This document shows positions 1 to 54,974 of a stretch of DNA of 54,974 nucleotides, piece by piece (position 1 is the stretch's first letter; each line of letters starts with the position of its first letter). The DNA comes from Candidatus Magasanikiibacteriota bacterium (lineage in GTDB: Bacteria; Patescibacteriota; Patescibacteriia; Magasanikbacterales; 2-02-FULL-50-9b). The notes under the pieces are model-generated. The model was not told where the DNA came from. It worked only from the letters and a program-made list of their open reading frames with translations, and did not search any database. The translations under genes and the position numbers were made by a program. The stretch covers positions 1 to 54,974 of the forward strand of contig CAITMK010000009.1 of assembly GCA_903893485.1 (NCBI GenBank), given 5' to 3'.

Positions 1-1140
1 ATATTCATTAAAATACCAAAGCAAAAAACGACGCCGACAACTCAATAGATTCCCGTATTGCACCACATGATCCAACTTTTCTTGTGCAAGCATTTTCTCT
101 GCGGCGTTTTCCATGTTTCGTAAAAAGAAATCATGCTTAAATTTATCAGCATATGAATACAGCAAAACGCATTGCGCCGGCAACCCATCACGGCCCGCAC
201 GACCCGTCTCCTGATAATATCCCTCAATTGATTTTGGCATGCTGTGATGAATGACCAACCGCACATCCGGTTTATCGATTCCCATACCAAATGCAATGGT
301 CGCCACCATAATATTAATTTCATCACGAATAAATTTTTCCTGATTTTCTTTTCGCGTTTTTGCGTCAAGTCCTGCATGATATGTTGCCGTCGTAAACCCG
401 TGTTCATTTAAATTTTTTGCAAGCGATTCAGTGTCATTGCGCGAGAAACAATAAATGATTACGCTTTTGTCGCGATAATTTTGCAAAAGCGCCAAAATTG
501 TTTGCAGAGATTCTTTTTTCGGCAATACTTCATAACTCAGATTCGCGCGATTAAAACTCGAGGTAAAAATCTGTGCATTTTTAAGCGACAATAATTGTAC
601 GATATCATCACGAACTTTTTCGGTCGCGGTCGCCGTGAGTGCAATGATCGGAACAGTCGCAAAGATATTACGAAGCGATCGCAAATTTCTGTAATCAGGA
701 CGAAAATCATGTCCCCATTCAGAAATACAATGCGCTTCATCAATAGCAATCAAACCGATTTTGATTGATTGCAAAAGCGCAAGAAATCCAGGCACGCTTA
801 ACCGCTCTGGCGCAATATATAAAATTTTTAAATTTCCTTTTTTTACTTCAGTAATAACATCGGCGATTTCCTGTGGTGTTCGCGAACTATTAATCACATC
901 TGCCGTAATTCCATTCGCATGTAATGCATCAACCTGATCCTTCATGAGTGAGATAAGTGGCGAAATTACAACCGTTACCCCGTCCAACATAAGCGCCGGC
1001 AACTGAAAACAAAGCGATTTACCGCCGCCCGTTGGCATCAGCACCACGCAATCCTTCCCCGCAAGCACCAATTCAATAATTTCCCTTTGGAGCGGGCGAA
1101 ATTCATCATATCCAAAATGTTTTTTTAGCAAAGATTTCAT
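1..1140 (-). CDS. recQ: ATP-dependent DNA helicase RecQ, N-terminal ~380 aa (C-terminus runs off the left edge)
   Basis: Hand translation of the minus strand from ATG 1140-1138 stays open to nt 1: MKSLLKKHFGYDEFRPLQREII..MPTGGGKSLCFQLPAL..IAIDEAHCISEWGHDFRPDY..ALTATAT..YHAGL..ATIAFGMGIDKPDVRLVIH..YYQETGRAGRDG..CRRRFLLWYF. Walker A, DEAH and later RecQ motifs are present. Absent from the ORF track because no stop lies in the window. Confidence 0.9.
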   Translation of the reverse strand, partial: MKSLLKKHFGYDEFRPLQREIIELVLAGKDCVVLMPTGGGKSLCFQLPALMLDGVTVVISPLISLMKDQVDALHANGITADVINSSRTPQEIADVITEVKKGNLKILYIAPERLSVPGFLALLQSIKIGLIAIDEAHCISEWGHDFRPDYRNLRSLRNIFATVPIIALTATATEKVRDDIVQLLSLKNAQIFTSSFNRANLSYEVLPKKESLQTILALLQNYRDKSVIIYCFSRNDTESLAKNLNEHGFTTATYHAGLDAKTRKENQEKFIRDEINIMVATIAFGMGIDKPDVRLVIHHSMPKSIEGYYQETGRAGRDGLPAQCVLLYSYADKFKHDFFLRNMENAAEKMLAQEKLDHVVQYGNLLSCRRRFLLWYFNEY

Positions 1141-1172
1141 ATGGTATGGCGGATTGTAGTTGATTCGAGCAG

Positions 1173-1889
1173 TTAACGCAAACGAAACAATCGCGAGATC
1201 ATCCAAGAAACCAAACAATGGGTCACTGAAACCCCTAAAACATATGCAAGTAATTTAAAAATATTTCCAAGCGGATACAGCCGATAGATGGCCTGTACCA
1301 AATCATATCGAAAAAATGCGGCAACAAGATTAAAGAAAATGAGCAGCACAATAATTTGCGCAAACCCAATCCACATACTTTTTAAATCCTGCCGACTCGG
1401 CGCCAGATGCGATGAAATACAAAATGAAATATACATGAGCACCCAAAAAAACCATGAATGCATTGCTTGTTTAAATTCCTGAAAATTATGTGGCGCACCA
1501 AAATAACCAATTGCAATCAAAATAAATATACCGAATAAAAGCGGGGCCGCGCCAATAAAAAAATTACCCAGGGTCTGATAGATACTTTGTGGATTATATG
1601 CATGATCAACTTCACCCAACTCACCAGTCATTTTATTAGGTGAAAAAAGTGCCACACGCGTAATTTGATGTCCAAAAATTTCGGCAAAAAATACATGCCC
1701 GATTTCGTGCACCGACGTACCAATCCACGCGGTCCACAAAATCCCCTTCCATCCGACACTACGATAATAATTTGCAAGCGTCCATTGTTCTAATTTTGAC
1801 AAAACAAAACCAAAAACAAAAAAGATTCCAAATAAAATTAGTAATTCGAGGCCCGTAGAAATAAAAAGTTGCAAAATAAATTCCTGCAT
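1173..1889 (-). CDS. Polytopic membrane protein with HExxH motif (putative membrane-embedded zincin-like metallopeptidase)
   Basis: 238-aa ORF with several hydrophobic helices and the motif SVHEIGHVFFAEIFGH. Family assignment (DUF3267/M50-like) is from memory only. Confidence 0.55.
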   Translation of the reverse strand: MQEFILQLFISTGLELLILFGIFFVFGFVLSKLEQWTLANYYRSVGWKGILWTAWIGTSVHEIGHVFFAEIFGHQITRVALFSPNKMTGELGEVDHAYNPQSIYQTLGNFFIGAAPLLFGIFILIAIGYFGAPHNFQEFKQAMHSWFFWVLMYISFCISSHLAPSRQDLKSMWIGFAQIIVLLIFFNLVAAFFRYDLVQAIYRLYPLGNIFKLLAYVLGVSVTHCLVSWMISRLFRLR

Positions 1890-1929
1890 GGTGGCAAGTA
1901 TATCATGAAAAATGCCTCTGCCTTAGGAA

Positions 1930-2322
1930 TTAGCCTTTAAAATCAACCGAAAACGGATACATCCCCATGCCGCACGTCCCTTGCAGAGTACCGACCGACG
2001 GATTATTTACCGCAACATCGGTTGAGCCCGACTGTGGCAAAATCTGACTAATACCAAGGCTTGGGATTCTGATAGATGCAGAGCAATCGAAAGTTCCTTT
2101 GGTTACAAAACGTAAAATAGTTGGCACACCAGCTTTTGCAATACTGGTACGTGGCTGATAGCCGCCTTTTGCACGAATTTCAATAATCTGAGTGCCACCC
2201 TGCACACTCACATTGCCCGCAGGTGCATTATTTTGTGGTGCGCCACTAGTTCCCCCACCCATAAAATAGCCGATCCCCACAAGCGCTGCAACGCCCAATA
2301 CAGTGTACAAAAAATATTTCAT
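1930..2322 (-). CDS. Membrane-anchored cupredoxin-like domain protein
   Basis: ORF 1930..2358. The preferred start is ATG 2322 (MKYFLYTVLGVAALVG..), 1 nt after the upstream stop. It has an N-terminal TM segment and a C-terminal ..GTCGMGMYPFSVDFKG, the CxMxM ending typical of Cupredoxin_1 proteins that accompany HMA/permease pairs. Confidence 0.6.
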   Translation of the reverse strand: MKYFLYTVLGVAALVGIGYFMGGGTSGAPQNNAPAGNVSVQGGTQIIEIRAKGGYQPRTSIAKAGVPTILRFVTKGTFDCSASIRIPSLGISQILPQSGSTDVAVNNPSVGTLQGTCGMGMYPFSVDFKG

Positions 2323-2323
2323 A

Positions 2324-3346
2324 CTAAAAGTTAAACACTGGTGGAATAATTCCTGCAACCACCAGACTATTAATAATATTAAACAACGCGAATAAGATTA
2401 CCACAAGCCCCGCGGTTTTAAAAAACACACTTGCCTGTGAGCTTTTGTGAATACTAAATGAACTGAAGCTAACCAAGGCCAACACCGGTAACGTACCAAA
2501 CGCAAAGGTAACCATAGTTAATCCGCCCGCAAAAAAACTATGCGTTGAAAGTGTATAGATTTGCATGGACTGCGTAAATCCACACGGCAGAAAAAATGTT
2601 GCCACACCCACCGCAAGTGGCGTAAGTCGATGGTTTAATTTCGAAAGCCCCATCGCGTGCTGCGACAAAAACTTTGGCATTGCTGGCTGCAATTTTTTAG
2701 TGAAATCAAAAACGTCAAGCAAATTTAAACCAAGAGTAATCATAACAAGTCCAATGACTAATCCCAGAATTGCCGCGGCACGGCCACTGAGCGCAAACGC
2801 CGAACCAATTTCACCAATTACGCCGCCAAGTATAAAAAATCCAACCAGACGCCCCACATGAAATAAAATTTGCGGTTTAACTTTGTCACCCTCTTTGGCA
2901 AAAGTTGCTGACATCGAAAGCACCAGGCCTCCAACAACCGCCATGCATGTTGAAAGCGATGCCACAATACCGACTAAAAACGCCGTTCCATAAGATACTG
3001 AACTCGTATCAACCAAATTTACGATATTTAATTTTTGCAGTGCAATAAAAAGTGCTAAAAAGATTAGCGCGATTGGAGCTGCAATTTTAAAGTCGCTCCA
3101 TTTTTTTTGGTGAGCAACTTGCTCAGTAGAAAGTTTATATCCGTGTTTCTCCAAAACAACGGTCAAATCCTCCGCAATTTGCTCGGGCGTTTTTTCACCA
3201 AAATCGCCGACGACATCAACGGAATTATTTGCAAGAAAAGTTTTTGCACTCGCAACTTCTGGTACATCTTGCAGTTCGCTTTCGGTCATGAGCACACACG
3301 CTTTGCAATGCATACCGCTGACATGAAACGTATATTTTTTTTCCAT
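2324..3346 (-). CDS. Heavy-metal-associated (HMA) domain fused to a DsbD_2/TauE-like transmembrane permease
   Basis: The N-terminus FHVSGMHCKACV is an MxCxxC HMA fold. Six or more TM helices follow, with ..SLSTCMAV.. and ..FFLPCGFTQ.. motifs. The gene sits directly downstream of copA. Confidence 0.65.
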   Translation of the reverse strand: MEKKYTFHVSGMHCKACVLMTESELQDVPEVASAKTFLANNSVDVVGDFGEKTPEQIAEDLTVVLEKHGYKLSTEQVAHQKKWSDFKIAAPIALIFLALFIALQKLNIVNLVDTSSVSYGTAFLVGIVASLSTCMAVVGGLVLSMSATFAKEGDKVKPQILFHVGRLVGFFILGGVIGEIGSAFALSGRAAAILGLVIGLVMITLGLNLLDVFDFTKKLQPAMPKFLSQHAMGLSKLNHRLTPLAVGVATFFLPCGFTQSMQIYTLSTHSFFAGGLTMVTFAFGTLPVLALVSFSSFSIHKSSQASVFFKTAGLVVILFALFNIINSLVVAGIIPPVFNF

Positions 3347-3347
3347 A

Positions 3348-5624
3348 TTATAATTTGTAAGCCGTAATACGAAGTGAATTACTCACAACCGAGACACTTG
3401 AAAACGCCATAGCAAGCCCCGCAAAAACAGGATTCAACATCCATCCAAAAATTGGATAGAACAGACCCGCCGCAAGTGGAATGCCAATGATGTTGTAAAA
3501 GAATGCCCAGAATAAATTCTGCTTAATTCCGCGCATGGTAATTTTAGAAAGTTTGATGGCTTTAACCAACTTTAAAATATCACCATTCAAAAGCGTAACA
3601 CCCGCACTTTCAATTGCAACATCAGTGCCCGTTGCCATGGCAATGCCTACATCAGCTTGCGCCAATGCCGGCGCATCATTTACCCCATCGCCCGCCATCG
3701 CAACGACAACTCCCTGCGCCTGCAATTCTTTAATTTTATTCATTTTCATTTCTGGCGTTGCTTCGGCTAACACCTCATCGATACCTACTTGTTTTGCTAT
3801 ATATGCAGCCGTATTTTTAGCATCACCCGTAATCATGACAACTTGTAATCCAAGTTTATGCAACGCAGCAACGGCTTCAACGGCTTCAGGCTTAATTGCA
3901 TCAGCAACCATGACGATGCCAATTATTTTTTCAGCAGTTGCGATAAGTACTGGCGTTTTTCCGGCGCGCGTTGCGTCATCGATTTGCGTGGTATCAAAAT
4001 TAATTGCGCGATCTTTCATCAACTGTGGATTTCCTACCCAATACTCGATGCCCGCAACCGTGCCACGTACACCGCGACCCTTAATGGCCTCAAAGGTATC
4101 AATCGATTGAAGCGTAATATTTTTTTCTGTTGCATACGAAACAATCGCATGCGCAATTGGATGTTCAGATTTATTTTCAAGCGACGCCAAAATACTAATT
4201 AGCGCATCATCTGTTTTTTCAGAAAAATTTTCAATGGAGATTAATTCTGGTTTGCCACGCGTGATGGTACCGGTTTTATCAACCGCAATGACCGTAACCT
4301 TATGCAGCTTTTCAAGCATCGCCGCGTCACGAATTAAGATTCCTTCTTTAGCACCCTTACCAACACCCACAATAATTGCGGTTGGCGTTGCAAGCCCAAG
4401 CGCACACGGACATGCGATAACCAAAATATCAACAAATGAAACTAGTCCAAACGAAACCGCACGAGAAAATCCAAGATATTGCTGTCCCACAATAATCCAC
4501 AAAATAAGTGCGATAAACGCAATCACCAAAACGATTGGTACAAACACGCTTGAGATTTTGTCTGCGAGCGCTTGAATCGGCGCCTTGCTTCCTTGCGCAT
4601 CACTTACCATTTGTACAATGTGCGCAAGTAATGTTTCCGATCCAACTTTCGTCGCGCGAAAAGTAAAAGTTCCAGTTGTATTTAAAGTGCCTGCAATCAC
4701 AGTATCACCATTTTTTTTATGTACCGGCAATGGCTCACCCGTTACAAGCGCTTCATCAACATATGAATTACCTTCGAACACCGTGCCGTCAACTGGAATT
4801 TTACCCGCTGGCTTAACCACAATTAAATCGCCCGCAACGACCTGATCGATTGGCAATTCAATTTCAATACCATCGCGCACCACAAGTGCTGTTTTAGCTT
4901 GCAGCCCAAGCAACTTTTCAATGGCATCGCCGGTTTTGATTTTTGACCGCGCTTCCAAATATTTACCCAAGGTAATAAATGCAATTACCACAATCGTCAC
5001 GTCAAAATAGGTATGATCTACATTAATGAGGGGTCGTAATTTTTCTTGAAAAGCACTCACTATAAAACTGTACGTAAATGCCGAAACAGTGCCAAGTCCA
5101 ATGAGCGTATCCATGTTTGCCGCGCCGTGACGCACGAATCGATATAATCCTTGCAAATACGGTTTACCAACTACAAAAAGTGCGTACGTTGCAAAAATTG
5201 GCATCAAATAATGAAAAAATTCGCCGGTGGTATATGACATTTCGGCAACAAATTTAAATTGCGCCAAAATATCCCACGTCATAACAAAAATGCTGATCAA
5301 TGCAAGCGGCATAATTGAAACCACCTTAGTTTTCATGGCAGCAACTTCCATTATTTTTTCGTGCTTAGACTGATTCATTCCCGTGTGCTGCGAATGATCC
5401 ATACCCGGCATAGAATCCATTGCAAGCGAATATCCAAGCGTTTCGATTTTGCTTGAAAGTTGGACAGGATTTACTTGCGTCTCATCAAAAGAGATTTTTG
5501 CGGTTTCAGTACCATAATTTACTTCAGCAGCTGCGACGCCCGGAGTTTTTTTAAAAGTTTTTTCAATGATTCCCGCGCATGAAGCGCAATGCATTCCCTT
5601 TACTTTATAGGTATGCGTCATCAT
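3348..5624 (-). CDS. copA: Copper-translocating P1B-type ATPase
   Basis: 758 aa with an N-terminal HMA (GMHCASCAG), the CPC transmembrane motif (IACPCALGLATP), phosphorylation site DKTGTIT, and the motifs ITGD and GDGVNDAP. Confidence 0.95.
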   Translation of the reverse strand: MMTHTYKVKGMHCASCAGIIEKTFKKTPGVAAAEVNYGTETAKISFDETQVNPVQLSSKIETLGYSLAMDSMPGMDHSQHTGMNQSKHEKIMEVAAMKTKVVSIMPLALISIFVMTWDILAQFKFVAEMSYTTGEFFHYLMPIFATYALFVVGKPYLQGLYRFVRHGAANMDTLIGLGTVSAFTYSFIVSAFQEKLRPLINVDHTYFDVTIVVIAFITLGKYLEARSKIKTGDAIEKLLGLQAKTALVVRDGIEIELPIDQVVAGDLIVVKPAGKIPVDGTVFEGNSYVDEALVTGEPLPVHKKNGDTVIAGTLNTTGTFTFRATKVGSETLLAHIVQMVSDAQGSKAPIQALADKISSVFVPIVLVIAFIALILWIIVGQQYLGFSRAVSFGLVSFVDILVIACPCALGLATPTAIIVGVGKGAKEGILIRDAAMLEKLHKVTVIAVDKTGTITRGKPELISIENFSEKTDDALISILASLENKSEHPIAHAIVSYATEKNITLQSIDTFEAIKGRGVRGTVAGIEYWVGNPQLMKDRAINFDTTQIDDATRAGKTPVLIATAEKIIGIVMVADAIKPEAVEAVAALHKLGLQVVMITGDAKNTAAYIAKQVGIDEVLAEATPEMKMNKIKELQAQGVVVAMAGDGVNDAPALAQADVGIAMATGTDVAIESAGVTLLNGDILKLVKAIKLSKITMRGIKQNLFWAFFYNIIGIPLAAGLFYPIFGWMLNPVFAGLAMAFSSVSVVSNSLRITAYKL

Positions 5625-5625
5625 A

Positions 5626-5892
5626 TTATTTTCGTTTTAATTTATACACTTTTAAAACTTCACTGACGGCTTTTTCTGTTTTACCACTTTTAATCTGATT
5701 TACTACGCAATGCGAAAGATGACCTTCCATTAAAAGATCTTCGATGTTAGATAGCGCCTGCTTTGCGGCAGAGCTCTGCGTGATAATATCAACACAGTAC
5801 ACATCATGCTCAATCATTTCACGAATGCCACGAATCTGGCCTTCGATAATTTTAAGACGACGGATTAACGTTGGTTTTTTACTTGCATACAT
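5626..5892 (-). CDS. csoR: CsoR/RcnR-family copper-sensing transcriptional repressor
   Basis: 88 aa with RLKIIEGQIRGIREMIE..VYCVDIITQ..A...AL......L.EGHLSHCV, the DUF156 pattern including conserved Cys/His/Cys ligand positions. It is the first gene of the copper operon. Confidence 0.85.
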   Translation of the reverse strand: MYASKKPTLIRRLKIIEGQIRGIREMIEHDVYCVDIITQSSAAKQALSNIEDLLMEGHLSHCVVNQIKSGKTEKAVSEVLKVYKLKRK

Positions 5893-5900
5893 ATGCGCCT

Positions 5901-5929
5901 ATCGTATACCCCCCATGGGGTATCGTCAA
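5901..5929 (-). promoter_or_regulatory. csoR promoter with a GC-tract palindrome (candidate CsoR operator) filling the spacer
   Basis: The minus strand reads TTGACG-ataccccatggggggta-TACGAT-aggcgcat-ATG. The spacer is 17 nt. It contains the inverted repeat ATACCCC..GGGGTAT. Only 8 nt separate the -10 box from the csoR ATG. Confidence 0.55.
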
Positions 5930-6732
5930 GTGCCTATTAAATTCCGCAATGATTGCACCAAATTACGTAAGAAACTATCCCGTGCAGTTTTATCCATATC
6001 CGAAAGCGAAAGCTGTGGACACCAATCCTCGATCTCCATGAGAAGCATTTTATCTTGCATCGTCGCACCAAAATCAATGCGTTGTAATCCATATGGCAAA
6101 TGATTCCAATCTATGAATTGCTGCGCAATCACACACTCCGCTGACGTTGGTTCATACTGTTTCATATACCACCGTTTTTTTGGCCCACCCGACACGAGCG
6201 CATGCTGAAAAACACCATCCAAAAAATAAAAAGACAATTCGTATTTAAAATCAATAAACGGTTGAATAATTTTATTTGAGATGTCGTAATTTAAAATTTT
6301 TTCCTTTGAAATTTTTTGAACACCCCGACTACTTTCACCAAGTAACGGCTTTGCTATGTAAAAATCACAAGGGGGGAGTTTAAAAATTTCGCTCAGCTGC
6401 AAAATGGTGGGGATCACCGGATATCCCTGCTGCCACAAGGTAGCGAGGTACCGCTTCCCTGAGCTCATATCGCCAGCGCCACCGAGCGGATTATACAAAG
6501 GTATATTTTTTTTCTGAATGCGCTCAAATATTTTCTGCAATGTTGGTCGAATTTCAGCAGTTGGCCAAATATTTCGCACTAAAATAATTGCAGCATCATC
6601 TTCATATTGAATCGCCTCAAGCGGATGCGCCACGGTCACGCAAAAAAAATCTTTCAGATAATTTGCCAAAAAAAGATCTTCATCCGAACGGGTATTATAT
6701 GAATTTGTCAGAAGAAGAAGTTGTGGTTTCAT
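5926..6732 (-). CDS. Hypothetical protein, possible ATP-grasp fold enzyme
   Basis: 268-aa ORF. The layout and motifs (..IAKPLLGESSRGV.., ..IIQPFID.., ..MEIED..) resemble RimK/GshB-type ATP-grasp proteins. The call is weak. Confidence 0.4.
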   Translation of the reverse strand: MKPQLLLLTNSYNTRSDEDLFLANYLKDFFCVTVAHPLEAIQYEDDAAIILVRNIWPTAEIRPTLQKIFERIQKKNIPLYNPLGGAGDMSSGKRYLATLWQQGYPVIPTILQLSEIFKLPPCDFYIAKPLLGESSRGVQKISKEKILNYDISNKIIQPFIDFKYELSFYFLDGVFQHALVSGGPKKRWYMKQYEPTSAECVIAQQFIDWNHLPYGLQRIDFGATMQDKMLLMEIEDWCPQLSLSDMDKTARDSFLRNLVQSLRNLIGT

Positions 6733-6736
6733 GAAA

Positions 6737-7363
6737 TCAAAATTTGTTCAGTGAAAATGGCAGCCCTGGAATTCTTCGGCGCGTACGATCAACATACAAT
6801 AAAATACCCCCACAGACAGAACCAATCACATCAAAAATTAAATCAAACATGGTGTCATTAAAATAATCTGCACCATACACACCCGCGGTTTGTGTATGAA
6901 ATACTGCGTCTTGCAGAACTTCCCATACTTCCCATAAAATGCCGCCTGCAATTACGATGACCAATGCCAAAATAACAGCGCGCGTAGCTGAATACGACCG
7001 CCAATGAAACAAAAAGTGCGCTGCGATTAATACGAGAATGCTTGAAACTAAAAAGTGCAAGATTTTATCGTATTGAATACCAACCTTATATAACTTATAC
7101 AATCCGAGCCCACCAAGTCCATTCACGGCGATGCAAAGTGCAAGTACTGCCTGATAGCGACGAACAACAGCACGTCGATAAACAGATGCGTGGCGCGCAA
7201 AAAAACCAGGAATCAATATGATGAGCAACGCGGCGGTCGATACGCCAGCCATAAAAAATGGACTGTAAAAATTTGGTAGATCAGTTTTAGGAATAATGAG
7301 CAGCGCCGTAATAACAACGGCGTAAACTCCGTAAACCCAAAGTAACACATGCTTGCTTGTCAT
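6737..7363 (-). CDS. Polytopic membrane protein (possibly VanZ-like)
   Basis: 208 aa with about 6 TM helices. The YDKILHFLVSS motif resembles the DKxxHF signature of VanZ-like proteins. Confidence 0.4.
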   Translation of the reverse strand: MTSKHVLLWVYGVYAVVITALLIIPKTDLPNFYSPFFMAGVSTAALLIILIPGFFARHASVYRRAVVRRYQAVLALCIAVNGLGGLGLYKLYKVGIQYDKILHFLVSSILVLIAAHFLFHWRSYSATRAVILALVIVIAGGILWEVWEVLQDAVFHTQTAGVYGADYFNDTMFDLIFDVIGSVCGGILLYVDRTRRRIPGLPFSLNKF

Positions 7364-7364
7364 A

Positions 7365-8141
7365 TTATTTACACGAAATCCAAACGGGATCAGAACTCAA
7401 TTTACCACCATCAAGGGTAAAAAGTCGAAATTTAAACAATTCTGTTGATGAGCCCGCATTATACACATGCAAAGCTCGCGCCACCGTAGCGATGTGTGTT
7501 TCCAAAGAAAAATGTCGATGACCGTGTAAAATAAGATCGCATCGACCGCCTAATTTTTGAATCAATTCTTTTCCCAATTGCAGTTCCTTTGCAATTGGCG
7601 TTTTAAAAAAAGTTGCAACTTTTTCAATAAACATTTCTTCTGGTTGCTGCAGTGGATGGTGATGCAGCGCCACAATTACAAAATTTTCAGGTGCGACAGA
7701 CGCCGCCACGGATTCAATTTCGTCAATTACTTCGGTGTTAAGTGCACCATGTCCCAAAAATGAAAACCGATTGTGTGAACCAGTAGTATCAACCGCAATC
7801 ACACAGAGCCCCGGATATTCAATTTTTTGTACGCGTTTTCCTTGCAACATGTGCTGCGCGATATTATCCCCTAAACGATCGTGGTTCCCTGGCACTGCAA
7901 TAAGTCGGCCATCAGAAATAAATTCCGCAAAAACATCTTGAAAAGTTGCGTATTCGTCGGTGCGACCATGTTCGGTTATGTCACCTGTCACCACGATTCG
8001 ATCGATTTTATGCTGCCGTAGTTGATTTCGAAGCAAAAAAGCCGCCTGAAGACGGGCGTGACTATGACCAATATGAATATCAGACAAATGTGCTATAAAT
8101 TGAGGATAGGCCATAGAGGGGATTCCTACATTATACGCCAC
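7365..8141 (-). CDS. Calcineurin-like metallophosphoesterase
   Basis: Motifs DIHIGH, GDITEHG, GNHD, HHHP and GHRH occur in the canonical order. Confidence 0.8.
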   Translation of the reverse strand: MAYNVGIPSMAYPQFIAHLSDIHIGHSHARLQAAFLLRNQLRQHKIDRIVVTGDITEHGRTDEYATFQDVFAEFISDGRLIAVPGNHDRLGDNIAQHMLQGKRVQKIEYPGLCVIAVDTTGSHNRFSFLGHGALNTEVIDEIESVAASVAPENFVIVALHHHPLQQPEEMFIEKVATFFKTPIAKELQLGKELIQKLGGRCDLILHGHRHFSLETHIATVARALHVYNAGSSTELFKFRLFTLDGGKLSSDPVWISCK

Positions 8142-8193
8142 TAGCGCGATAAACGGTGCATATGCTATACTTATTTCATAATAACCAATTTAT

Positions 8194-8259
8194 ATGGCAA
8201 AAGGAAACAACGCGCAGCAAAAAAACGTTAAAAAACCAAAGAAAGACAAGAAAAAATAA
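8194..8259 (+). CDS. Candidate 21-aa lysine-rich micro-ORF (MAKGNNAQQKNVKKPKKDKKK); could instead be a small RNA
   Basis: ATG at 8194 and TAA at 8257-8259. A TGcTATACT extended -10-like box lies upstream. A GC hairpin plus T6 terminator lies 9 nt downstream. Too short to appear in the ORF track. Confidence 0.3.
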   Translation: MAKGNNAQQKNVKKPKKDKKK

Positions 8260-8267
8260 CGTTGCCG

Positions 8268-8290
8268 CCGCCCCTCCCGGGCGGTTTTTT
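8268..8290 (+). terminator. Rho-independent terminator
   Basis: CCGCCC-ctccc-GGGCGG followed by TTTTTT. The T-run is present on the plus strand only. Confidence 0.6.
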
Positions 8291-8301
8291 GACATACTTT
8301 T

Positions 8302-9666
8302 ATGGAACAAAACTACGACGTACTTATCATTGGTGGTGGCGCCAGCGGCTCGGCACTGGCCTACACGCTTTCTAAATATACAGACATCTCAAAAATAGCT
8401 CTCGTTGAAAAATATGCGGAGCCCGGTTTGGTTAATTCCAACGCGGTCAATAATAGCCAAACGTTGCACGTTGGTGATATTGAAACAAATTATTCAGTTG
8501 AAAAAGCGAGTCAGGTAAAACCAGCTGCCATGATGGTTGCCCAGTATGTCGAAAATTTACCCGCAGCTGAGCAAAACGAAATCATGCAACGCGTACAAAA
8601 AATGATTTTAGCTGTGGGCGATGCCGAGGTTGCCGCGCTCGCAGATCGTTTTGAAAAAATTAACAAATTATTTCCAACGCTCCAAAAAATTGATGCGCAA
8701 AAAATTGCAGAACATGAACCAAAAATCATGCAAGGTCGTAACCCAAAAGAATCCGTGCTTGCACTTTTTGATCCCAAAGGATACGCGATAAATTTTGGCG
8801 AACTTGCAAAATCATTTATTACAAACAGTTCTCGCGTAAACACTTTTTTCAATCGAGCGGTAACACGAATTGAAAAAACAGCCGCTGGATACACCATTCA
8901 TACCGCAACGGGCAATCTCACCGCGCGCGTGGTAATTGTTGATACCGACGCATACAGTCTTGGTTTTGCAAAAAGCTTGGGCTATGGAAAAGAATTTTCA
9001 TTAATTCCAATTGCTGGTTCATTTTATTTTGCGGACGAGGTATTACATGGCAAGGTGTACACCATGCAAGATCCACGTATGCCGTTTGCTGCGGCGCACG
9101 GTGATCCGGACGTAACGGTCCCTGGTAAAACTCGCTTTGGTCCAACCGCCCGGTTCTTCCCGGTTCTTGAAAGCCGCCGCATGAATACCATGAAAGATTT
9201 TTTTAAGTCAGCAGGGCTTGAAAAAGCAAAAACCTGGCTTAGTTTCTTTCATATTTTGCTGGAACCCGTGCGCTTCAAATATCTCATCAAAAATATCACG
9301 TTCGAACTTCCTTACCTTGGTGAATATTTATTTGTGTATGAGGTTAAAAAAATTATTCCAACGCTGCGTGGCGGCGATTTAAAACGTGCCGTTGGATTTG
9401 GCGGTATGCGTTTGCAACGCGTCGACACGAACACGCGCGAATTACTTTTGGGCGAAGGGAAAATTTTAGGTGATCATATTATTTTTAACATGACGCCATC
9501 CCCTGGTGCCAGCGTGTGTTTGTACAATGCAATGCGTGATGCAGAAAATATTATTGCGTTCTTTGGTACTGAATTTCGCTTCGACAAACCGTCCATGACG
9601 CACGACCTGCTCAAAGATGCTCCATGTCCGGGCGCTGATGTTTCGGCAAAAACTTACGTGTCATAA
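8302..9666 (+). CDS. mqo: FAD-dependent oxidoreductase, malate:quinone oxidoreductase (Mqo)-like
   Basis: 454 aa with the N-terminal dinucleotide fold DVLIIGGGASGSA, plus ..NSQTLHVGDIETNY.., ..PIAGSFYF.., ..PFAAAHGDPD.. and ..FNMTPSPGAS... The pattern recalls the ~450-aa Mqo family. This comes from memory, not a search. Confidence 0.6.
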   Translation: MEQNYDVLIIGGGASGSALAYTLSKYTDISKIALVEKYAEPGLVNSNAVNNSQTLHVGDIETNYSVEKASQVKPAAMMVAQYVENLPAAEQNEIMQRVQKMILAVGDAEVAALADRFEKINKLFPTLQKIDAQKIAEHEPKIMQGRNPKESVLALFDPKGYAINFGELAKSFITNSSRVNTFFNRAVTRIEKTAAGYTIHTATGNLTARVVIVDTDAYSLGFAKSLGYGKEFSLIPIAGSFYFADEVLHGKVYTMQDPRMPFAAAHGDPDVTVPGKTRFGPTARFFPVLESRRMNTMKDFFKSAGLEKAKTWLSFFHILLEPVRFKYLIKNITFELPYLGEYLFVYEVKKIIPTLRGGDLKRAVGFGGMRLQRVDTNTRELLLGEGKILGDHIIFNMTPSPGASVCLYNAMRDAENIIAFFGTEFRFDKPSMTHDLLKDAPCPGADVSAKTYVS

Positions 9667-9669
9667 CTC

Positions 9670-9699
9670 TTGCCGCCTTGGCCGCGTCTGTTCTATAAT
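9670..9699 (+). promoter_or_regulatory. Promoter of the cytochrome b5/DoxX pair
   Basis: TTGCCG-18 nt-TATAAT, with only 10 nt between the -10 box and ATG 9710. Confidence 0.4.
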
Positions 9700-9709
9700 T
9701 ACATAACAT

Positions 9710-10078
9710 ATGAAACAAAACAAAATCATTGGAATCGTTCTCGGAATCGTTATCATCATCGGCGCTATGGCTGCATCACAGTCACGTCCACGCAGCACAG
9801 GAACGCCAAGCGCGCCTGCAGCGCCAACGGGCGGATCACCAACAACCGCGTACACCATGCAAGATGTTGCGAACCACAAAGATGGCGCAAGCTGCTGGAC
9901 CACCATTAACGGCGACGTTTACGATTTGACCGCATGGATCGCAAAACATCCTGGCGGCGAAGGTGCAATTTTAAGCATTTGTGGCGGCGATGGTTCAGTT
10001 GCATTTAACGATCAACACGGTAGCAATGGCAGCCCAGCGCGTATCCTAGCATCCTATAAGATTGGTGTCCTTAAATAA
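9710..10078 (+). CDS. Membrane-anchored cytochrome b5-like heme-binding domain protein
   Basis: N-terminal TM segment (IIGIVLGIVIIIGAMAA), followed by ..VANHKDGASCWTTINGDVYDLTAWIAKHPGGEGAI..GGDGSVAFNDQHG. This includes the HPGG signature and a second His ligand. Confidence 0.8.
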   Translation: MKQNKIIGIVLGIVIIIGAMAASQSRPRSTGTPSAPAAPTGGSPTTAYTMQDVANHKDGASCWTTINGDVYDLTAWIAKHPGGEGAILSICGGDGSVAFNDQHGSNGSPARILASYKIGVLK

Positions 10079-10084
10079 ACAATT

Positions 10085-10474
10085 ATGAAATTAGAACTTG
10101 AACAAAAATTAAAATCACTTGCACCAACCGTTTTACGCCTTGGTTTGGCCGCAGTAATGGTGTGGTTCGGTGCATCACAATTCAATAATCCAAATGCGTG
10201 GACGAGTTTAGTTCCAAGCTGGGCAACGGATTTGAGCGGCATGAGCGCACTCACCATTGTGCATTTAAATGCAGTCTTCGAATTGATCGCTGGCGCATTG
10301 GTTGCTGTTGGTTTTGGTACACGCTGGCTCGCACTTTTGCTTTCGGCGCATTTATTTGTTATTACGTTAGACCTTGGTGCAAGCGCCGTTGGTGTTCGCG
10401 ATTTTGGTTTGTCACTCGGCCTTTTCGCAGTTGCGTTATACGGTACCGATGATTACTGCATCGAGAAAAAATAA
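10085..10474 (+). CDS. DoxX-family membrane protein
   Basis: 129 aa with four TM helices. The LRLGLAAVMVWFGASQF start is typical of DoxX. Confidence 0.65.
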   Translation: MKLELEQKLKSLAPTVLRLGLAAVMVWFGASQFNNPNAWTSLVPSWATDLSGMSALTIVHLNAVFELIAGALVAVGFGTRWLALLLSAHLFVITLDLGASAVGVRDFGLSLGLFAVALYGTDDYCIEKK

Positions 10475-10510
10475 GTCAGCAATTCATTCTCTTCAGCAAA
10501 ATAAAGAGTC

Positions 10511-10550
10511 AAAAAAACCGCGACTTTTCTGTGAAAGCGCGGTTTTTTGA
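10511..10550. terminator. Bidirectional rho-independent terminator
   Basis: A7-ACCGCG(a)CTTT-loop-AAAGCGCGGT-T6, between convergent doxX and the small minus-strand gene. Confidence 0.6.
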
Positions 10551-10558
10551 TTTCCTTC

Positions 10559-10711
10559 TTATTTCAAAGGATTTTCACCACGAATTACACGGACTAAAAC
10601 CATAATAATGGCAAGAACAAGCAAAATGTGAATAAAACCACCGAGCACGTGAAAGCCTATAAACCCAACAAGCCAAAGTAGAAGCAGAATAACAGCAATG
10701 GTAAGTAACAT
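10559..10711 (-). CDS. Small two-helix membrane protein (lmo0937-like family)
   Basis: Hand-translated 50 aa: MLLTIAVILLLLWLVGFIGFHVLGGFIHILLVLAIIMVLVRVIRGENPLK. ATG is at 10711 and TAA at 10559-10561. Below the ORF-track size cutoff. Confidence 0.55.
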   Translation of the reverse strand: MLLTIAVILLLLWLVGFIGFHVLGGFIHILLVLAIIMVLVRVIRGENPLK

Positions 10712-10784
10712 AATTGTAATTTGAAACAAATTAAGCGGCCTTTACGTAAGCATACTCCTTGTGCACAAATACGCAAGCCAAAAT

Positions 10785-11918
10785 TCAACGCACGGTTTTA
10801 TAACCGCCAGGAACGCCGCTTGGCGACAAAACAATTTGCCAAAGCTGATTATAGCGCGTTCTAAAAGAAGCTGCGCAAACAAGTAAATAATATGTCCACA
10901 TACGATGGAATCGTTCGTCGTATTTTTTATTTCCTGCAAGTTCTGGCCAGTGCGCTTCTACATTTTGATGCCAATGCATTAGTGTCGTATCATAATCCGC
11001 GGAAAAATTATGCAAATCCTCCATGACAAATAAATTTTCAATTGCACCTCCAATTTGTTTTACCGATGGCAACATGGAATTTGGAAATATGTATTTTGCG
11101 ATCCAAGGATCCGTACTCACACCCGAAGTATTACTACCGATCGTATGAAGTAAAAATAATCCATCCTCTTTCAAACAGCGCGCGGCGACTTTAAAATATT
11201 CATGATAATTTTTATACCCGACATGTTCAAACATGCCGACCGACACAATGTGATCAAATTTTTCGTTGAGACTGCGATAATCTTGCAAACGGATTTCAAC
11301 GGGCAGCCCTTTACATTTTTCCATACCGAGCGCAACTTGCTCTTTTGCGATCGTCACGCCAACTACATGCGCACCATATTTTTCCGCGGCGAATTTTGCA
11401 AAACTACCCCAGCCACAACCAATATCAAGCACCCGCTGGCCACGCCGCAAACCAATTTTGCGACAAATTAAATCAAGTTTTGCTTCTTGCGCTTCGTCCA
11501 ATGTTTTTGGCGCGGACGGTGCGCTCCAATAACCGCACGTATACGTCATTAATTTGTCGAGCATTGCTTCATACAAATCATTACCAATATCGTAGTGCGC
11601 TTCACCAACTTTAAATGAGCGCTTTGGCGTTTGCATGTTTGCAATTCGCGCATGCAGTGCGTCCACCACCAGGCCCAGCGTTGGATGTAATTTTTGTTTT
11701 ACTCCGGCACCCAAAATAAGCGTCATGGTATCTGCGAGCGCATCCGAAGACCACCAACCATCCATGTATGCCTCACCAAATCCAAGCGAGCCTTCGGACA
11801 AAACCCGCGCATACAAATTTTCATTGTGCACCTGAATATCGTGTGGTTCAGAACCGTTTAAAATAATGCCGGTTCCACTTAGGAGCTGTTCAACACGAGC
11901 CTTAAATTTGTCCGCCAT
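10785..11918 (-). CDS. cfa: Cyclopropane-fatty-acyl-phospholipid synthase (SAM-dependent methyltransferase)
   Basis: 377 aa with ..YDIGNDLYE..MTYTC.Y.., SAM motif VLDIGCGWGSFAKFAAEKYG, and ..FDHIVSVGMFEHVG.. Confidence 0.85.
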   Translation of the reverse strand: MADKFKARVEQLLSGTGIILNGSEPHDIQVHNENLYARVLSEGSLGFGEAYMDGWWSSDALADTMTLILGAGVKQKLHPTLGLVVDALHARIANMQTPKRSFKVGEAHYDIGNDLYEAMLDKLMTYTCGYWSAPSAPKTLDEAQEAKLDLICRKIGLRRGQRVLDIGCGWGSFAKFAAEKYGAHVVGVTIAKEQVALGMEKCKGLPVEIRLQDYRSLNEKFDHIVSVGMFEHVGYKNYHEYFKVAARCLKEDGLFLLHTIGSNTSGVSTDPWIAKYIFPNSMLPSVKQIGGAIENLFVMEDLHNFSADYDTTLMHWHQNVEAHWPELAGNKKYDERFHRMWTYYLLVCAASFRTRYNQLWQIVLSPSGVPGGYKTVR

Positions 11919-11924
11919 ACTAAA

Positions 11925-12464
11925 TTAGTCAGTAACCTGAAACACCGCGGCGCCCGCACCATCAATATTGTTTGGAAGTCCTGGGATCGCGCCAACGGAA
12001 TCAGAATTTTTAACAAATGCGTAAATGGTAATCCATTTTCCCGTCATTGAATCATCAATAGGAAATGTATAAATTGCATTATCGCTCCAATTAACTGCAT
12101 GTACTGCCGCATTTTGTACCATGGCATCGGATTCCGAAAATGTACGTGGCGCATCAGCATTGCTACCAACAAGAGGTACAAAAGAAAATTGTAGTGGGCC
12201 AGTTGCGTCTGCGTTTGTTACCACCTGTACTGTTATAGAATGTGCGGTACGTCCGATAATTGCCATATTAATTGGCTGCGGCTTGCCACCAAACGATTGC
12301 AAAAATGGGCCACTTTGCATTGCCAAAATATGAGGTGACACAACTGGTGGACCAGCCATAACCGCAGAAAATGTGGTGATAACTCCAGACAAACCAACCG
12401 CACCAGCAACTAATAAAAACATGCCGCTGCTGGTATAAAAATGTTTATGCATTTTTCGCATCAT
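11925..12464 (-). CDS. Hypothetical secreted/membrane-anchored protein
   Basis: The ORF 11925..12482 opens with GTG. The first ATG is at 12464 (MMRKMHKHFYTSSGMFLLVAGAVGLSG..). It has a signal-anchor followed by a beta-rich domain. No family recognised. Confidence 0.45.
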   Translation of the reverse strand: MMRKMHKHFYTSSGMFLLVAGAVGLSGVITTFSAVMAGPPVVSPHILAMQSGPFLQSFGGKPQPINMAIIGRTAHSITVQVVTNADATGPLQFSFVPLVGSNADAPRTFSESDAMVQNAAVHAVNWSDNAIYTFPIDDSMTGKWITIYAFVKNSDSVGAIPGLPNNIDGAGAAVFQVTD

Positions 12465-12478
12465 ATGAGTAAAGTATA

Positions 12479-13864
12479 TCACGAAACACGAACTTCTTGC
12501 AGAGAAATCATACCATCACGTTTTTCTGCCTCAACAAAAATTAGTCGCGCACCTTTTTTTAACATCGCACATTCTTTGACGCAGGCGATAATTTTTTTGT
12601 TATTGGTGCCAGAAACCTTACACGGAACTACCCCGTAACGAATGTTTAAGATTCCCGCTTCACGATCATCTTTAACTTGTACAAAAATTGTGGTTGCTGG
12701 ACGAAATTGCACAATCGCCGGAATAATATGCAGCGCTGAATGTGGCACCACGATGCCCGCAATGTGCGTTAACTCAGATGCGGTTAATGCGAGCTCTCCA
12801 ATCATTTGATTTTCTAAACCTAAATGATGATGGCATGCGGCGGTATCTTCGTGTGGCGCATATTTTTCAATGGTATCAATAATGCGGGCCATAGTCTGCA
12901 CTGCCTCAACGGGATATTTACCGCTCGCGGATTCACCAGACAACATGACGCCATCAGTTAAATCCATAACCGCGTTTGCAACGTCCGAAACTTCGGCGCG
13001 TGTTGGACGTGGATTACGAATCATGGAATCCAACATTTGTGTTGCAATAATTACCGGCTTTTGTGATCGAATACACATTTTAATCAGGCGTTTTTGGATG
13101 AGTGGCACACGTTCTGGTGGCATTTCAATACCTAAATCACCGCGCGCCACCATAATACCATCGGCAGCATGCACGATCGCTTCCAAATGATCAATCGCTT
13201 CGGCCATTTCTATTTTTGCAATAATTTGTGGCACGTGTTTTGGCTTGTGCTTTGCAATTAATTTGCGGAGTTGTTCAATATCAAGCGGATCACGCACAAA
13301 AGAAAGTGCAACCCAATCCACGCCATGCGCCAAACCAAAAACCAAATCTTTTTTATCTTTTTCGGTAATCGCAGGAATCGCAAGACGCGTGCCCGGAACA
13401 TTGATTCCCTTGTGCGACAAAAGTATACCGCCAACCACCACACGTGATTCAATTTCAGTATTTGTTTTCGACAAAACTTCAACTTCAAGCAAGCCGTCGT
13501 CCATTAAAATATGGCTGCCCGGGCGAACATCTTTTGGCAATCCTTCGTATTGAAACGGAATTGCACCTGCGCGCTTTGGATTATTTGAAAACCACACGCG
13601 CTCACCTTCCTTGAGCATAAGCCCTTGCGGTGACAGCGCGCCAACACGAATTTTTGGACCGGATAAGTCCTGCAAAATAGTCACTGTTTTGCCAGTGCGA
13701 CGCGCGACGGTACGAATCGTTTTAATAAACGCTGCGTGTTCGGGATACGTACCATGCGAAAAATTTAAGCGCGCAACCGAAAGTCCGGCTTCAACCATTT
13801 CTGAAATTTTTTGCGCAGTCGCCGAGGCAGGACCAATTGTAGCAATAATGCGGGTTCGTTTCAT
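12479..13864 (-). CDS. pyk: Pyruvate kinase
   Basis: [22 protein letters not shown]..; ..[10 protein letters not shown]..; ..ATQML.SM... The track ORF begins at TTG 13879. ATG 13864 matches the canonical N-terminus. Confidence 0.93.
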
Positions 13865-13889
13865 AAAGAGCAAAGACAAGGTGCGGAAT

Positions 13890-15008
13890 TTATGGTGTTG
13901 CTGGAAATTCCGTAAGTTTTAGAGATACTTTTTTGGTATTTGTACCATCAAGAATTGTTAACTCTATTGTATCACCTACAGCATATTTTGCAATTTCATC
14001 AGCAAGTCCATGCGTATCATCGATCGTCACATTATTTACCGCCAGCACAATTTCATTTTCCTTCAATCCAGCTGTTTCTGCCGGACTGCCTGGGGCAATC
14101 GCAGGCTGATTTTTTGTGTCAGAAAAAATAAGCGCGCCCGTTTTTTGCGTTAATTTTTTTTCTGTTGCCAATTGCTCATCAATAATTTCATACCGCACTC
14201 CAAGCCATGGATGCGAAATTTTACCCGTTGCGATAACGCCATCAATTAATTTGCGCACACTATTAATTGGAATTGCAAAGCCGATGAGTTGACCTTCACG
14301 GCTCACCGCAGTGGTAACACCAACGACTTGCCCTGAAAGCGTAACCAACGGACCACCAGAATTTCCTGGATTAATTGCCGCGTCTGTTTGAATTGCGGAT
14401 TGTAAAACTTCACCACCCGCACCAAAATTATCACCCGCAGTAACTTGACGCCCGAGACCCGAAACAATACCCATGGTTACGGTATTTTGAAATTCTGCAA
14501 GCGAATTACCAATTGCCAAAACAGATTGCCCAACAAAAAGTGAATCTGAATTTCCTAATTTTACAACGGGCAAATTTAGCGCATCAATTTTTAATACGCC
14601 TAAATCCAAGATAGGATCAGTGCTAATTATTTTTGCATCAAATTCGCGGCCATCACGAAGCGTAATTTTATAACGCATGTCTGGCGAGTCGATTACGTGG
14701 CGATTCGTAATAATTAATCCGTCAGCGCGCACAATAAAACCGCTACCACCACCAACAGTTTCAGGACCGGTTGCGTGAGCCGTATCCTTAAAATTTTGCA
14801 ACACCGAAACAGAAACAACCGCAGGCGAAACCTGTTCAATTGCTGCATGCACCGCAGTATCAGCACTAAACGTCCCCGCGGAACGCTCTTTTTGAAACGC
14901 CGTAGCGATTAAAGAAAACGTGAGTAGACTCGAAAAAAAACCTGAAATCAAAACCGAAATTAAAATAACTGGCGCATAGGCAATGCGATGGTGTCGAGGG
15001 TGCAACAT
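13890..15008 (-). CDS. htrA: HtrA/DegP-family serine protease with PDZ domain
   Basis: N-terminal TM segment, catalytic motifs ..TNRHV.., ..D.G.LKI.. and GNSGGPLV, and a C-terminal PDZ-like region. Confidence 0.85.
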
Positions 15009-15009
15009 A

Positions 15010-15258
15010 TTAACGTGCCGAAGACGGATTACTTATTTTTTGTAAAAAAAACGCGGCTTGTTGCATTTGAGTAACAAAAGATTGTACCTGTGGAATATGA
15101 TCGCGCACAAAAGCTGGCACATAAATAAATGCAAGTGCAACTGGCACCGCAATAATTACAAATCGCGCAATCGTGATTCCCAAATCCCAACGCATATGAC
15201 TTTCAATACGATCCATGCGTTTGTTAAGTTTCTGTAGTTGTTCAAGAACTGGGTCCAT
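15010..15258 (-). CDS. Small hypothetical membrane protein
   Basis: 82-aa ORF with one TM segment (ITIARFVIIAVPVALAFIYVPAF), tightly packed between nrdR and htrA. Confidence 0.4.
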   Translation of the reverse strand: MDPVLEQLQKLNKRMDRIESHMRWDLGITIARFVIIAVPVALAFIYVPAFVRDHIPQVQSFVTQMQQAAFFLQKISNPSSAR

Positions 15259-15261
15259 AGA

Positions 15262-15723
15262 TTATTTTTTCTTGGGCAATTTAAGACGCGCAACTTCGGC
15301 GGTAAAAGTTTCGACATCTTCAAATGATTTGTAAATGGATGCGAAACGGATGTACCCAACTTTATCAAAAGATTTTAAGTGGTACATAGCGATTTCACCA
15401 ATTTCTGCACTGGTTAATTCGCGCTTGCGACGTTTTTGAATGTCGCGTTCGATACGTGAAATAAGCGTGCGGAAATTTTCGTTCGTGTATGGACGTTTAC
15501 GCAGCGAATGCCGGATACCCTGCTCCAGCTTATTACGATCGTACGCTTCGCGGCGGCCATCACGCTTGACTACCATTATATCTAATAATTCCATTTCTTC
15601 AATGGTGGTGAAACGTTCGCCGCATTTTTCGCACTCACGGCGACGGCGAACACTAAGACCATCCGCTGCAACACGCGAATCAACCACTTTTGTTTCTTCG
15701 TGTTTGCACACCAAGCACTGCAT
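15262..15723 (-). CDS. nrdR: Transcriptional repressor NrdR
   Basis: MQCLVCKHEETKVVDSR...RRRRECEKCGERFTTIE zinc ribbon followed by an ATP-cone. Confidence 0.9.
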   Translation of the reverse strand: MQCLVCKHEETKVVDSRVAADGLSVRRRRECEKCGERFTTIEEMELLDIMVVKRDGRREAYDRNKLEQGIRHSLRKRPYTNENFRTLISRIERDIQKRRKRELTSAEIGEIAMYHLKSFDKVGYIRFASIYKSFEDVETFTAEVARLKLPKKK

Positions 15724-15729
15724 ACCAAA

Positions 15730-17028
15730 TTAGTGGTTCATTTTCTTGCGAATGAAGGCAGGGATATCAACTTCATCTGGTTCGTCGGCATCCATATCAT
15801 CGGTACCAGATTGTAATGGTTTTTGTTTAAAACTTTGTTGTGGCGAATCGTCGCTTTGGAGTGACGGACGAATCGGTTGTGGCTGTACGCGCGTTGGCTG
15901 ATCATCACGATGTGACGATTGCTGCTGTGCTGGCGCGCTGTAGTTGTTGTGCTGCGCATACTGCTGTGGCGCTGGCTGCTGTTGTGGACGTACAATCGGG
16001 CGCGAGATTGGACGGAAGGGCTGCTCTGCAACTTCTCGCTCGCGTTCACGTTCACGATCTTTTTCACGGCCACTGCGATTATCGAAACCGGTTGCAACAA
16101 CCGTAATTTTGACATCGTCACCAAGCGTATCGTCGGTAACCAAACCCCAAATAACCGTTGCATTTTCGTCGGCACTGCCAGTAACCACTTTTGCAGCTTC
16201 TTGGACTTCTTGCATGCCCAAGTTTGAAGGACCTGAAACAATAAACAAAATTCCACGAGCACCATCGATTGAAATTTCGAGAAGTGGTGATGAAATTGCA
16301 GCCTTTGCTGCGTCGATTGCACGATTGTCGCCCGTCGCGCGACCAATACCCATGAGCGCGGTGCCCTGGTTGCTCATAATGCGGCGCACATCGGCAAAAT
16401 CAACGTTAATATTGCCGTGGGTCATGATAAGTTCTGAAATTCCCTGCACAGCCTGACGAAGAACATCGTCGATCACGCGGAAGGCTTCCTGTAAAGTCGT
16501 TTTTTTGTCGATCGTTTGCATGACACGATCGTTTGGAATGGTAATAATAGTGTCAACGCGAGCCGCGAGTTCATCGTGCGCGTGATCAGCTACCACGCGG
16601 CGCTGTGTGCCCTCGAAAGTGAAAGGTTTTGTAACTACCGCAACGGTAAGTGCACCGAGCTCACGCGCGATGTCAGCGACCACAGGAGCGGCGCCAGAAC
16701 CGGTTCCCCCACCCATACCAGCGGTAATAAAAACCATGTTTGCACCTTTTAAAATTTCGCGAATCTCATTTTGAGATTCTTCTGCGGCGCGGCGGCCGGT
16801 ATCAGGATCCATGCCAGAGCCAAGGCCACGTGTGACCGTTTTACCAATATTAATTTTATGAGTTGCCATTGAGTGGTGAAGCGCCTGCACATCGGTATTT
16901 ACCACTACGAATTCAACGCCGCGAATTTTAGCTTCTACCATGCGGTTAACTGCGGATCCACCACCGCCACCAACGCCAACAACTACTATCTTCGCAAAGG
17001 TATCAAGTGCGGGTTTTACTTCAGGCAT
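15730..17028 (-). CDS. ftsZ: Cell division GTPase FtsZ
   Basis: GVGGGGGSAVNRM, TAGMGGGTGSGAAPV, NDR... A long Q/P-rich linker follows. The conserved C-terminal peptide is DIPAFIRKK. Confidence 0.97.
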   Translation of the reverse strand: MPEVKPALDTFAKIVVVGVGGGGGSAVNRMVEAKIRGVEFVVVNTDVQALHHSMATHKINIGKTVTRGLGSGMDPDTGRRAAEESQNEIREILKGANMVFITAGMGGGTGSGAAPVVADIARELGALTVAVVTKPFTFEGTQRRVVADHAHDELAARVDTIITIPNDRVMQTIDKKTTLQEAFRVIDDVLRQAVQGISELIMTHGNINVDFADVRRIMSNQGTALMGIGRATGDNRAIDAAKAAISSPLLEISIDGARGILFIVSGPSNLGMQEVQEAAKVVTGSADENATVIWGLVTDDTLGDDVKITVVATGFDNRSGREKDREREREREVAEQPFRPISRPIVRPQQQPAPQQYAQHNNYSAPAQQQSSHRDDQPTRVQPQPIRPSLQSDDSPQQSFKQKPLQSGTDDMDADEPDEVDIPAFIRKKMNH

Positions 17029-17184
17029 ATCATTGAGTACGATTTGTGTTCAAAAATCTGATTAACAAGGGGGACCAGACCCCAATCTATGCAGTAAGGA
17101 TACAGGAAAAGTTATCCACTAGTCAACTAAATTTCATCAAGAACACTCCGTTTGTCAGCTCAAGATTCGGGCAAAATTTCAAGT

Positions 17185-17526
17185 TTATAAATTCTCCAAA
17201 ATTTGCTGAACGTATTCCACGATCGTCTTTTCTAAAAATTCATCAGGATTTTTGATATACTGTCGTATAAATTGATCAAAACCTTCCAAAGAATTCAAAG
17301 CAACGCTTTCCGAGAGCAAGTTTTGCAATGATTCTTTATCAGCATCATCCTGAATTTGTTTCAAAAAAGCAACGCCAATATATTGTAAAAGCTGCGTCTC
17401 CATGTCGTTTCTCAAATCCTCGACAGGTACATTTACTAATTTTCCGCGCTCCTTTGCAACTAATAATATAGAGTCGACGGCGTGTTGGATTTTATTTTTC
17501 ATACTTTTTTTGCTTTCCCAAGCCAT
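17185..17526 (-). CDS. Hypothetical acidic helical protein (113 aa) between ftsA and ftsZ
   Basis: ATG start. It overlaps the upstream 98-aa ORF by 28 nt. No family recognised. Confidence 0.45.
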   Translation of the reverse strand: MAWESKKSMKNKIQHAVDSILLVAKERGKLVNVPVEDLRNDMETQLLQYIGVAFLKQIQDDADKESLQNLLSESVALNSLEGFDQFIRQYIKNPDEFLEKTIVEYVQQILENL

Positions 17527-17795
17527 TCTTTTAATGGACCCAAAACAGAAATTATTGATGCAAAAACTAGAACAGTGGCAGTAGGATTCTTCTGCATTTC
17601 ATGTGCTATCAGCACACGCCATTGCTCAAAGGTTGAAACCGTATCATAATTTTTGAGTAAAGTAGGATAGGTAAATGCTTCAATTTTTGCAGCGACTGGA
17701 GTCATAGCCGCACCCACCGCACCATAAAATGCCATTTTTCCGAGTGGTATTTCAAATGGGGGGCGCGTTTGTTGAGCTTCTTGTTCGTAATTCAT
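17499..17795 (-). CDS. Hypothetical protein (98 aa, two hydrophobic segments) between ftsA and ftsZ
   Basis: ATG at 17795, 14 nt after the ftsA stop. Hydrophobic stretches are FYGAVGAAMTPVAA and TVLVFASIISVLGPL. No family recognised. Confidence 0.45.
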   Translation of the reverse strand: MNYEQEAQQTRPPFEIPLGKMAFYGAVGAAMTPVAAKIEAFTYPTLLKNYDTVSTFEQWRVLIAHEMQKNPTATVLVFASIISVLGPLKEWLGKAKKV

Positions 17796-17809
17796 ATTAT
17801 TTTAATTAA

Positions 17810-19084
17810 TCATGGAAGCAGGGAGCGAATCCATTCCCTGACTTGTTTTACAGTTCCACTTCCCCCGCCCTTTTTTTCTGAGCGGAAAGAAGAAAATAAA
17901 TTTCCACGTTTTTGTTTGACTTCGTTTTCGGAACCCCAATCAACCAAGCCGATTGCGGTTGCGAAAGCTAAATCATTCACTTTGTCCGAGGCGCTGGTTA
18001 AATCCATTGGATAGCCGTGTGCCGCGGGCAATCGCAATTCTTTTTTTGCCATTTCGATGAATCCATCCAAGCGTGCGCCGCCACCAATAAACAAAATACC
18101 AGCCGGGAGCAACCCAGAACGCTCAACCGTACGCAATTCTTTATCAATTTTATTCAAAATTTCTTCAACGCGCGCTTCGATAATTTCTGCAACGTATTTG
18201 CGATCCACCACTTCCTGATCAGCAGCACCTAATTCAGCCAAGAAAATTTCTTCTTTGCGGCCAACGCTGCGTGGATTTACGGTGCCATATTGCACTTTCA
18301 CACGTTCTGCGACATCGATAGACGTACGCAAACCAATCGCAATATCTGACGTGATATGTTCCGAACCAATGGGCAAAATAGCGGTATGTAGCACGTCGCC
18401 TTCTTCGAAGACCGCAATACTGGTGGTGGATGCGCCGATATTAACCACCGCAACACCCAATTCTTTTTGGCGCGGGGTTGTAATTACGTCGGCGCTGGCC
18501 AGTGCAGATAAAACCAACGAATCAATTTCAACACCCGTGCGATACACCACTTTGCTTAGATTTTTAATTTGCGAAGAAACGCCTTGAATAATTTGCGCAT
18601 CAACCTCCAAGCGCACACCGGTCATGCCGACAGGATCTTTAATGCCGCCCTGGCCATCAACAGTAAATGTTTTTGGGATCACGTGAATAATTTCGTAATT
18701 CACTGGCGTTGCAACTGTGCGCGCCGCTTCAATGGCACGAGCAACATCCTCTTCGGTAATTTCGCCGTCGGATTTTGCAATTGCCACCACGCCCTTGCTT
18801 TGCTGTGACAAAATATGACTACCCGAAATACCAACGACCGCGTGTTCGATTGGTGCACCCGCTAAGCGTTCCGCGCGTTCTAAACAAGCAGAAACCGAAG
18901 ATACCGCATCATCAATGCTGGTAATAATTCCTTTGTGGATTCCCTCGGATGGAACCTCGGCGCACGCCAAAATTTGCAAAATAGATATATTGCCTTGTGC
19001 AACACGTTGGCCAACCGCAATACGAACAGCGGCAGAGCCAATATCAATGCCAGTGATTAATGGAAAATCACGAGAAAATTTCAT
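17810..19084 (-). CDS. ftsA: Cell division protein FtsA
   Basis: Actin-like ATPase: ITGIDIGSAAVR.., ..VVNIGASTTSIAVF.., ..LFIGGGARL... The start MKFSRDF at 19084 is preferred over 19102. Confidence 0.9.
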   Translation of the reverse strand: MKFSRDFPLITGIDIGSAAVRIAVGQRVAQGNISILQILACAEVPSEGIHKGIITSIDDAVSSVSACLERAERLAGAPIEHAVVGISGSHILSQQSKGVVAIAKSDGEITEEDVARAIEAARTVATPVNYEIIHVIPKTFTVDGQGGIKDPVGMTGVRLEVDAQIIQGVSSQIKNLSKVVYRTGVEIDSLVLSALASADVITTPRQKELGVAVVNIGASTTSIAVFEEGDVLHTAILPIGSEHITSDIAIGLRTSIDVAERVKVQYGTVNPRSVGRKEEIFLAELGAADQEVVDRKYVAEIIEARVEEILNKIDKELRTVERSGLLPAGILFIGGGARLDGFIEMAKKELRLPAAHGYPMDLTSASDKVNDLAFATAIGLVDWGSENEVKQKRGNLFSSFRSEKKGGGSGTVKQVREWIRSLLP

Positions 19085-19448
19085 GTGAGTATTGTACCAC
19101 AAAAGTGTTCAGGTACGGAATAAAAATAATACAAGCGATAATTACCGACACAAAACTTACCAAAAGCACCGCAGCTGCTGCCAAATCCTTGATCACGCGC
19201 GCATACGCATGCAAGCGCGGCTTTACCATATCCACAAACCGTTCCACGATACTATTTAAAATTTCAAGCACAAGTACGGCCGCAATACACATGAGTAGCG
19301 CGATTCGCTCTGACACATGCAGCGGCAACACAAACATCGCAACAAAAACTAACAACCCAACAATGCATTGCACACGAAAATTACGCTCCTCGCGCCACAC
19401 GATTCCAAGCCCTGCCATAGCTGCTTTAAAGCTTCCTAAAAAAGTCAT
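19068..19448 (-). CDS. dgkA: Diacylglycerol/undecaprenol kinase (DgkA family)
   Basis: Three TM helices with ..VLVLEILNSIVERFVD... The internal start MTFLGSFKAAMAGL at 19448 forms an ATGA overlap with the ybeY stop. The longer track ORF overlaps ybeY. Confidence 0.8.
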   Translation of the reverse strand: MTFLGSFKAAMAGLGIVWREERNFRVQCIVGLLVFVAMFVLPLHVSERIALLMCIAAVLVLEILNSIVERFVDMVKPRLHAYARVIKDLAAAAVLLVSFVSVIIACIIFIPYLNTFVVQYSHEIFS

Positions 19449-19840
19449 AGAACACCAGGTGTACTCAAATATTTTTCTTGGCGCGGCAGCATGCGGCGGC
19501 GATCCATGGCGCGAATATGATCGTATCCAAGCAGATGCAACGTCCCGTGAATTGTCATGCGCGTCAGCTCTTCCAAATAGGTCACGCCGTATTCTTTTGC
19601 TTGCTCGCGAATATACGGCAAGCACAAAATGATTTCGCCAATATATTTTTCATCAGCACCATCTTGCCCAAAAGACAACACATCGGTTGGACGATTTTTT
19701 TTTCGGTACACGCGGTTAAGTTCTTGAATTTTTGCGCGCGAGACAAAAACAACGGACGCAGAATACCCAATTTTATTTTCGAATGCTAAAACTTTTTTAA
19801 CCACGCGCTGCAACTTTTTTTTTAATTCAGATTGGTTCAT
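19445..19840 (-). CDS. ybeY: rRNA maturation endoribonuclease YbeY
   Basis: 131 aa with the H..HGTLHLLGYDH zinc motif. Confidence 0.9.
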   Translation of the reverse strand: MNQSELKKKLQRVVKKVLAFENKIGYSASVVFVSRAKIQELNRVYRKKNRPTDVLSFGQDGADEKYIGEIILCLPYIREQAKEYGVTYLEELTRMTIHGTLHLLGYDHIRAMDRRRMLPRQEKYLSTPGVL

Positions 19841-21054
19841 GGCGTTGAGGTTGGTGCCACAAGCGTTGACGTGGCGGCGGTAGATGTAGATACCACAACC
19901 GGCAACGTCGAGGTGGTGGCCATAAATGCCGGGCCCGTAGCAGTCGTCTCTGGGATTGCAATCTCCGGTGATGAGGTTGCGATTACACCAAGTGCGGTTG
20001 GTGTGCCCACACTGGTAAGCGGCAACAATTCGATTGGCGTTGCGACAGTTGCAGTTTTAAACGACTGCACCATCATAACAAAAGTCGAACGATAATTTAT
20101 TTCTTCACGAGTGCCGCCATCGTAGCGAATCAAATACACACTACCGCCATCCGTAATGAAAGCAACGGTTTTATCCGGACTCATAATGCCCGACACGTGG
20201 AACCGGTTGGTGAATGGCTGATAGGTTGCCAAAACCTCATTTGGAAAGTTCTGATGAAACCAGTCAGGAAAGGCTTGCCCCGTTGGAAATGGAAGCGCGG
20301 TAATTTCAACAAATTCACCGGACAACGCCGTGAACATTACGTCTTTATGCGTCGTTTCATCAACGGCGCGAGCAATCCAAGCGGTTGGCTGATATATAGT
20401 ATATTTATAATCTGGATTTATGTACGTACTTACCAACTGGCTGTCGATAAGTCGCGCCTGCCCCGCTGCAACCGGGCTAAAAAGATTTACCAATTCTAAA
20501 CGATCTGGATATGTATCTGAGTCAGTGTCAATCAACGTTGGATTGGTACCAAGCATTTCTTCTTCAACATCAGTCAAGCCATCACCATCGCTGTCGGCAC
20601 TATCACGAAAAACATGTGGTGGAATAAGTGCTACAGTACTTGTTGGCACAACCGGAATTTCAATGGTTGATGTTGGAGTTGAGGTTGGTGTTTCAATCAC
20701 CACCTCAGGAGTTGAGGTTGCAAGCGTTACCGCGGGCAATGTTTGTGGCGCAGGTGTCTTTGAATTATTCCAATACCAAACACCGCCAGCAATAAGCATT
20801 AAAATAACAACAATAACCGCGGCAATAATAATTATTTTATTACTAGACGTTTGCGGCGCTGGCTGAACCAAAGTTTGTTTTGGAGGTAAAATTGGCTGTC
20901 GCGGCGCTGGCATCGGCTGACGCGTAGCGACCGGCGCAGGAGTCACTTTTTGCGATTCTATTGGAGCGGCATGGGTTGCACCAAGCTCTGCAGGCGGTGC
21001 ATTTTTACCGCCATAAAAATCCATTGGGATTGTGTAGATGATTGGTTCTGCCAT
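19837..21054 (-). CDS. Single-pass membrane protein with T/P-rich stalk, TSP3-like DxDxDG calcium motifs and a C-terminal globular domain
   Basis: TM segment IIIIAAVIVVILMLIAGGVWYW. Motif [34 protein letters not shown] lies at nt 20503-20604. ATG 21054 is preferred because the track start 21066 is TTG. The stop overlaps the ybeY ATG (ATGA). Confidence 0.6.
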   Translation of the reverse strand: MAEPIIYTIPMDFYGGKNAPPAELGATHAAPIESQKVTPAPVATRQPMPAPRQPILPPKQTLVQPAPQTSSNKIIIIAAVIVVILMLIAGGVWYWNNSKTPAPQTLPAVTLATSTPEVVIETPTSTPTSTIEIPVVPTSTVALIPPHVFRDSADSDGDGLTDVEEEMLGTNPTLIDTDSDTYPDRLELVNLFSPVAAGQARLIDSQLVSTYINPDYKYTIYQPTAWIARAVDETTHKDVMFTALSGEFVEITALPFPTGQAFPDWFHQNFPNEVLATYQPFTNRFHVSGIMSPDKTVAFITDGGSVYLIRYDGGTREEINYRSTFVMMVQSFKTATVATPIELLPLTSVGTPTALGVIATSSPEIAIPETTATGPAFMATTSTLPVVVSTSTAATSTLVAPTSTP

Positions 21055-21066
21055 ACGAAAGATCAA

Positions 21067-21840
21067 TTAGTGAAGTTTGCCTGGGCCAAGTGGATTATAT
21101 CCGCTCATAACTTCTTGCCCATCCGAATATCCATCGCCATCAGTATCTTTTTTGAGCGGATCAGTAAACCAAATGTGTACTTCAACGCCATCACTGAGGC
21201 CATCACCATCCGTATCTGGATTGTGTGGATCCGTGCCGTATTTTGCTTCCTCAACATCAGTCAAACCATCATGATCGCTGTCTAAATTTTGATCAATCGC
21301 GGTTGAAGTTGCCGCTGGCGCTGCAGGAGCTGTAACTTGCGGATTATCACTTGGTACAAATTGCTTAGCCGGAGTTGACGTGGTGATAGCTGCTGCCGCA
21401 GGACCTGTTGAATCGATGTTGACTGTATTTGTAGGCTGCACTGGAGCAGCTGGAATAGTAGTTGCGGTTGTAGTAGTTGGCGCAGGAGTCGCACTTTTAT
21501 TTTTTAAAAACCACCAAGTACCCGCACCCGCACCACCGACAACGACGATAATTGCCGTTGCAAGAAAAATTCGCTTGAGCGCGGTTGGCTCATGCAAATT
21601 GCCCATATCCATGGTGTCCAAGGCTGGCATAACCGATGGCGCAATTGGCTGCAACTTCCCTGCTTCCAAAGCAGAAGGCCCAAGCGGCGTGCTTCCTGGC
21701 GAAAGGTCTGCACCGGCCTCAGACTCAAACGGATCAACCGCGTCTGCAGCGGATGGCTCTGGCATTTCAGTTGGCTGACTTGATTCATCGTCAAACATAG
21801 ATTTTAAAATTAGCGACGTGGGGCTTTTGAATACACCCAT
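21067..21840 (-). CDS. Single-pass membrane protein with acidic N-terminus, T/A/P stalk and three TSP3-like motifs
   Basis: TM segment [79 protein letters not shown] lies at nt 21112-21282. An alternative ATG is at 21798. Confidence 0.6.
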
Positions 21841-22187
21841 TGTAGATCCGTTAACACAGGATCCTTACTGTGCGCATTTTTAGGGTCAGTGTGGGAACTA
21901 TTTACCTCAAAACCATCGGATAGACCATCGCCGTCCGTATCTGGATTGTGCGGATCGGTACCAAGCGTAATTTCTTGCGCATCAGTTAATCCGTCTGCAT
22001 CAGAATCAGTGAGGAGATATAACGGCTCTCTAGCAGCTCCCGTTGCAGATACCTTGTGCAGTGTATGATAAATAAATACACCCAACGCGATGCATACCAT
22101 CGCCACAATCAGTATAGCAAATATTTTTATCCGTGACGATTGTTCTGGTGGTGTTTGTGCGACTTGAGGAATTTGTTCGTTTTCCAT
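21810..22187 (-). CDS. Small single-pass membrane protein with TSP3-like motifs
   Basis: TM segment [61 protein letters not shown] lies at nt 21879-22007. The gene starts 6 nt after the giant gene's stop. Confidence 0.6.
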
Positions 22188-22193
22188 AACGGA

Positions 22194-25100
22194 TTATTTT
22201 AATAGAAGTGTATTCACACCACCTGGAACATACTGACCTGCATACAATGAAGTCTCCGGCGACGTATCAGTATCAGAAGCACGTAACATGGTGAACAGAT
22301 GGAATTGATCCGCATTTGCCGCATCTGGCTTTAAGTTATCAGTATTGAATGTTGAAACTAATCTCCAATAATGACCATTTGCATCTGGCGTTACATTTCG
22401 ATACCATATCGCAACTTTTGCAGCCGCAATTGGCGCAGGAAGTACAGAATTCCTTGAAAGCCAAACTACGTAAGCTTGACTAGATTGTGAAGCGGCAATA
22501 GTTCCAATAAGAGTACGCGTTTTTGGAATGAAGGCGTTTGCATCATTGATGCCCACAGCAGAATCTATTTGCGCCCACCATGGCCCCTTTGTTAAACATC
22601 CATCACGCCAAGCAATAATTGCCGACGGAATTGCGGTGGCACTAACTTTTATTTCATCAATCATTTCCGCCGAACTCCAACCATTTTTTCCATTACAATA
22701 AATTGCAGGCGGAGTCGCGCCTGAATAAATTTCATTACCAGGAACACTCGCACCGATATGAAGACCCCACGTTTCAAGTGATACAGGATTTCCATTTATT
22801 GTTTGCGTGACAGATTCAATACCTGTTACAACAACACGATAATCACCCGGCAAACCATTTGGCTCAATGTCCTGATGCTGAACAGATGCATTGGTTGATA
22901 CGACAAGCTGTGGAATAGAATAAGCAAAAGCACCGCCCGTTATGTCCGACTCAATCGTTTGTCCATTTGCATATAATCTCAATTGAGGACTTACTGTAAG
23001 ACGGTACGCAGCATCTGGACTAAAACATGCGCGCACCGTTCCAATAAGCGGGCCTGTATCGAACGAATATGTTTGCGTTTGATTAACTTCGCCACTCGGG
23101 GTACTAGTTGGCATTACCAAAATCGGAAAGGCATTTTCAGTTTTCAACTGAGAATCGTATACTACCGCCGAATTTGAATCACCATAACGAATATTACCTG
23201 ACAACCGAACTGGCAACCAAGGCAAGGTTGGATCTGAGAATGCAAAAGTCACTGGAACAACTGATGTAGATGGCAGTTTAACGTATGGACTCAAATTTAA
23301 ACCAGGTGGACTATTGTGTACCGGGTCATAAACGCTCAAATGAATTCCATTTAATCGATTTGTTTGCTTTCCACAACTCAAGTATTCGTCAGGAATGCGC
23401 GCAAGATTATTCAGCAAAACACCGGTTGCAGTTCCGCCGTTAGTTACCGTTGGATCCCCTCCATTATAGGTCTCGTATTTCACATCATAAGTTCCATTTT
23501 TCACTGCAGTAATATATCCGATGTCCCATAGTTCTTTATAAGGAACATGTGAAACGCCTCCTGGGAAATGGTAATCGACATTTCCTGGTCCAAACGCAGC
23601 GACATTTGGACAATCTATCACGCCTGGAAGACAGCCCGTTGAAATTAATCTGCGTACACCAACACGCATACCAACGATAAATGGCTGAGGTTCTTTATCG
23701 ATTGTTGATGACGCCCCAATTGATGCAAATTTAAGCGGAATATTACTTACATTTAAACCTGTCGGCTGTCCAGACAAACCGTATGTAGCAATTTGTCCGT
23801 GGGTAAACAAAGCACCATTTACATTATTACTATCATCTAAGCTGAATATGTGGGCACTAAACCAGTGACTATCAAATTCACTATATACCGGAAGAATATC
23901 ACCCAAACTAGGCGCCGGTCCTTTTTCTACGAAACCCGAACAATCTGACTTACAAGCCTGCGTACCATATTGATACGTTCCCGCAGGATAACTTCCATTT
24001 GGGCCAGCCGCGCCCGCGCCAATATCATTTTTGTCACACACTTCAGTGCCATTTTTTATACCGTCACCGCAATAACCACCAGATACATATGCTTTTTTAC
24101 ATGACGTGGTGCAGTACTGACACGTATTTTTCTGACCATATGCTGGTACACATGGAATACCGTTTTGACCGCCCACTGAATATGGTTTTGTACTATTAGC
24201 TGTTGCAGGATTCGATGGATCGGTTCCGTTATCACATTCTTCACCAGTGCCCGGCGTGAATTTACCATCACCGCAACCTGGTGGCGTCGTTGGGGTACCT
24301 GGAGTCGTTTGAATTTTTTCGCAAACAGGAACACCCGCGGTAGCATTTGTCCATTTACATGGATTTGCATCAGTATGTTTATTACATTTTCGTACACAAC
24401 TATTTGCATAATCAGTTTGATCTCCGTCACAGTCCTCTCCATGATCGGCATTCACGGTACCATCGCCACAATATGGACCATACGCTTTACAATCCCAGTT
24501 GCAAGAATCAACTTGATTGATTGCATATTTTGATCCAATCGTAACCGCACCAACACCGGAATTAATTTCACACATCTCAACGCCTGGTTGAATAATGCCG
24601 TCACCACAAGCGCCAAGCGAACTGACTAAAACTTTTGATTTAACACCGCAATCTGCTGGACAATGATTATATTTTCCATTCAGCGCTTTACCATCGTCAC
24701 AAGTTTCGACACCCACTTGAATTATGCCGTCGCCACACAAAGTAACTGGCGTTTGCGGCCCATATTTACATTGACTCGTACAAACCGCTGTTGAGCTACC
24801 ATATGTGGTTGAGTCATTAATCGTTACTGTTTTACCTGGTGGATCACATTGTTCGCTGCCGCCAATCGAGCCATCGCCACAAACCGCATCTGCAACATAC
24901 GTATTGCCTGTGCAGAAAGAAAGATTTACACGGCCAGACGCCAAAACCGTATCTTTAATATAACCTGCCCAGTTATTCGTCAAAGAAGAATCCTGCTCGA
25001 ATGAAATGCCAAGTTGGTAATCAGCGCCGCTATTAATTGTTCGGTAATGATACGCTTCTGAACCAGGGTTACATTGATACTTTTGTGATTTTGCATTCCA

Positions 25101-28100
25101 GCAAGTTGCGGTATCAAAATCACCGGTGCAACCTGCATATGAATTTAATGGATCAACAACCTGCGCAATGCCAAGTTGCGACATAAAATCCGTCCATTGT
25201 GGCCAGGTACTTGCGGTTAAGCCAGGCACAAACGAACCGGTAGCAACTACTGGATATTTATTTGCAAACGCGTGGGCTTTTTCGAGTGAGCGCGTGAGCG
25301 TCGCCACATCAATCACGCGATTTGTGTCGCGAATAAATTTGGTATATGGAATTTGACAAGTAGTTGGAGTCGCTGGCATTACACATGTTCCGTTACTTGG
25401 GCAATCCGCACTTGAATAACACGAAATTGGACCTGGTGTTGATGCTGTTGAACAGAGTCCAGATGGTCCAGAATTATTACAATCCAGCGGCAGAACATTT
25501 TGTGCATCCGCAACAATTTTTGCATACACAGGATCTGTTTGAAATGAAATTTTCTTTTGAGCAGCATCATACACCATTGCCTGAAAATGAGAGCCCGCAG
25601 CATCAAAGGTAATTGAGCAACGAATCCCCGATTTGAGATTTGCATCACTTCCTGTTCCCGACAATTCATTCGTATTTACAAAAACTCTACTTGCCATCTG
25701 AACCGGTGTCAGAGGGGTTTGAGGAACCGTAGGACAGTCAGCATCCTTATTACACTGCTGAGTGCTTGCTTCTGCCCCCTGATAACAAAGTCCATCATCA
25801 ACCAAATTTGTAGACGTTTGTAAGTTTGCCAAAATCTGATCAAAAATTGCCTGAAGCTCTGGCGTTGCAGGATCAGAAAGACTGATAATAAGCATGTTGG
25901 TGTAACTGCTATTTGTGCTCTGATTTCCGTATGCAACATACAAAGTATTTGCAACACGAACCGCATCCAAACCCGCAACGACTTGCGGCGTTACATCACC
26001 CTTAAATTCTTTTTGATAATACCATTCAAGTGGTGAATAATTTTTTAAGTTCTTTTCAATGCGGAAACCAACCGCCGCGCCCGTGGTCGGATCAGTCAAA
26101 TGAAATGCGTTCAACACGGTGTACACATCAGCGGCATTTGCTGAAGTATCTGCCACAGGATCGATAATAGGAACTAAATGTGGCAATGGTTTTTGCCCCG
26201 TTGGTGTTTCACAATACCAGAATGACATGTTTTGGCCGTTCAAAATATCAGTGAGCGGTGTTTGCGCGTCTGAATACCATGGCGTATCACAAATCGCAGC
26301 CCACACTGGCAAACGGCCAACTACATCATGCCCTTTGGTGCTTGGATCAAAATAAATATCAGAAACTATTTTTGCCAAACCAGTTACAAAAGTCTTACCA
26401 TTTTGGCCGCCCGCAACCATTTCTGTTTTTTGTTGTGTCTTTTTTTCGATTGGATCAATCTTCGCAACTTTCACAAACTGAGATGCCCAATTCCACGTCC
26501 AATCATATTTACCAGAAATCGCAGCCAAAGGCACGTCTCTGTTACCCTGATGGCTAAGACCGTACGCGATCGCCTCTTCAGGCGCATTAAGTTTCTGAAA
26601 ATTTATTTGGTCAGGAAAAATCTGAACCTTATTAAGTGCACATGGATTTGGTCCGGTAGTAAATGTCCAAGATTGCCCCGTAACAGCCACGCCAGAATTA
26701 GCAAGAACCGAATAATCTGCATTCGCCGCATCGGTTGGATTAGTTTTGCTAATCATTACCTTAACTTGCGTATTAGCTGGCAACATATCGCCGACAGAAG
26801 CGGTAAGTAATGCCTCGGAAGTTGATGGATCTGCTTTACTATTTGTATGATTAACAACATCCACAGTGTAAGGCAATTTTTTATAGCAAAATCCACCACG
26901 ATAATCTCCACCAGCGCAAGTCGCTGCATCAGTTGCATAACCAACCATAAAGCTGGTAGAGCTCACCGTTGTAGTATCAACCAATTCATTAACATGTGCA
27001 GTGATGAGCGTATTTCGACAAATATCCGTGGCGTTTGGATCTGGATAAACCGTATCAAAACCAAGCTGCTTGTAGCAACACCCATCCTTTCCCACCTGCG
27101 TACCCGCTGGACACGAAATCGCACTCGCGTTGCAAACCAATTTCCATGGAACCGTATCAGATTTGCCCATGGTCTGTGCGGTAATGTTTGTTGACTGAAA
27201 TCCATTAACTACTGGACCATTTGCATTAATACTAAACGCATGGTCTGGGGTTGATGATGCAGCCGTTTCTTGCGCAACCAAAGGTACGCTTGAAGTCCAA
27301 CTCCATGTATACGCATTTGGATTTAATGGTTGTCCATCTGGATGACACGCATCCGCCTGACCAAATGCACCAACCAAAAATTGCTGCACCTGTCCTTGCG
27401 CTTGCGCAATTGCGTCAACTGGTTTTACATTTACATGATCGATCGCACAAGCTGCGGTGCCCGTAATAAACGTCCACGTAAAATACTGAGCATTCGTTGC
27501 GGGATAATTGAAGTCTGCAAATGGAAGACCCGCGTCAGACAGTACGCCACCTTTCAAAACTAATCGATATTTTCGCTGTGGATCAAAATTCTGTGATGCA
27601 AAAAGTACATGATGATTATCGTTTGCATCGATTGTTGGGACTAGCGCATTTTTGAGATCACTATCTGCAAATGCACAATCATCGGTTGTAAGATTTGTTG
27701 TCGCAGGACATTCGTACAAAAATAATTTATTTTGGAGCGAATCAAGATTTATATTTGTACTAAAGGTGATGTCAACCAACGAATTTAAACAAACACCCGA
27801 TGTTGAACCCGGACAATCAAGCGGATCATACGAGGTAATATGCGGATTGGTAAACGCAACACTAAGAAGCGAAGAGCCTGTAATATTTTGTGCAGTTGCC
27901 AAAATTGAAAGTGGGCTATCCCCGGTTTCTTTGTATGCTGCAATATATTGTGCCCAGCCCGTATCAGACCATTTATTATCAGGGTCAACAGCAGCATAAC
28001 CCGCGTGTGCCAAATCAATACCCCAATTAAATGTAAAGGCGTTTGGATCGAGATACACACATTTATCAGCGCCAAATCCTTGTGCAATCCAGGCGAGCGG

Positions 28101-31100
28101 TGTCCAACTGCCATTTAATAGCTGCTGCACGGTTCCATAATCCGTTGTGGTGTAATTGCCAGGAGACAGTTCGATTGAAGCAAGTTTACACGCAGCATCG
28201 TTGTCGATAAGCGTTGCAGCGGTCTTAAAGGTAAAACAATATCCAACGCCAACAGGACAGCCCTTCATTGGAACCATCATTTTGCCGTTCACACCAACGC
28301 CCTTCGTGTTGGTACTCACTTCAGCAATATATGTTGTATTCAAGAATAGCGGCGCTTTTGGCTCAATGGTGTACTGATACACGTTATCATCCGCATTCAT
28401 GGTTGTCGGTGTAAAATCAGTTGTTGCGGTTGCCACTGCGGTATCACATTCATGATCTTTTTTGGTACCCGTACATTGAAAAAGTGAGAACGTAAAAGGC
28501 GATTCTGTTTTATCTGCGTTCAGCAAAACAACCGGTTGATTAAACGTTACCGATACCAATGACGTACGACAAACAGGCGTCGCCGCAGACCACATAATTG
28601 ATGGGCTTGGACTACGAATTCCATCGATGGAACACTGCTCGTAAATTCGTGGTGGACCCGGATTAATTACTAATGTTCCCGTGCCGGTTTTCAAAGCACC
28701 TTGTTGCATGGTTGATGCAGTGATATCAATTGACGCACCATCTTTCGTTGGTGTTTTCGCATCCAAAAGGGTTGTTGCAGCTGTTGGATTTAATGCTGCT
28801 GCGATCAAAAAATTAGAATCAACCGCTTGCGAAGGTTTCCACCCCCACTGATACACCGATGGATCCAGAATCTGACAATGATCAACTGGATATGGCACTG
28901 GCGACCAATACACTCTATTCTGTTTTGCATCAACGATCGTGCCCAAATTTTGCGTAACAAAACTTGGTGGATCGATTCCTACTTTATCAATCAAACAAGG
29001 TTCGTTAGTTGGGCCCGTGCTAAACGTAAAACAATACACAAAACCCGAACCTGGTTTACAGGTACTGAGTTGATCTGCTGGTGCACGTACTGGTAAGCCA
29101 CTATCAATACCCGCGATCTGATTAGAAATAGAAACGCGATAAGTTGAAGAAATTGCTAAATTTTGTGGCGTTACAAAAATACTTGAATACGCGCTTGTGC
29201 TGTATGCACTTACTTTCAAATTTTTCAGCGAAACCAATGTTGGATCCGTTTGCGTACAAGGATCAGAGATATCCCCGGTACATTTTTCAACAATGATGCT
29301 GCTTTTTGATCCTGAAAAAACATTTACTGTTTTAGGATCAATATTTTCAGTAAATTTAATGGCAATTTGCGCATTGTTACAAGCGCTGACTGTACTAGGC
29401 CAAACCGATGAAGGCGATGGTGATGGAATTGAATTTGTTGCCGTGGCTAAAGTATTACACTCTTCTTTGATTTCTGGTGGCTGCGAAACCGCGCACGAAT
29501 CGCCGGTTGAAAAACACCACAAAAATGCTGCGGAAACTTTTTTGCTTGCGCTTATACATGATGTACCACACGAACCATCCGCGCAACAAATATTGCCGGT
29601 TTTGCAAGCGCCCGCAACCACGCGGCAATCTGAAACTGCAAAATAAACAGAGTTACTACAAGTACTTGGGTTAGTATCACAAATATTTTTTGTTGCTTTT
29701 CCATTTATAACGAGGGATAAACGTACTCCACCACTCACTGCGCTTGCTGGTACCATGATGTTAACCTTGCCATCTGTCCAAATAGAACCTGTTTTTGGCG
29801 CCAATCCAACTACATGATCAGAAAAAATAGCAACACCCGGAGTTGTCCCAAAATGCTCACCAAAAAATGAAATTACAAGTGAACCATTCGCCGGGCCATT
29901 GTCCGCTTTAATTGCACAAACCTGTGGACCTGGTTTATCGGTATTTACTGTGAAATTCTGGATGTTTGAACCGGTTTTATTGCCATATGGATATACTCTA
30001 ATTCCATATTTGGCAACTGGAATATTTGGAACCTTAACAATAATTTGTTTATTCCCCCAAAAACCGGCTGCACATTGTGCAGGAAAATTAGTATCAGCCA
30101 CAACTTGTTGATCCGTTGGATTTCCGGATCCATCAAGTACTACAAAATAAACTTTATTTGGCACCGTACCAAAACCAGTACCCGTAAGCGTCACGTAAGT
30201 GCCAACACCCCCAGCTGCTGGTGCGACAGAATTCAAACTTAATACATTATCAGGATTCGCAGGCCCTTTCCCCGTGGTAGCAGTTGACGATGCAGTCACC
30301 AAAAATTCTAATGGATTTGTCGTAATACCTTTAATAACTGCCTGCACATTAATAAATCCAGGATCCATGTCTGGCAAAGTGGCGGTAATAGTATTTGGCG
30401 TAATTTGTGCCCACGTGGCATCATTTGCAGAATATCCACCAAAAAATAATTTACGATCTACACTGGGCGATGAAATATCATCAGTGCCTAAAAGAGAAAC
30501 CTTGGTACCAGAAAAACCAGAATCTGGAATCAATCCACAGATACCAGGGCGTACTACGTCGGTAATTTTAAATTGCTGGAGATATAAACCGGTTTGGTTG
30601 TCGGTTGTGTCAATCGATGTTGCGGAATTTTTAATCTGAATCGCACCGCTTTTAGCACCATCTGGAACGCGCACCACCACCTGATCATTTGACCAGCCAG
30701 CATCACAAGCCAAAGGCGCTTCAACATCATCAGTATCTGTTTTTGGATCACCTAAAAAGGTCACGGATCCAAAATTCGTTCCAAAACCATCGCCCGAAAT
30801 AGTTATGTAAGAACCTGGCGCACCATCTTGAGGCTGAACATCTTTGATAATCGGCGAACTTGAGCAAACATGTTTTACTGGATCACAAAAACCGTTTCCA
30901 CCCGCACATTGCGATGAAGCTGTACAAGCTGAATTCGCACACAATCCACATTCACCATTAGCAGCACTACAATCAATTGCAATTTCAGTTGGATCCGTTA
31001 CGCCGTTTACCGATTGAACTTTATTGAAACAATGTGCAGCATAAGAAGTTGTATGAATTTGCGCTTTGCCCAAATTACCTGCCACATCCATCGCGTCAAC

Positions 31101-32264
31101 TTCAATGACATGCGCCGTACCTGGTGCATCGCCCTTCGTGTTGAATTTCTGTGAAATAATATAAAGTTGCTGACCCGTATTCCCCGCTGGATAAACTGGC
31201 TGAACTGTTTCCAGCAATTTTCCATCAACCAAAATTCTACCATATGCAATACCGTCGTTATCAGAAAGCAAAGCTTTTACTGGGACAAAAGATTCTGATG
31301 GAATTTTACCATTGTCTGGCGGAGTCGTATTTGAAATGTTTGGTGCGGTGGTATCGATATCAGTACCAGCCGTAAAGGTAAATTTACAATTAACGCCAGT
31401 GCATACCAAAATTTTACCCGTTACCGCAGCGTGAATTGAAGTTGATAAACCGCCAACTAATGAAACATTATATTCATCTGGGTCAAAACAATGCAACGAA
31501 TCATTCGGCGCTGGACACGACTTTGAAGGAATAAATGTAATCGTATCAGCATCAACCGTAACTGCTCCGTCAACTTTCGTACCAGCTTTATTTGTGACTA
31601 TGAAATTACTGCCGTAAGAAACCGTTGATTCGTCAACAGCCTGATTAAAAACAACATTTACGCGTATATTTGCAAATTTTTGAAGTCCTCTTGGCGATCC
31701 AAAATTAACCGTAAGAGCGCCAAAACCACTACCTCCACCACCACCCAACCCAGTGCCACCACCAATACCAACATCAGTAGTACCTCCACCACCATTCGCG
31801 AGCGGTGACCCTGTGGCGGTTAAAAAAGATCGAATAATAAATTCTGAAATACCAAACGAAGAAAGTACAATAACCAAACCAATAACACCGTTGGTCAAAA
31901 TTCGTTTTGCTTTTTCAGCCGTTTCTTCGGAACCACCTGCCGTCATGTAGGTAAAACCGCCGTAAATAATTACGCCGATTACAATAACGCCCATGAGGCT
32001 AAGGAAAATACGAATGATGTTCGCAATGATCACCGTAAATGGCGTGCTGCCAAGCCCAGATGTTTGCTGAATCGTTTGCAAACCAGTATCGCCCGGCTGA
32101 ATTTGATTGGTGCCGGAAACAGCAGGTGCAGCCTGACCGCCAAGAACTGGAGCCGTATTTTGTGCATAAACTACCGATGGCGCGTGTGTTGGGCCAAAAA
32201 ATAATCCGCCAAGCAGTACTAAACCAAAGCTGATTTTTACAAACAAATTACGGAGTTTTGCCAT
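22194..32264 (-). CDS. Giant (3356 aa) surface protein: signal peptide + VirB2/TrbC-pilin-like two-helix module + Gly linker + Ig-like/IPT-TIG/Cys-rich repeats + C-terminal beta-rich region
   Basis: Uninterrupted 10 kb ORF.
- aa 1-150 match the N-terminus of the upstream 648-aa protein.
- GGGGTTDVGIGGGTGLGGGGGSG forms a linker.
- Four IPT/TIG-like units (..GSYITISGDGFG.., ..GTYVTLTGTGFG.., ..SLVISFFGEHFG..) lie at about nt 29650-30865.
- Four ~270-aa supermodules follow.
- Six CGDG..C(D/E) repeats are present. Confidence 0.85.
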   Translation of the reverse strand: MAKLRNLFVKISFGLVLLGGLFFGPTHAPSVVYAQNTAPVLGGQAAPAVSGTNQIQPGDTGLQTIQQTSGLGSTPFTVIIANIIRIFLSLMGVIVIGVIIYGGFTYMTAGGSEETAEKAKRILTNGVIGLVIVLSSFGISEFIIRSFLTATGSPLANGGGGTTDVGIGGGTGLGGGGGSGFGALTVNFGSPRGLQKFANIRVNVVFNQAVDESTVSYGSNFIVTNKAGTKVDGAVTVDADTITFIPSKSCPAPNDSLHCFDPDEYNVSLVGGLSTSIHAAVTGKILVCTGVNCKFTFTAGTDIDTTAPNISNTTPPDNGKIPSESFVPVKALLSDNDGIAYGRILVDGKLLETVQPVYPAGNTGQQLYIISQKFNTKGDAPGTAHVIEVDAMDVAGNLGKAQIHTTSYAAHCFNKVQSVNGVTDPTEIAIDCSAANGECGLCANSACTASSQCAGGNGFCDPVKHVCSSSPIIKDVQPQDGAPGSYITISGDGFGTNFGSVTFLGDPKTDTDDVEAPLACDAGWSNDQVVVRVPDGAKSGAIQIKNSATSIDTTDNQTGLYLQQFKITDVVRPGICGLIPDSGFSGTKVSLLGTDDISSPSVDRKLFFGGYSANDATWAQITPNTITATLPDMDPGFINVQAVIKGITTNPLEFLVTASSTATTGKGPANPDNVLSLNSVAPAAGGVGTYVTLTGTGFGTVPNKVYFVVLDGSGNPTDQQVVADTNFPAQCAAGFWGNKQIIVKVPNIPVAKYGIRVYPYGNKTGSNIQNFTVNTDKPGPQVCAIKADNGPANGSLVISFFGEHFGTTPGVAIFSDHVVGLAPKTGSIWTDGKVNIMVPASAVSGGVRLSLVINGKATKNICDTNPSTCSNSVYFAVSDCRVVAGACKTGNICCADGSCGTSCISASKKVSAAFLWCFSTGDSCAVSQPPEIKEECNTLATATNSIPSPSPSSVWPSTVSACNNAQIAIKFTENIDPKTVNVFSGSKSSIIVEKCTGDISDPCTQTDPTLVSLKNLKVSAYSTSAYSSIFVTPQNLAISSTYRVSISNQIAGIDSGLPVRAPADQLSTCKPGSGFVYCFTFSTGPTNEPCLIDKVGIDPPSFVTQNLGTIVDAKQNRVYWSPVPYPVDHCQILDPSVYQWGWKPSQAVDSNFLIAAALNPTAATTLLDAKTPTKDGASIDITASTMQQGALKTGTGTLVINPGPPRIYEQCSIDGIRSPSPSIMWSAATPVCRTSLVSVTFNQPVVLLNADKTESPFTFSLFQCTGTKKDHECDTAVATATTDFTPTTMNADDNVYQYTIEPKAPLFLNTTYIAEVSTNTKGVGVNGKMMVPMKGCPVGVGYCFTFKTAATLIDNDAACKLASIELSPGNYTTTDYGTVQQLLNGSWTPLAWIAQGFGADKCVYLDPNAFTFNWGIDLAHAGYAAVDPDNKWSDTGWAQYIAAYKETGDSPLSILATAQNITGSSLLSVAFTNPHITSYDPLDCPGSTSGVCLNSLVDITFSTNINLDSLQNKLFLYECPATTNLTTDDCAFADSDLKNALVPTIDANDNHHVLFASQNFDPQRKYRLVLKGGVLSDAGLPFADFNYPATNAQYFTWTFITGTAACAIDHVNVKPVDAIAQAQGQVQQFLVGAFGQADACHPDGQPLNPNAYTWSWTSSVPLVAQETAASSTPDHAFSINANGPVVNGFQSTNITAQTMGKSDTVPWKLVCNASAISCPAGTQVGKDGCCYKQLGFDTVYPDPNATDICRNTLITAHVNELVDTTTVSSTSFMVGYATDAATCAGGDYRGGFCYKKLPYTVDVVNHTNSKADPSTSEALLTASVGDMLPANTQVKVMISKTNPTDAANADYSVLANSGVAVTGQSWTFTTGPNPCALNKVQIFPDQINFQKLNAPEEAIAYGLSHQGNRDVPLAAISGKYDWTWNWASQFVKVAKIDPIEKKTQQKTEMVAGGQNGKTFVTGLAKIVSDIYFDPSTKGHDVVGRLPVWAAICDTPWYSDAQTPLTDILNGQNMSFWYCETPTGQKPLPHLVPIIDPVADTSANAADVYTVLNAFHLTDPTTGAAVGFRIEKNLKNYSPLEWYYQKEFKGDVTPQVVAGLDAVRVANTLYVAYGNQSTNSSYTNMLIISLSDPATPELQAIFDQILANLQTSTNLVDDGLCYQGAEASTQQCNKDADCPTVPQTPLTPVQMASRVFVNTNELSGTGSDANLKSGIRCSITFDAAGSHFQAMVYDAAQKKISFQTDPVYAKIVADAQNVLPLDCNNSGPSGLCSTASTPGPISCYSSADCPSNGTCVMPATPTTCQIPYTKFIRDTNRVIDVATLTRSLEKAHAFANKYPVVATGSFVPGLTASTWPQWTDFMSQLGIAQVVDPLNSYAGCTGDFDTATCWNAKSQKYQCNPGSEAYHYRTINSGADYQLGISFEQDSSLTNNWAGYIKDTVLASGRVNLSFCTGNTYVADAVCGDGSIGGSEQCDPPGKTVTINDSTTYGSSTAVCTSQCKYGPQTPVTLCGDGIIQVGVETCDDGKALNGKYNHCPADCGVKSKVLVSSLGACGDGIIQPGVEMCEINSGVGAVTIGSKYAINQVDSCNWDCKAYGPYCGDGTVNADHGEDCDGDQTDYANSCVRKCNKHTDANPCKWTNATAGVPVCEKIQTTPGTPTTPPGCGDGKFTPGTGEECDNGTDPSNPATANSTKPYSVGGQNGIPCVPAYGQKNTCQYCTTSCKKAYVSGGYCGDGIKNGTEVCDKNDIGAGAAGPNGSYPAGTYQYGTQACKSDCSGFVEKGPAPSLGDILPVYSEFDSHWFSAHIFSLDDSNNVNGALFTHGQIATYGLSGQPTGLNVSNIPLKFASIGASSTIDKEPQPFIVGMRVGVRRLISTGCLPGVIDCPNVAAFGPGNVDYHFPGGVSHVPYKELWDIGYITAVKNGTYDVKYETYNGGDPTVTNGGTATGVLLNNLARIPDEYLSCGKQTNRLNGIHLSVYDPVHNSPPGLNLSPYVKLPSTSVVPVTFAFSDPTLPWLPVRLSGNIRYGDSNSAVVYDSQLKTENAFPILVMPTSTPSGEVNQTQTYSFDTGPLIGTVRACFSPDAAYRLTVSPQLRLYANGQTIESDITGGAFAYSIPQLVVSTNASVQHQDIEPNGLPGDYRVVVTGIESVTQTINGNPVSLETWGLHIGASVPGNEIYSGATPPAIYCNGKNGWSSAEMIDEIKVSATAIPSAIIAWRDGCLTKGPWWAQIDSAVGINDANAFIPKTRTLIGTIAASQSSQAYVVWLSRNSVLPAPIAAAKVAIWYRNVTPDANGHYWRLVSTFNTDNLKPDAANADQFHLFTMLRASDTDTSPETSLYAGQYVPGGVNTLLLK
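24030..24890 (-). repeat. Six cysteine-rich CGDGxxxxxxExCD repeats inside the giant ORF
   Basis: The repeats are CGDGSIGGSEQCDPPG, CGDGIIQVGVETCDDG, CGDGIIQPGVEMCE, CGDGTVNADHGEDCDGD, CGDGKFTPGTGEECDNG and CGDGIKNGTEVCDKN. They resemble the Myxococcus cysteine-rich repeat class. Confidence 0.7.
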
Positions 32265-34194
32265 ATTCTAATAAATTGCAATTTTCATTCGATGAAACAC
32301 CATTACAGCAGGTATAAGTCCCCGTATCGGTTGTTGGATCTGTGTACGTACATTGTAACCCAATTTGCGAATTTTGACCCGAAGCCAAAAAACAATTCTG
32401 ATACACATCCTGCACACTTGAAGGCAACGCTGGCGCATACGATTGACTCTTCGCAAAAGAAACATGTTTAATATTCAATTTAGTAACTGAATTTGTTACA
32501 CCCGCAACTGTTGTTGTCTGATCAACAGACTCTTTCCAAAAACCGGCCTGCGCTCGAGGATTTTGCGCGACCAATCCAACGCCGCTAAACGAACTTGCCT
32601 TCATTAAGGAATCAAATGTTGCACTAACTGCACTATCGGCGGTAAATGGATTCGTTGCATCTTTTCCATTTGCGCCAAAAAGCGGTTCAACAGATGTAAT
32701 TTTTGGATCGGTAATTTTGGTAGCATCCGTCGTGTTGAATGAGAAATAAAAATCATCAACCGGGCTCCCCGATGGCTTGCCGCCGGTAGTACTCCATGGT
32801 GTTTTTGCATTTTCACCACCACCATCAAGCGCGTTGCCCGCAGTATCGGTGATTCCCTGCAACGATAATTTTGGATTTACCTGTGCATTCACCCCTGGCT
32901 GTGCAAGCACACCAGACAATGCGCGCACTTCTAATTTTTCGCTTGCTGGCAAGCAAAAAATCTTTTGACCACACGCATTGGTGCCACATTCCGCAGCGGT
33001 TGTAAAATCAATAATATTAAATCCCCCGCCAGCACGCCACACACCAGACACAAACGAACCATCTGGGTTTGCAACGCGAATATTTTTAAACTGCTTTGAA
33101 TGTCCATCGTATTCCCCAACCGCTGAAGCAAGATTAACCGGCTCCGAAAAAGTTACTTGCACAGTAATATTGCGCGCATAGGTACCACCTGCCGTTGGAA
33201 TTACTGAAATAATACGAGGCGGCGTTAAATCGAGTTCCGTGCTAACCGTAAATTTCCATGAATATCCACCGCTAAATCCAGAAAAAATACTTTGGCCTGC
33301 AGGAGTTACGCGTTTAATATCTGGCGAAAGTTCCACGGTATATGGCGTTTGTGCTGTTGCACTTCCTAAAAATGGAATCGGATCGTAAACCACAACCGTT
33401 GAGTCCGCACCTTCGGAGCCAATAGTGACCCACACATCTGTTGGCTTGAGCGCGGTATTGCGACCCTCAGCAGTTGCATAGATCAAAAAGGTTGAACCAT
33501 TCACTGGGCCACTTACCAAACGCTTTATTTCTTTGCCATTTGCATCGGTTGTTGTTTTGTATACCGCATCTGGTGATGTTGCATCAATCACACTTGTTGG
33601 ATCGATTGGAAATTTGTATACAACTTGAATCATTTTGTTGCGAGGAACGCCAACTGCATCACGAGCTGGATCGTGCGATTCGATAACGCGGCCAAGCGCT
33701 GAGCCTCCGTCGTAGCCAGAAAGTAAATCAACGCCACCCGAACCATTCGATCCAACAAGTTCAGTTCCACCAGTTAATCCACCGGCGCCAAACAATCGGC
33801 TCATGATATACGAGGTAATCGCGTAGGATGAAGCAATAATCACCAAACCAATCACGGTATTTTTTAAAACGTCTTTTGCCTGCGTCACCTGCTTTTCATC
33901 GCCAGCAGCGGTCATCCACAAATAGCCGCCATAAATAACAAAGCTGATTACCACCGCGCCAAGTAATCCAAAAAGAATATTTATGATGCGGCCAATAATA
34001 ACGCCCAATGATGAGCTGCCTAAACCAGCGGTTGAATTAACTGAATTTAAATTTTGAAGCGCGTCAGTTGCAGGAGCAGTCGTTTGCGCATACACCGACG
34101 AAGCGCCGTGAAAAAACAAAAAACCGACCGCGCACATGAGCGCTGCCGTAAGTAGAAGATTTTTTTTGTAAGTGGAAAAAAGAACGAAGCGCAT
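32248..34194 (-). CDS. 648-aa surface protein: signal peptide + pilin-like two-helix module + Gly linker + Ig-like (SbsA/Big_5-type) domains
   Basis: The N-terminus ..SSVYAQTTAP..GLGSSSLGVIIGRIINILFGLLGAVVISFVIYGGYLWMTAAGDEKQVTQAKDVLKNTVIGLVIIASSYAITSYIMSRLF is paralogous to the giant protein's N-terminus. ..LDLTPPRIISVIPTAGGTYARNITVQVTFSEPV.. is Ig-like. The stop overlaps the giant gene's start by 17 nt. Confidence 0.8.
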   Translation of the reverse strand: MRFVLFSTYKKNLLLTAALMCAVGFLFFHGASSVYAQTTAPATDALQNLNSVNSTAGLGSSSLGVIIGRIINILFGLLGAVVISFVIYGGYLWMTAAGDEKQVTQAKDVLKNTVIGLVIIASSYAITSYIMSRLFGAGGLTGGTELVGSNGSGGVDLLSGYDGGSALGRVIESHDPARDAVGVPRNKMIQVVYKFPIDPTSVIDATSPDAVYKTTTDANGKEIKRLVSGPVNGSTFLIYATAEGRNTALKPTDVWVTIGSEGADSTVVVYDPIPFLGSATAQTPYTVELSPDIKRVTPAGQSIFSGFSGGYSWKFTVSTELDLTPPRIISVIPTAGGTYARNITVQVTFSEPVNLASAVGEYDGHSKQFKNIRVANPDGSFVSGVWRAGGGFNIIDFTTAAECGTNACGQKIFCLPASEKLEVRALSGVLAQPGVNAQVNPKLSLQGITDTAGNALDGGGENAKTPWSTTGGKPSGSPVDDFYFSFNTTDATKITDPKITSVEPLFGANGKDATNPFTADSAVSATFDSLMKASSFSGVGLVAQNPRAQAGFWKESVDQTTTVAGVTNSVTKLNIKHVSFAKSQSYAPALPSSVQDVYQNCFLASGQNSQIGLQCTYTDPTTDTGTYTCCNGVSSNENCNLLEYGKTP

Positions 34195-34202
34195 AAAAAA
34201 GA

Positions 34203-34661
34203 TCAGGCAGAAGCTTTGAGTGTTGCTTCGACTATCGTGCGTGCACGAGCGCCATCCGCGCGGCCGGCAATACGTTTCATTACATCGCCGATTAATTTAC
34301 CCGCATGTGGATTTGGACCCGCGGCCGCAATAGCTTCAGCAACAATTTTTGTAATTTCTTCATCGGACAATTCTTGTGGCAAATATGATTGCAAAAGTGC
34401 AATTTCTTTTTCGGCGGTTGCAACTAAATCCGCGCGGCCACCTTTTAAAAAATCTTGGATTGCATCTTGCGTTTGTTTGACTTGGCGTTTTAAAACAGAA
34501 ACCGCAATCACGTCTTCATCGGCATCTTTACCGCGAAGTTCAATGAGTGCGTTTTTTATTGCGGCACGAATAAGCCGAAGCGTAGAAAGTTCCAGCTCGC
34601 GCTTTGCTTTCATGGCTTCGGCTACATCGTGTTCAATTTTGAGACTGATGGCATTTCCCAT
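34203..34661 (-). CDS. yqeY: GatB/YqeY-domain protein
   Basis: MGNAISLKIEHDVAEAMKAKRELELSTLRLIRAAIKNA.. ..LLQSYLPQELSDEEI... ATG 34661 is preferred because the track start 34688 is TTG. Confidence 0.8.
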   Translation of the reverse strand: MGNAISLKIEHDVAEAMKAKRELELSTLRLIRAAIKNALIELRGKDADEDVIAVSVLKRQVKQTQDAIQDFLKGGRADLVATAEKEIALLQSYLPQELSDEEITKIVAEAIAAAGPNPHAGKLIGDVMKRIAGRADGARARTIVEATLKASA

Positions 34662-34696
34662 AGGACAAACTCTATGGAAAAGCTGCAAACCAAAGA

Positions 34697-34921
34697 TTAT
34701 TTCTTTGGAGCAACTTTACCGATTTTTTGATAGTGTTCAAGAACTGACTTGCGTTTGAGGCGGATCAAGGTACTTGCGCGTTCTACATTTTCACTCTTCT
34801 GCGCGCGGCGGTGCTGCACCTTTTTTACCTGCAAAGAATTACCACTCATTTGCACTTGCTTACGGAAGCGGCGCATGAGGGATTCGAAGCTTTCATTCTT
34901 TCGACGTTTTACGTTAATCAC
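34697..34921 (-). CDS. rpsU: 30S ribosomal protein bS21
   Basis: (GTG start) MINVKRRKNESFESLMRRFRKQVQMSG......K.....KSE.. Confidence 0.88.
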   Translation of the reverse strand: MINVKRRKNESFESLMRRFRKQVQMSGNSLQVKKVQHRRAQKSENVERASTLIRLKRKSVLEHYQKIGKVAPKK

Positions 34922-34961
34922 AGTGTTTTCACCAGATACGGGTGTTAATAATGATAAGGGA

Positions 34962-34991
34962 ATTTTAACATGTTTTGGGCTAACACGTCAA
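34962..34991 (-). promoter_or_regulatory. rpsU promoter
   Basis: The minus strand reads TTGACG-18 nt-TAAAAT, about 40 nt upstream of the GTG start. Confidence 0.4.
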
Positions 34992-35006
34992 CTGGGGATA
35001 GGTGCC

Positions 35007-36422
35007 TTAAACTGCAGCAGAATCAAGGCCCAATTTGCGCTTCAAGATCTGTGGAGCCTTGTTAAAATCAACGGTTTCCTGGACACCTGAATCCATGTCA
35101 CGAATGATCACGGTTCCTTCTTGGACTTCCTTTTGGCCAATAACCATGGCGAACGGAATTTTCTTGCCATTTGCAGATTCCAACTGAGATTTTAATGAAT
35201 TTTTGCAAAAATCCTGATCAGCCAAAATGCCTTCAGCACGAAGACGGGTGAAAAGAAGCATTGCCTTGCGACGTGACAAATCACCAAGTTGCGCTACATA
35301 CACCTGAGGAGCTGGTGCGCCTGGAACATCGATCTGGCGTTCACGGAGCTGGATAAGGGCACGTTCAAGGCCTGGAGCGGTGCCACAAGCTGGTACTGGT
35401 TTGCCGCCCATTTCTTCGACAAGCAAATCGTAACGGCCACCACCACAAAGTGCGGTCTGTGAGCCCTGTTCGCCATCCGTGGTAACGATTTCAAAAACCG
35501 TTTTGGTGTAATAGTCCAAACCGCGTACCAAGGTGTGATCCAAGAAATAAGGAACATTGAGTTCATCGAGATATTCCAAAACTTTCATGAAATGATCGCG
35601 GGATTCGTTTGAAAGATAATCAACGATTTGCGGCGCAGCGGTTTTGATTGGCTGACATTGAGGTTCTTTGCAATCCAAAACGCGCATTGGATTTTTCATG
35701 AGACGAACTTTACAGGTCTCACAAATTTCGCCACGGTGGCTACGATAAAATTGCACCAATTCCATTTTGTAACGGGTACGATCTTCGGGCATGCCGATTG
35801 AATTGATCTGTACGTTGACTGGAATTTTTAATTCAGTGTAAAACAAATACGCCATCTGAATAATCTGTGCGTCGATAACCGGCGATGCATCACCGATAAT
35901 TTCGAAACCGACCTGCGTAAACTGACGCTGACGGCCAGACTGTGGACGCTCGTGACGAAACATTGGACCCCAATACCAAAGTTTTACTGGTTGAGGCTGG
36001 TTCCACATGCCGTGCTGCAAATAAGCACGCACAACCGAAGCCGTAGCTTCAGGGCGAAGCGCAACTTTTTCCTGGTCACGATCTTCAAAAACGTACATTT
36101 CTTTTTCAACAATATCGGACTGCTTACCAACAGAGCGCATAAACAATGCAGCTTCTTCCAAAACTGGTGTTTCGATGCGATCAAAACCGTAATCAATTGC
36201 AAGCTGCTGAGACTTGTCGTACATCGCTTTCCAATACCACTGATCACGAGGCAAAACATCTTTCATGCCACGAACCAACTGAAATTGTTTTTTAGCAGGA
36301 ATTTTGACTTCCTCTTTTTTTGGAGCTGCTTTTGAAGCAGGAGCTGCTGATTTTTTTGGCGCTACTTTTTTAGCAGGCGCTGCAGCTTTTTTTAACATAG
36401 GTTTCTTTTTTGATTGTGGCAT
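35007..36422 (-). CDS. hisS: Histidine--tRNA ligase with ~46-aa Lys/Ala/Pro-rich N-terminal extension
   Basis: The core begins ..FQLVRGMKDVLP... It continues ..IETPVLE..LF.RSVG..SDIVEKEMY.F.D......LRPE.TA and ends in an anticodon-binding domain. The N-terminus reads MPQSKKKPMLKKAAAPAKKVAPKKSAAPASKAAPKKEEVKIPAKK. Confidence 0.92.
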   Translation of the reverse strand: MPQSKKKPMLKKAAAPAKKVAPKKSAAPASKAAPKKEEVKIPAKKQFQLVRGMKDVLPRDQWYWKAMYDKSQQLAIDYGFDRIETPVLEEAALFMRSVGKQSDIVEKEMYVFEDRDQEKVALRPEATASVVRAYLQHGMWNQPQPVKLWYWGPMFRHERPQSGRQRQFTQVGFEIIGDASPVIDAQIIQMAYLFYTELKIPVNVQINSIGMPEDRTRYKMELVQFYRSHRGEICETCKVRLMKNPMRVLDCKEPQCQPIKTAAPQIVDYLSNESRDHFMKVLEYLDELNVPYFLDHTLVRGLDYYTKTVFEIVTTDGEQGSQTALCGGGRYDLLVEEMGGKPVPACGTAPGLERALIQLRERQIDVPGAPAPQVYVAQLGDLSRRKAMLLFTRLRAEGILADQDFCKNSLKSQLESANGKKIPFAMVIGQKEVQEGTVIIRDMDSGVQETVDFNKAPQILKRKLGLDSAAV

Positions 36423-36433
36423 ACAAAGTTGAA

Positions 36434-37051
36434 TTAAGGCTCTGTGTGATTGTATACGTCGCCGGCTAAATAACTGATACGATCCAAGGGAAATCCGCGG
36501 AAAAGTGCTCGGCCAACAAGGTCAACTCGCTTAACCGGGCCAAACCGGCGCGAGTCGAAACTGGCACCACGATTGTCTCCCATTACATAGTATTCATCTG
36601 AGCTGAGTGTGACATCTATATCGCCGTCTGTCAAGACGGTTGGGCCCAAATACGCCGATTCATCGAGGTATTCCCCGTCCGGATGTTGCGAGTTGAAAAT
36701 CCGTATGCGACCTCCCCGAATGATGAGATGTTCCCCTGGAAGCCCAATGATACGCTTGAGAAAATATTCTTTGTCCACGTCGCCATGGTAATGCATAACG
36801 ATTACCTGCCCGCGGTGCGGCTGACCCAAATGAAAACTAAGCTCATCAATGATCAAATATTCTTTGTCCAGATAGGTTGGCACCATTGACGTGCCGCTGA
36901 CCACAAATGGTTTAAAAATAAAATAACGAATTGCCACAACCGCAAAAGCGCCAATAATCAAGACTTTAAAAAGTTCCTTAAAAAAAAGTGCGAGCGGATG
37001 TTTTTGATCCCCTTCTTCAGCAAGCAAATTGTCTGATACAAAGTCATCCAT
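36434..37051 (-). CDS. lepB: Signal peptidase I
   Basis: N-terminal TM segment, ..VSGTSMVPTY.. (catalytic Ser box), ..KRIIGLPGE.. and ..GDNRGASFDSR.. Confidence 0.88.
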   Translation of the reverse strand: MDDFVSDNLLAEEGDQKHPLALFFKELFKVLIIGAFAVVAIRYFIFKPFVVSGTSMVPTYLDKEYLIIDELSFHLGQPHRGQVIVMHYHGDVDKEYFLKRIIGLPGEHLIIRGGRIRIFNSQHPDGEYLDESAYLGPTVLTDGDIDVTLSSDEYYVMGDNRGASFDSRRFGPVKRVDLVGRALFRGFPLDRISYLAGDVYNHTEP

Positions 37052-37060
37052 AGTATGAAT

Positions 37061-37089
37061 ATGATACGGGAAAAATTGCCATGCGTCAA
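37061..37089 (-). promoter_or_regulatory. lepB promoter (predicts a leaderless or near-leaderless mRNA)
   Basis: The minus strand reads TTGACG-17 nt-TATCAT-attcatact-ATG, with 9 nt between the -10 box and the start codon. Confidence 0.45.
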
Positions 37090-37129
37090 ACAGCGCGAAT
37101 TATGCTTTTTTAACAAATTCGCGCTGTTT
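37088..37129 (-). terminator. Perfect 14-bp hairpin downstream of the 375-aa surface-protein gene
   Basis: AAACAGCGCGAATT-14 nt loop-AATTCGCGCTGTTT. The T-tail is weak (TTTGAC), so this could be a terminator or a processing hairpin. Confidence 0.45.
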
Positions 37130-37141
37130 ACAGGCTTTAAG

Positions 37142-38269
37142 TTAGAACGTGATTGACTTGCCCGCAAGAGGAAGGCCTACGGCAAAAGGAATCGATTGCG
37201 ATACACCGTCAGACCAATTGATACCGGTCAAACCAATTGAAATCGTAGAACCCATTTTAGCTCCAACCGTGTCGGCAGTAACGGTGAAAGATTGATTCGT
37301 CGCAAAATCAATGTAAACCGGTTTTACAAATGTAACCGTCCCCGACTTCATGCCAGCAACAAATGGAATGGTTCCCAAAAGATTTGCCGAAGAAGCTACC
37401 AAACCTTTATACACCGACAATACAGAATTTTTTCCAATTGGGACAAAAGTTGAATTTACACTAAATGTCAGCCCAGAAACAATGGAGTTAGGAGCGCCAC
37501 CGGGGTTCATGTCGCTACTAAGTATAAAACGTGCGATTGGCTGTCCATATCCCTGCACTCCAAGTCCACTTGGCGAATCGGCCGCGGCAAAAGCGTAGAC
37601 CATTGATTCATAGCCGGTTAACGTAACGGTTGGACTTGTTGCGCTAAAATCACCCTTCACAATAGCCGCGGTACTGCTTGGCGTTGCTGCCGTAACAATT
37701 GCAGGCAAATTATCTGTACTGTACCCATTTACCAAACGAGGCCGTATTTGTACCCCCGAAAATGAGTTGCCCGCCGATGCCGACAAGGTGCCTTTGAGCG
37801 TAAGCGTACGTGAAGTGCCTTTTGGAATTACAAAACCTAAATTGTAAAAATGTGCGTATCCATTTTCCGCAATGCCAACTTTTTTTACTGCATCGCCCGA
37901 GCTAAGTGCGTATATCACTCCTTTACTTTTGACTTTATCCCCTTCGTATAACATGAACTGTCGCACAATTCCTAAATGACTAATTTTATCCAATTTCTTA
38001 ATAAAAAAATCAACAGTAATGTCATTAACCTTCGTGTCCACTTTTGGATCGCCGGTAAGTGTAAAACTTAAAAATGTCTGATTAGTTTCGCCAAGTTTAA
38101 GACTGGTAATTGCAGGCGTTGTAGTGGAAACGGTAACCGTAATTACGGGTGGCGCAGGAGTTGTTGCTGCTCCTGCATAAAAAACTAATGTTGCAACGGC
38201 TAAAATTGAGATGCCCGAAGCTGCAAACAAAAGCGCTATATTACGAAATGAATGACTCGGATGTTTCAT
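37142..38269 (-). CDS. Secreted beta-rich surface protein (hypothetical)
   Basis: ATG 38269 gives MKHPSHSFRNIALLFAASGISILAVATLVFYAGA (signal/anchor). The longer track ORF (to 38347) would run into the tRNA-Ile terminator. The body is T/S/V/G-rich. No family recognised. Confidence 0.55.
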   Translation of the reverse strand: MKHPSHSFRNIALLFAASGISILAVATLVFYAGAATTPAPPVITVTVSTTTPAITSLKLGETNQTFLSFTLTGDPKVDTKVNDITVDFFIKKLDKISHLGIVRQFMLYEGDKVKSKGVIYALSSGDAVKKVGIAENGYAHFYNLGFVIPKGTSRTLTLKGTLSASAGNSFSGVQIRPRLVNGYSTDNLPAIVTAATPSSTAAIVKGDFSATSPTVTLTGYESMVYAFAAADSPSGLGVQGYGQPIARFILSSDMNPGGAPNSIVSGLTFSVNSTFVPIGKNSVLSVYKGLVASSANLLGTIPFVAGMKSGTVTFVKPVYIDFATNQSFTVTADTVGAKMGSTISIGLTGINWSDGVSQSIPFAVGLPLAGKSITF

Positions 38270-38330
38270 AGGAAGAACGTTTTGAAAGTTTAAAAAACTT
38301 GCCGATAGTATATCACACAAAAATTGTATA

Positions 38331-38366
38331 AATAAAAAATCCAACACCTTTCGGTATTGGATTTTT
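38331..38366 (-). terminator. tRNA-Ile trailer terminator
   Basis: The minus strand after CCA reads AAAAATCCAATACC-GAAA-GGTGTTGGATTTTTT. The same stem sequence follows tRNA-Val at 53362. Confidence 0.7.
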
Positions 38367-38443
38367 TGGTGGGCGATCGAAGATTCGAACTTCGGACCTC
38401 GTCATTATCAGTGACGCGCTCTAACCAACTGAGCTAATCGCCC
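38367..38443 (-). tRNA. tRNA-Ile (anticodon GAU), CCA encoded
   Basis: GGGCGAT TA GCTC AGTTGGTTA GAGC G CGTCA CTGATAA TGACG AGGTC CGAAG TTCGAAT CTTCG ATCGCCC A CCA folds as a perfect cloverleaf. Confidence 0.95.
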
Positions 38444-38563
38444 GAGCGAAGATGTGGGAATTGTGCTGGCACAAATTCACACTTCTGAGCGAGGGCTGCA
38501 GCTCCGAGCAACCCAAGGGGTTGCGAAGGATCTGTCGCCCGTCACTTCGGATTCCACATTTCG
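38444..38563 (-). other. ~120-nt GC-rich structured 5' leader of tRNA-Ile (candidate co-transcribed small RNA)
   Basis: It lies between the minus-strand promoter (38570-38598) and the tRNA 5' end. It contains hairpin GCAACCC-aag-GGGTTGC (38508-38524). Segment 38447-38462 is complementary both to 38473-38485 and to 38551-38563. Confidence 0.35.
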
Positions 38564-38569
38564 TCCCCT

Positions 38570-38598
38570 ATTCTACCAATAATATGCCTTCGCGTCAA
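38570..38598 (-). promoter_or_regulatory. tRNA-Ile promoter
   Basis: The minus strand reads TTGACG-17 nt-TAGAAT. Confidence 0.5.
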
Positions 38599-38611
38599 AT
38601 ATCGAAATCTG

Positions 38612-38640
38612 TTGACAAGTACCCCTTAATAAACTAGGAT
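38612..38640 (+). promoter_or_regulatory. Promoter of the high-GC orphan ORF (divergent from the tRNA-Ile promoter)
   Basis: TTGACA-17 nt-TAGGAT. Confidence 0.5.
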
Positions 38641-38700
38641 TTGTGAGCGGTAAAGTCAAAAAATACCGTAAATCAGAGAATTTCAAACAAGGAGAAAAAC

Positions 38701-39204
38701 ATGGAGCTCATTCGAGTATTGAGAAGACGGCGGGATGCTGATGATTTGCTGATCAAGCAGTGCGCGGGCAAAGAAGACGCATCGCGAGCGATCATTTCGT
38801 TTGCGAATACTGCCTGGGGTGGCGACTACCGAGTGCTTGTCACCGCGTATTACAGCCTGGGCGAAAACAAGCACCAACAAGGCCGCGACGTCTGCGAACT
38901 CGTGCAGCACGCCTGCTTTCCGGGGTCCAACGACTTCAGCGATGCCAGTGCGCGCGGCGCTGTTGAAGTGTGTCTAAACCCCATCAACGGTTTGGTGGGA
39001 CACACGCTCATCCAGGTCAACGGACCGAAGATGATGCCGCCAAAAATCAGGATCGCCGGCGATCACTTCGCACATCTGGTGATGGCAAAGGGGCCAGTAC
39101 CAGACCAAAATGGCGCCGGTCCAGTGAAGAATCAGGCTGTTTTCTTTGTTCCCCCGACCGCGCGATCCGCCACGACTGAACCAACCACGCAAAAACCCGC
39201 GTAA
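38701..39204 (+). CDS. Orphan 167-aa protein on a locally high-GC island
   Basis: A strong SD (AAGGAG at 38689-38694) lies 6 nt before the ATG. The ORF has its own promoter and terminator and spans the whole island. Four other ORFs in other frames overlap it, which indicates elevated G+C. No family recognised. Confidence 0.55.
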   Translation: MELIRVLRRRRDADDLLIKQCAGKEDASRAIISFANTAWGGDYRVLVTAYYSLGENKHQQGRDVCELVQHACFPGSNDFSDASARGAVEVCLNPINGLVGHTLIQVNGPKMMPPKIRIAGDHFAHLVMAKGPVPDQNGAGPVKNQAVFFVPPTARSATTEPTTQKPA

Positions 39205-39215
39205 GCGGACCTCAC

Positions 39216-39266
39216 CAAGACTTTATGAGCACGCGCTGTGGCGCCGCTTGTAAAGTCTTGTTTTTT
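39216..39266 (+). terminator. Terminator of the orphan ORF
   Basis: CAAGACTTTA-25 nt-TAAAGTCTTG followed by TTTTTT. The T-run overlaps the stop codon of the convergent 607-aa gene. Confidence 0.5.
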
Positions 39267-41088
39267 AATAAATCAAGATCTTTCCTTTTGTGCTGACTTT
39301 AGAATTCACCGCGCTTTGAAATGCTGAAGCACTTTTTCCCATAATTACTGCGCCCAAAACGGTTTGAATGGTGGTATGCCCTTTTACCAGCACGCTTGTG
39401 TCTGTGGTAATCACAAAAGTTTGTGCCACATCTGATGCAATAGTAACTGGCGATGTAAACGCCGTCGAAGTTGCTGAAGCCGCATTTAAAATTTTTGATA
39501 ACGCTCCCGTATATACCAAATTAGCAGCTCCCACACCATCTTTATAGATCATCACTTGGGCAGTTGATTTTTTATCCAACTTTACATTATTTTTTGCAAT
39601 AATATTCAATTGAAGCCCAACAATATCAGCAGGTGTTTTAGCGGCAGTTTTTTCATTTTTGATAACAAATTTTCCAATAATTTGCTCGGTGGATTTAACG
39701 TTTACCCCAGCTTTTATCGTACTCGCCGCTGTCACACTTAAATGAACTGGGGAAAACTGCGCGATGGATTGTGGTGCTGAATCACCAAGCGGATACACGG
39801 TATCACTTTTTTTATCAGGTTCACGAACTGTAACACTGACTAATTTACTACCGATAAGAATCGGTGTGCTCGTAGCGATTACACTATCGATTTGGTCTGC
39901 GGTGACGGCTAATGTAATAGTTGCTTTTGGTTGCAAAATGATTTTTCCGTTCATTGGAAAATTTATAGAATCCGAACCAAATCCTGTTACACCTGTTATC
40001 TTTGCATCTTTTTTGCCCGAAGTGTTCGCCCCAACCGATGACACAACCGTCTGACGATTATCCTTCGTTGAAAAAATTGTCCAATACTGCGCAGCATCCG
40101 GCATCGATGGCAATGAGATTAAATTGATTTTACCCTGATACACCTTATTTGAAGCTAGCTGCAAATTAATACTTTTTAATTCCACCGGCTTTGCTGCCGT
40201 AGAATTTATCTGAATAAATCCAATGGTTTGGTTTGCAGAAACAGGATAAGTTGCATTTGGAACTGACCAATTTTTTGGCGTAAACGCAACGGTTATCGTA
40301 CCGGCTGCAATTGGTGTAAATGTGTACGAAATAGGTGTCGGCACCACCACAACAGGATTTGGTGGTGAAAGAACCGGAGGAGGCGTAATTACCGGCGGTG
40401 TTATCACAACTGGATTTGGTGGTGACAAAACAGGTGGGGGTGTGATGACTGGCGGTGTAACAACTGGTGTGGTAACCGTGTCGGTGGTTGACACTGGTGC
40501 GGGTACGCCGCCAGTGTAGGTATTGTAATTACTTGCTGATCCGGCTTGAAAAATCAGTGCGGCCACATCATCAATTTCCGGATATGGGGCGACTGAAAGC
40601 GCATAACCCGAAACGCCATCATTATTACGTATATAAATATATTTTAAAAGCGTTTTAACTCCGGTTGGGTATTCTGACGGCTGAATTGCAATGTTTTTTG
40701 AAACTACCCAATTTGAAACATACTTTGAAAAATTTAAAGGATTAAGCGATTTCGCAACCATGTCAGGAGTCGCGGTATCATAAAGAACAGATTGGCCACC
40801 AACAACAGTCGCTGTATCCGCATTATTATCAGTATTTACGGTTATAATTGTGCCAATCGATTGCGGATCAATATAAAAAACAGGTGGCGTAGTTAAATGA
40901 GCTGAGTTTAAACCAACGTTAACGGTAACCGGTTGCTTTCCACCGCCATACAAAACCTGAATTTTTAAACTTGCAATAGTGGGCTGCGTCGCGGCAAATG
41001 CAGATGAAGCAAATCCAAACAAAATCAGATTCATGGTTGTTGCGCCAATAAGAGTTGCCGTGAAAGAACGAAAGAGCAATTTTTTCAT
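39265..41088 (-). CDS. Secreted beta-rich surface protein with proline-rich tandem repeat
   Basis: ATG 41088 gives MKKLLFRSFTATLIGATTMNLILFGFASSAFA (signal peptide). The protein contains TPPVITPPPVLSPPNPVV(I/V) twice. No family recognised. Confidence 0.6.
   Translation of the reverse strand: MKKLLFRSFTATLIGATTMNLILFGFASSAFAATQPTIASLKIQVLYGGGKQPVTVNVGLNSAHLTTPPVFYIDPQSIGTIITVNTDNNADTATVVGGQSVLYDTATPDMVAKSLNPLNFSKYVSNWVVSKNIAIQPSEYPTGVKTLLKYIYIRNNDGVSGYALSVAPYPEIDDVAALIFQAGSASNYNTYTGGVPAPVSTTDTVTTPVVTPPVITPPPVLSPPNPVVITPPVITPPPVLSPPNPVVVVPTPISYTFTPIAAGTITVAFTPKNWSVPNATYPVSANQTIGFIQINSTAAKPVELKSINLQLASNKVYQGKINLISLPSMPDAAQYWTIFSTKDNRQTVVSSVGANTSGKKDAKITGVTGFGSDSINFPMNGKIILQPKATITLAVTADQIDSVIATSTPILIGSKLVSVTVREPDKKSDTVYPLGDSAPQSIAQFSPVHLSVTAASTIKAGVNVKSTEQIIGKFVIKNEKTAAKTPADIVGLQLNIIAKNNVKLDKKSTAQVMIYKDGVGAANLVYTGALSKILNAASATSTAFTSPVTIASDVAQTFVITTDTSVLVKGHTTIQTVLGAVIMGKSASAFQSAVNSKVSTKGKILIY
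40345..40465 (-). repeat. Two tandem ~57-nt units encoding TPPVITPPPVLSPPNPVV
   Basis: The direct repeat is visible in both the DNA and the protein. The two copies differ at several mostly synonymous positions. Confidence 0.7.
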
Positions 41089-41113
41089 ATAAAAGATACC
41101 AGCAGTATACCAC

Positions 41114-41145
41114 AAAATAAAAATCCGCTCCTTGCGGAGACGGAT
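41114..41145 (-). terminator. Terminator of the 16S rRNA transcription unit
   Basis: The minus strand reads ATCCGTCTCC-GCAA-GGAGCGGAT followed by TTTTTATTTT, downstream of the 3' processing-stem half. Confidence 0.6.
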
Positions 41146-41160
41146 CTTTTACGATCTCGT

Positions 41161-41179
41161 ACAATTTAAGACATGACAA
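41161..41179 (-). repeat. 3' half of the 16S processing stem
   Basis: acaatttaagacatgacaa is the exact reverse complement of 42827-42845. The two halves bracket the mature 16S, as in classic RNase III stems. Confidence 0.75.
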
Positions 41180-41238
41180 ATCTGCGAATCGTCTCGCACC
41201 GGTCCGAAGACCGATGTCGACAGGAAGAAAACTCCCTA

Positions 41239-42738
<1,500 letters not shown>

Positions 42739-42826
42739 ATGAACAACTTTATGTGTTCCGATTTATAGATTTTTATATTCGAGGACAACTCGCACTGAAA
42801 CTCGCTATAAACAAGTTTCAATTTGA

Positions 42827-42845
42827 TTGTCATGTCTTAAATTGT
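42827..42845 (-). repeat. 5' half of the 16S processing stem
   Basis: ttgtcatgtcttaaattgt is a perfect 19-nt complement of 41161-41179. The pairing extends further with one bulge. Confidence 0.75.
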
Positions 42846-42906
42846 AAACGATCGGGTTAAACGCCGGCTGGCTTAATTGGGGCCTTTCTTTGTTTAACGT
42901 GTCAGT

Positions 42907-42935
42907 ATTGTATATGGGGATAAAACTTCTGTCAA
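42907..42935 (-). promoter_or_regulatory. 16S rRNA promoter
   Basis: The minus strand reads TTGACA-17 nt-TACAAT, about 60 nt upstream of the processing stem. Confidence 0.55.
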
Positions 42936-43005
42936 GAGCTGGAGGGTGTGGGTAAGTTTTGGCTTATTTAAGGGCTAAATATCAAGCATTCCCAGAAGCC
43001 TCATC

Positions 43006-43014
43006 TGATACAAT
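43006..43014 (+). promoter_or_regulatory. Extended -10 promoter of alr (predicts a leaderless mRNA)
   Basis: TGaTACAAT, with 8 nt before ATG 43023. No good -35 box. Confidence 0.4.
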
Positions 43015-43022
43015 ATATCTAT

Positions 43023-44168
43023 ATGAAAAGGATCCTGAATATTCTTCGAGAAATTAGACAGAAAAAATCTCATTACACACCGATAATTGAAGTGGTGATC
43101 TCAAAATCAGCACTTCTTCACAACCTGAAAGAATTTCAGAAAACTTATCCCGCAATGCAGTTTGCCCCTGTGCTCAAAAGTAATGCATATGGGCATGGGT
43201 TGGTAACGGTTGCAAAAATTTTAGAGCACGAGACGATTGCATTTTTTGCGGTTGACTCATTATATGAAGCGAATGTATTGCGCGCGTCTCATGTGCATGC
43301 GCCAATTTTAATAATGGATTATACGCCGGTGCAAAATATTGTTAATGCGCGACATATGAATATTGCATTTGCAATAACCAGTTTGATGCAATTACAAGAA
43401 TTAGTGAAAGCGAAACACGCCACGACAATACATCTAAAAGTTGATACCGGTATGCATCGACAAGGGTTCTTGCCAGAGGAAATCGATACGATGATAAAAA
43501 TAATTAAAGAAAATTCGCAAATTCATATAGAAGGAATATTCTCACATTTTGCTAATGCACATCGTGCAGACAAGCAATCTGAGACACATGCGCAAATCGC
43601 ATGCTGGGAAACTATGGTTGCACAAATAAAATCACAAATCATGGGAATCAAATATTTTCATTTAGCAAATACCGCCGGCACGCATTTCATGAAAGATGCG
43701 ACCTGCAATGTCGGGCGCGTTGGTATTGGGATGTTGGGACACAACCCATCACCGTTTACACAAATGAATTTACAACCAGCCCTTCGACTGGAAACAATAA
43801 TCGGTGGTGTGAAAAAAATACATCAAGGAGATTGCGTTGGATACAACAATTCATTTTGCGCGCCGGGCGAGATGACTATTGCGACCATTCCACTTAGATA
43901 CTTTGAAGGTATCGACCGCCGACTTTCTAATAAAGGTGTTGTGCAGGTACGTGGCATTGATTGTCCGATCATTGGTGATGTAAGCATGAACATTACGAGC
44001 ATCGATGTATCCCAAATTGACGGTATTCAATTAAATGAAAAAGTGATCGTCATTAGTGATCGCGCTACAGATAAAAACTCAGAAGAAAATATTGCTGCGC
44101 AGATTGGAGAAATACCGTACGTTATTTTATCTAGAATTCCGGGGCATTTGCATCGGAGAGTTGGGTAA
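43023..44168 (+). CDS. alr: Alanine racemase
   Basis: 381 aa with PVLKSNAYGHG (PLP-lysine motif) and ..VGYN..F.. ..IPLRYFEGIDR.. Confidence 0.88.
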   Translation: MKRILNILREIRQKKSHYTPIIEVVISKSALLHNLKEFQKTYPAMQFAPVLKSNAYGHGLVTVAKILEHETIAFFAVDSLYEANVLRASHVHAPILIMDYTPVQNIVNARHMNIAFAITSLMQLQELVKAKHATTIHLKVDTGMHRQGFLPEEIDTMIKIIKENSQIHIEGIFSHFANAHRADKQSETHAQIACWETMVAQIKSQIMGIKYFHLANTAGTHFMKDATCNVGRVGIGMLGHNPSPFTQMNLQPALRLETIIGGVKKIHQGDCVGYNNSFCAPGEMTIATIPLRYFEGIDRRLSNKGVVQVRGIDCPIIGDVSMNITSIDVSQIDGIQLNEKVIVISDRATDKNSEENIAAQIGEIPYVILSRIPGHLHRRVG

Positions 44169-44182
44169 TAGCAAATAACAAC

Positions 44183-44536
44183 TTACTTAGTAAGGTTAAT
44201 GCGCCCTTTAGTGAAGTACTTTGGTCCACCATCTGTAACGAAAAGCAGATCATTAGTTACGTTAAGTTGATTAGCTTTAATACGTGCTGGCTCAAAGGTA
44301 TATCCTGCGTATAATTCCTGTATACTTTTACTCTCTTTATTCCCGTCATAATATGGCTCAGTGTTAAATCGAGCATGTAAAAATACCTCAAATGGAAGAT
44401 TTTTAACACCTTCATTTTCAGGCCCAATTAACCACAAACCGAATTGCCTACTAAAAATCGCTTTCATTCGTTGCCACGTTTGAACCCTATCAACACCAGG
44501 TGTGCGTTCATTTAACGTAAACCATTGGGCAGTCAT
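44183..44536 (-). CDS. Hypothetical protein (117 aa)
   Basis: ORF only. No motif recognised. Confidence 0.4.
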   Translation of the reverse strand: MTAQWFTLNERTPGVDRVQTWQRMKAIFSRQFGLWLIGPENEGVKNLPFEVFLHARFNTEPYYDGNKESKSIQELYAGYTFEPARIKANQLNVTNDLLFVTDGGPKYFTKGRINLTK

Positions 44537-44569
44537 TTTTTCTATGAAGCTTTTTTCAGCAGATTCCGA

Positions 44570-44845
44570 CTATTCAATTGCTGCTGGAACAGGGCTTTGG
44601 CTTTGTAAGTGGGACGACTCAGAATTAATCGCAGTTTGCGCAGCTCTAACAGAATCTAAATACGTTTGAGACCTCGGCTCACTTTTAGAAGCCGGACTGA
44701 TAGCTTGCTGCCCACCTTGATTACTGTATAGCAGCGCTCTTGTAAGTCGACTTGCCACTTCCGGACTCAAAACTGCACCACGCTCAAGATCACCCGCCAA
44801 AGCAATCGCACGCACTTCGGTTGGAGAGGGAATTTTTTCCATCAT
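44570..44845 (-). CDS. Hypothetical protein (91 aa)
   Basis: ORF only. S/Q/A-rich and likely disordered. Confidence 0.35.
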   Translation of the reverse strand: MMEKIPSPTEVRAIALAGDLERGAVLSPEVASRLTRALLYSNQGGQQAISPASKSEPRSQTYLDSVRAAQTAINSESSHLQSQSPVPAAIE

Positions 44846-44898
44846 ACAATGTACAAATTATTTGCAAAAATAATACCACTTTTATAGAAAGCTGACCA

Positions 44899-45546
44899 TT
44901 ATTTTTTCGCGTTTTTCTTTCGCCACTCAGCAATCCGTTTATGATTCCCCGAAAGTAATTCTTCTGGCACTGCTAATTTTTTAAAAACCTCAGGCCGAGT
45001 ATATTGCGGATATTCGCCTTCGCCATCTACATTATGCGATTCTTCATCGAGCGATGCTTCGTTACCCAAAACGCCTGGGAGCAATCGCGCAACCGCATCC
45101 ATAATCGTAAGCGCTGGTAATTCCCCGCCGGTCAAAACATATGGGCCCACGGAAATCTCTTCATCGATAAATTCGACGACGCGTGCATCAACACCTTCAT
45201 AGCGGCCGCACACAAAAACTACTTCAGAATATTTTGCTGCAAATTCCTGTGCGATTTTCTGTGAGAACGGGCGGCCAGATGCTGCCATCAAAATAATGCG
45301 ACGTTTTTTATTCGCACGTGGCGCTGCTTTTTTGATCGCTGCATATAATGGTTCAATTTTCATGACCATGCCCGCACCGCCGCCGTATGGTTTGTCGTCC
45401 ACGGTTTGGTGACGATCTGCCGTAAACTCGCGTGGATTAATTGTTGCCACGGCAATTTTCCCGGACTTTTGTGCGCGACCTAAAATCGCCGTACCGGCGT
45501 ACGACGTAATCATTTCTGGAAATAAGGTAATTGCCGTGAATTTCAT
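44899..45546 (-). CDS. trmD: tRNA (guanine37-N1)-methyltransferase
   Basis: MKFTAITLFPEM.. ..DDKPYGGGAGMVM.. ..CGRYEG.D.R.. ..ISVGPYVLTGGELPA... ATG 45546 is preferred over the longer track ORF. Confidence 0.92.
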   Translation of the reverse strand: MKFTAITLFPEMITSYAGTAILGRAQKSGKIAVATINPREFTADRHQTVDDKPYGGGAGMVMKIEPLYAAIKKAAPRANKKRRIILMAASGRPFSQKIAQEFAAKYSEVVFVCGRYEGVDARVVEFIDEEISVGPYVLTGGELPALTIMDAVARLLPGVLGNEASLDEESHNVDGEGEYPQYTRPEVFKKLAVPEELLSGNHKRIAEWRKKNAKK

Positions 45547-45579
45547 AAGACAGATTATACTACAACAAAACGCACAAAA

Positions 45580-46983
45580 TTGCAATGGTCACGCCATGCT
45601 GCTAAAATTATACCACTTATGCAAAAATATTTTGGCGGCTTACTCGGTTTTTACATTTTAATTCGTGCGCTGTCTTTTTTTCTTGTTGGGTTTGTAGCGC
45701 TGCAAAACATCATCGCCGCCGCACTTGTCGCCACATTTATTTTTTTCTGCGTCAAAGATCTTTCAACCGCATGGAAATTACTGATTGTTGAATTACTTCT
45801 CGATGGCGCCGGACATTTCTTCGAACTCCACGGATTACTACTGCGCACATGGCTCCTCGGCATTTTTGCAATATTTTGGCTCGCGCGACGCCGCACTAAA
45901 ATCGTATTGCCACCAAAAAATACTTGGATCGCGCTTGGTGTATTTGCCGCGTGTTTTGCATGGGCAATCATTAATGGAATCCTCCACCACAACGGCATCA
46001 CGCCAGTTCTGCAAGACGCGATGCTATATTTATTTGCAGCGCTCATGTTTCCCGGTCTCGAAATGGAATCAGGTCGGCAACGAATTTATGGCGCGGCGGT
46101 AAAAGTTTTTATCGTTGGCTCGGCGATTTTCTCCGTCCTCACGCTCGCACTGTATTCAAGCGGCTACTACATTTTACAAAATTCATACTACCACTGGTTC
46201 CGCGATGTTGCAGCCGGCAAAATTACAGACCTCGGCACACATTTTTTTCGCATCGTCACGGCAGAACAAATTTTATTTGTGCCAATTATTTTAATTTTAC
46301 TGGGAATGCTCACCAAAAAAATAACTGACAAAAAAATCTGGACACTCATGACGCTTTCGCTCACGGTGCTGATTTTAAATTTCACTCGAATTTATTTTAT
46401 TGGCATTGCGGTTGGTGCAGGATTTTTATTGTTTTACACGCCGTGGAAACAATGGCTCCGTGCGTGCGGCCTCACGCTTTTGGCCAGCGCGATTATTTTT
46501 TTTGGATTCCACTTGGCCGCCAGTCGTGGCCAATCACTTGGCTTAGAATTACTTGGCGTGCGTGCATCAGGCATTCGTGCCCCAACCACCGATCCGAGCG
46601 GCGCCATCCGCCTTGCACTTTTGCCCGATATCAAACGTCATATTTTGGCGCACCCGCTCCTGGGTAGCGGCCTTGCAACGCAAGTTACGTATTTAGACCC
46701 ACTCACCAAAACATATTTGATGCGCACGCAATTCGATTGGGGGTATTTGCAAATGATCACGGACCTTGGCATGACTGGCACCGCTGCATATATATTTTTT
46801 CTTGGCACGCTACTCTATAATTTTGAGAAAAAAATAAAAATGCCGGGCTATATTGCCGGTGCCATTGCATTGTTTGTGATAAATTTCACCACGCCTGCAA
46901 TTTTTCAAGGATTTGGCGTATTATATTTTGCACTTCTGGTTGTTGCCACACAGCATCCATCACTACTCACCGATCCTGTGTAA
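45580..46983 (+). CDS. Polytopic membrane protein, O-antigen ligase/polymerase (Wzy_C)-like
   Basis: 467 aa with at least 10 TM helices. The central region has ..FTRIYFIG.. and a periplasmic loop ..HPLLGSGLAT.. typical of O-antigen-ligase-like proteins. The start may be ATG 45619. Confidence 0.55.
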   Translation: MQWSRHAAKIIPLMQKYFGGLLGFYILIRALSFFLVGFVALQNIIAAALVATFIFFCVKDLSTAWKLLIVELLLDGAGHFFELHGLLLRTWLLGIFAIFWLARRRTKIVLPPKNTWIALGVFAACFAWAIINGILHHNGITPVLQDAMLYLFAALMFPGLEMESGRQRIYGAAVKVFIVGSAIFSVLTLALYSSGYYILQNSYYHWFRDVAAGKITDLGTHFFRIVTAEQILFVPIILILLGMLTKKITDKKIWTLMTLSLTVLILNFTRIYFIGIAVGAGFLLFYTPWKQWLRACGLTLLASAIIFFGFHLAASRGQSLGLELLGVRASGIRAPTTDPSGAIRLALLPDIKRHILAHPLLGSGLATQVTYLDPLTKTYLMRTQFDWGYLQMITDLGMTGTAAYIFFLGTLLYNFEKKIKMPGYIAGAIALFVINFTTPAIFQGFGVLYFALLVVATQHPSLLTDPV

Positions 46984-47265
46984 TCAAACACTTTTTACAT
47001 CGTATAGCAAAATCCCCATTGAGCTGATAAAATAAAGAACAATAATATCAATCGCGATTGAGGAGCTTAACGGATGCGCTACAGGTTGCCCTAAAACGGG
47101 GCACAACGTGCGCCCTGTGGTACTCGCTGCGCCACCAAGCAGTCCACAAGGTTCTGTTTTAACTTTTGCTTGTATGGACAAAATAAATACAAGCGAAATA
47201 GCAACCAGAATCGAAAGACTATAATACATGATTGCACTTTTCATTTTTTTAAATCGTGGCATCAT
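46984..47265 (-). CDS. Small two-TM hypothetical protein
   Basis: 93-aa ORF with hydrophobic ends and two Cys residues in the loop. Confidence 0.35.
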   Translation of the reverse strand: MMPRFKKMKSAIMYYSLSILVAISLVFILSIQAKVKTEPCGLLGGAASTTGRTLCPVLGQPVAHPLSSSIAIDIIVLYFISSMGILLYDVKSV

Positions 47266-47294
47266 ACAAAAATAGCCCCCTCAAACGAGGGGGC
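47266..47294 (-). terminator. Rho-independent terminator after the KH-protein gene
   Basis: The minus strand reads GCCCCCTC-GTTT-GAGGGGGC followed by TATTTTTG. Confidence 0.65.
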
Positions 47295-47305
47295 GTTCGC
47301 AAAAA

Positions 47306-47614
47306 TTAGATTCCCAAATCATCAATCGACGTAACATCACTGTAATCGCTTTGGAAGCGAGGGCCGCGTGATCCTTCTGGTTCCACGATTTTGAGATTAA
47401 CGCGTGCATTGTTTTTAGCACCAATAACCTTTGCCAAAGTGCGGATTGCACGAGCTGTTTGACCCTGACGACCAATCACGTAACCCATGTCTTGTGGGTT
47501 TACATGGAGCGTGATCAACACGCCGCGTTCGTCGACGATGCGTTCAGTACGCACATCTTCTGGATGAGCAACCACTGTTTTCACCAAAAATTCAATAAAC
47601 TCCTGATCTGTCAT
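47306..47614 (-). CDS. ylqC: KH-domain RNA-binding protein (YlqC/UPF0109 family)
   Basis: ..LVKTVVAHPEDV......DERGVLITLHVNPQDMGYVIGRQGQTARAIRTL... It occupies the classic position after rpsP. Confidence 0.85.
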   Translation of the reverse strand: MTDQEFIEFLVKTVVAHPEDVRTERIVDERGVLITLHVNPQDMGYVIGRQGQTARAIRTLAKVIGAKNNARVNLKIVEPEGSRGPRFQSDYSDVTSIDDLGI

Positions 47615-47648
47615 AGCAAATTAAATGATTTAATTGCTGTTATTATAA

Positions 47649-47680
47649 CAAAACACCAGCTGCATGCAACTGGTGTTTTG
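47649..47680 (-). terminator. Hairpin/attenuator between rpsP and the KH gene
   Basis: CAAAACACCAG-10 nt-CTGGTGTTTTG. The T-tract lies partly inside the stem. Confidence 0.4.
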
Positions 47681-47709
47681 AAACAAGTCAAGTGGCCAAG
47701 GCCAACTGA

Positions 47710-48018
47710 TTATTTTTTCTTTTTTGCGGCGCGTGCAATACGCTTTGCGGTGATGTGCACTTTCTGGCGTTTTTCGCCGGTGTGGAAACCGTAGTTAATC
47801 ATGAGATTGTTTACGGTGTCAGTCATCTGAGCACCATTACCGATGTAATATGCGAGGCGGTCCTTCTCAACGGTGAAAATTTTTGGTTCTACCATTGGGT
47901 TGTAGTGGCCGATAACTTCGAGCGCGCGACCCCATGGGTCACGGCCTTTTTCGGTAACAATCACACGATACTGTGGTTGTTTTTTCTTGCCGATGCGGGT
48001 CAATTTAATAGTAAGCAT
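47710..48018 (-). CDS. rpsP: 30S ribosomal protein bS16
   Basis: MLTIKLTRIGKKKQPQYRVIVTEKGRDPWGRALEVIGHYNP.. Confidence 0.92.
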   Translation of the reverse strand: MLTIKLTRIGKKKQPQYRVIVTEKGRDPWGRALEVIGHYNPMVEPKIFTVEKDRLAYYIGNGAQMTDTVNNLMINYGFHTGEKRQKVHITAKRIARAAKKKK

Positions 48019-48057
48019 AATTGGTTAATTCGGGAGCACGAATTGACGGATGGCAGT

Positions 48058-48086
48058 AGAATACGGGAAAACTATTTTTTTGTCAA
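48058..48086 (-). promoter_or_regulatory. rpsP promoter
   Basis: The minus strand reads TTGACA-17 nt-TATTCT. Confidence 0.45.
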
Positions 48087-48102
48087 ATCTTAGACGGTTA
48101 AT

Positions 48103-48612
48103 TTAGCTACCAGCTTCATATTTAGCAACAATTGCGGCCATGCTTTTCAAATTATAGGTCGCCAACGCGCTCATCATGCCCATTTGATCCTCTGACGAGA
48201 ATTCCTCAATTCGCTCTTGCGCTTTTTGAAACAAAGCCAGATTAGCTTTTGCCGTCTTTACATCAAGCGCCGCTTCTTTTAATCCTGGAACCGTAACCTC
48301 TTTAATTCCAGTTTCCCTGTCCCTTTGAATGTCATCTGCTGATTGATATGGAAAATTCGCTTCAAAATAAGCAACCGTCGAAGCCAGTCTATCAACCTCC
48401 TCTTTGACCTGAGCCTTATTTTTTTCAACCATTTCTTTCAATTTTTCTTGAGAAGTCACGGCGTCACGCTCCATCGTTGGAACAGTAATATTCAACGCTT
48501 CGCGCAAAACTTCCCGCATACGACTATAATCACGCTTTGGTTTTGTCGGTTCAGCAGCGGTTTGATCAGATTCTAGTGATTCGATTGCTCCTGGCATTGG
48601 TTCGTGTTTCAT
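48103..48612 (-). CDS. Hypothetical helical/coiled-coil protein (169 aa) downstream of the SMC-like gene
   Basis: ORF only, 18 nt after the smc stop. Rich in E/K/A. Confidence 0.4.
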   Translation of the reverse strand: MKHEPMPGAIESLESDQTAAEPTKPKRDYSRMREVLREALNITVPTMERDAVTSQEKLKEMVEKNKAQVKEEVDRLASTVAYFEANFPYQSADDIQRDRETGIKEVTVPGLKEAALDVKTAKANLALFQKAQERIEEFSSEDQMGMMSALATYNLKSMAAIVAKYEAGS

Positions 48613-48630
48613 AAAAATACAATTATAATT

Positions 48631-50937
48631 TTATTTCGCCCACCGCGCCGCCTCTTCAAACTTCACGCTTAAGAGTTGCGAAACCCCATCATCTCCCATC
48701 GTCACACCGTACAACACTTCGCCCTTGCCCATGGTCGCGCGGTTATGCGTGATCACCATGAACTGCGTGCGCTCTGCAAGCTTTTCCAAAATGTCAGCGT
48801 AGCGAATTGAGTTTGCTTCGTCGAGTGCGGCGTCGACTTCATCCAAAATTACGAATGGCGATGGATTACTTGCCATGATTGCGCAAAGCAGCGCCACAGA
48901 CGTCATTGCGCGCTCGCCGCCGCTGAGCACCGAGATATCCTTAATGCGTTTACCAGGTGGCTGCGCGTGAATATCAATACCGGCCAAAACCGGCTCTTTG
49001 GAAACATATTTTGCGATCTCGCCTTCTTCCAATCGTTCGGCCACATCAATTTGCGATTCTGTTTCGCCATCTTCAGCGGTTGCAACTGCAGGGTCTTCAT
49101 AGATTGGCACCAATTTTGCAGTACCGCCACGAAATAATTGCGAGAAAAAATCTTGAAATAATTCATTAAGCGTTTCAAGCGCTTCGGTCCGACGCGTTCG
49201 CAAAACTTCATCGAATTCTGTAATCGTTGATTCAGTGTTGGTAAGCGCTGCCGACAAATCTGCAAGCTGCGTTGTCAAAAATGTATAGCGCGTATTTGTT
49301 TCTTCAAACTCTTTTACAACTTCTGGATCAATACCACCAACAATGTCGAGCTGGTGTTTCAAATTATACATGCCCTGCTGCGCAGATTCTGGCGAGCTAA
49401 TAGGCGACTCTGGGGCTGCGGCCATCACCTTTTCCATTTCGTCCGGAATTTCCAAACGCATTTCTTCGCGAATGCTTTCAGCGCGTGTTTCGTATTTGGC
49501 GCGCTCAATTTTGTAATTCGTTAGGCGCTGCTCAATTTCATGGCCCGCGCGCTGCTCATCTTGCAACCGGCGCTGTACGGCAAAAAATTGCGATTTCTTT
49601 TCTTGCTCGCGATGCGATTCGTTATGCATGCGATCGCTCAAATCCTTAAGCGCACTATCCAAAACCAAAATTGAATTCTGATTTTCTTCGATGCGCTTTA
49701 ACACAACCGGATCCTGCGGGGCTTCTTTTGGCGCTTCAGGCGCTGGACGTTGCAAACGTTTCACCAATGTTGTTGTGCGTTCAGCGAGGGCATCGCATTC
49801 ATCTAAAATTCCAAATACTTCTTCCAGATTTTTTGCAGCACGTAATTTTTTATTTACTGCTGCCTGATCCGCACGCACCGCATCTAACTCTTCAATAATT
49901 TTCGTCAGCGGCAATGGCGCCCACTGCACTTCTACTTCGCGACGAACACGAGAAATTTCCAATGCAGTTTTCAAGCGACCATCTTCTTCGCGAAGTGTCG
50001 CACGTTGTTTAGATAACGCTTCGTATTCGCGCTGCAAACCAATAATCACTTCGCTTTGCGTTTCTTCTACTTCTAATTTATGAAGTTCGGCGAGTGTTGC
50101 ATCGTAAATATTTTTCTTTGCGATCAAATCTTTTTCGTGTGCCCCAACTTGAATATTCAAATTTCCGAGACGACCCGAAACATCGTGCCATACCGTTCCG
50201 TAATACGCGCGCTGCAAATTCAAAAGGCGCGCCGCAATATCATCGCGCTCTTCCAGACGTTTCACTGCGCGCTGCAAACCTTTGAGCCGTGGTTCGATTT
50301 CCGCGATGAGCTGCCCTGCTTGCGCAATATTTTCGCGCGTCGCGTGAAGTTTCAGCAAAGCCTGATGACGCTTAAGCTGAAACTCTTTTACGCCTGCAGC
50401 TTCATCAAAAAATTCTTTACGCTCTTTTGGCGTCACTAATAAAATCTGATCAATAAGGCCTTGACCAATCACGGTATACGTCTTCTGACCAAAATGTGCC
50501 TTTGCCAAAAGGAGCTGAATATCAGACAAGCGTGCCTTTGCGCCATTAATTAAATATTCACCATTACCATCGCGATACAACCGACGCGTAATAACAATTT
50601 CACCGAGCGAGAGCGGATCTGGCTCGCCGTTTTCATCGGCCGCGGCCGTGCGTGTATCTTCGTTATTTAAATACAGTGCAACTTCCGCAAATCCAAGGCG
50701 TGCTTTTTTATCCGAGCCCGCAAAAATAACATCTTCGGATTTTTTGCCGCGGAGCGTCTTCATCGACTGCTCACCCAATACCCAACGCACTGCATCCGCA
50801 AAATTCGATTTCCCAGAACCATTTGGCCCCACGATTGCCGTAATACTGCGGCGCGAACCATTCTGCTTCTGAAATTCGAACGTCACTTTTTTGGCAAAAG
50901 ATTTAAAACCTTGGATTTCAACGCGCTGGAGAAACAT
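48631..50937 (-). CDS. smc: SMC-family ATPase, short form (768 aa) without a recognisable hinge domain
   Basis: MFLQRVEIQGFKSF.. and Walker A GPNGSGKSN. C-terminal signature LSGGERAMTSVALLCAI and Walker B FVILDEVDAALDE. The middle is continuous heptad-like sequence with a Pro-rich break (RLQRPAPEAPKEAPQDP). Confidence 0.8.
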   Translation of the reverse strand: MFLQRVEIQGFKSFAKKVTFEFQKQNGSRRSITAIVGPNGSGKSNFADAVRWVLGEQSMKTLRGKKSEDVIFAGSDKKARLGFAEVALYLNNEDTRTAAADENGEPDPLSLGEIVITRRLYRDGNGEYLINGAKARLSDIQLLLAKAHFGQKTYTVIGQGLIDQILLVTPKERKEFFDEAAGVKEFQLKRHQALLKLHATRENIAQAGQLIAEIEPRLKGLQRAVKRLEERDDIAARLLNLQRAYYGTVWHDVSGRLGNLNIQVGAHEKDLIAKKNIYDATLAELHKLEVEETQSEVIIGLQREYEALSKQRATLREEDGRLKTALEISRVRREVEVQWAPLPLTKIIEELDAVRADQAAVNKKLRAAKNLEEVFGILDECDALAERTTTLVKRLQRPAPEAPKEAPQDPVVLKRIEENQNSILVLDSALKDLSDRMHNESHREQEKKSQFFAVQRRLQDEQRAGHEIEQRLTNYKIERAKYETRAESIREEMRLEIPDEMEKVMAAAPESPISSPESAQQGMYNLKHQLDIVGGIDPEVVKEFEETNTRYTFLTTQLADLSAALTNTESTITEFDEVLRTRRTEALETLNELFQDFFSQLFRGGTAKLVPIYEDPAVATAEDGETESQIDVAERLEEGEIAKYVSKEPVLAGIDIHAQPPGKRIKDISVLSGGERAMTSVALLCAIMASNPSPFVILDEVDAALDEANSIRYADILEKLAERTQFMVITHNRATMGKGEVLYGVTMGDDGVSQLLSVKFEEAARWAK

Positions 50938-50946
50938 AGTGGGCGT

Positions 50947-51124
50947 ATTGTAACACACGAGGGGCCGGAGTTCCAGAATTTTTTGGGAGCCGTGTCAATT
51001 TTCCCCTGCGGGAAAATTGCACTTAGCTCTCGGCGAGCCATTTTTTGCCTTCGGCAAAAAAACCGTGCTGGCTCGCCTCCGAGAAACTCCCAAAAAATTC
51101 TGGAACTCCGGCTGTGTATTACAA
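50947..51124. repeat. 178-nt compound palindrome (25-bp perfect outer stem enclosing two hairpins)
   Basis: CCGGAGTTCCAGAATTTTTTGGGAG (50965-50989) pairs perfectly with 51087-51111. Inside are hairpins CAATTTTCCC-ctgc-GGGAAAATTG (50996-51019) and TTTTTTGCc-UUCG-gGCAAAAAA (51041-51061), plus stem 51026-51039/51070-51086. The outer extension is GTAACACAC/GTGTATTAC. Confidence 0.8.
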
Positions 51125-51179
51125 ACTCATTATGTTTTCCGACAATAAAAAAACGGATGGAGCAGAACACTCAGCACAT

Positions 51180-51208
51180 TTGACACCCCGCCCCACGTCA
51201 CCTACAAT
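51180..51208 (+). promoter_or_regulatory. rny promoter
   Basis: TTGACA-17 nt-TACAAT, the same hexamers as the 16S promoter. It lies about 160 nt upstream of the rny ATG. Confidence 0.5.
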
Positions 51209-51370
51209 ATAAAGGTACGATAACATTCAGAAAATCCTGTCCGAATTCCTCCCAAAAAAGCATTTATGTTCGCAAAAATCCTCAACTTTTCTCCGACTAT
51301 TCAAATCCTCATCAGTTAAGGACTGCGTTTTTCATGGCTATCAAATTCGGGCGGGTCTAAACACCCCGCT

Positions 51371-52885
51371 ATGACACTCTTATACATTTTAATCGCGGCC
51401 GTGGTTGCTGCAGCTGCTGGCTACACTGCCCGCATCTACATCGCAAAGTCCCAGGCCAACTCCGCCGAAATCCAAGTAGAAAAAATCCTCGCTGACGCAC
51501 GCGCCAAAGAACAAGAAATCCTCATGAAGGGTCGCGAAAAAGCGATCCAGATGATCGACGAAGCAAAAAAGGACGAAGACAATCGTCGTGAAGAATTAAA
51601 AGCAGCGTCACTTCGCCTTGAAAAACGCGAGGTAACTTTTGAACAGAAAATTTTGGAGCTCCAAGACAAAACTGCCCGCATCCAAACCCAAACCGAAAAG
51701 CTTAAAGCCTCACAAGAAGAAATCGACAAACTCCGCGCGCAGCAAATCGAAAAGCTCCAGACCGTTGCCGGCCTCACCCAGACCGAAGCCGAAGCGCGCC
51801 TCATGCAAGCCGTCGAGGACGACACCAAAGAAGCGCTTAATTCCCGCCTCATGAAACTTGAGCGCGAATCAAGCGAATACTTCGAAAAAGAAGTAAAGAA
51901 AATTTTGGCAACCGCAACCTATCGCTACGCCGGATCACACGCAAGCGAAAACACCACCACAACAGTTCATCTTCCAAGCGAGGAAATGAAGGGTCGCATC
52001 ATTGGTAAAGAAGGTCGCAACATCAAAGCGATCGAAAAGCTTACCGGCTGCGAACTTGTCATCGACGAAACACCAGAATCAATCATGATCTCTGGTTTTT
52101 CACCAATCCGCCGCCATGTGGCACGCATCACCATTGAAAAGTTGGTCGCCGACGGCCGTATTCACCCAGCTCGCATCGAAGAAGTTGTCGAAGAAGCAAA
52201 AAAAGATTTGGCAATTGATGTGCGCAAAGCTGGTGAAGACGCGCTCTATCAGCTTGGCGTGACCGGCATCGAACCTAAACTTATCTCAATTATCGGCCGC
52301 CTTAAATATCGCACCTCATACGGCCAAAACCAATTGACCCACGCAATTGAGGTTGCATATTTATCTGGCATGCTCGCAGATGAACTCGGCATCGACCGCA
52401 CACTTGCTCGCAAGGCTGGTCTTTTGCACGACGTTGGTAAGGCGATTGATCACGACACACAAGGCTCTCACCCAGAGCTTGGCTATCAGCTCATGAAAAA
52501 GTTTGGGCTGTCCGAAGAAATTGCATACTGTTCCCTTGCCCACCACGAAGACAAACCGAAAACAGCGTTGGGTGCAATTATCAAAGCAGCTGATGCGATC
52601 TCTGGCGCGCGCCCTGGTGCCCGCCGCGATTCCTACGAACAATACGTTCGCCGCTTGGAAGAATTGGAAAAAGTTGCAACTAGTTTCGAGGGCGTTGAAA
52701 AAGCATATGCAATCCAAGCTGGCCGCGAAATGCGCGTGTTCGTGCGCCCACAAGATGTGGACGACTACGGCGCATACACCATTGCCAAAGAAATTGCTAA
52801 AAAAATTACCACGGACCTGCATGTGCCGGGTGATGTGAAAGTTACGGTGATTCGCGAATCACGCGTAATTGAATACGCGAGATAA
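51371..52885 (+). CDS. rny: Ribonuclease Y
   Basis: N-terminal TM segment, coiled coil, KH domain (MKGRIIGKEGRNIKAIE) and HD domain (..GLLHDVGKA..HH..). Confidence 0.93.
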   Translation: MTLLYILIAAVVAAAAGYTARIYIAKSQANSAEIQVEKILADARAKEQEILMKGREKAIQMIDEAKKDEDNRREELKAASLRLEKREVTFEQKILELQDKTARIQTQTEKLKASQEEIDKLRAQQIEKLQTVAGLTQTEAEARLMQAVEDDTKEALNSRLMKLERESSEYFEKEVKKILATATYRYAGSHASENTTTTVHLPSEEMKGRIIGKEGRNIKAIEKLTGCELVIDETPESIMISGFSPIRRHVARITIEKLVADGRIHPARIEEVVEEAKKDLAIDVRKAGEDALYQLGVTGIEPKLISIIGRLKYRTSYGQNQLTHAIEVAYLSGMLADELGIDRTLARKAGLLHDVGKAIDHDTQGSHPELGYQLMKKFGLSEEIAYCSLAHHEDKPKTALGAIIKAADAISGARPGARRDSYEQYVRRLEELEKVATSFEGVEKAYAIQAGREMRVFVRPQDVDDYGAYTIAKEIAKKITTDLHVPGDVKVTVIRESRVIEYAR

Positions 52886-52961
52886 TGCCTGTTGATAACT
52901 CCTTGCGCATTTTTAGCCAAAACCCTATAATTAAGCGGAATTTACTTATTTATCATTTTAT

Positions 52962-53237
52962 ATGAATAAAGCAGAACTTATTGCTCATCTTGCAGAAGTT
53001 GCAGGCGTTTCAAAAAAGCAATCCGAAGACATAGTTGAAGGCTTCGTTGCAGCGGTGATCAAAACACTTAAGTCAGGTGGCGAAGTTACCATCGCAGGTT
53101 TTGGTACATTCAGCGCAAAACAGCGCGCAGCTCGCACCGGTGTGAACCCACAGAAACCAACAGAAAAAATTCAGATCGCTGCTGTTGTTGTTCCAAAGTT
53201 CAAAGCTGGCAAAAACCTCAAAGACGCTTTGAAATAA
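52962..53237 (+). CDS. hup: HU-family DNA-binding protein
   Basis: MNKAELIAHLAEVAGVSKKQSEDIVEGFVAAVIKTLKSGGEVTIAGFGTFSAKQRAARTGVNPQ.. Confidence 0.93.
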   Translation: MNKAELIAHLAEVAGVSKKQSEDIVEGFVAAVIKTLKSGGEVTIAGFGTFSAKQRAARTGVNPQKPTEKIQIAAVVVPKFKAGKNLKDALK

Positions 53238-53261
53238 TTTTGTTCAAATAAAGTCAGGACT

Positions 53262-53284
53262 AAAACCGCCGCGAGGCGGTTTTA
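53262..53284 (+). terminator. hup terminator abutting tRNA-Val
   Basis: AAAACCGCC-gcga-GGCGGTTTT. The tRNA begins at the next nucleotide. Confidence 0.5.
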
Positions 53285-53361
53285 GGACCGCTAGCTCAGT
53301 TGGTTAGAGCGCACGATTCACATTCGTGAGGTCACAAGTTCGACCCTTGTGCGGTCCACCA
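53285..53361 (+). tRNA. tRNA-Val (anticodon CAC), CCA encoded
   Basis: GGACCGC TA GCTC AGTTGGTTA GAGC G CACGA TTCACAT TCGTG AGGTC ACAAG TTCGACC CTTGT GCGGTCC A CCA. Confidence 0.93.
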
Positions 53362-53466
53362 AAAAAATCCAATACCTTTTCAAGAGACGCGTGACGCTAT
53401 GCGCAACTAAAGTTGCGCGCTTTCACGTTCGGGTTCAAGTCTCTTTCGAAGGTATTGGATTTTTTT
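53362..53466 (+). terminator. Extended tRNA-Val trailer hairpin (same outer stem as the tRNA-Ile terminator, with a ~70-nt structured insert)
   Basis: AAAAAATCCAATACCTT...AAGGTATTGGATTTTTTT forms the outer stem. Nested stems are AAGAGAC/GTCTCTT, CGTGA/TCACG and GCGCAAC-taaa-GTTGCGC. Confidence 0.55.
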
Positions 53467-53503
53467 AAATAAAAATACTGAAAATATTAACCAAAAAGAC
53501 CTG

Positions 53504-53532
53504 TTGAAAAAAAACTTTTTTTGTTCTATACT
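53504..53532 (+). promoter_or_regulatory. Promoter of the LCP-family gene
   Basis: TTGAAA-17 nt-TATACT, 17 nt before ATG 53550. Confidence 0.5.
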
Positions 53533-53549
53533 GCATTCTCGCCTCCCTT

Positions 53550-54974
53550 ATGAACGTTAATTTTCTTGAGCCGCACTCCCCGTATCACGGACCAAATAAA
53601 AAGCGCATGCTTTTTATTATTTTTTTGTGCGTTTGTGCGTCTGGCGTGTTTGCCGGAACTGCGTGGGCAGGCACCAAATTTTTTGAATCAAAAGACGCGG
53701 CCCAAGCAAATCTGCAGCCCGAACAAATTCAACCAATCGAAACTAATTCTTTTTGGGGCAAAATAAAATCACTGTTAGTTTCTACCAATCGCCCACTTGT
53801 TGGTGTTGATCAAGACCGCATCAACGTTGCACTGTACGGTATCGGCGGCGACGGCCACGATGGCGCGCAACTTACCGACACTATTTTAGTTGCAAGTATC
53901 AAACCGTCAACCAAACAAGTCGCCATGCTTTCAATTCCACGCGACACACAAGTTGATATTCCAGGCTACGGCCCTCATAAAATTAACGAAGTAAACGCCG
54001 ACGGTGAACAAGAAAATCCCGGCAGTGGCGGCGAAGCTGCAACAAAATTTTTAGAAGGATTTTTACAACAACCAATTCCGTATTACGTGCGCGTTGATTT
54101 TTCAGGCTTCTCGCAAGTCATCGATGATATTGGCGGCGTTGATGTATACGTCGAAAAACCATTTACTGACGATTCATTTCCAACCAATGATTATAAATAT
54201 CGCAGCATCAGTTTTAAAAAAGGTTGGGAACACATGGACGGCCCACGCGCGCTCGATTATGCACGTTCGCGCCACGGAAATAATTTTGAAGGCTCAGATT
54301 TTGCACGCGCAAAACGTCAACAAAAAATTATGCTTGCGGTGCGCGACAAATTATTGTCCGGCGACACATTGCTCCACCCGGGCCGCATCATTTCAATTTT
54401 AAATGCGCTCGATACGCACGTGCTTACCAATTTAAAAACGCAAGATTTTATTTCATTCGCAACACTTGCAAAAGATTTAGATGTGCAAAATGTTACGAGT
54501 GTTGTTTTATCCGATGATCCCGCAAGTGTACTGTACGACGACATGTCAACAGGTGTTTTCTATTTGAAACCAAAAGATCCAACGCTTGCGCCGATTCGCG
54601 AGATCGCTGCCAATATGTTTGATAAAGCAGCCACCGAAAAAGTGGATGGGATTATGTCATTAACTCCGGTTACTGCGCCGGTGGTTTTAACCGGTTCAAA
54701 TATTGAAATCGAAAATGGCACCTGGCGCCCTGGTTTTGCTGCTCGCGAACAATCACAACTCATTACCAAAGGTTTTGCAGTCAAGACCGTTGGTAATGCG
54801 GACACCCGCCCACTCGCCCGAACTCAAATTATTGACGTCACCCACAAAAATGATACGGTCATCGCGGCACTCAAAAAGCGCTATGATGCGGATGTATTGA
54901 CCACTACTAGTTCAACACCCGCGGCAAACATTGACATAATCCTCATTTTAGGGGAGAATGCAAAGGATATAGCA
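53550..54974 (+). CDS. LytR-CpsA-Psr (LCP) family cell-envelope phosphotransferase with C-terminal LytR_C-like domain (3' end runs off the window)
   Basis: Hand translation from ATG 53550 stays open to nt 54974: MNVNFLEPHSPYHGPNKKRMLFIIFLCVCASGVFAG.. (TM segment), ..INVALYGIGGDGHDGAQLTDTILVASI..MLSIPRDT.., ..VDFSGFSQVIDDIGGVDV.. and ..ARSRH....DFARAKRQQ... Absent from the ORF track because there is no stop. Track ORF 53566..53766 is out of frame. Confidence 0.85.
   Translation, partial: MNVNFLEPHSPYHGPNKKRMLFIIFLCVCASGVFAGTAWAGTKFFESKDAAQANLQPEQIQPIETNSFWGKIKSLLVSTNRPLVGVDQDRINVALYGIGGDGHDGAQLTDTILVASIKPSTKQVAMLSIPRDTQVDIPGYGPHKINEVNADGEQENPGSGGEAATKFLEGFLQQPIPYYVRVDFSGFSQVIDDIGGVDVYVEKPFTDDSFPTNDYKYRSISFKKGWEHMDGPRALDYARSRHGNNFEGSDFARAKRQQKIMLAVRDKLLSGDTLLHPGRIISILNALDTHVLTNLKTQDFISFATLAKDLDVQNVTSVVLSDDPASVLYDDMSTGVFYLKPKDPTLAPIREIAANMFDKAATEKVDGIMSLTPVTAPVVLTGSNIEIENGTWRPGFAAREQSQLITKGFAVKTVGNADTRPLARTQIIDVTHKNDTVIAALKKRYDADVLTTTSSTPAANIDIILILGENAKDIA

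Follow-up and report, generated by a model that had tools for sequence, protein, structure and literature searches.

The question raised by this locus is what five co-directional genes, which encode pilin-like and calcium-repeat surface proteins, do for an ultra-small patescibacterial cell, and whether they do it together. From the window, the whole analysed stretch of 54,974 nucleotides, and from related loci, we hold with moderate confidence that the locus is a surface-display apparatus built on modular conjugative-type pilins (VirB2/TrbC-like, Pfam family PF18895). An earlier note on this DNA had described the array at 19837-34194 and its junctions, and our reading of the DNA bears out both. 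The five genes and two landmarks beside them are:

32248-34194, minus strand: g1, a modular pilin of 648 aa
22194-32264, minus strand: g2, the giant (3356 aa, 353 kDa, pI 4.9)
21810-22187, minus strand: g3, 125 aa
21067-21798 from the second ATG (243 aa), or 21067-21840 (257 aa), minus strand: g4
19837-21054 from ATG (405 aa), or 19837-21066 from TTG (409 aa), minus strand: g5
19445-19840, minus strand: ybeY
36434-37051: lepB

At the DNA junctions, g1 overlaps g2 by 17 nt, gaps of 6 and 12 nt separate g2 from g3 and g4 from g5, and the TGA of g5 overlaps the ATG of ybeY (ATGA). The 257-aa start of g4 gives a 31-nt overlap with g3 and the 243-aa start an 11-nt gap; the second ATG, and with it the gap, is likely the true start, because homologues of g4 begin with MF[DE]D (MFDD or MFED). 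All five products are acidic, and the five frames, one of 3356 codons with four neighbours and all with conserved homologues, lie well outside what chance would produce. Upstream, HisRS and YqeY are separated by the only gap of any size, and this gap contains the best sigma-70-like site, which is possibly the start of a transcript running from YqeY into g1 and beyond, in a region where promoter and terminator scans were at background (consensus matches no more than in shuffled sequence):

34962-34991, minus (coding) strand: TTGACG-18-TAAAAT with TG, a consensus match only

The cluster is retained in hundreds of genomes of ultra-small Patescibacteria of the class ABY1. All of the best 80 GTDB loci, drawn from Uhr-, Magasanik-, Komeili- and Falkowbacteria, have the order LepB-HisRS-YqeY-g1-giant-(g3)-g4-g5-YbeY-DAGK-FtsA, and the gene order and ybeY link whose conservation had been put up for checking are thereby kept across a whole class. 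In 74 of these 80 loci, g1 is followed by a giant ORF, 1400 to >3500 aa long, whose N-terminus carries a pilin module. Three loci (L041, L047, L066) carry an extra pilin of 123-165 aa between g1 and the giant, and in other Patescibacteria arrays of 8-9 small pilins are headed by a pilin-module protein of 646 or 840 aa. This recurrence of pilin-module fusions alongside small pilins counts, at the level of sequence, in favour of a display apparatus.

The first support for this reading comes from the N-termini of g1 and g2, for which a shared signal peptide and a two-helix module of VirB2/TrbC type had been proposed. Profile searches agree: PF18895 lies above the Pfam threshold in both proteins and is matched by 18/18 modules and relatives, and TrbC/VirB2 (PF04956) by 3/18, at 4.9e-6. 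The two modules are:

33805-34017, minus strand: pilin module of g1, residues 60-130, matching PF18895 positions 2-71 of 71
31839-32048, minus strand: pilin module of g2, residues 73-142, PF18895

In g1, a Sec signal peptide with predicted cleavage after the near-invariant A36 (between VYA and Q) is followed by the two-helix module, a Gly-rich linker, an Ig-like (Big_5-type) chain and a Cys-rich C-terminal cap, an architecture identical in 102 g1-like homologues of ~600-750 aa. Against Pfam, g1 matches T4SS_pilin (PF18895) at 41.7 bits (threshold 26.6) and also Big_5; its AF2 model (pLDDT 83.8) has helices at 63-95 and 100-138, then all-beta domains, with the hairpin helical at pLDDT ~90, and Foldseek with this model returns tandem Ig-like folds (LdtMt2, SbsC, titin). 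The g2 module, preceded by a predicted cleavage after A34 (again between VYA and Q), scores 35.8 bits in the whole protein and 42.8 bits alone, and the two N-termini are 39% identical over 148 aa. Stand-alone pilins of 123-162 aa align end to end with the N-modules and stop where the linker starts; identity to the g2 module reaches 51-59% (pilins of 124-162 aa). The module is also the most conserved part of g1, with ~14 of ~47 invariant or near-invariant columns of a 73-sequence family alignment lying within residues 57-119. A module profile found no sequence match to a solved pilin. On these profile and alignment data, we regard the N-modules as genuine PF18895 pilin units rather than plain signal anchors; a specific interface is favoured over a greasy anchor because conservation in g1 peaks at the module, whereas no such conservation is seen in the TM helices of g5.

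The second line of evidence is the giant itself. After its signal peptide, pilin module and Gly-rich linker comes a non-repetitive ectodomain of ~5 Big_5 domains, 3 TIG domains and six CGDG..ExCD Cys-rich repeats; the Ig-like, TIG and Cys-rich content described earlier is thus recovered, the first two by Pfam (which lists T4SS_pilin, Big_5 and TIG for g2) and the last as CGDG repeats. Residues 1 to ~2780 are collinear and conserved among relatives, and two parts towards the C-terminus need to be told apart:

23925-26087, minus strand: conserved distal part of g2 (residues ~2060-2780), which takes in the Cys-rich CGDG repeats
22197-23924, minus strand: lineage-specific tip of g2, residues ~2781-3356 (~575 aa)

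In some lineages residues ~2060-2790 form a separate secreted protein: a shorter giant is followed by an ORF aligning to the distal part in L031, L036, L040, L052, L064, L072, L075, L076 and L081. This ORF is complete in L036, L064 and L076 (881-900 aa), runs off the locus end in the remaining six (at least 648-1195 aa), and has an N-terminus resembling a signal peptide; in these lineages the distal part must therefore dock non-covalently. The tip behaves differently from the stalk. None of 47 complete homologues of the giant covers it, Pfam finds no family in it, and in the closest full relative (L003) the homology ends at residue 2781. A search of 1.84 billion representative proteins gave 0 matches and missed the query's own cluster too, which says that no other representative has the tip and nothing stronger. 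Furthermore, when 34 giants are compared over their last 500 aa, they sort into at least 10 unrelated groups, versus one group for residues 501-1000. The giant is thus best described, from these comparisons, as a conserved stalk with a cassette-like variable tip.

The remaining three products had been described as single-pass membrane proteins with thrombospondin type 3 (TSP3) repeats as their sole recognisable content; the first part stands, the second does not, since g5 also has a PsbP-fold domain. g3 has a short cytoplasmic N-terminus, one TM helix (16-46) and two TSP3 calcium repeats (TSP3_bac in Pfam, 62 bits); it is found in L003, L004, L063 and L076 and is missing from L018, L038 and L039. 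In g4, a cytoplasmic N-terminus bearing MF[DE]D and [ED]D[IMP]F motifs (EDIF-type in its homologues) is followed by one TM helix, then a linker rich in T, P and A, and then three TSP3 repeats (76 bits); wherever a locus extends far enough, g4 is conserved in its place between giant and g5. g5 runs from a cytoplasmic motif (I-H/Y-T-I-P-x-x-F-Y-G-G) through one TM helix, an S/T/P linker and TSP3 repeats (23.9 bits, just below the threshold of 25) to a PsbP/Mog1-fold domain and an S/T/P tail; family alignment A2 has P10, D154, D156, D158, W226 and Y311 invariant and the TM helices not conserved. Its residues 150-335 are modelled by AF2 at pLDDT >94, Foldseek matches cyanobacterial PsbP (2xb3, E 3.3e-5, target TM 0.55) and also Tsi3, and a g5 profile against PDB sequences gives PsbP at E 0.014; as modelled, the C-terminal domain is PsbP-like. 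The TSP3 repeats of all three partners would be expected to bind calcium.

The same proteins could instead be permanent structural components of the monoderm envelope, as a constitutive coat or a scaffold akin to an S-layer, with g1 and g2 held by their hairpins and cross-braced through TSP3 calcium, serving integrity or shape with no pilus or partner recognition. We consider this unlikely, albeit deserving of attention: the locus is a class-wide core-genome feature amid housekeeping and division genes, the conservation of g1 and of collinear g2 residues 1-2780 suits a structural role, chains of Ig domains, that of the S-layer protein SbsC among them, resemble the g1 ectodomain, and uniformly acidic products recall calcium-dependent surface layers. 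T4SS genes are not nearby either, with none in the 55-kb window and none within 10 kb in 85 examined related loci with the same gene order; the earlier statement that there is no T4SS holds within the window but not beyond it, as three VirB4-positive ABY1 genomes carrying the locus are listed in Table S1 of PMC12102498. On the other hand, a lattice with a purely structural role would hardly account for a lineage-specific cassette at the distal tip, stand-alone pilins and pilin arrays share the hairpin, a conserved pilin unit, with the locus, and a 353-kDa non-repetitive protein is atypical of lattice formers. No SLH or other known S-layer anchor was found by Pfam; scanned the same way, the remaining ORFs of the window with 150 aa or more matched no sortase, secretin or SLH domain and no ATPase of a pilus or T4SS, in line with the earlier note, which had pointed to lepB.

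Less probable still is that there is no functional unit, only independent surface proteins in an inherited block that use the hairpin as a convenient pilin-derived double-pass anchor. The earlier picture of five tightly coupled genes as a self-contained module finds no support here, since tight coupling is shared with their neighbours: the YqeY stop lies 8 nt from the g1 ATG, the ybeY, DAGK and FtsA frames overlap, and LepB, HisRS, YqeY, YbeY, DAGK and FtsA are as packed and as syntenic as g1-g5, so that synteny alone is no proof of a functional unit. The variable presence of g3 and the background-level promoter and terminator scans point the same way. Yet where g2 is split into an anchored stalk and a secreted distal protein, at least these two pieces would have to assemble non-covalently; g4 and g5 always come after the giant, each with its own conserved cytoplasmic motif and the shared TSP3 repeats; and conservation of the pilin module goes far beyond that of an ordinary anchor. 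Finally, release of the g1 and g2 ectodomains by linker cleavage, with the module as an export or retention handle and free or wall-bound products such as matrix or predation factors, is very improbable: a disordered Gly-rich linker does directly follow helix 2 and relatives keep a gene for a LepB-type peptidase two genes upstream (the RP4 pilin TrbC is processed by the LepB-like peptidase TraF), but LepB is a housekeeping enzyme, the linker has no conserved cleavage motif (no invariant columns between 120 and 167 in the g1 alignment), and no enzyme or toxin was found as a fold in g1 by Foldseek or as a family in g2 by Pfam.

A surface-display apparatus on pilins would have relatives among known systems. 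VirB2-like (PF18895/TrbC) pilin arrays are known in Patescibacteria, and the available portions of two reports (Wang et al. 2023, PMC10633639; Quinonero-Coronel et al. 2025, PMC12102498) describe 2-11 genes with a small VirB2, often within a T4SS cluster, and do not mention such fusions. Such arrays are essential in Saccharibacteria (Southlakia), and T4SS-pilin-domain genes are highly expressed in host-attached Paceibacteria. The locus shares with these arrays the phylum, the pilin family with its signal peptide and two-helix hairpin, tandem divergent genes (g1/g2 39%), a chromosomal position without relaxase and VirB4 in related genomes; it differs in its ectodomains of ~500 and ~3200 aa, its distance from T4SS genes and the TSP3/PsbP membrane proteins that follow. 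The VirB2, TrbC and TraA pilins of Gram-negative T4SS are 70-130 aa long, polymerise as the major subunit with phospholipid and are in some cases cyclised. In predicted topology and fold class the locus module agrees with them, having a Sec signal, a pair of hydrophobic helices and a short polar loop, with its two termini outside, and some of its close relatives match PF04956; unlike them, it is only a candidate for polymerisation and matches no solved pilin by sequence.

The graft principle is familiar from the modular type IV pilins PilB and PilC of Streptococcus sanguinis, minor subunits whose C-terminal adhesive module is displayed by the filament (PMC8179133). There too a pilin module serves assembly and a functional module is grafted at the C-terminus, but the superfamily is unrelated, with a class III signal peptide, a prepilin peptidase and T4P ATPases, and the grafts are ~100-300 aa versus 3 kaa here. 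LapA/MpIBP-type RTX adhesins and Bap are likewise very large, acidic, Ig-like-rich surface proteins with calcium and a distal ligand-binding region, and Bap is a weak match (7c7r, 2.5e-5) for the TSP3 part of g5; the locus proteins, however, have no RTX nonapeptides, T1SS signal, repeated-stalk modules or LPxTG, their anchor is N-terminal and pilin-type, and the calcium repeats sit on separate partners. Myxococcus CglD and MtsD also carry TSP3 repeats in surface adhesion or cohesion proteins, whereas the partners here are small type-II membrane proteins with no VWA domain or lipoprotein signal, and their CglD/MtsD NCBIfam matches are sub-threshold (32-39 bits versus cut-offs of 400-800) and confined to the repeats. 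The g5 C-terminal domain resembles PsbP, Mog1, DcrB and Tsi3 as an extracytoplasmic alpha/beta sandwich, typically a protein-binding scaffold, but at 8-14% identity, away from any photosystem or T6SS, and within a protein that also has a TM helix, an S/T/P spacer and TSP3 repeats. No characterised adhesin system matched. The earlier claim of no described system thus fails for the VirB2-like arrays, which are published, and stands for giant pilin-ectodomain fusions with TSP3/PsbP partners: as far as the searchable literature shows, it is this combination of pilin units fused to 0.5-3.2-kaa ectodomains with such partners that is undescribed.

How might this apparatus work? g1 and the giant would be exported by Sec and cleaved after VYA, each inserting as a hairpin of two helices whose ends both lie outside the membrane, with its ectodomain on the flexible Gly-rich linker at the C-terminus, the outward-facing pilin end in known conjugative pili. 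The pilin of F-type pili has its two termini facing outward, and F-pilin tolerates short C-terminal peptide fusions. The conserved hairpin would dock with, or join at low stoichiometry, a VirB2-like pilin/T4SS assembly encoded elsewhere in the genome, although we know of no pilus ever shown for a patescibacterial T4SS; a 0.5-3.2-kaa appendage per subunit cannot pack as a major pilin, and co-polymerisation would therefore be sparse, or at the tip or base. Counting against the apparatus are the good conservation of g1, which at the sequence level is unlike typical fast-evolving adhesins, the lack of T4SS genes near the locus and of a solved-pilin match, and a synteny common to housekeeping genes.

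g4, g5 and, if present, g3 would be type-II membrane proteins whose acidic TSP3 repeats are pushed through the wall on S/T/P-rich spacers, with the protein-binding PsbP-fold domain of g5 carried likewise, making a calcium-dependent base or scaffold for the stalk. The conserved, non-repetitive Ig/TIG/Cys-rich stalk of g2 could reach ~100 nm, and its exchangeable, lineage-specific tip would bind a partner or host surface. We infer co-assembly with a pilus or T4SS and mutual contact of the five products, which may together mediate host attachment. The locus is thus a good candidate for the device by which these host-dependent cells hold other cells.

The two proteins that head the five-gene surface-protein cluster, g1 and the giant g2, share an N-terminal module that sequence profiles assign to conjugative-type pilins, as the earlier note had proposed. 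The cluster and the gene that follows it are arranged as follows:

32248-34194, minus strand: g1, pilin-module protein of 648 aa
22194-32264, minus strand: g2, the giant, 3356 aa
21810-22187, minus strand: g3, membrane protein of 125 aa
21067-21840 or 21067-21798, minus strand: g4, membrane protein with two candidate starts
19837-21066 or 19837-21054, minus strand: g5, membrane protein with two candidate starts
19445-19840, minus strand: ybeY, directly after g5

Both proteins pass the Pfam threshold (26.6 bits) of T4SS_pilin (PF18895), a family of VirB2-like pilins of Patescibacteria and monoderms with a profile of 71 positions: g1 scores 41.7 bits over positions 2-71 of 71 and g2 35.8 bits over positions 2-70, the g2 module reaching 42.8 bits in isolation. 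They are alike only at this end, as the note had described; identity over the first ~148 residues is 39%. Hydropathy and AlphaFold agree on a signal helix, a two-helix hydrophobic hairpin and a disordered Gly-rich linker; hydrophobic segments lie at residues 12-32, 60-96 and 113-132 in g1 and at 6-26, 73-111 and 121-148 in g2, and the hairpin helices of g1 are modelled by AF2 at 63-95 and 100-138 with a pLDDT of ~90. A signal peptide and two hydrophobic helices with a short polar loop between them, the layout that characterises PF18895, are therefore found in both, and A36 of the g1 cleavage site (VYA|Q) is near-invariant in its family. Additional Pfam domains are Big_5 in g1 and g2 and TIG in g2. 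Beyond the linker, the AF2 model of g1 is a chain of Ig-like domains, and Foldseek with the full model, dominated by these domains and hence uninformative on the hairpin, returned only Ig-domain chains (LdtMt2, SbsC, titin) and no enzyme fold.

Searching with the g2 module recovered stand-alone PF18895 proteins of 124-162 aa with up to 51-59% identity; this word-indexed search yielded just 14 short proteins and is not usable as a census of fusion architectures. The small pilins match g1 and g2 over the signal peptide and both helices and end exactly where the Gly-rich linker begins. All 18 aligned modules match PF18895, and 3 of the 18 also match TrbC/VirB2 (PF04956; 4.9e-6). In a 73-sequence alignment of the g1 family, about 14 of the 47 invariant or near-invariant columns fall within the ~60-residue hairpin, against no conserved columns in the TM helix of the g5 family, which argues that the hairpin is under pilin-like constraint rather than being a generic anchor. 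A sequence search of the PDB with a profile of the 18 modules retrieved no solved pilin, so that the link to VirB2/TrbC depends on Pfam membership, on the co-hits to PF04956 and on structure-based annotation published for Saccharibacteria. PDB searches with g2 and with the g1 family profile were likewise negative or trivial. The pilin-like conjugal family Mbov_0395 was also considered, and it stayed below threshold (29 bits against a cut-off of 40).

How, then, do these proteins relate to known systems? Conjugative major pilins (VirB2/TrbC/TraA) are small, with a mature length of ~70-130 aa that ends soon after helix 2, and they sit in or near a T4SS cluster with VirB4 and VirB6, whereas g1 and g2 are far longer and have no such cluster in the window. 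Judged by size and gene neighbourhood, they are PF18895 members of a kind other than the classical major conjugative pilins. Sortase-anchored adhesins and pili of Gram-positives (PrgB, Spa pili) carry a C-terminal LPxTG and depend on a sortase, but there is no LPxTG in g1-g5 and no sortase in the window. Giant adhesins of the RTX/T1SS (LapA) type have GGxGxD nonapeptides, a C-terminal T1SS signal and a stalk of tandem repeats; g1-g5 contain no GGxGxD, and g2 has an N-terminal Sec signal and a stalk without repeats. Pfam finds neither SLH nor another recognised S-layer anchor in g1-g5 or in g2 segments, and the type IV pilin family N_methyl is absent from the matches, g1 and g2 having a Sec-type VYA|Q site in place of the prepilin peptidase motif G|F/M xxxE of class III signals. 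These sequence features rule out membership of the sortase, RTX, SLH and type IV pilin classes. PHROGs gave nothing relevant, so nothing points to a phage tail or fibre.

The nearest described relatives are the VirB2-like pilin arrays of Patescibacteria, which comprise 2-11 tandem, divergent pilin genes and of which one is essential in Southlakia epibionticum (Wang et al. 2023, PMC10633639; Quinonero-Coronel et al. 2025, PMC12102498). Under the definition of the latter study, at least two PF18895/PF04956 genes in tandem or one non-pilin gene apart, g1 and g2 form an array. Genes with T4SS-pilin domains are highly expressed in host-attached Paceibacteria, and a recent review regards a pilus in monoderm Patescibacteria merely as a possibility. 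The locus of the class ABY1 is not a categorically new system. The searchable open-access literature makes no mention of pilin units fused to large ectodomains, or of TSP3 or PsbP partners, and the nearest functional analogue, the modular type IV pilins of Streptococcus sanguinis (PMC8179133), belongs to an unrelated pilin superfamily.

Comparable arrangements occur in other loci. In three of them a third pilin, small and stand-alone (123-165 aa), lies between g1 and the giant (L041, 11734-12120; L047, 7071-7439; L066, 8753-9247). The stand-alone pilins nearest to the g2 module stand in arrays of 8-9 small PF18895 pilins (L086, 5436-11312; L088, 2389-7632), headed by a protein of 840 or 646 aa whose pilin module is internal (residues 315-377 and 215-277) and which is therefore predicted to have extracellular extensions at both sides. 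The flanks of these arrays hold an SBP_bac_1 gene, YebC and RuvC, and there is no VirB4 within 10 kb. A long pilin-module protein accompanied by small pilins is thus a recurring patescibacterial layout, and the ABY1 locus looks like a version of it dominated by long members.

The layout within the window bears out the note in its particulars: five co-directional genes within the span it reported, all on the minus strand, and junctions that were all reproduced on reading the DNA (g1 and g2 overlap by 17 nt; 6 nt separate g2 from g3; g3 and g4 overlap by 31 nt or are 11 nt apart, depending on the g4 start; 12 nt lie between g4 and the g5 ATG; and an ATGA is common to the end of g5 and the start of ybeY). 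Because g4 homologues start with MF[DE]D, the second ATG is the likely true start of g4, giving 243 aa and the 11-nt gap. The tight packing that the note stressed is real, but other genes share it: 8 nt separate the stop codon of YqeY from the start codon of g1, and ybeY, DAGK and FtsA overlap in their listed reading frames too. A scan for promoters and terminators stayed at background level. Beside the cluster the window holds only housekeeping genes, one 16S rRNA gene and two tRNAs, and Pfam scans of its ORFs of at least 150 aa found no sortase, pilus ATPase or T4SS family.

Some neighbouring features deserve description in their own right. DAGK was mechanically listed as a 185-aa ORF with a GTG start (19068-19625, minus strand) that overlaps ybeY by ~180 nt; its real start is probably internal, as homologues in L003 and L004 have 119-125 aa and begin at the ybeY stop. 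A full-length 16S rRNA gene (41239-42739, minus strand; 1400 bits) is separated from tRNA-Ile (38367-38443, minus strand) by the gene (39265-41115, minus strand) of a protein of 616 aa that has PPV-rich repeats and a signal peptide, so that the rRNA operon appears to be interrupted or unlinked by a predicted surface-protein gene. This protein and one of 401 aa (37142-38347, minus strand), neither with a Pfam or PHROG family, are predicted to be exported and beta-rich, are encoded just upstream of lepB and may be part of the same surface repertoire; L001 likewise has a relative of the 401-aa protein ahead of LepB. The LepB-type signal peptidase gene itself (36434-37051, minus strand) keeps its place relative to the pilin pair in nearly all loci. 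The RP4 pilin TrbC is matured by a LepB-like peptidase, TraF.

Conservation of the locus is wide. Detected members of the g1 family number 102; they are ~600-750 aa long, share one architecture and, where sources are named, come from Uhrbacteria, Magasanikbacteria and 'Patescibacteria group'. Complete ABY1 genomes with the locus include CP129476.1, OY970357.1, OZ246408.1 and JAVHLR010000001.1. A scan of GTDB species representatives gave at least 560 matching stretches, and in nearly all of the best 80 loci the order is LepB-HisRS-YqeY-g1-giant, continuing past short giants as g4-g5-YbeY-DAGK-FtsA. Among these 80, a pilin-module HMM detects the module in g1 without exception and in the giant after g1 in 74; of the other 6, some lack the next ORF or have it truncated where a short contig ends (L044, L062, L073), and in others no module was detected in it (L036, L064). 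The note had asked whether the five-gene order and the link to ybeY persist in relatives: the order is kept and the g5/ybeY junction measures 0-4 nt in L003, L004, L038 and L039, while the presence of g3 varies between lineages. Many record titles among the 80 loci read 'uncultured Gammaproteobacteria bacterium', with a single 'Kapaibacterium' and 'Udaeobacter', despite the patescibacterial locus, and look like placeholder or wrong taxonomy of bulk-submitted MAGs. As for a secretion machinery, the called genes of L001-L005 list no T4SS component, and the tblastn survey of 85 loci used a query set without any T4SS protein. Table S1 of Quinonero-Coronel et al. (PMC12102498) assigns three locus-bearing genomes (Magasanikbacteria RIFOXYD1_FULL_40_23, Komeilibacteria RIFOXYD1_FULL_37_29 and Greene0416_36) to ABY1 and lists them as VirB4-positive. 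One rival explanation, rather unlikely, is that the five genes are not a functional unit at all, since their housekeeping neighbours are just as syntenic and as tightly packed.

The giant combines a conserved stalk with a highly variable end. It has no internal sequence repeats; segment-wise Pfam finds about five Big_5 and three TIG domains, six CGDG..ExCD Cys-rich repeats lie at residues 2462-2745, and no Pfam domain is found in residues 1950-2400 and 2750-3356. Most of 47 complete homologues cover residues 1 to ~2750, but none covers the last ~600, and the alignment with the closest full relative (L003; 35-38% identity) ends at residue 2781. Among 34 complete giants, the C-terminal 500 residues fall into at least ten mutually unrelated groups, against one group for residues 501-1000. 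A full HMMER search with the g2 tip (the last ~575 aa) gave 0 matches among 1.84 billion representative proteins; as the query's own cluster was not recovered either, this means only that no other representative has a detectable relative. An S-layer-like constitutive coat, another and somewhat likelier rival, would agree with the core-genome status of the locus and the conserved g1, but a cassette-like tip speaks against it. Nine lineages (L031, L036, L040, L052, L064, L072, L075, L076, L081) have a shorter giant, of 1544-2726 aa where a single ORF is callable, and after it a distinct ORF whose N-terminus resembles a signal peptide; in L036, L064 and L076 this ORF is complete, with 881-900 aa, and in the other six it runs off the locus end. 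It aligns to g2 residues ~2060-2790. An anchored stalk and a distal Cys-rich protein have therefore either been fused in g2 or been split apart in those lineages, where the two products would have to associate non-covalently.

The membrane proteins g3, g4 and g5 each have one TM helix with acidic TSP3 repeats C-terminal of it. The bacterial TSP3 family (PF18884; DxDxDGxxDxxE repeats, predicted to bind calcium) has a threshold of 25 bits, which g3 (62 bits) and g4 (76 bits) exceed and which g5 (23.9 bits) just misses, although the TSP3 aspartates are invariant in the g5 family alignment. The note had recognised only such repeats here; g5 additionally has S/T/P-rich spacers, a cytoplasmic motif and a PsbP/Mog1-fold domain that AF2 models confidently and Foldseek recognises. 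Ahead of the TM helix, the g5 family (21000-21054 in g5) carries the motif I-H/Y-T-I/M-P-x-x-F-Y/L-G-G with an invariant proline (alignment A2 of the g5 family), and g4 homologues carry MF[DE]D and [ED]D[IMP]F (21720-21798 in g4); these conserved, predicted-cytoplasmic motifs look like docking peptides for a cytoplasmic partner. Several other leads were set aside. Matches of the g5 profile to DotF/IcmG, FliL and EmrA were weak and confined to the TM helix and low-complexity linker, the NCBIfam models CglD, MtsD, FliL and lanmodulin lay far under their cut-offs and reflected only TSP3 or TM segments. A link to cell division, considered because of FtsA and FtsZ 2-3 genes downstream and the cytoplasmic acidic-aromatic motifs of g4, had nothing but adjacency in its favour.

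Taken together, the note's interpretation is supported in part, and the best-supported reading of the locus is an apparatus for surface display, built on modular conjugative-type pilins, every functional step of which we infer. g1 and g2 would be exported by Sec, cleaved after VYA to leave mature N-termini at Q37 (g1) and Q35 (g2), and inserted as a membrane hairpin with both ends outside; a flexible linker would join each ectodomain to the C-terminal end, which faces outward. The hairpin might dock with, or sparsely join, a VirB2-like pilin or T4SS assembly encoded elsewhere, and the conserved stalk would bear an exchangeable tip for binding. g4, g5 and in some lineages g3 could serve as wall-spanning, calcium-binding base or scaffold proteins in contact with the other products, and the whole may mediate host attachment. 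The remaining and least likely rival would have the ectodomains released by cleavage in the linker. A bolder, quite tentative proposal is that ABY1 Patescibacteria possess a VirB2-like filament or membrane platform with pilins fused to adhesins, in which a ~350-kDa stalk bears an exchangeable C-terminal cassette that sets host range.

If true, T4SS-type pilins would here be seen for the first time as modular carriers of giant adhesins, and an uncultivated class would gain a sequence-readable determinant of host specificity. The locus ties a pilin family to very large surface proteins, carries the 'modular pilin' idea over from type IV pili to conjugative pilins, a family unrelated to them, and bears on the role of the unusual patescibacterial T4SS with VirB2-like pilins. 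Its variable tip is a candidate specificity determinant which, next to a conserved stalk, is comparable across metagenomes and could predict partner specificity. Additionally, g1, the g2 tip and the PsbP-like domain of g5 are defined targets for antibodies, proteomics and cryo-ET in enrichment cultures. Overall, the locus offers a concrete, class-wide candidate for how Patescibacteria beyond the few cultured Saccharibacteria find and hold their hosts.

Follow-up and report, generated by a model that had tools for sequence, protein, structure and literature searches.

Pilin-family hairpins fused to large, putatively surface-displayed ectodomains in two adjacent genes of a Candidatus Magasanikiibacteriota bacterium

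Two overlapping genes of a Candidatus Magasanikiibacteriota bacterium, found in a 54,974-nt stretch of contig CAITMK010000009.1 (GCA_903893485.1; hereafter, the window), encode proteins that share an N-terminal pilin-like module and differ widely in what follows it. Profile scores show that both modules belong to the Patescibacteria pilin family PF18895. The giant protein, G, and its shorter neighbor, M, may represent modular VirB2-like pilins displaying Ig-like, probably adhesive arms, perhaps as low-copy pilus subunits, a reading that we favor tentatively and to which we give somewhat less than an even chance. The stop of M and the start of G overlap by 17 nt, and the two genes are organized as follows.

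22194..32264, minus strand: gene G, 3,356 aa; pilin module, Gly linker and Cys-rich ectodomain of ~3,170 aa
32163..32264, minus strand: G signal peptide, aa 1-34; hydrophobic segment 6-26; predicted signal-peptidase-I site VYA-Q, with A-Q conserved in alignments
31812..32039, minus strand: G pilin hairpin, aa 76-151; helix 76-107, loop TAGGS, helix 113-151
31839-32048, minus strand: G match to PF18895 (Pfam), aa 73-142
31719..31811, minus strand: G Gly-rich linker, aa 152-182
32248..34194, minus strand: gene M, 648 aa; pilin module, Gly linker and Ig-like ectodomain of ~480 aa
34087..34194, minus strand: M signal peptide, aa 1-36; A36 invariant in 50 homologues; predicted site VYA-Q
33787..34008, minus strand: M pilin hairpin, aa 63-136; helices 63-95 and 100-136
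33805-34017, minus strand: M match to PF18895 (Pfam), aa 60-130
33691..33786, minus strand: M Gly-rich linker, aa 137-168; pLDDT <50 for aa 137-156
32251..33690, minus strand: M ectodomain, aa 169-648; chain of Ig-like beta-sandwiches (Big_5) with a conserved Cys-rich C-terminus

The shared module (nt 31815-32264, G aa 1-150; nt 33790-34194, M aa 1-135) consists of a signal peptide ending in VYA-Q, two hydrophobic helices flanking a Y-G-G..MTAGG.E loop, and a Gly-rich linker. The 160-aa N-termini of G and M align at E=7e-30 with 39% identity over 148 columns (BLASTP), and 40 of 88 residues are identical in the ungapped core (G 65-152, M 52-139). A first-pass annotation had estimated by eye that about half of some 80 gaplessly aligned positions were identical, close to the 37 of 81 that were counted. 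When either module was compared with the 677 six-frame ORFs of the window (phmmer), the other was its sole match (E~4e-20; next E>0.4), with no third copy in the 55 kb; these scores and the BLASTP alignment place the similarity far beyond chance. The only hydrophobic segments of either protein are the signal peptide and helices 1 and 2, three in all with none farther along, and AlphaFold2 models both hairpins with the helix boundaries listed above (pLDDT 87-94 in G). The layout of signal peptide, helix, polar loop and helix proposed in that annotation is therefore borne out, as are the Gly-rich linker after each module and the AxA-like VYA-Q site, at which both signal peptides are probably cleaved.

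Membership in PF18895 (T4SS_pilin, 'Type IV secretion system pilin') is evident from scores above the gathering threshold of 26.6 bits: 40.2 bits for G as a 200-aa fragment, 35.8 for G as a whole protein and 41.7 for M. Both modules align end to end, signal peptide and A-Q site included, with stand-alone Patescibacteria pilins of 124-136 aa, and their hairpins keep the family-wide motifs YGG..WMTAGG.E..AK..N.VIGL. Scores against NF045849 (NCBIfam Mbov_0395 'pilin-like conjugal transfer protein'; 29.6 and 29.3 bits, E~4-5e-7) fall below its curated cut-off of 40 bits, which by profile comparison makes this family a significant relative of the G and M modules short of membership. The module is conserved far beyond the pair, in 85,281 cluster representatives, contrary to the caution that it might be a generic TM anchor or be restricted to these two proteins. 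The central earlier observation, that a pilin-like module which is usually small and free-standing is here fused to large extracellular regions, also holds, with regions of ~480 and ~3,170 aa; at 648 and 3,356 aa, M and G lie well outside the small size of PF18895-type proteins (~50-160 aa). The best database matches, however, include many pilin-headed proteins of 700-5,006 aa, and other pilin-headed family members bear Laminin_G_3 (ConA-like lectin), PKD or Ig modules. Judging from these sequences, pilin-ectodomain fusions are not exceptional within Patescibacteria.

The proposed assignment to VirB2/TrbC stood with respect to the pilin family, whereas homology to classical VirB2/TrbC proteins is indirect. 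Neither G nor M matched PF04956 at E<=1 in a Pfam profile search; PF04956 was also matched by 20 of 75 relatives (best E=7e-7), and an M-like protein, P0109, matched both PF18895 and PF04956. Profile-profile alignment (hhalign) of the module with VirB2/TrbC, the latter represented by just three sequences, gave 66% probability and E=5.8e-5 over 39 columns, with the helix 1 motifs GGTDP..I.NI..FILG..G...AV....G..WM in VirB2/TrbC and D....IA.II...LG.LG...V....YGGF.WMTAG in the module profile. Against PDB sequences, the only match of the module profile was Agrobacterium tumefaciens VirB2 at E=3.9, which is suggestive but short of significance. Foldseek comparison of the module model with the PDB returned nothing at E<=1e-3, generic helical hairpins at the top and no conjugative pilin in the top 50. 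A two-helix hairpin is too uninformative as a fold for this outcome to support or refute VirB2 likeness. Taken together, these profile comparisons provide at most moderate remote-homology evidence linking the modules to VirB2/TrbC.

The hairpin is the best-conserved part of M, with a mean pairwise identity of 51% and 21% of columns at least 90% conserved, compared with 37% and 10% for the M ectodomain, which is moderately conserved and not hypervariable. The M and G hairpins also co-vary, being 51% identical within a genome versus 41% across genomes. Third-codon identity between them (0.32 versus 0.29 expected) indicates that synonymous sites are saturated and, hence, that recent gene conversion did not cause the similarity; recent duplication is rejected on the same saturation and on the recurrence of the pair in 79 loci. 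Lineage-specific amino acid composition or old conversion events could account for part of the within-genome similarity.

The G ectodomain of ~3,170 aa contains 106 Cys, and a relaxed Pfam scan of four segments recovered just Big_5, Big_7, TIG and DUF4215-type repeats, with no assignment for ~aa 1700-2500 or the last ~600 aa. Its only PDB match by phmmer was the TIG-like stretch of a cyclodextrin glucanotransferase, and no catalytic domain was found in that search. The M ectodomain resembles the S-layer protein SbsC (PDB 4uic, E=3.6e-7, Foldseek), but LdtMt2, titin and cadherins score alike, so the SbsC match reflects generic Ig-like similarity. The arms of both proteins are predicted to be displayed at the surface and are probably adhesive.

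The pair is embedded among the following neighbors.

34203-34688, minus strand: YqeY; its stop lies 8 nt ahead of the M start codon
35007-36422, minus strand: HisRS, upstream neighbor
36434-37051, minus strand: signal peptidase I, upstream neighbor
21810-22187, 21067-21840 and 19837-21066, minus strand: three tightly packed genes 3' of G whose products cross the membrane once and carry bacterial TSP3 (Ca-binding) repeats; probably in one operon with G

Housekeeping genes (YbeY, DAGK, FtsA and FtsZ) also lie downstream. An M-then-G tandem, in which a pilin-Ig protein of 484-838 aa immediately precedes a pilin-headed giant, recurs in 79 related loci named as Uhr-, Magasanik-, Falkow- and Komeilibacteria, lineages that we place in class ABY1; complete G orthologues (42 loci) measure 1,404-3,590 aa. 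Signal peptidase I, HisRS and YqeY usually precede the pair (53, 55 and 41, respectively, of the 62 related loci that extend 4 kb or more upstream), and an ORF with TSP3 motifs follows G in 12 of 28 related loci as well as in L003. The M-G pair, conserved throughout this class, is an ancient cassette and no local oddity. Two loci (L039 and L044) have a stand-alone pilin gene inserted between M and G. T4SS genes were absent from the 55-kb window and, in three annotated relatives (L001-L003), from the 10 kb upstream. Elsewhere, the stand-alone homologue P0014 belongs to a pilin array adjoining PrgI/VirB3-like and VirB4-type genes, and no VirB4 lies within 10 kb of the closest stand-alone pilins (P0003 and P0008, both in arrays). 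In a published survey, VirB4 occurred in 2,417 of 3,035 Patescibacteria genomes, ABY1 among them, and a pilin was near virB4 in just 1,135 of 1,948 assemblies (PMC12102498).

If M and G are modular pilins, Sec would insert both proteins, signal peptidase I would cut them after VYA, and the two-helix hairpin would span the cytoplasmic membrane so that its two ends face outward and the MTAGG-E..AK loop faces inward, as in the outside-membrane-inside-membrane-outside arrangement of conjugative pilins. From the C-terminal end of helix 2, a flexible Gly-rich linker would connect to the arm, a disulfide-rich string of Ig-like, TIG and Cys-repeat domains that, continuing from the outer end of that helix, would be displayed on the cell surface. 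The family-wide motifs, the high conservation of the hairpin and its co-variation per genome suggest an assembly interface that still works. M and G may therefore co-assemble with each other and with stand-alone pilins on a chromosomal T4SS. As subunits present in low copy at the tip or base, they would equip a conjugative-type pilus with large binding arms, much as modular minor pilins do in type IV pili. Incorporation into a pilus is speculative. We found no visualized pilus of this family and no description of the fused architecture in the literature. Because the N and C termini lie outside the tube in solved conjugative pili (bioRxiv 10.64898/2025.12.18.695078), a C-terminal fusion is topologically allowed, though a 3,170-aa appendage cannot sit on every tightly packed subunit, and only sparse or terminal incorporation of G is conceivable. 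More broadly, the hairpin could be a general polymerizing base for grafted binding ectodomains in the cassette-bearing (ABY1-assigned) lineages, perhaps phylum-wide, with M-G as the tip/base complex of a host-contacting, T4SS-dependent filament, an extension that we consider doubtful.

Alternatively, the hairpin may have been co-opted purely as a membrane anchor, with M, G and the TSP3 proteins forming a permanent envelope structure independent of any pilus or T4SS, for instance an S-layer-like coat or surface fibrils of wall-poor, ultra-small cells; in either form we regard this as a real possibility. The cassette's housekeeping context (SPase I-HisRS-YqeY; YbeY, DAGK, FtsA and FtsZ), conserved across 62-79 loci, and its near-universal presence in sampled relatives would suit a structural part of the envelope no less than an adhesin. 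The co-encoded Ca-binding membrane proteins, the moderate ectodomain conservation and the absence of nearby T4SS genes are likewise consistent with a static structure; the resemblance to SbsC points the same way, albeit generically. A generic anchor, however, would be expected to be less conserved than the functional domain, whereas here the hairpin is the most conserved region, still has the polar loop motif seen in stand-alone pilins, and varies in concert in M and G. The stand-alone pilin genes between M and G in two loci also argue against a static anchor. A third scenario, in which the hairpins dock permanently on a VirB6/VirB3-like platform and the arms ring the secretion pore and hold the host surface without an extended pilus, would account for hairpin conservation and co-variation, for the tie between this pilin family and T4SS clusters (the P0014 locus; PMC12102498) and for the failure of published searches to detect PrgB-like adhesins in Patescibacteria (PMC12102498), but the window holds no gene linkage to a T4SS and we consider this improbable. 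Finally, although hydrophobic segments do draw spurious matches (DctQ, DUF898 and Cyt_bd_oxida_II each in 7-10 of 75 relatives), compositional bias of signal peptides and TM segments, a duplication that arose locally and recently, and misassembly or chimerism of the giant ORF are refuted as causes of the G-M similarity by the composition-adjusted BLASTP score, the conserved polar motifs and above-threshold PF18895 scores, the saturated synonymous sites, and the intact genes with orthologous pairs in 79 loci of different species.

Nearly all Patescibacteria possess a T4SS and VirB2-like pilins, which are essential in the sole genetically tractable species (PMC12102498, PMC10633639, PMC12857230). 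The pilin-headed M-G pair and its relatives with lectin-like or PKD arms are concrete candidates for the host-contact apparatus, and they point to a modularity of conjugative-type pilins like that of type IV pilins. The size filter of at least one published VirB2-like protein search passed 50-150-aa proteins only (bioRxiv 10.64898/2025.12.18.695078), which excludes large pilin-headed proteins by design. Were M-G the tip/base complex of such a filament, the filament would be a modular conjugative pilus, a type undescribed for any T4SS, and the pair would be long-sought attachment proteins of uncultured epibionts. Were the hairpin an anchor only, it would still define a widespread means of tethering giant surface proteins to the membrane in a very poorly annotated phylum.

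Among known systems, the closest are the VirB2-like pilins of Patescibacteria (PF18895), including the arrays of Southlakia epibionticum ML1 and Nanosynbacter lyticus TM7x (PMC12102498, PMC10633639), which share family, phylum and motifs with M and G as well as the signal peptide with its A-Q site and the two-helix hairpin. These described pilins are stand-alone proteins of ~120-160 aa in tandem arrays or T4SS clusters, some adjoining VirB3/VirB4 genes, whereas M and G bear ectodomains of 480 and 3,170 aa on their hairpins and are encoded in a conserved housekeeping cassette. The survey that scored every PF18895 match as 'VirB2' makes no mention in its text, as far as we found, of fusions or protein length (PMC12102498). 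VirB2/TrbC/TraA (PF04956) and the Gram-positive VirB2-like PrgF (bioRxiv 10.64898/2025.12.18.695078) have in common with M and G the predicted (signal)-out-TM-in-TM-out topology and a long signal peptide that, in M and G, is likewise probably cut before Gln. Helix 1 resembles that of VirB2/TrbC at the motif level, yet neither G nor M matches PF04956 directly. The T-pilin and RP4 TrbC are cyclized head-to-tail, and a C-terminal fusion would preclude cyclization.

The modular type IV pilins of Streptococcus sanguinis (PilB with a vWA module, PilC with a lectin module), which lend adhesive properties to a simple filament, follow the same design of a pilin polymerization module joined to a binding module (PMC8179133, PMC9934059). 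The parallel is an analogy only: their fold and machinery are unrelated, with a class III signal peptide and a prepilin peptidase, whereas M and G have an SPase I-type signal peptide and a two-helix hairpin. Type IV (class III) pilin identity was rejected for M and G, as no N_methyl or type IV pilin family match was found and the cleavage site is of SPase I type. The T4SS adhesins and tip proteins VirB5 and PrgB of pCF10 would resemble M and G in their role, contact with the target cell surface, but they have no sequence relationship to them and are separate from the pilin rather than fused to it. S-layer proteins with Big_5/SbsA-type domains, such as SbsC, consist of Ig-like chains as the M ectodomain does, but are anchored by a wall-binding domain, whereas M and G carry an N-terminal membrane hairpin.

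The two large adjacent proteins of the window, M (648 aa) and G (3,356 aa), share an N-terminal module that consists of a signal peptide and a two-helix hairpin. The likeness reported in the first-pass annotation is confirmed: the two N-termini (aa 1-150 of G, aa 1-135 of M) match in BLASTP at E=7e-30, 37 of the 81 positions judged by eye to be about half identical are so, and 40/88 residues agree across the ungapped core. Among the 677 six-frame ORFs of the window, each module recovers only the other (E~4e-20). Both proteins also show the layout first described, with a hydrophobic signal peptide ending in VYA|Q, a pair of long hydrophobic helices with a short polar loop (Y-G-G-x-x-x-M-T-A-G/A-G) between them, and a Gly-rich linker after the module. 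A low-confidence tail of ~25-40 residues separates signal peptide and helices, and neither M nor G has further hydrophobic segments. The predicted topology of the hairpin is out-TM-in-TM-out.

The window is a chromosomal contig of 54,974 bases with a 16S rRNA gene, two tRNAs and small housekeeping genes. M and G lie in a tightly packed, operon-like run on the minus strand (signal peptidase I to the three TSP3 genes), with 8 nt between the YqeY stop and the M start codon and a 17-nt overlap of M stop and G start:

19837-21066, minus strand, small membrane protein with bacterial TSP3 repeats
21067-21840, minus strand, small membrane protein with bacterial TSP3 repeats
21810-22187, minus strand, small membrane protein with bacterial TSP3 repeats
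22194-32264, minus strand, G, 3,356 aa
32248-34194, minus strand, M, 648 aa
34203-34688, minus strand, YqeY
35007-36422, minus strand, HisRS
36434-37051, minus strand, signal peptidase I
37142-38347, minus strand, 401-aa ORF (GTG start)
38367-38443, minus strand, tRNA-Ile(GAT)
38701-39204, plus strand, 167-aa ORF
39265-41115, minus strand, 616-aa ORF (TTG start)
41239-42739, minus strand, bacterial 16S rRNA gene

The three TSP3 genes are consecutive, overlapping or abutting. Their products cross the membrane once, keep the N-terminus in the cytoplasm, and contain Thr/Pro-rich spacers as well as bacterial thrombospondin type-3 (Ca-binding) repeats. Since an ORF with this motif lies downstream of G in 12/28 related loci, the three proteins are possible partners of M and G. 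The 401-aa ORF that separates signal peptidase I from tRNA-Ile matches neither Pfam nor NCBIfam and has a counterpart in only 2/62 related loci. Between the 16S rRNA gene and tRNA-Ile(GAT), neither the 616-aa nor the 167-aa ORF has a Pfam match, nor does the former match NCBIfam. With no 23S gene anywhere on the 55-kb contig, these intervening ORFs suggest that the rRNA operon is unlinked or interrupted.

The M-G arrangement recurs widely. M has more than 100 full-length homologues of ~560-900 aa in Uhrbacteria, Magasanikbacteria and Parcubacteria, nearly all with PF18895 plus Big_5; some are annotated as 'pilin' or 'Ig-like domain-containing protein'. When one genome per GTDB species was scanned, at least 577 relatives turned up, and the best 80 loci came from Uhr-, Magasanik-, Falkow- and Komeilibacteria, which we take to be GTDB class ABY1, and from unnamed Patescibacteria. 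In 79 loci, the gene immediately after M, on the strand that encodes M, is a G that also has the module at its N-terminus. M spans 484-838 aa there (stop-to-stop; median 651), and G, in 42 complete cases, 1,404-3,590 aa (median 3,174). Gene order is identical in three contigs with precomputed annotation; two loci (L039 and L044) have a stand-alone pilin gene of 125-136 aa inserted between M and G. The pair is a conserved cassette of ancient origin. Among the related MAG records (L007-L013 and others), many bear the title 'uncultured Gammaproteobacteria bacterium', with isolated cases of 'Kapaibacterium' and 'Udaeobacter'; as the cassette is of Patescibacteria type, these labels are probably placeholders or errors.

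Upstream of the cassette in 62 loci are HisRS (55/62), signal peptidase I (53/62) and YqeY (41/62). Signal peptidase I, encoded three genes before M, belongs to the class of enzyme expected to cleave both pilin-type signal peptides; its linkage to M may be functional or merely conserved housekeeping synteny.

Both modules score above the Pfam gathering threshold for PF18895, 'Type IV secretion system pilin'. As a database query, the G module found 14 proteins, most of 124-159 aa and nearly all with PF18895, one of them named 'pilin [Patescibacteria group bacterium]'. The stretch that these stand-alone pilins share with M and G begins at the signal peptide, includes the A|Q site and reaches the end of helix 2, where the pilins stop and M and G run on. 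The scores and the full-module alignment place M and G in the Patescibacteria VirB2-like pilin family, for which a profile of the module alignment matched 85,281 cluster representatives (E<=1e-3) among 1.84 billion proteins. Membership in this family supports the pilin reading of the first-pass annotation, and homology to classical VirB2/TrbC is plausible with only moderate support: hhalign of the module profile with VirB2 of A. fabrum plus two TrbC/VirB2 proteins gave 66% probability (E=5.8e-5), aligning helix 1 and the stretch that follows the cleavage site, and 20/75 family members also match PF04956 (TrbC/VirB2). Both modules hit NF045849, the NCBIfam model of the Mycoplasma ICE 'pilin-like conjugal transfer protein', at E~4e-7, with scores that fall short of its cut-off. 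The only match to the module profile in PDB sequences was VirB2, at a non-significant E=3.9, and Foldseek with the hairpin was uninformative.

One stand-alone homologue (P0014) belongs to a four-pilin array adjoining PrgI (VirB3-like), TraC-like and P-loop_TraG/DUF87 (VirB4-type) genes, a further link of the module to conjugation. The closest stand-alone pilins form arrays of six tandem PF18895 genes (loci L087/L088, 7866-12552; L089, 9979-12576), with no VirB4 within 10 kb. Both L087 and L088 have a seventh pilin gene directly after a solute-binding-protein gene (PF01547); at that position L089 has a 139-aa gene with no Pfam match on record. Many database proteins among P0117-P0241 are 'poly-pilins', in which 2-17 pilin modules follow one another on one polypeptide (P0241, 1,775 aa, 17 matched stretches; P0119, 820 aa, 8); the family thus has a second unusual architecture.

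Beyond the module, M and G carry extracellular-type domains. M is modeled as a chain of Ig-like beta-sandwiches (pLDDT 83, pTM 0.74) with Foldseek matches to Ig-like domains of LdtMt2, S-layer protein SbsC, titin and cadherins. The first ~900 residues of G contain Big_5, Big_7 and three TIG domains; further Big_5 domains lie at aa ~1470-1600, and Cys-rich CGDG..C repeats, DUF4215-like, at aa ~2500-2750. G has 106 cysteines and no recognised catalytic domain. Other family members join the same pilin head to a ConA-like Laminin_G_3 module or five PKD domains, and many are giants of 2,000-5,006 aa.

Drawing on what is known of VirB2-type pilins, M and G would be inserted through Sec and cleaved by signal peptidase I, giving a pool of membrane-embedded hairpins whose two termini face outwards. 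In assembled conjugative pili the termini lie on the outer face (bioRxiv 10.64898/2025.12.18.695078), so by analogy a C-terminal fusion would be topologically compatible with a pilus and the ectodomain surface-displayed. Our best estimate, a tentative one, has M and G assembling together with stand-alone pilins on the chromosomal T4SS, as sparse subunits at the tip or base that bear adhesive arms. VirB4 occurs in 2,417/3,035 Patescibacteria genomes, and ABY1 commonly has T4SS loci (PMC12102498).

The main rival reading, somewhat less likely, is that the module is a static, pilin-derived membrane anchor of an envelope or S-layer-like structure. The housekeeping context of the cassette favours this, as does its lack of T4SS linkage: neither the window nor the 10 kb upstream in annotated relatives contains a T4SS gene. 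Conservation and co-variation speak for a role of the hairpin beyond anchoring. Among 50 M homologues, mean pairwise identity is 51% in the hairpin (21% of columns >=90% conserved), 37% in the ectodomain (10%), 30% in the Gly-rich linker (3%) and 24% in the signal peptide (6%). M and G hairpins are 51% identical within a genome (58% in the core) versus 41% between genomes, where M-M and G-G identities are 40.5% and 44% (loci L007-L086 plus window 31812-32039 in G and 33787-34008 in M); in 16/79 genomes no other module is as close as the partner. This pattern fits co-evolution of the hairpins with each other or a shared partner, though lineage-specific composition or old conversion events may also produce it. 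Recent gene conversion, of which no signature was detected, does not explain it: synonymous sites are saturated, and third codon positions of identical four-fold amino acids have an identity of 0.32 versus 0.29 expected from codon usage. Docking of M and G at the T4SS base is an improbable third option.

Patescibacteria VirB2-like pilins and pilin arrays have been described (PMC12102498, PMC10633639, PMC12857230), as have VirB2-like PrgF proteins of Gram-positive T4SSs (bioRxiv 10.64898/2025.12.18.695078). We found no paper on pilin-headed large proteins: one survey scores PF18895 matches as VirB2, and we found no mention of fusions or protein length in its text (PMC12102498), while the Gram-positive study kept only proteins of 50-150 aa (bioRxiv 10.64898/2025.12.18.695078). 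Since proteins of the M/G type are already in public databases under automatic names, what is new here is an undescribed, deeply conserved architecture within a known pilin family. Functionally, its nearest parallel is found in modular type IV pilins such as S. sanguinis PilB and PilC (PMC8179133, PMC9934059), whose fold and machinery are unrelated.

Follow-up and report, generated by a model that had tools for sequence, protein, structure and literature searches.

The window, that is, the whole stretch of 54,974 nucleotides that was analysed (contig CAITMK010000009.1), contains a divergent gene pair with a long palindrome in its spacer. On the minus strand lies the gene of a short SMC protein (768 aa, positions 48631–50937), and on the plus strand the rny gene, which encodes RNase Y (51371–52885). 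No protein identical to this RNase Y was on record in an exact look-up; its nearest relatives share 75–78% identity with it, and its homologues belong to Candidatus Magasanikbacteria (Patescibacteria). The divergent smc/rny pair was present in every relative fetched. The palindromic element starts 10 nt upstream of smc, the ATG of which is at 50937, and the rny promoter (TTGACA-17-TACAAT, plus strand, 11 of 12 matches in a promoter scan) is located just past its other end, at 51180–51208. Both positions agree with the first-pass annotation of this DNA. The rny promoter belongs to the context of the element and is not a part of it.

As revealed by an inverted-repeat search, the palindrome is built on a perfect inverted repeat of 26 nt (5' arm, X, 50964–50989; 3' arm, X', 51087–51112), the arms of which are 100% complementary and form the outer stem around an interior of 97 nt. 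The perfect complementarity had already been recognized, with arms given as 25 nt (50965–50989 and 51087–51111), which are in fact one nucleotide longer. A comparable inverted repeat was found in 0 of 100 dinucleotide shuffles of the window. The MFE was −103.3 kcal/mol for the plus strand and −108.3 kcal/mol for the minus strand, versus −53 ± 4 for the shuffles (z = −12.4 and −11.4, respectively), and a Y shape, with two hairpins in the interior, was the predicted fold of both strands. Palindromes may come from chimeric assembly or amplification. Nevertheless, both halves of the element were reproduced with 0 differences in the independent assemblies of four lake-water runs, which indicates that it is not an assembly artefact, and homologous copies were found across many independent assemblies (see below). 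With z values of about −12 and no match among the shuffles, the probability that the palindrome is due to chance or to faulty assembly is negligible.

The core of the element (50985–51093, plus strand), which corresponds to the match of a covariance model, consists of a junction stem (GGGAG/CTCCC), a first hairpin (HP1), a linker and a second hairpin (HP2). HP1 (50996–51019, plus strand), detected by the inverted-repeat search, is a 10-bp hairpin, CAATTTTCCC-CTGC-GGGAAAATTG, the stem of which covaries in the family described below. HP2 (51028–51084, plus strand), delimited by the predicted folds and by helices 2–4 of the family alignment, has four parts: a TCTC/GAGA clamp, an 8-bp stem GGCGAGCC/GGCTCGCC (51032–51039 / 51070–51077), an apical hairpin T6GCC-TTC-GGCA6 (51041–51061) and a 3' internal loop of 8 nt, ACCGTGCT (51062–51069). 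The Y-shaped interior proposed in the first-pass annotation, with the HP1 hairpin and the 8-bp stem, was therefore present, but not the apical c(UUCG)g tetraloop. Since GCCTTCGGC has 9 nt, the apical hairpin holds no canonical c(UUCG)g, and its tip is a GCC-UUC-GGC structure with a UUC triloop.

Outside the perfect arms the pairing continues, as had been observed previously, through TTGTAACACAC/GTGTATTACAA (50948–50958 / 51114–51124), where 10 of 11 positions are complementary. Palindromy reaches ~30 nt past the arms, to ~50928 and ~51140; the local alignment score of the flanks was 22, versus 11.2 ± 2.0 in shuffles, and was attained by 2 of 2000 of them. The left outer layer of this quasi-palindrome (50928–50963) is native sequence, comprising the −10 box and the beginning of smc with its ATG and initial codons, and it pairs, as the reverse complement, with the right outer layer (51113–51140). 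The latter mirrors, in degenerate form, the −10 and the start (ATGTTT) of smc (TGTGTATTACAA...ATGTTTTCC) and contains TAATAC, the −10 of the weak promoter proposed in the first-pass annotation. The mirrored open reading frames over the element had no homologues in a six-frame search, which bears out their description as artefacts of the symmetry. The query of this search was a six-frame chimeric pseudo-protein, aimed also at spurious ORFs over other copies, and it gave no match at E ≤ 10.

In the relatives, the spacer between smc and rny measures 214–1213 nt and does not align from one relative to another save for one block, ATTGTA(A/G/T/C)CA, the only one common to all of them, which lies 8–20 nt upstream of the smc ATG. 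The variants of this block (ATTGTAaCA, ATTGTAgCA, ATTGTAtCA, ATTGTAcCA and ATTTTATCA) correspond on the coding strand to TGNTACAAT, an extended −10. In the window this conserved extended −10 (TGnTACAAT; TGTTACAAT on the minus strand, 50947–50955) is 9 nt upstream of the ATG, placed between the perfect arm and the smc gene. At the related locus L250 the box is just 14 nt from the rny −35, and for this reason the conserved box was identified as the smc promoter. Promoters homologous to the rny promoter were found in loci L246, L247 and L250. The element is located upstream of both core promoters (the smc extended −10 and the rny TTGACA/TACAAT) and therefore probably lies outside both mRNAs. At most, it alters the upstream context and the spacing of the two divergent promoters. 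No promoter was found inside the palindrome in the consensus scan.

These results bear on the proposal, made in the first-pass annotation, that the element is a 5' leader of smc, transcribed from a weak promoter TTGTCG-18-TAATAC (51116–51145), in which the 26-bp duplex would be a site for RNase III. A long perfect duplex, if transcribed, would indeed be an RNase III substrate, the distance to the smc ATG is short (10 nt) and the two hexamers exist in the sequence. However, the extended −10 that is conserved sits beside the ATG, on the downstream side of the element. TTGTCG-18-TAATAC was missed by the consensus scan and represents a mirror of the true smc promoter that has decayed. Moreover, most relatives that share this gene pair do not have the element, its orientation is reversed in L246 and L247, and its core adjoins unrelated genes elsewhere. 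A leader cut by RNase III is thus very improbable. An intrinsic terminator was also rejected, because at the window locus smc and rny diverge and neither strand has a T run (U tract) 3' of the stem.

Covariance models were built from four copies (R1) and from six copies (R2) of the element, with the plus strand of the window as model sense, and loci of related Magasanikbacteria (L241–L252; 212 kb in total) were searched. In the window, the match spanned 50995–51093 (92–104 bits), and this was the only copy even with the search filters off. At least nine further copies, intergenic and in both orientations, were present in the 212 kb. Those in the smc-rny spacers of L247, which has the Y architecture, and L246, which is degenerate, were first recognized by eye; with respect to rny, they point the opposite way to the window copy. 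With R1, copies were detected at L246:255–349 (minus strand, 43 nt after the trmD stop; E = 6e-9), L248:3157–3253 (plus strand, 20 nt after the rny stop; E = 9e-7) and L241:6817–6911 (minus strand, just after the smc stop; E = 3e-4). R2 added L242:11642–11732 (minus strand, 106 nt upstream of hup; E = 4e-8) and two copies with E values of 1e-8 to 1e-10, L252:8228–8316 (plus strand, 28 nt after the rny stop; hereafter L252a) and L252:8808–8902 (minus strand, orthologue of the L242 copy; hereafter L252b). One more copy, L250:11556–11631 (plus strand, just after the rny stop), had a marginal score and is clearly Y-shaped. The family is thus carried by a clade of Candidatus Magasanikbacteria.

Dispersion was also observed in the four lake metagenomes, where the core segment 51026–51084 matched two further contigs in each run, the flanks of which are unrelated and the depths of which are like that of the window. 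Copies A1, A2 and B were distinguished besides the window copy. As lower bounds, there are at least three core copies per metagenome, and at least two copies each in the genomes of L246 and L252. The contig with the A copy showed no further similarity to smc or rny. In copy A2, HP2 is identical to that of the window at 54 of 54 positions, barring compensated runs (T4/A5 versus T6/A7 in the window); its HP1 stem differs yet still pairs (CAATTTGGC-CAGC-GCCAAATTG), and the linker and the flank differ too.

The copies abut stop codons or promoter boxes, and their neighbours include smc, rny, hup and trmD. Eight of about ten copies flank rny, although ~150 spacers in its surroundings were sampled, and wherever a copy starts at less than 45 nt from a preceding stop codon, it is co-oriented with the gene in question (5 of 5). 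Clustering at rny flanks and uniform orientation after stop codons are unexpected for a purely selfish element. The stem of copy L252a is followed by T7; a U-tract is absent after the stems of most copies.

Comparison with Rfam, which had been named as a check in the first-pass annotation, gave no family match at either stringency. At the gathering score of Rfam 15 only rRNA and tRNA matches were obtained in the window and in the loci of nine relatives, and a permissive scan of 50850–51400 yielded only sub-threshold miRNA and snoRNA noise. Hammerhead or other ribozymes, SRP RNA and 6S RNA were discarded (no motifs, no Rfam match), as were a retron msr/msd (no RT), a parS or dif site (no consensus) and oriC (monotonic GC skew). 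A BLAST search of a phage collection gave no match to any copy. Queries with the element and with 30 nt of flank from copies A and B gave only noise in blastn-short against the window and the relatives; the copies of the relatives are too diverged for BLAST. When the pattern CTCGGCGAGCCN{18,42}GGCTCGCCTSC was run over genome and metagenome contigs, the T-run hairpin occurred in none of the 238 matches listed. This pattern is too GC-rich, and its matches are chance ones in high-GC genomes. A second, specific pattern had no match in viral contigs.

Presence and absence of the element at orthologous sites were then compared between relatives. The smc-rny site of L250 is empty (14 nt), while those of L246 and L247 are filled; within this clade the RNase Y proteins are 89–92% identical. 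No homologue of the element was found in the smc-rny spacers of six other relatives. Conversely, the rny-hup spacer of the window is empty (stop-TGCC-TGTTGATAAC), and L242 has one copy there and L252 two. Similarity is higher between the two copies of L246 than between the copies that L246 and L247 have at one and the same site. Comparison of the empty L250 site with the filled sites of L246 and L247 revealed no direct target-site duplication; the flanks of the element are inverted, not direct, copies. No transposase, integrase, HUH or RT gene was found in the window or among the called genes of the relatives' loci. Since no transposase-type gene was found in the loci examined, mobility of the family is judged from its distribution only. 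The first-pass annotation had set out dispersed copies of the element, and its absence from close relatives with an unchanged smc/rny arrangement, as findings that would speak against a dedicated regulatory element. Both were observed: core copies are dispersed, and the element is missing from most relatives that keep the arrangement. A dedicated function is probably lacking.

The outer arms behave differently from the core. A long outer stem, of 12–27 bp, is present in all full copies, but only a junction stem of 5–6 bp (GGAG.C/G.CUCC) is common to the copies. The remaining arm of each copy is unique in the 212 kb. In the lake metagenomes, none of the additional core copies has the 26-nt arms of the window. 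The smc gene of L251 matches the arm over 16 nt, which was judged to be due to chance. The arms appear to derive from the host flank. In the window, the smc −10 and ATG are native on one side and mirrored on the other. The mirrored native sequence corresponds to the last ~7 codons and stop of rny in L250, to the Arg-stop of rny in L248 and to ~60 nt of the rny promoter in L247. The native side was found 5' of the core, in the model orientation, in 4 of 4 mirrored loci; the polarity of arm copying is drawn from these four loci only. On that polarity, X' of the window would be a templated inverted copy of X.

Wholesale replacement of the arms was observed between the orthologous copies L242 and L252b, in which the core is kept with compensatory changes. 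With respect to L242, L252b has a new perfect 24-bp stem beside the core, with a remnant of the old arm outside it, and this two-layer arm pattern is the same as that of the window.

Taken together, these data are consistent with a model in which the heritable, duplicating unit would be the ~105-nt core, made up of the short junction stem, HP1 with its CWGC loop, and HP2 with the T-run/A-run apical hairpin and the ACCGTGC motif. The long outer stem would not be transported by the element but produced locally: at the folded core, snap-back synthesis or an intramolecular template switch would write the arm as an inverted duplication of host sequence 5' of the core, and later events of the same kind may re-perfect the outer stem. 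Repeated snap-back would explain why a flawless private stem of 26 bp is found here beside an older outer layer that mirrors the smc −10 and ATG and has decayed. This account covers the L252b event only in part, since it does not explain where the new 5' arm comes from. In E. coli, inverted repeats are known to be perfected by template switching at quasipalindromes (PMC7202029), and template switching also creates short inverted copies (PMC9435742). The family resembles the products of these processes (PMC7202029, PMC9435742) in its perfect inverted repeats, which can arise in one step, in its compensated substitutions and indels, and in the arms, which are inverted copies of adjacent sequence. 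Template-switch mutation is a mutational mechanism, however, and alone it leaves the dispersal of the core unexplained.

Perfect 26-bp repeats around a 97-bp segment between divergent promoters might also represent a regulatory site acting at the DNA level, either an inverton or a cruciform or protein-binding site that links the smc and rny promoters or insulates them from each other. The opposite interior of L246 and L247 with respect to the window, the breakage of the contigs of four assemblies within the element and the DNA-type symmetry of the stems (see below) would fit such a site. Nevertheless, the segment lacks an internal promoter, the window contains no recombinase gene, and the arms differ between loci, unlike the sites of a common recombinase. 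The contigs of the four runs show a single orientation of the interior, although contigs drop rare variants. In addition, orientation tracks the native flank in 4 of 4 loci, a correlation that frequent flipping would erase, and most copies of the family are not between promoters. We therefore regard a DNA-level regulatory site as unlikely.

In order to analyse the pairing within the family, a nine-copy covariance-model alignment was fitted to the structure, and the covariation counts were taken from it. Eighty-eight per cent of the cells were paired, versus 64% in shuffles and 33–52% in slid controls. Double-sided changes were found in 22 of 30 pairs (63 cells), whereas single-sided changes of the G-U type occurred in just 3 of 240 cells. 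In HP1 (helix 1), 7 of 10 pairs showed double-sided changes and 95% of the cells were paired. The same covariation picture was obtained with a MAFFT alignment. Indels were also compensated on both arms of the stems, as in T6/A7 versus T4/A5 or AT versus GTGT/ACAC (L241 versus L248). The Y structure is thus kept at an overall identity of ~50–60% between copies. Nearly all of the variation runs from one Watson-Crick pair to another. Such a pattern fits a DNA palindrome under templated correction better than a stem selected as RNA, and we infer that the symmetry of the stems is maintained at the DNA rather than at the RNA level.

Conservation was not limited to paired positions. The HP1 loop (CWGC) and the HP2 internal loop (ACCGTGC) are conserved unpaired motifs, and HP2 is much better conserved than the remainder of the element. 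These motifs, together with the 54/54 identity of HP2, suggest that something may read the core. A kissing interaction of the HP1 loop with the internal loop of HP2 was rejected, as it showed no covariation.

The family might then consist of functional structured RNAs, namely either a small RNA gene or a module, in a 3' UTR or between genes, that would stabilise upstream transcripts, terminate them or be processed by RNase III or RNase Y; the window copy would in that case be transcribed on the plus strand (the model sense). Several observations argue for this: the Y structure with covariation in most pairs of strongly diverged copies, the unpaired motifs CWGC and ACCGTGC, the identity of HP2 between paralogues that otherwise differ, the retention of structure in L242/L252b through compensatory change, the co-orientation of all five post-stop copies with their gene, the T7 after the L252a stem and the gathering of copies around the RNase Y gene. 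Against it, no Rfam family matched, and the scarcity of G-U intermediates, together with the compensated indels, is typical of DNA palindromes. The plus and minus strands fold about equally well, and the strand of lower energy is not consistent among copies. Furthermore, the elements of the window, L246 and L247 are upstream of both promoters, in opposite orientations and with no promoter of their own detected, a U-tract is missing after most stems, and the element has been lost without replacement in many relatives. A structured RNA, and with it transcription of the window copy from the plus strand, is accordingly a possibility that we hold only tentatively. More broadly, the rny clustering, the co-orientation, the conserved unpaired motifs and the conservation of HP2 keep alive a role of the core at the RNA level or in recognition by a protein, with a chance of perhaps a quarter.

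With moderate confidence, we consider the element to be one copy of a lineage-specific, MITE/REP-like family of Y-shaped palindromic DNA repeats, the arms of which are locally templated. Among the identities listed in the first-pass annotation, the MITE-like mobile palindrome is accordingly the best supported, though not in its textbook form, because the long arms are private to each copy and no target-site duplication is present. We give less credence to an extended version of this interpretation, which seems doubtful to us, in which the cores would be strand-polar, self-templating elements that take their arms from a neighbouring promoter or stop, prefer rny flanks and have hairpins that act on transcripts. 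A core would be copied to a new intergenic site, where the folded core would prime snap-back synthesis, so that each copy would build a private perfect stem of 15–27 bp, and the hairpins might serve as 3'-end protection, as entry sites for RNase III or RNase Y, or as insulators of closely packed promoters in CPR genomes, which are very compact.

The closest known things to this lineage-specific repeat family are the bacterial MITEs, above all the Correia elements, and the palindromes of the REP/REPIN type are also close. In Neisseria, the Correia elements (CREE/nemis) have a 26-bp inverted repeat around a core, are found beside promoters and are RNase III substrates; their copies share the terminal repeats, a TA target is duplicated, hundreds of copies exist and promoters are created at the ends (PMC2649163, PMC2229807, PMC10969869). 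Like CREE and MITEs, the present elements are small (100–200 nt), non-coding and intergenic, with an inverted repeat of ~26 bp that encloses a conserved core; they adjoin promoters and gene ends, and their presence varies among related genomes. They also resemble CREE in the long hairpin, which would be cleavable by RNase III if transcribed. Unlike in CREE, the long arms differ in each copy and derive from the host flank, no direct duplication is present, the copy number appears low, and the promoter beside the element is the host's own conserved one. The arm length of 26 bp coincides, but the sequence is private, the flanks are TA...AC and the host is a Magasanikbacterium. Of the features by which MITEs are recognized, the family shows dispersed, small, non-coding copies and presence/absence at orthologous sites, but neither terminal repeats conserved among copies nor a direct target-site duplication.

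REPs are units of conserved sequence of 20–40 nt, REPINs are symmetric dimers of REPs, and RAYTs are the associated transposases. The present elements are like REP/REPIN/BIME, ERIC, BOX and RUP in being dispersed extragenic palindromes, often after stop codons, with a maintained structure; palindromes of the REP type may stabilise the upstream mRNA. They differ from REP and REPIN in the asymmetric Y, in which HP1 differs from HP2, in the ~105-nt core and in the private arms, and no RAYT-like gene was seen in the loci examined, which are part of the genome. The ITRs of parvoviruses and AAV, which form the ends of linear ssDNA genomes, are processed by Rep and switch their interior between flip and flop through hairpin-templated synthesis, are similar in shape only, with a long stem enclosing two small internal palindromes. 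By contrast, the present element is internal to a bacterial chromosome, with no sequence relationship to the ITRs and no replication protein. Since the tests of shared terminal repeats and of target duplication fail, the family falls outside every named family.

Genomes of CPR bacteria, of ~1 Mb, are thought to hold little repetitive or mobile DNA. To our knowledge, and in the literature searched, no interspersed palindromic repeat family has been described in these bacteria. The family characterized here provides a concrete example, in which hairpin-forming repeats come and go among close CPR relatives, abut the promoters and stops of core genes, and seem to build their arms themselves out of host sequence. 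In practical terms, these elements break short-read assemblies, yield spurious mirrored ORFs and could pass for regulatory leaders. If the snap-back mechanism holds, it would connect template-switch mutagenesis with the way in which long perfect hairpins arise in bacteria, and if the elements are transcribed, their clustering at the RNase Y gene would provide a connection with RNA decay, open to test, in an uncultured lineage.

The SMC protein is much shortened in the clade to which the window belongs. It consists of 768 aa in the window (smc, 48631–50937, minus strand) and of 762–821 aa in the related Magasanikbacteria, and the SMC_N profile is matched end to end by this short form. The surroundings of the gene differ among these organisms. 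Immediately downstream of smc, three of the related loci (L242, L243 and L250) carry a gene encoding an SNF2 helicase plus methyltransferase (1496–1907 aa), which is absent from the window. The smc-rny spacer is hypervariable among the relatives, and in L241, L242, L248, L249 and L251 it contains unrelated small ORFs of 69–194 aa, for which no match was found in Pfam.

Within this spacer, the Y-shaped palindromic repeat of the window coincides with breaks in assemblies of lake-water metagenomes. When positions 51022–51115 were examined, the matching contigs of all four short-read runs (X1–X4) were found to end inside the element, at about 51015–51066. The 26-nt arms of the element fall below the word size commonly used in assembly, and the strong hairpins of the repeat family thus seem to fragment assemblies. 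In the related locus L247 (positions 1–100), the contig begins within an apparent additional, incomplete core copy (GCTCGCTCGCCTGCGAGA), the core being the conserved ~105-nt unit of the family. A mirror of the rny promoter is located where the related locus L246 has the ATG of smc, and no smc start was found at that position of L247. This arrangement could be either a true rearrangement or a contig-end artefact.

Copies of the repeat are also present on the other side of rny. L242 and L252 carry one or two of them at the junction between rny and hup (the HU gene), and the window represents the empty form of this site. The junction is extremely tight, since the hup promoter (TTGATA-17-TATAAT, within 52886–52961) begins 4 nt past the rny stop codon.

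Two other regions of the window, both on the minus strand except where indicated, were also annotated. In both a 3356-aa ORF and a neighbouring 648-aa ORF (22194–34194), an N-terminal T4SS_pilin domain precedes Big_5/TIG Ig-like repeats; the products resemble giant proteins of the cell surface or associated with pili. The 16S rRNA gene (41239–42739) is separated from tRNA-Ile(GAT) (38367–38443) by 2.8 kb containing a 616-aa ORF (39265–41115) and a 167-aa ORF (38701–39204, plus strand), neither of them with a match in Pfam. Because of this ORF-bearing gap and the lack of a 23S gene within the window, the rRNA operon is unlinked or interrupted.

Upstream of rny, the structure of the 5' leader (51209–51375) appears to be conserved between the window and L239, L241, L243, L249, L250, L251 and L252. 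A long-range helix encloses ~100 nt; it is formed by CCGAATT (51241–51247) and AATTCGG (51344–51350) in the window and by CCGCACGAG...CTCGCGCGG in the relatives, which represents a compensatory change. A hairpin (GGGCGGG...CCCCGC, about 51349–51369), located 3' of this helix, adjoins the rny ATG. Rfam returned no match for this leader, through which RNase Y might regulate its own expression.
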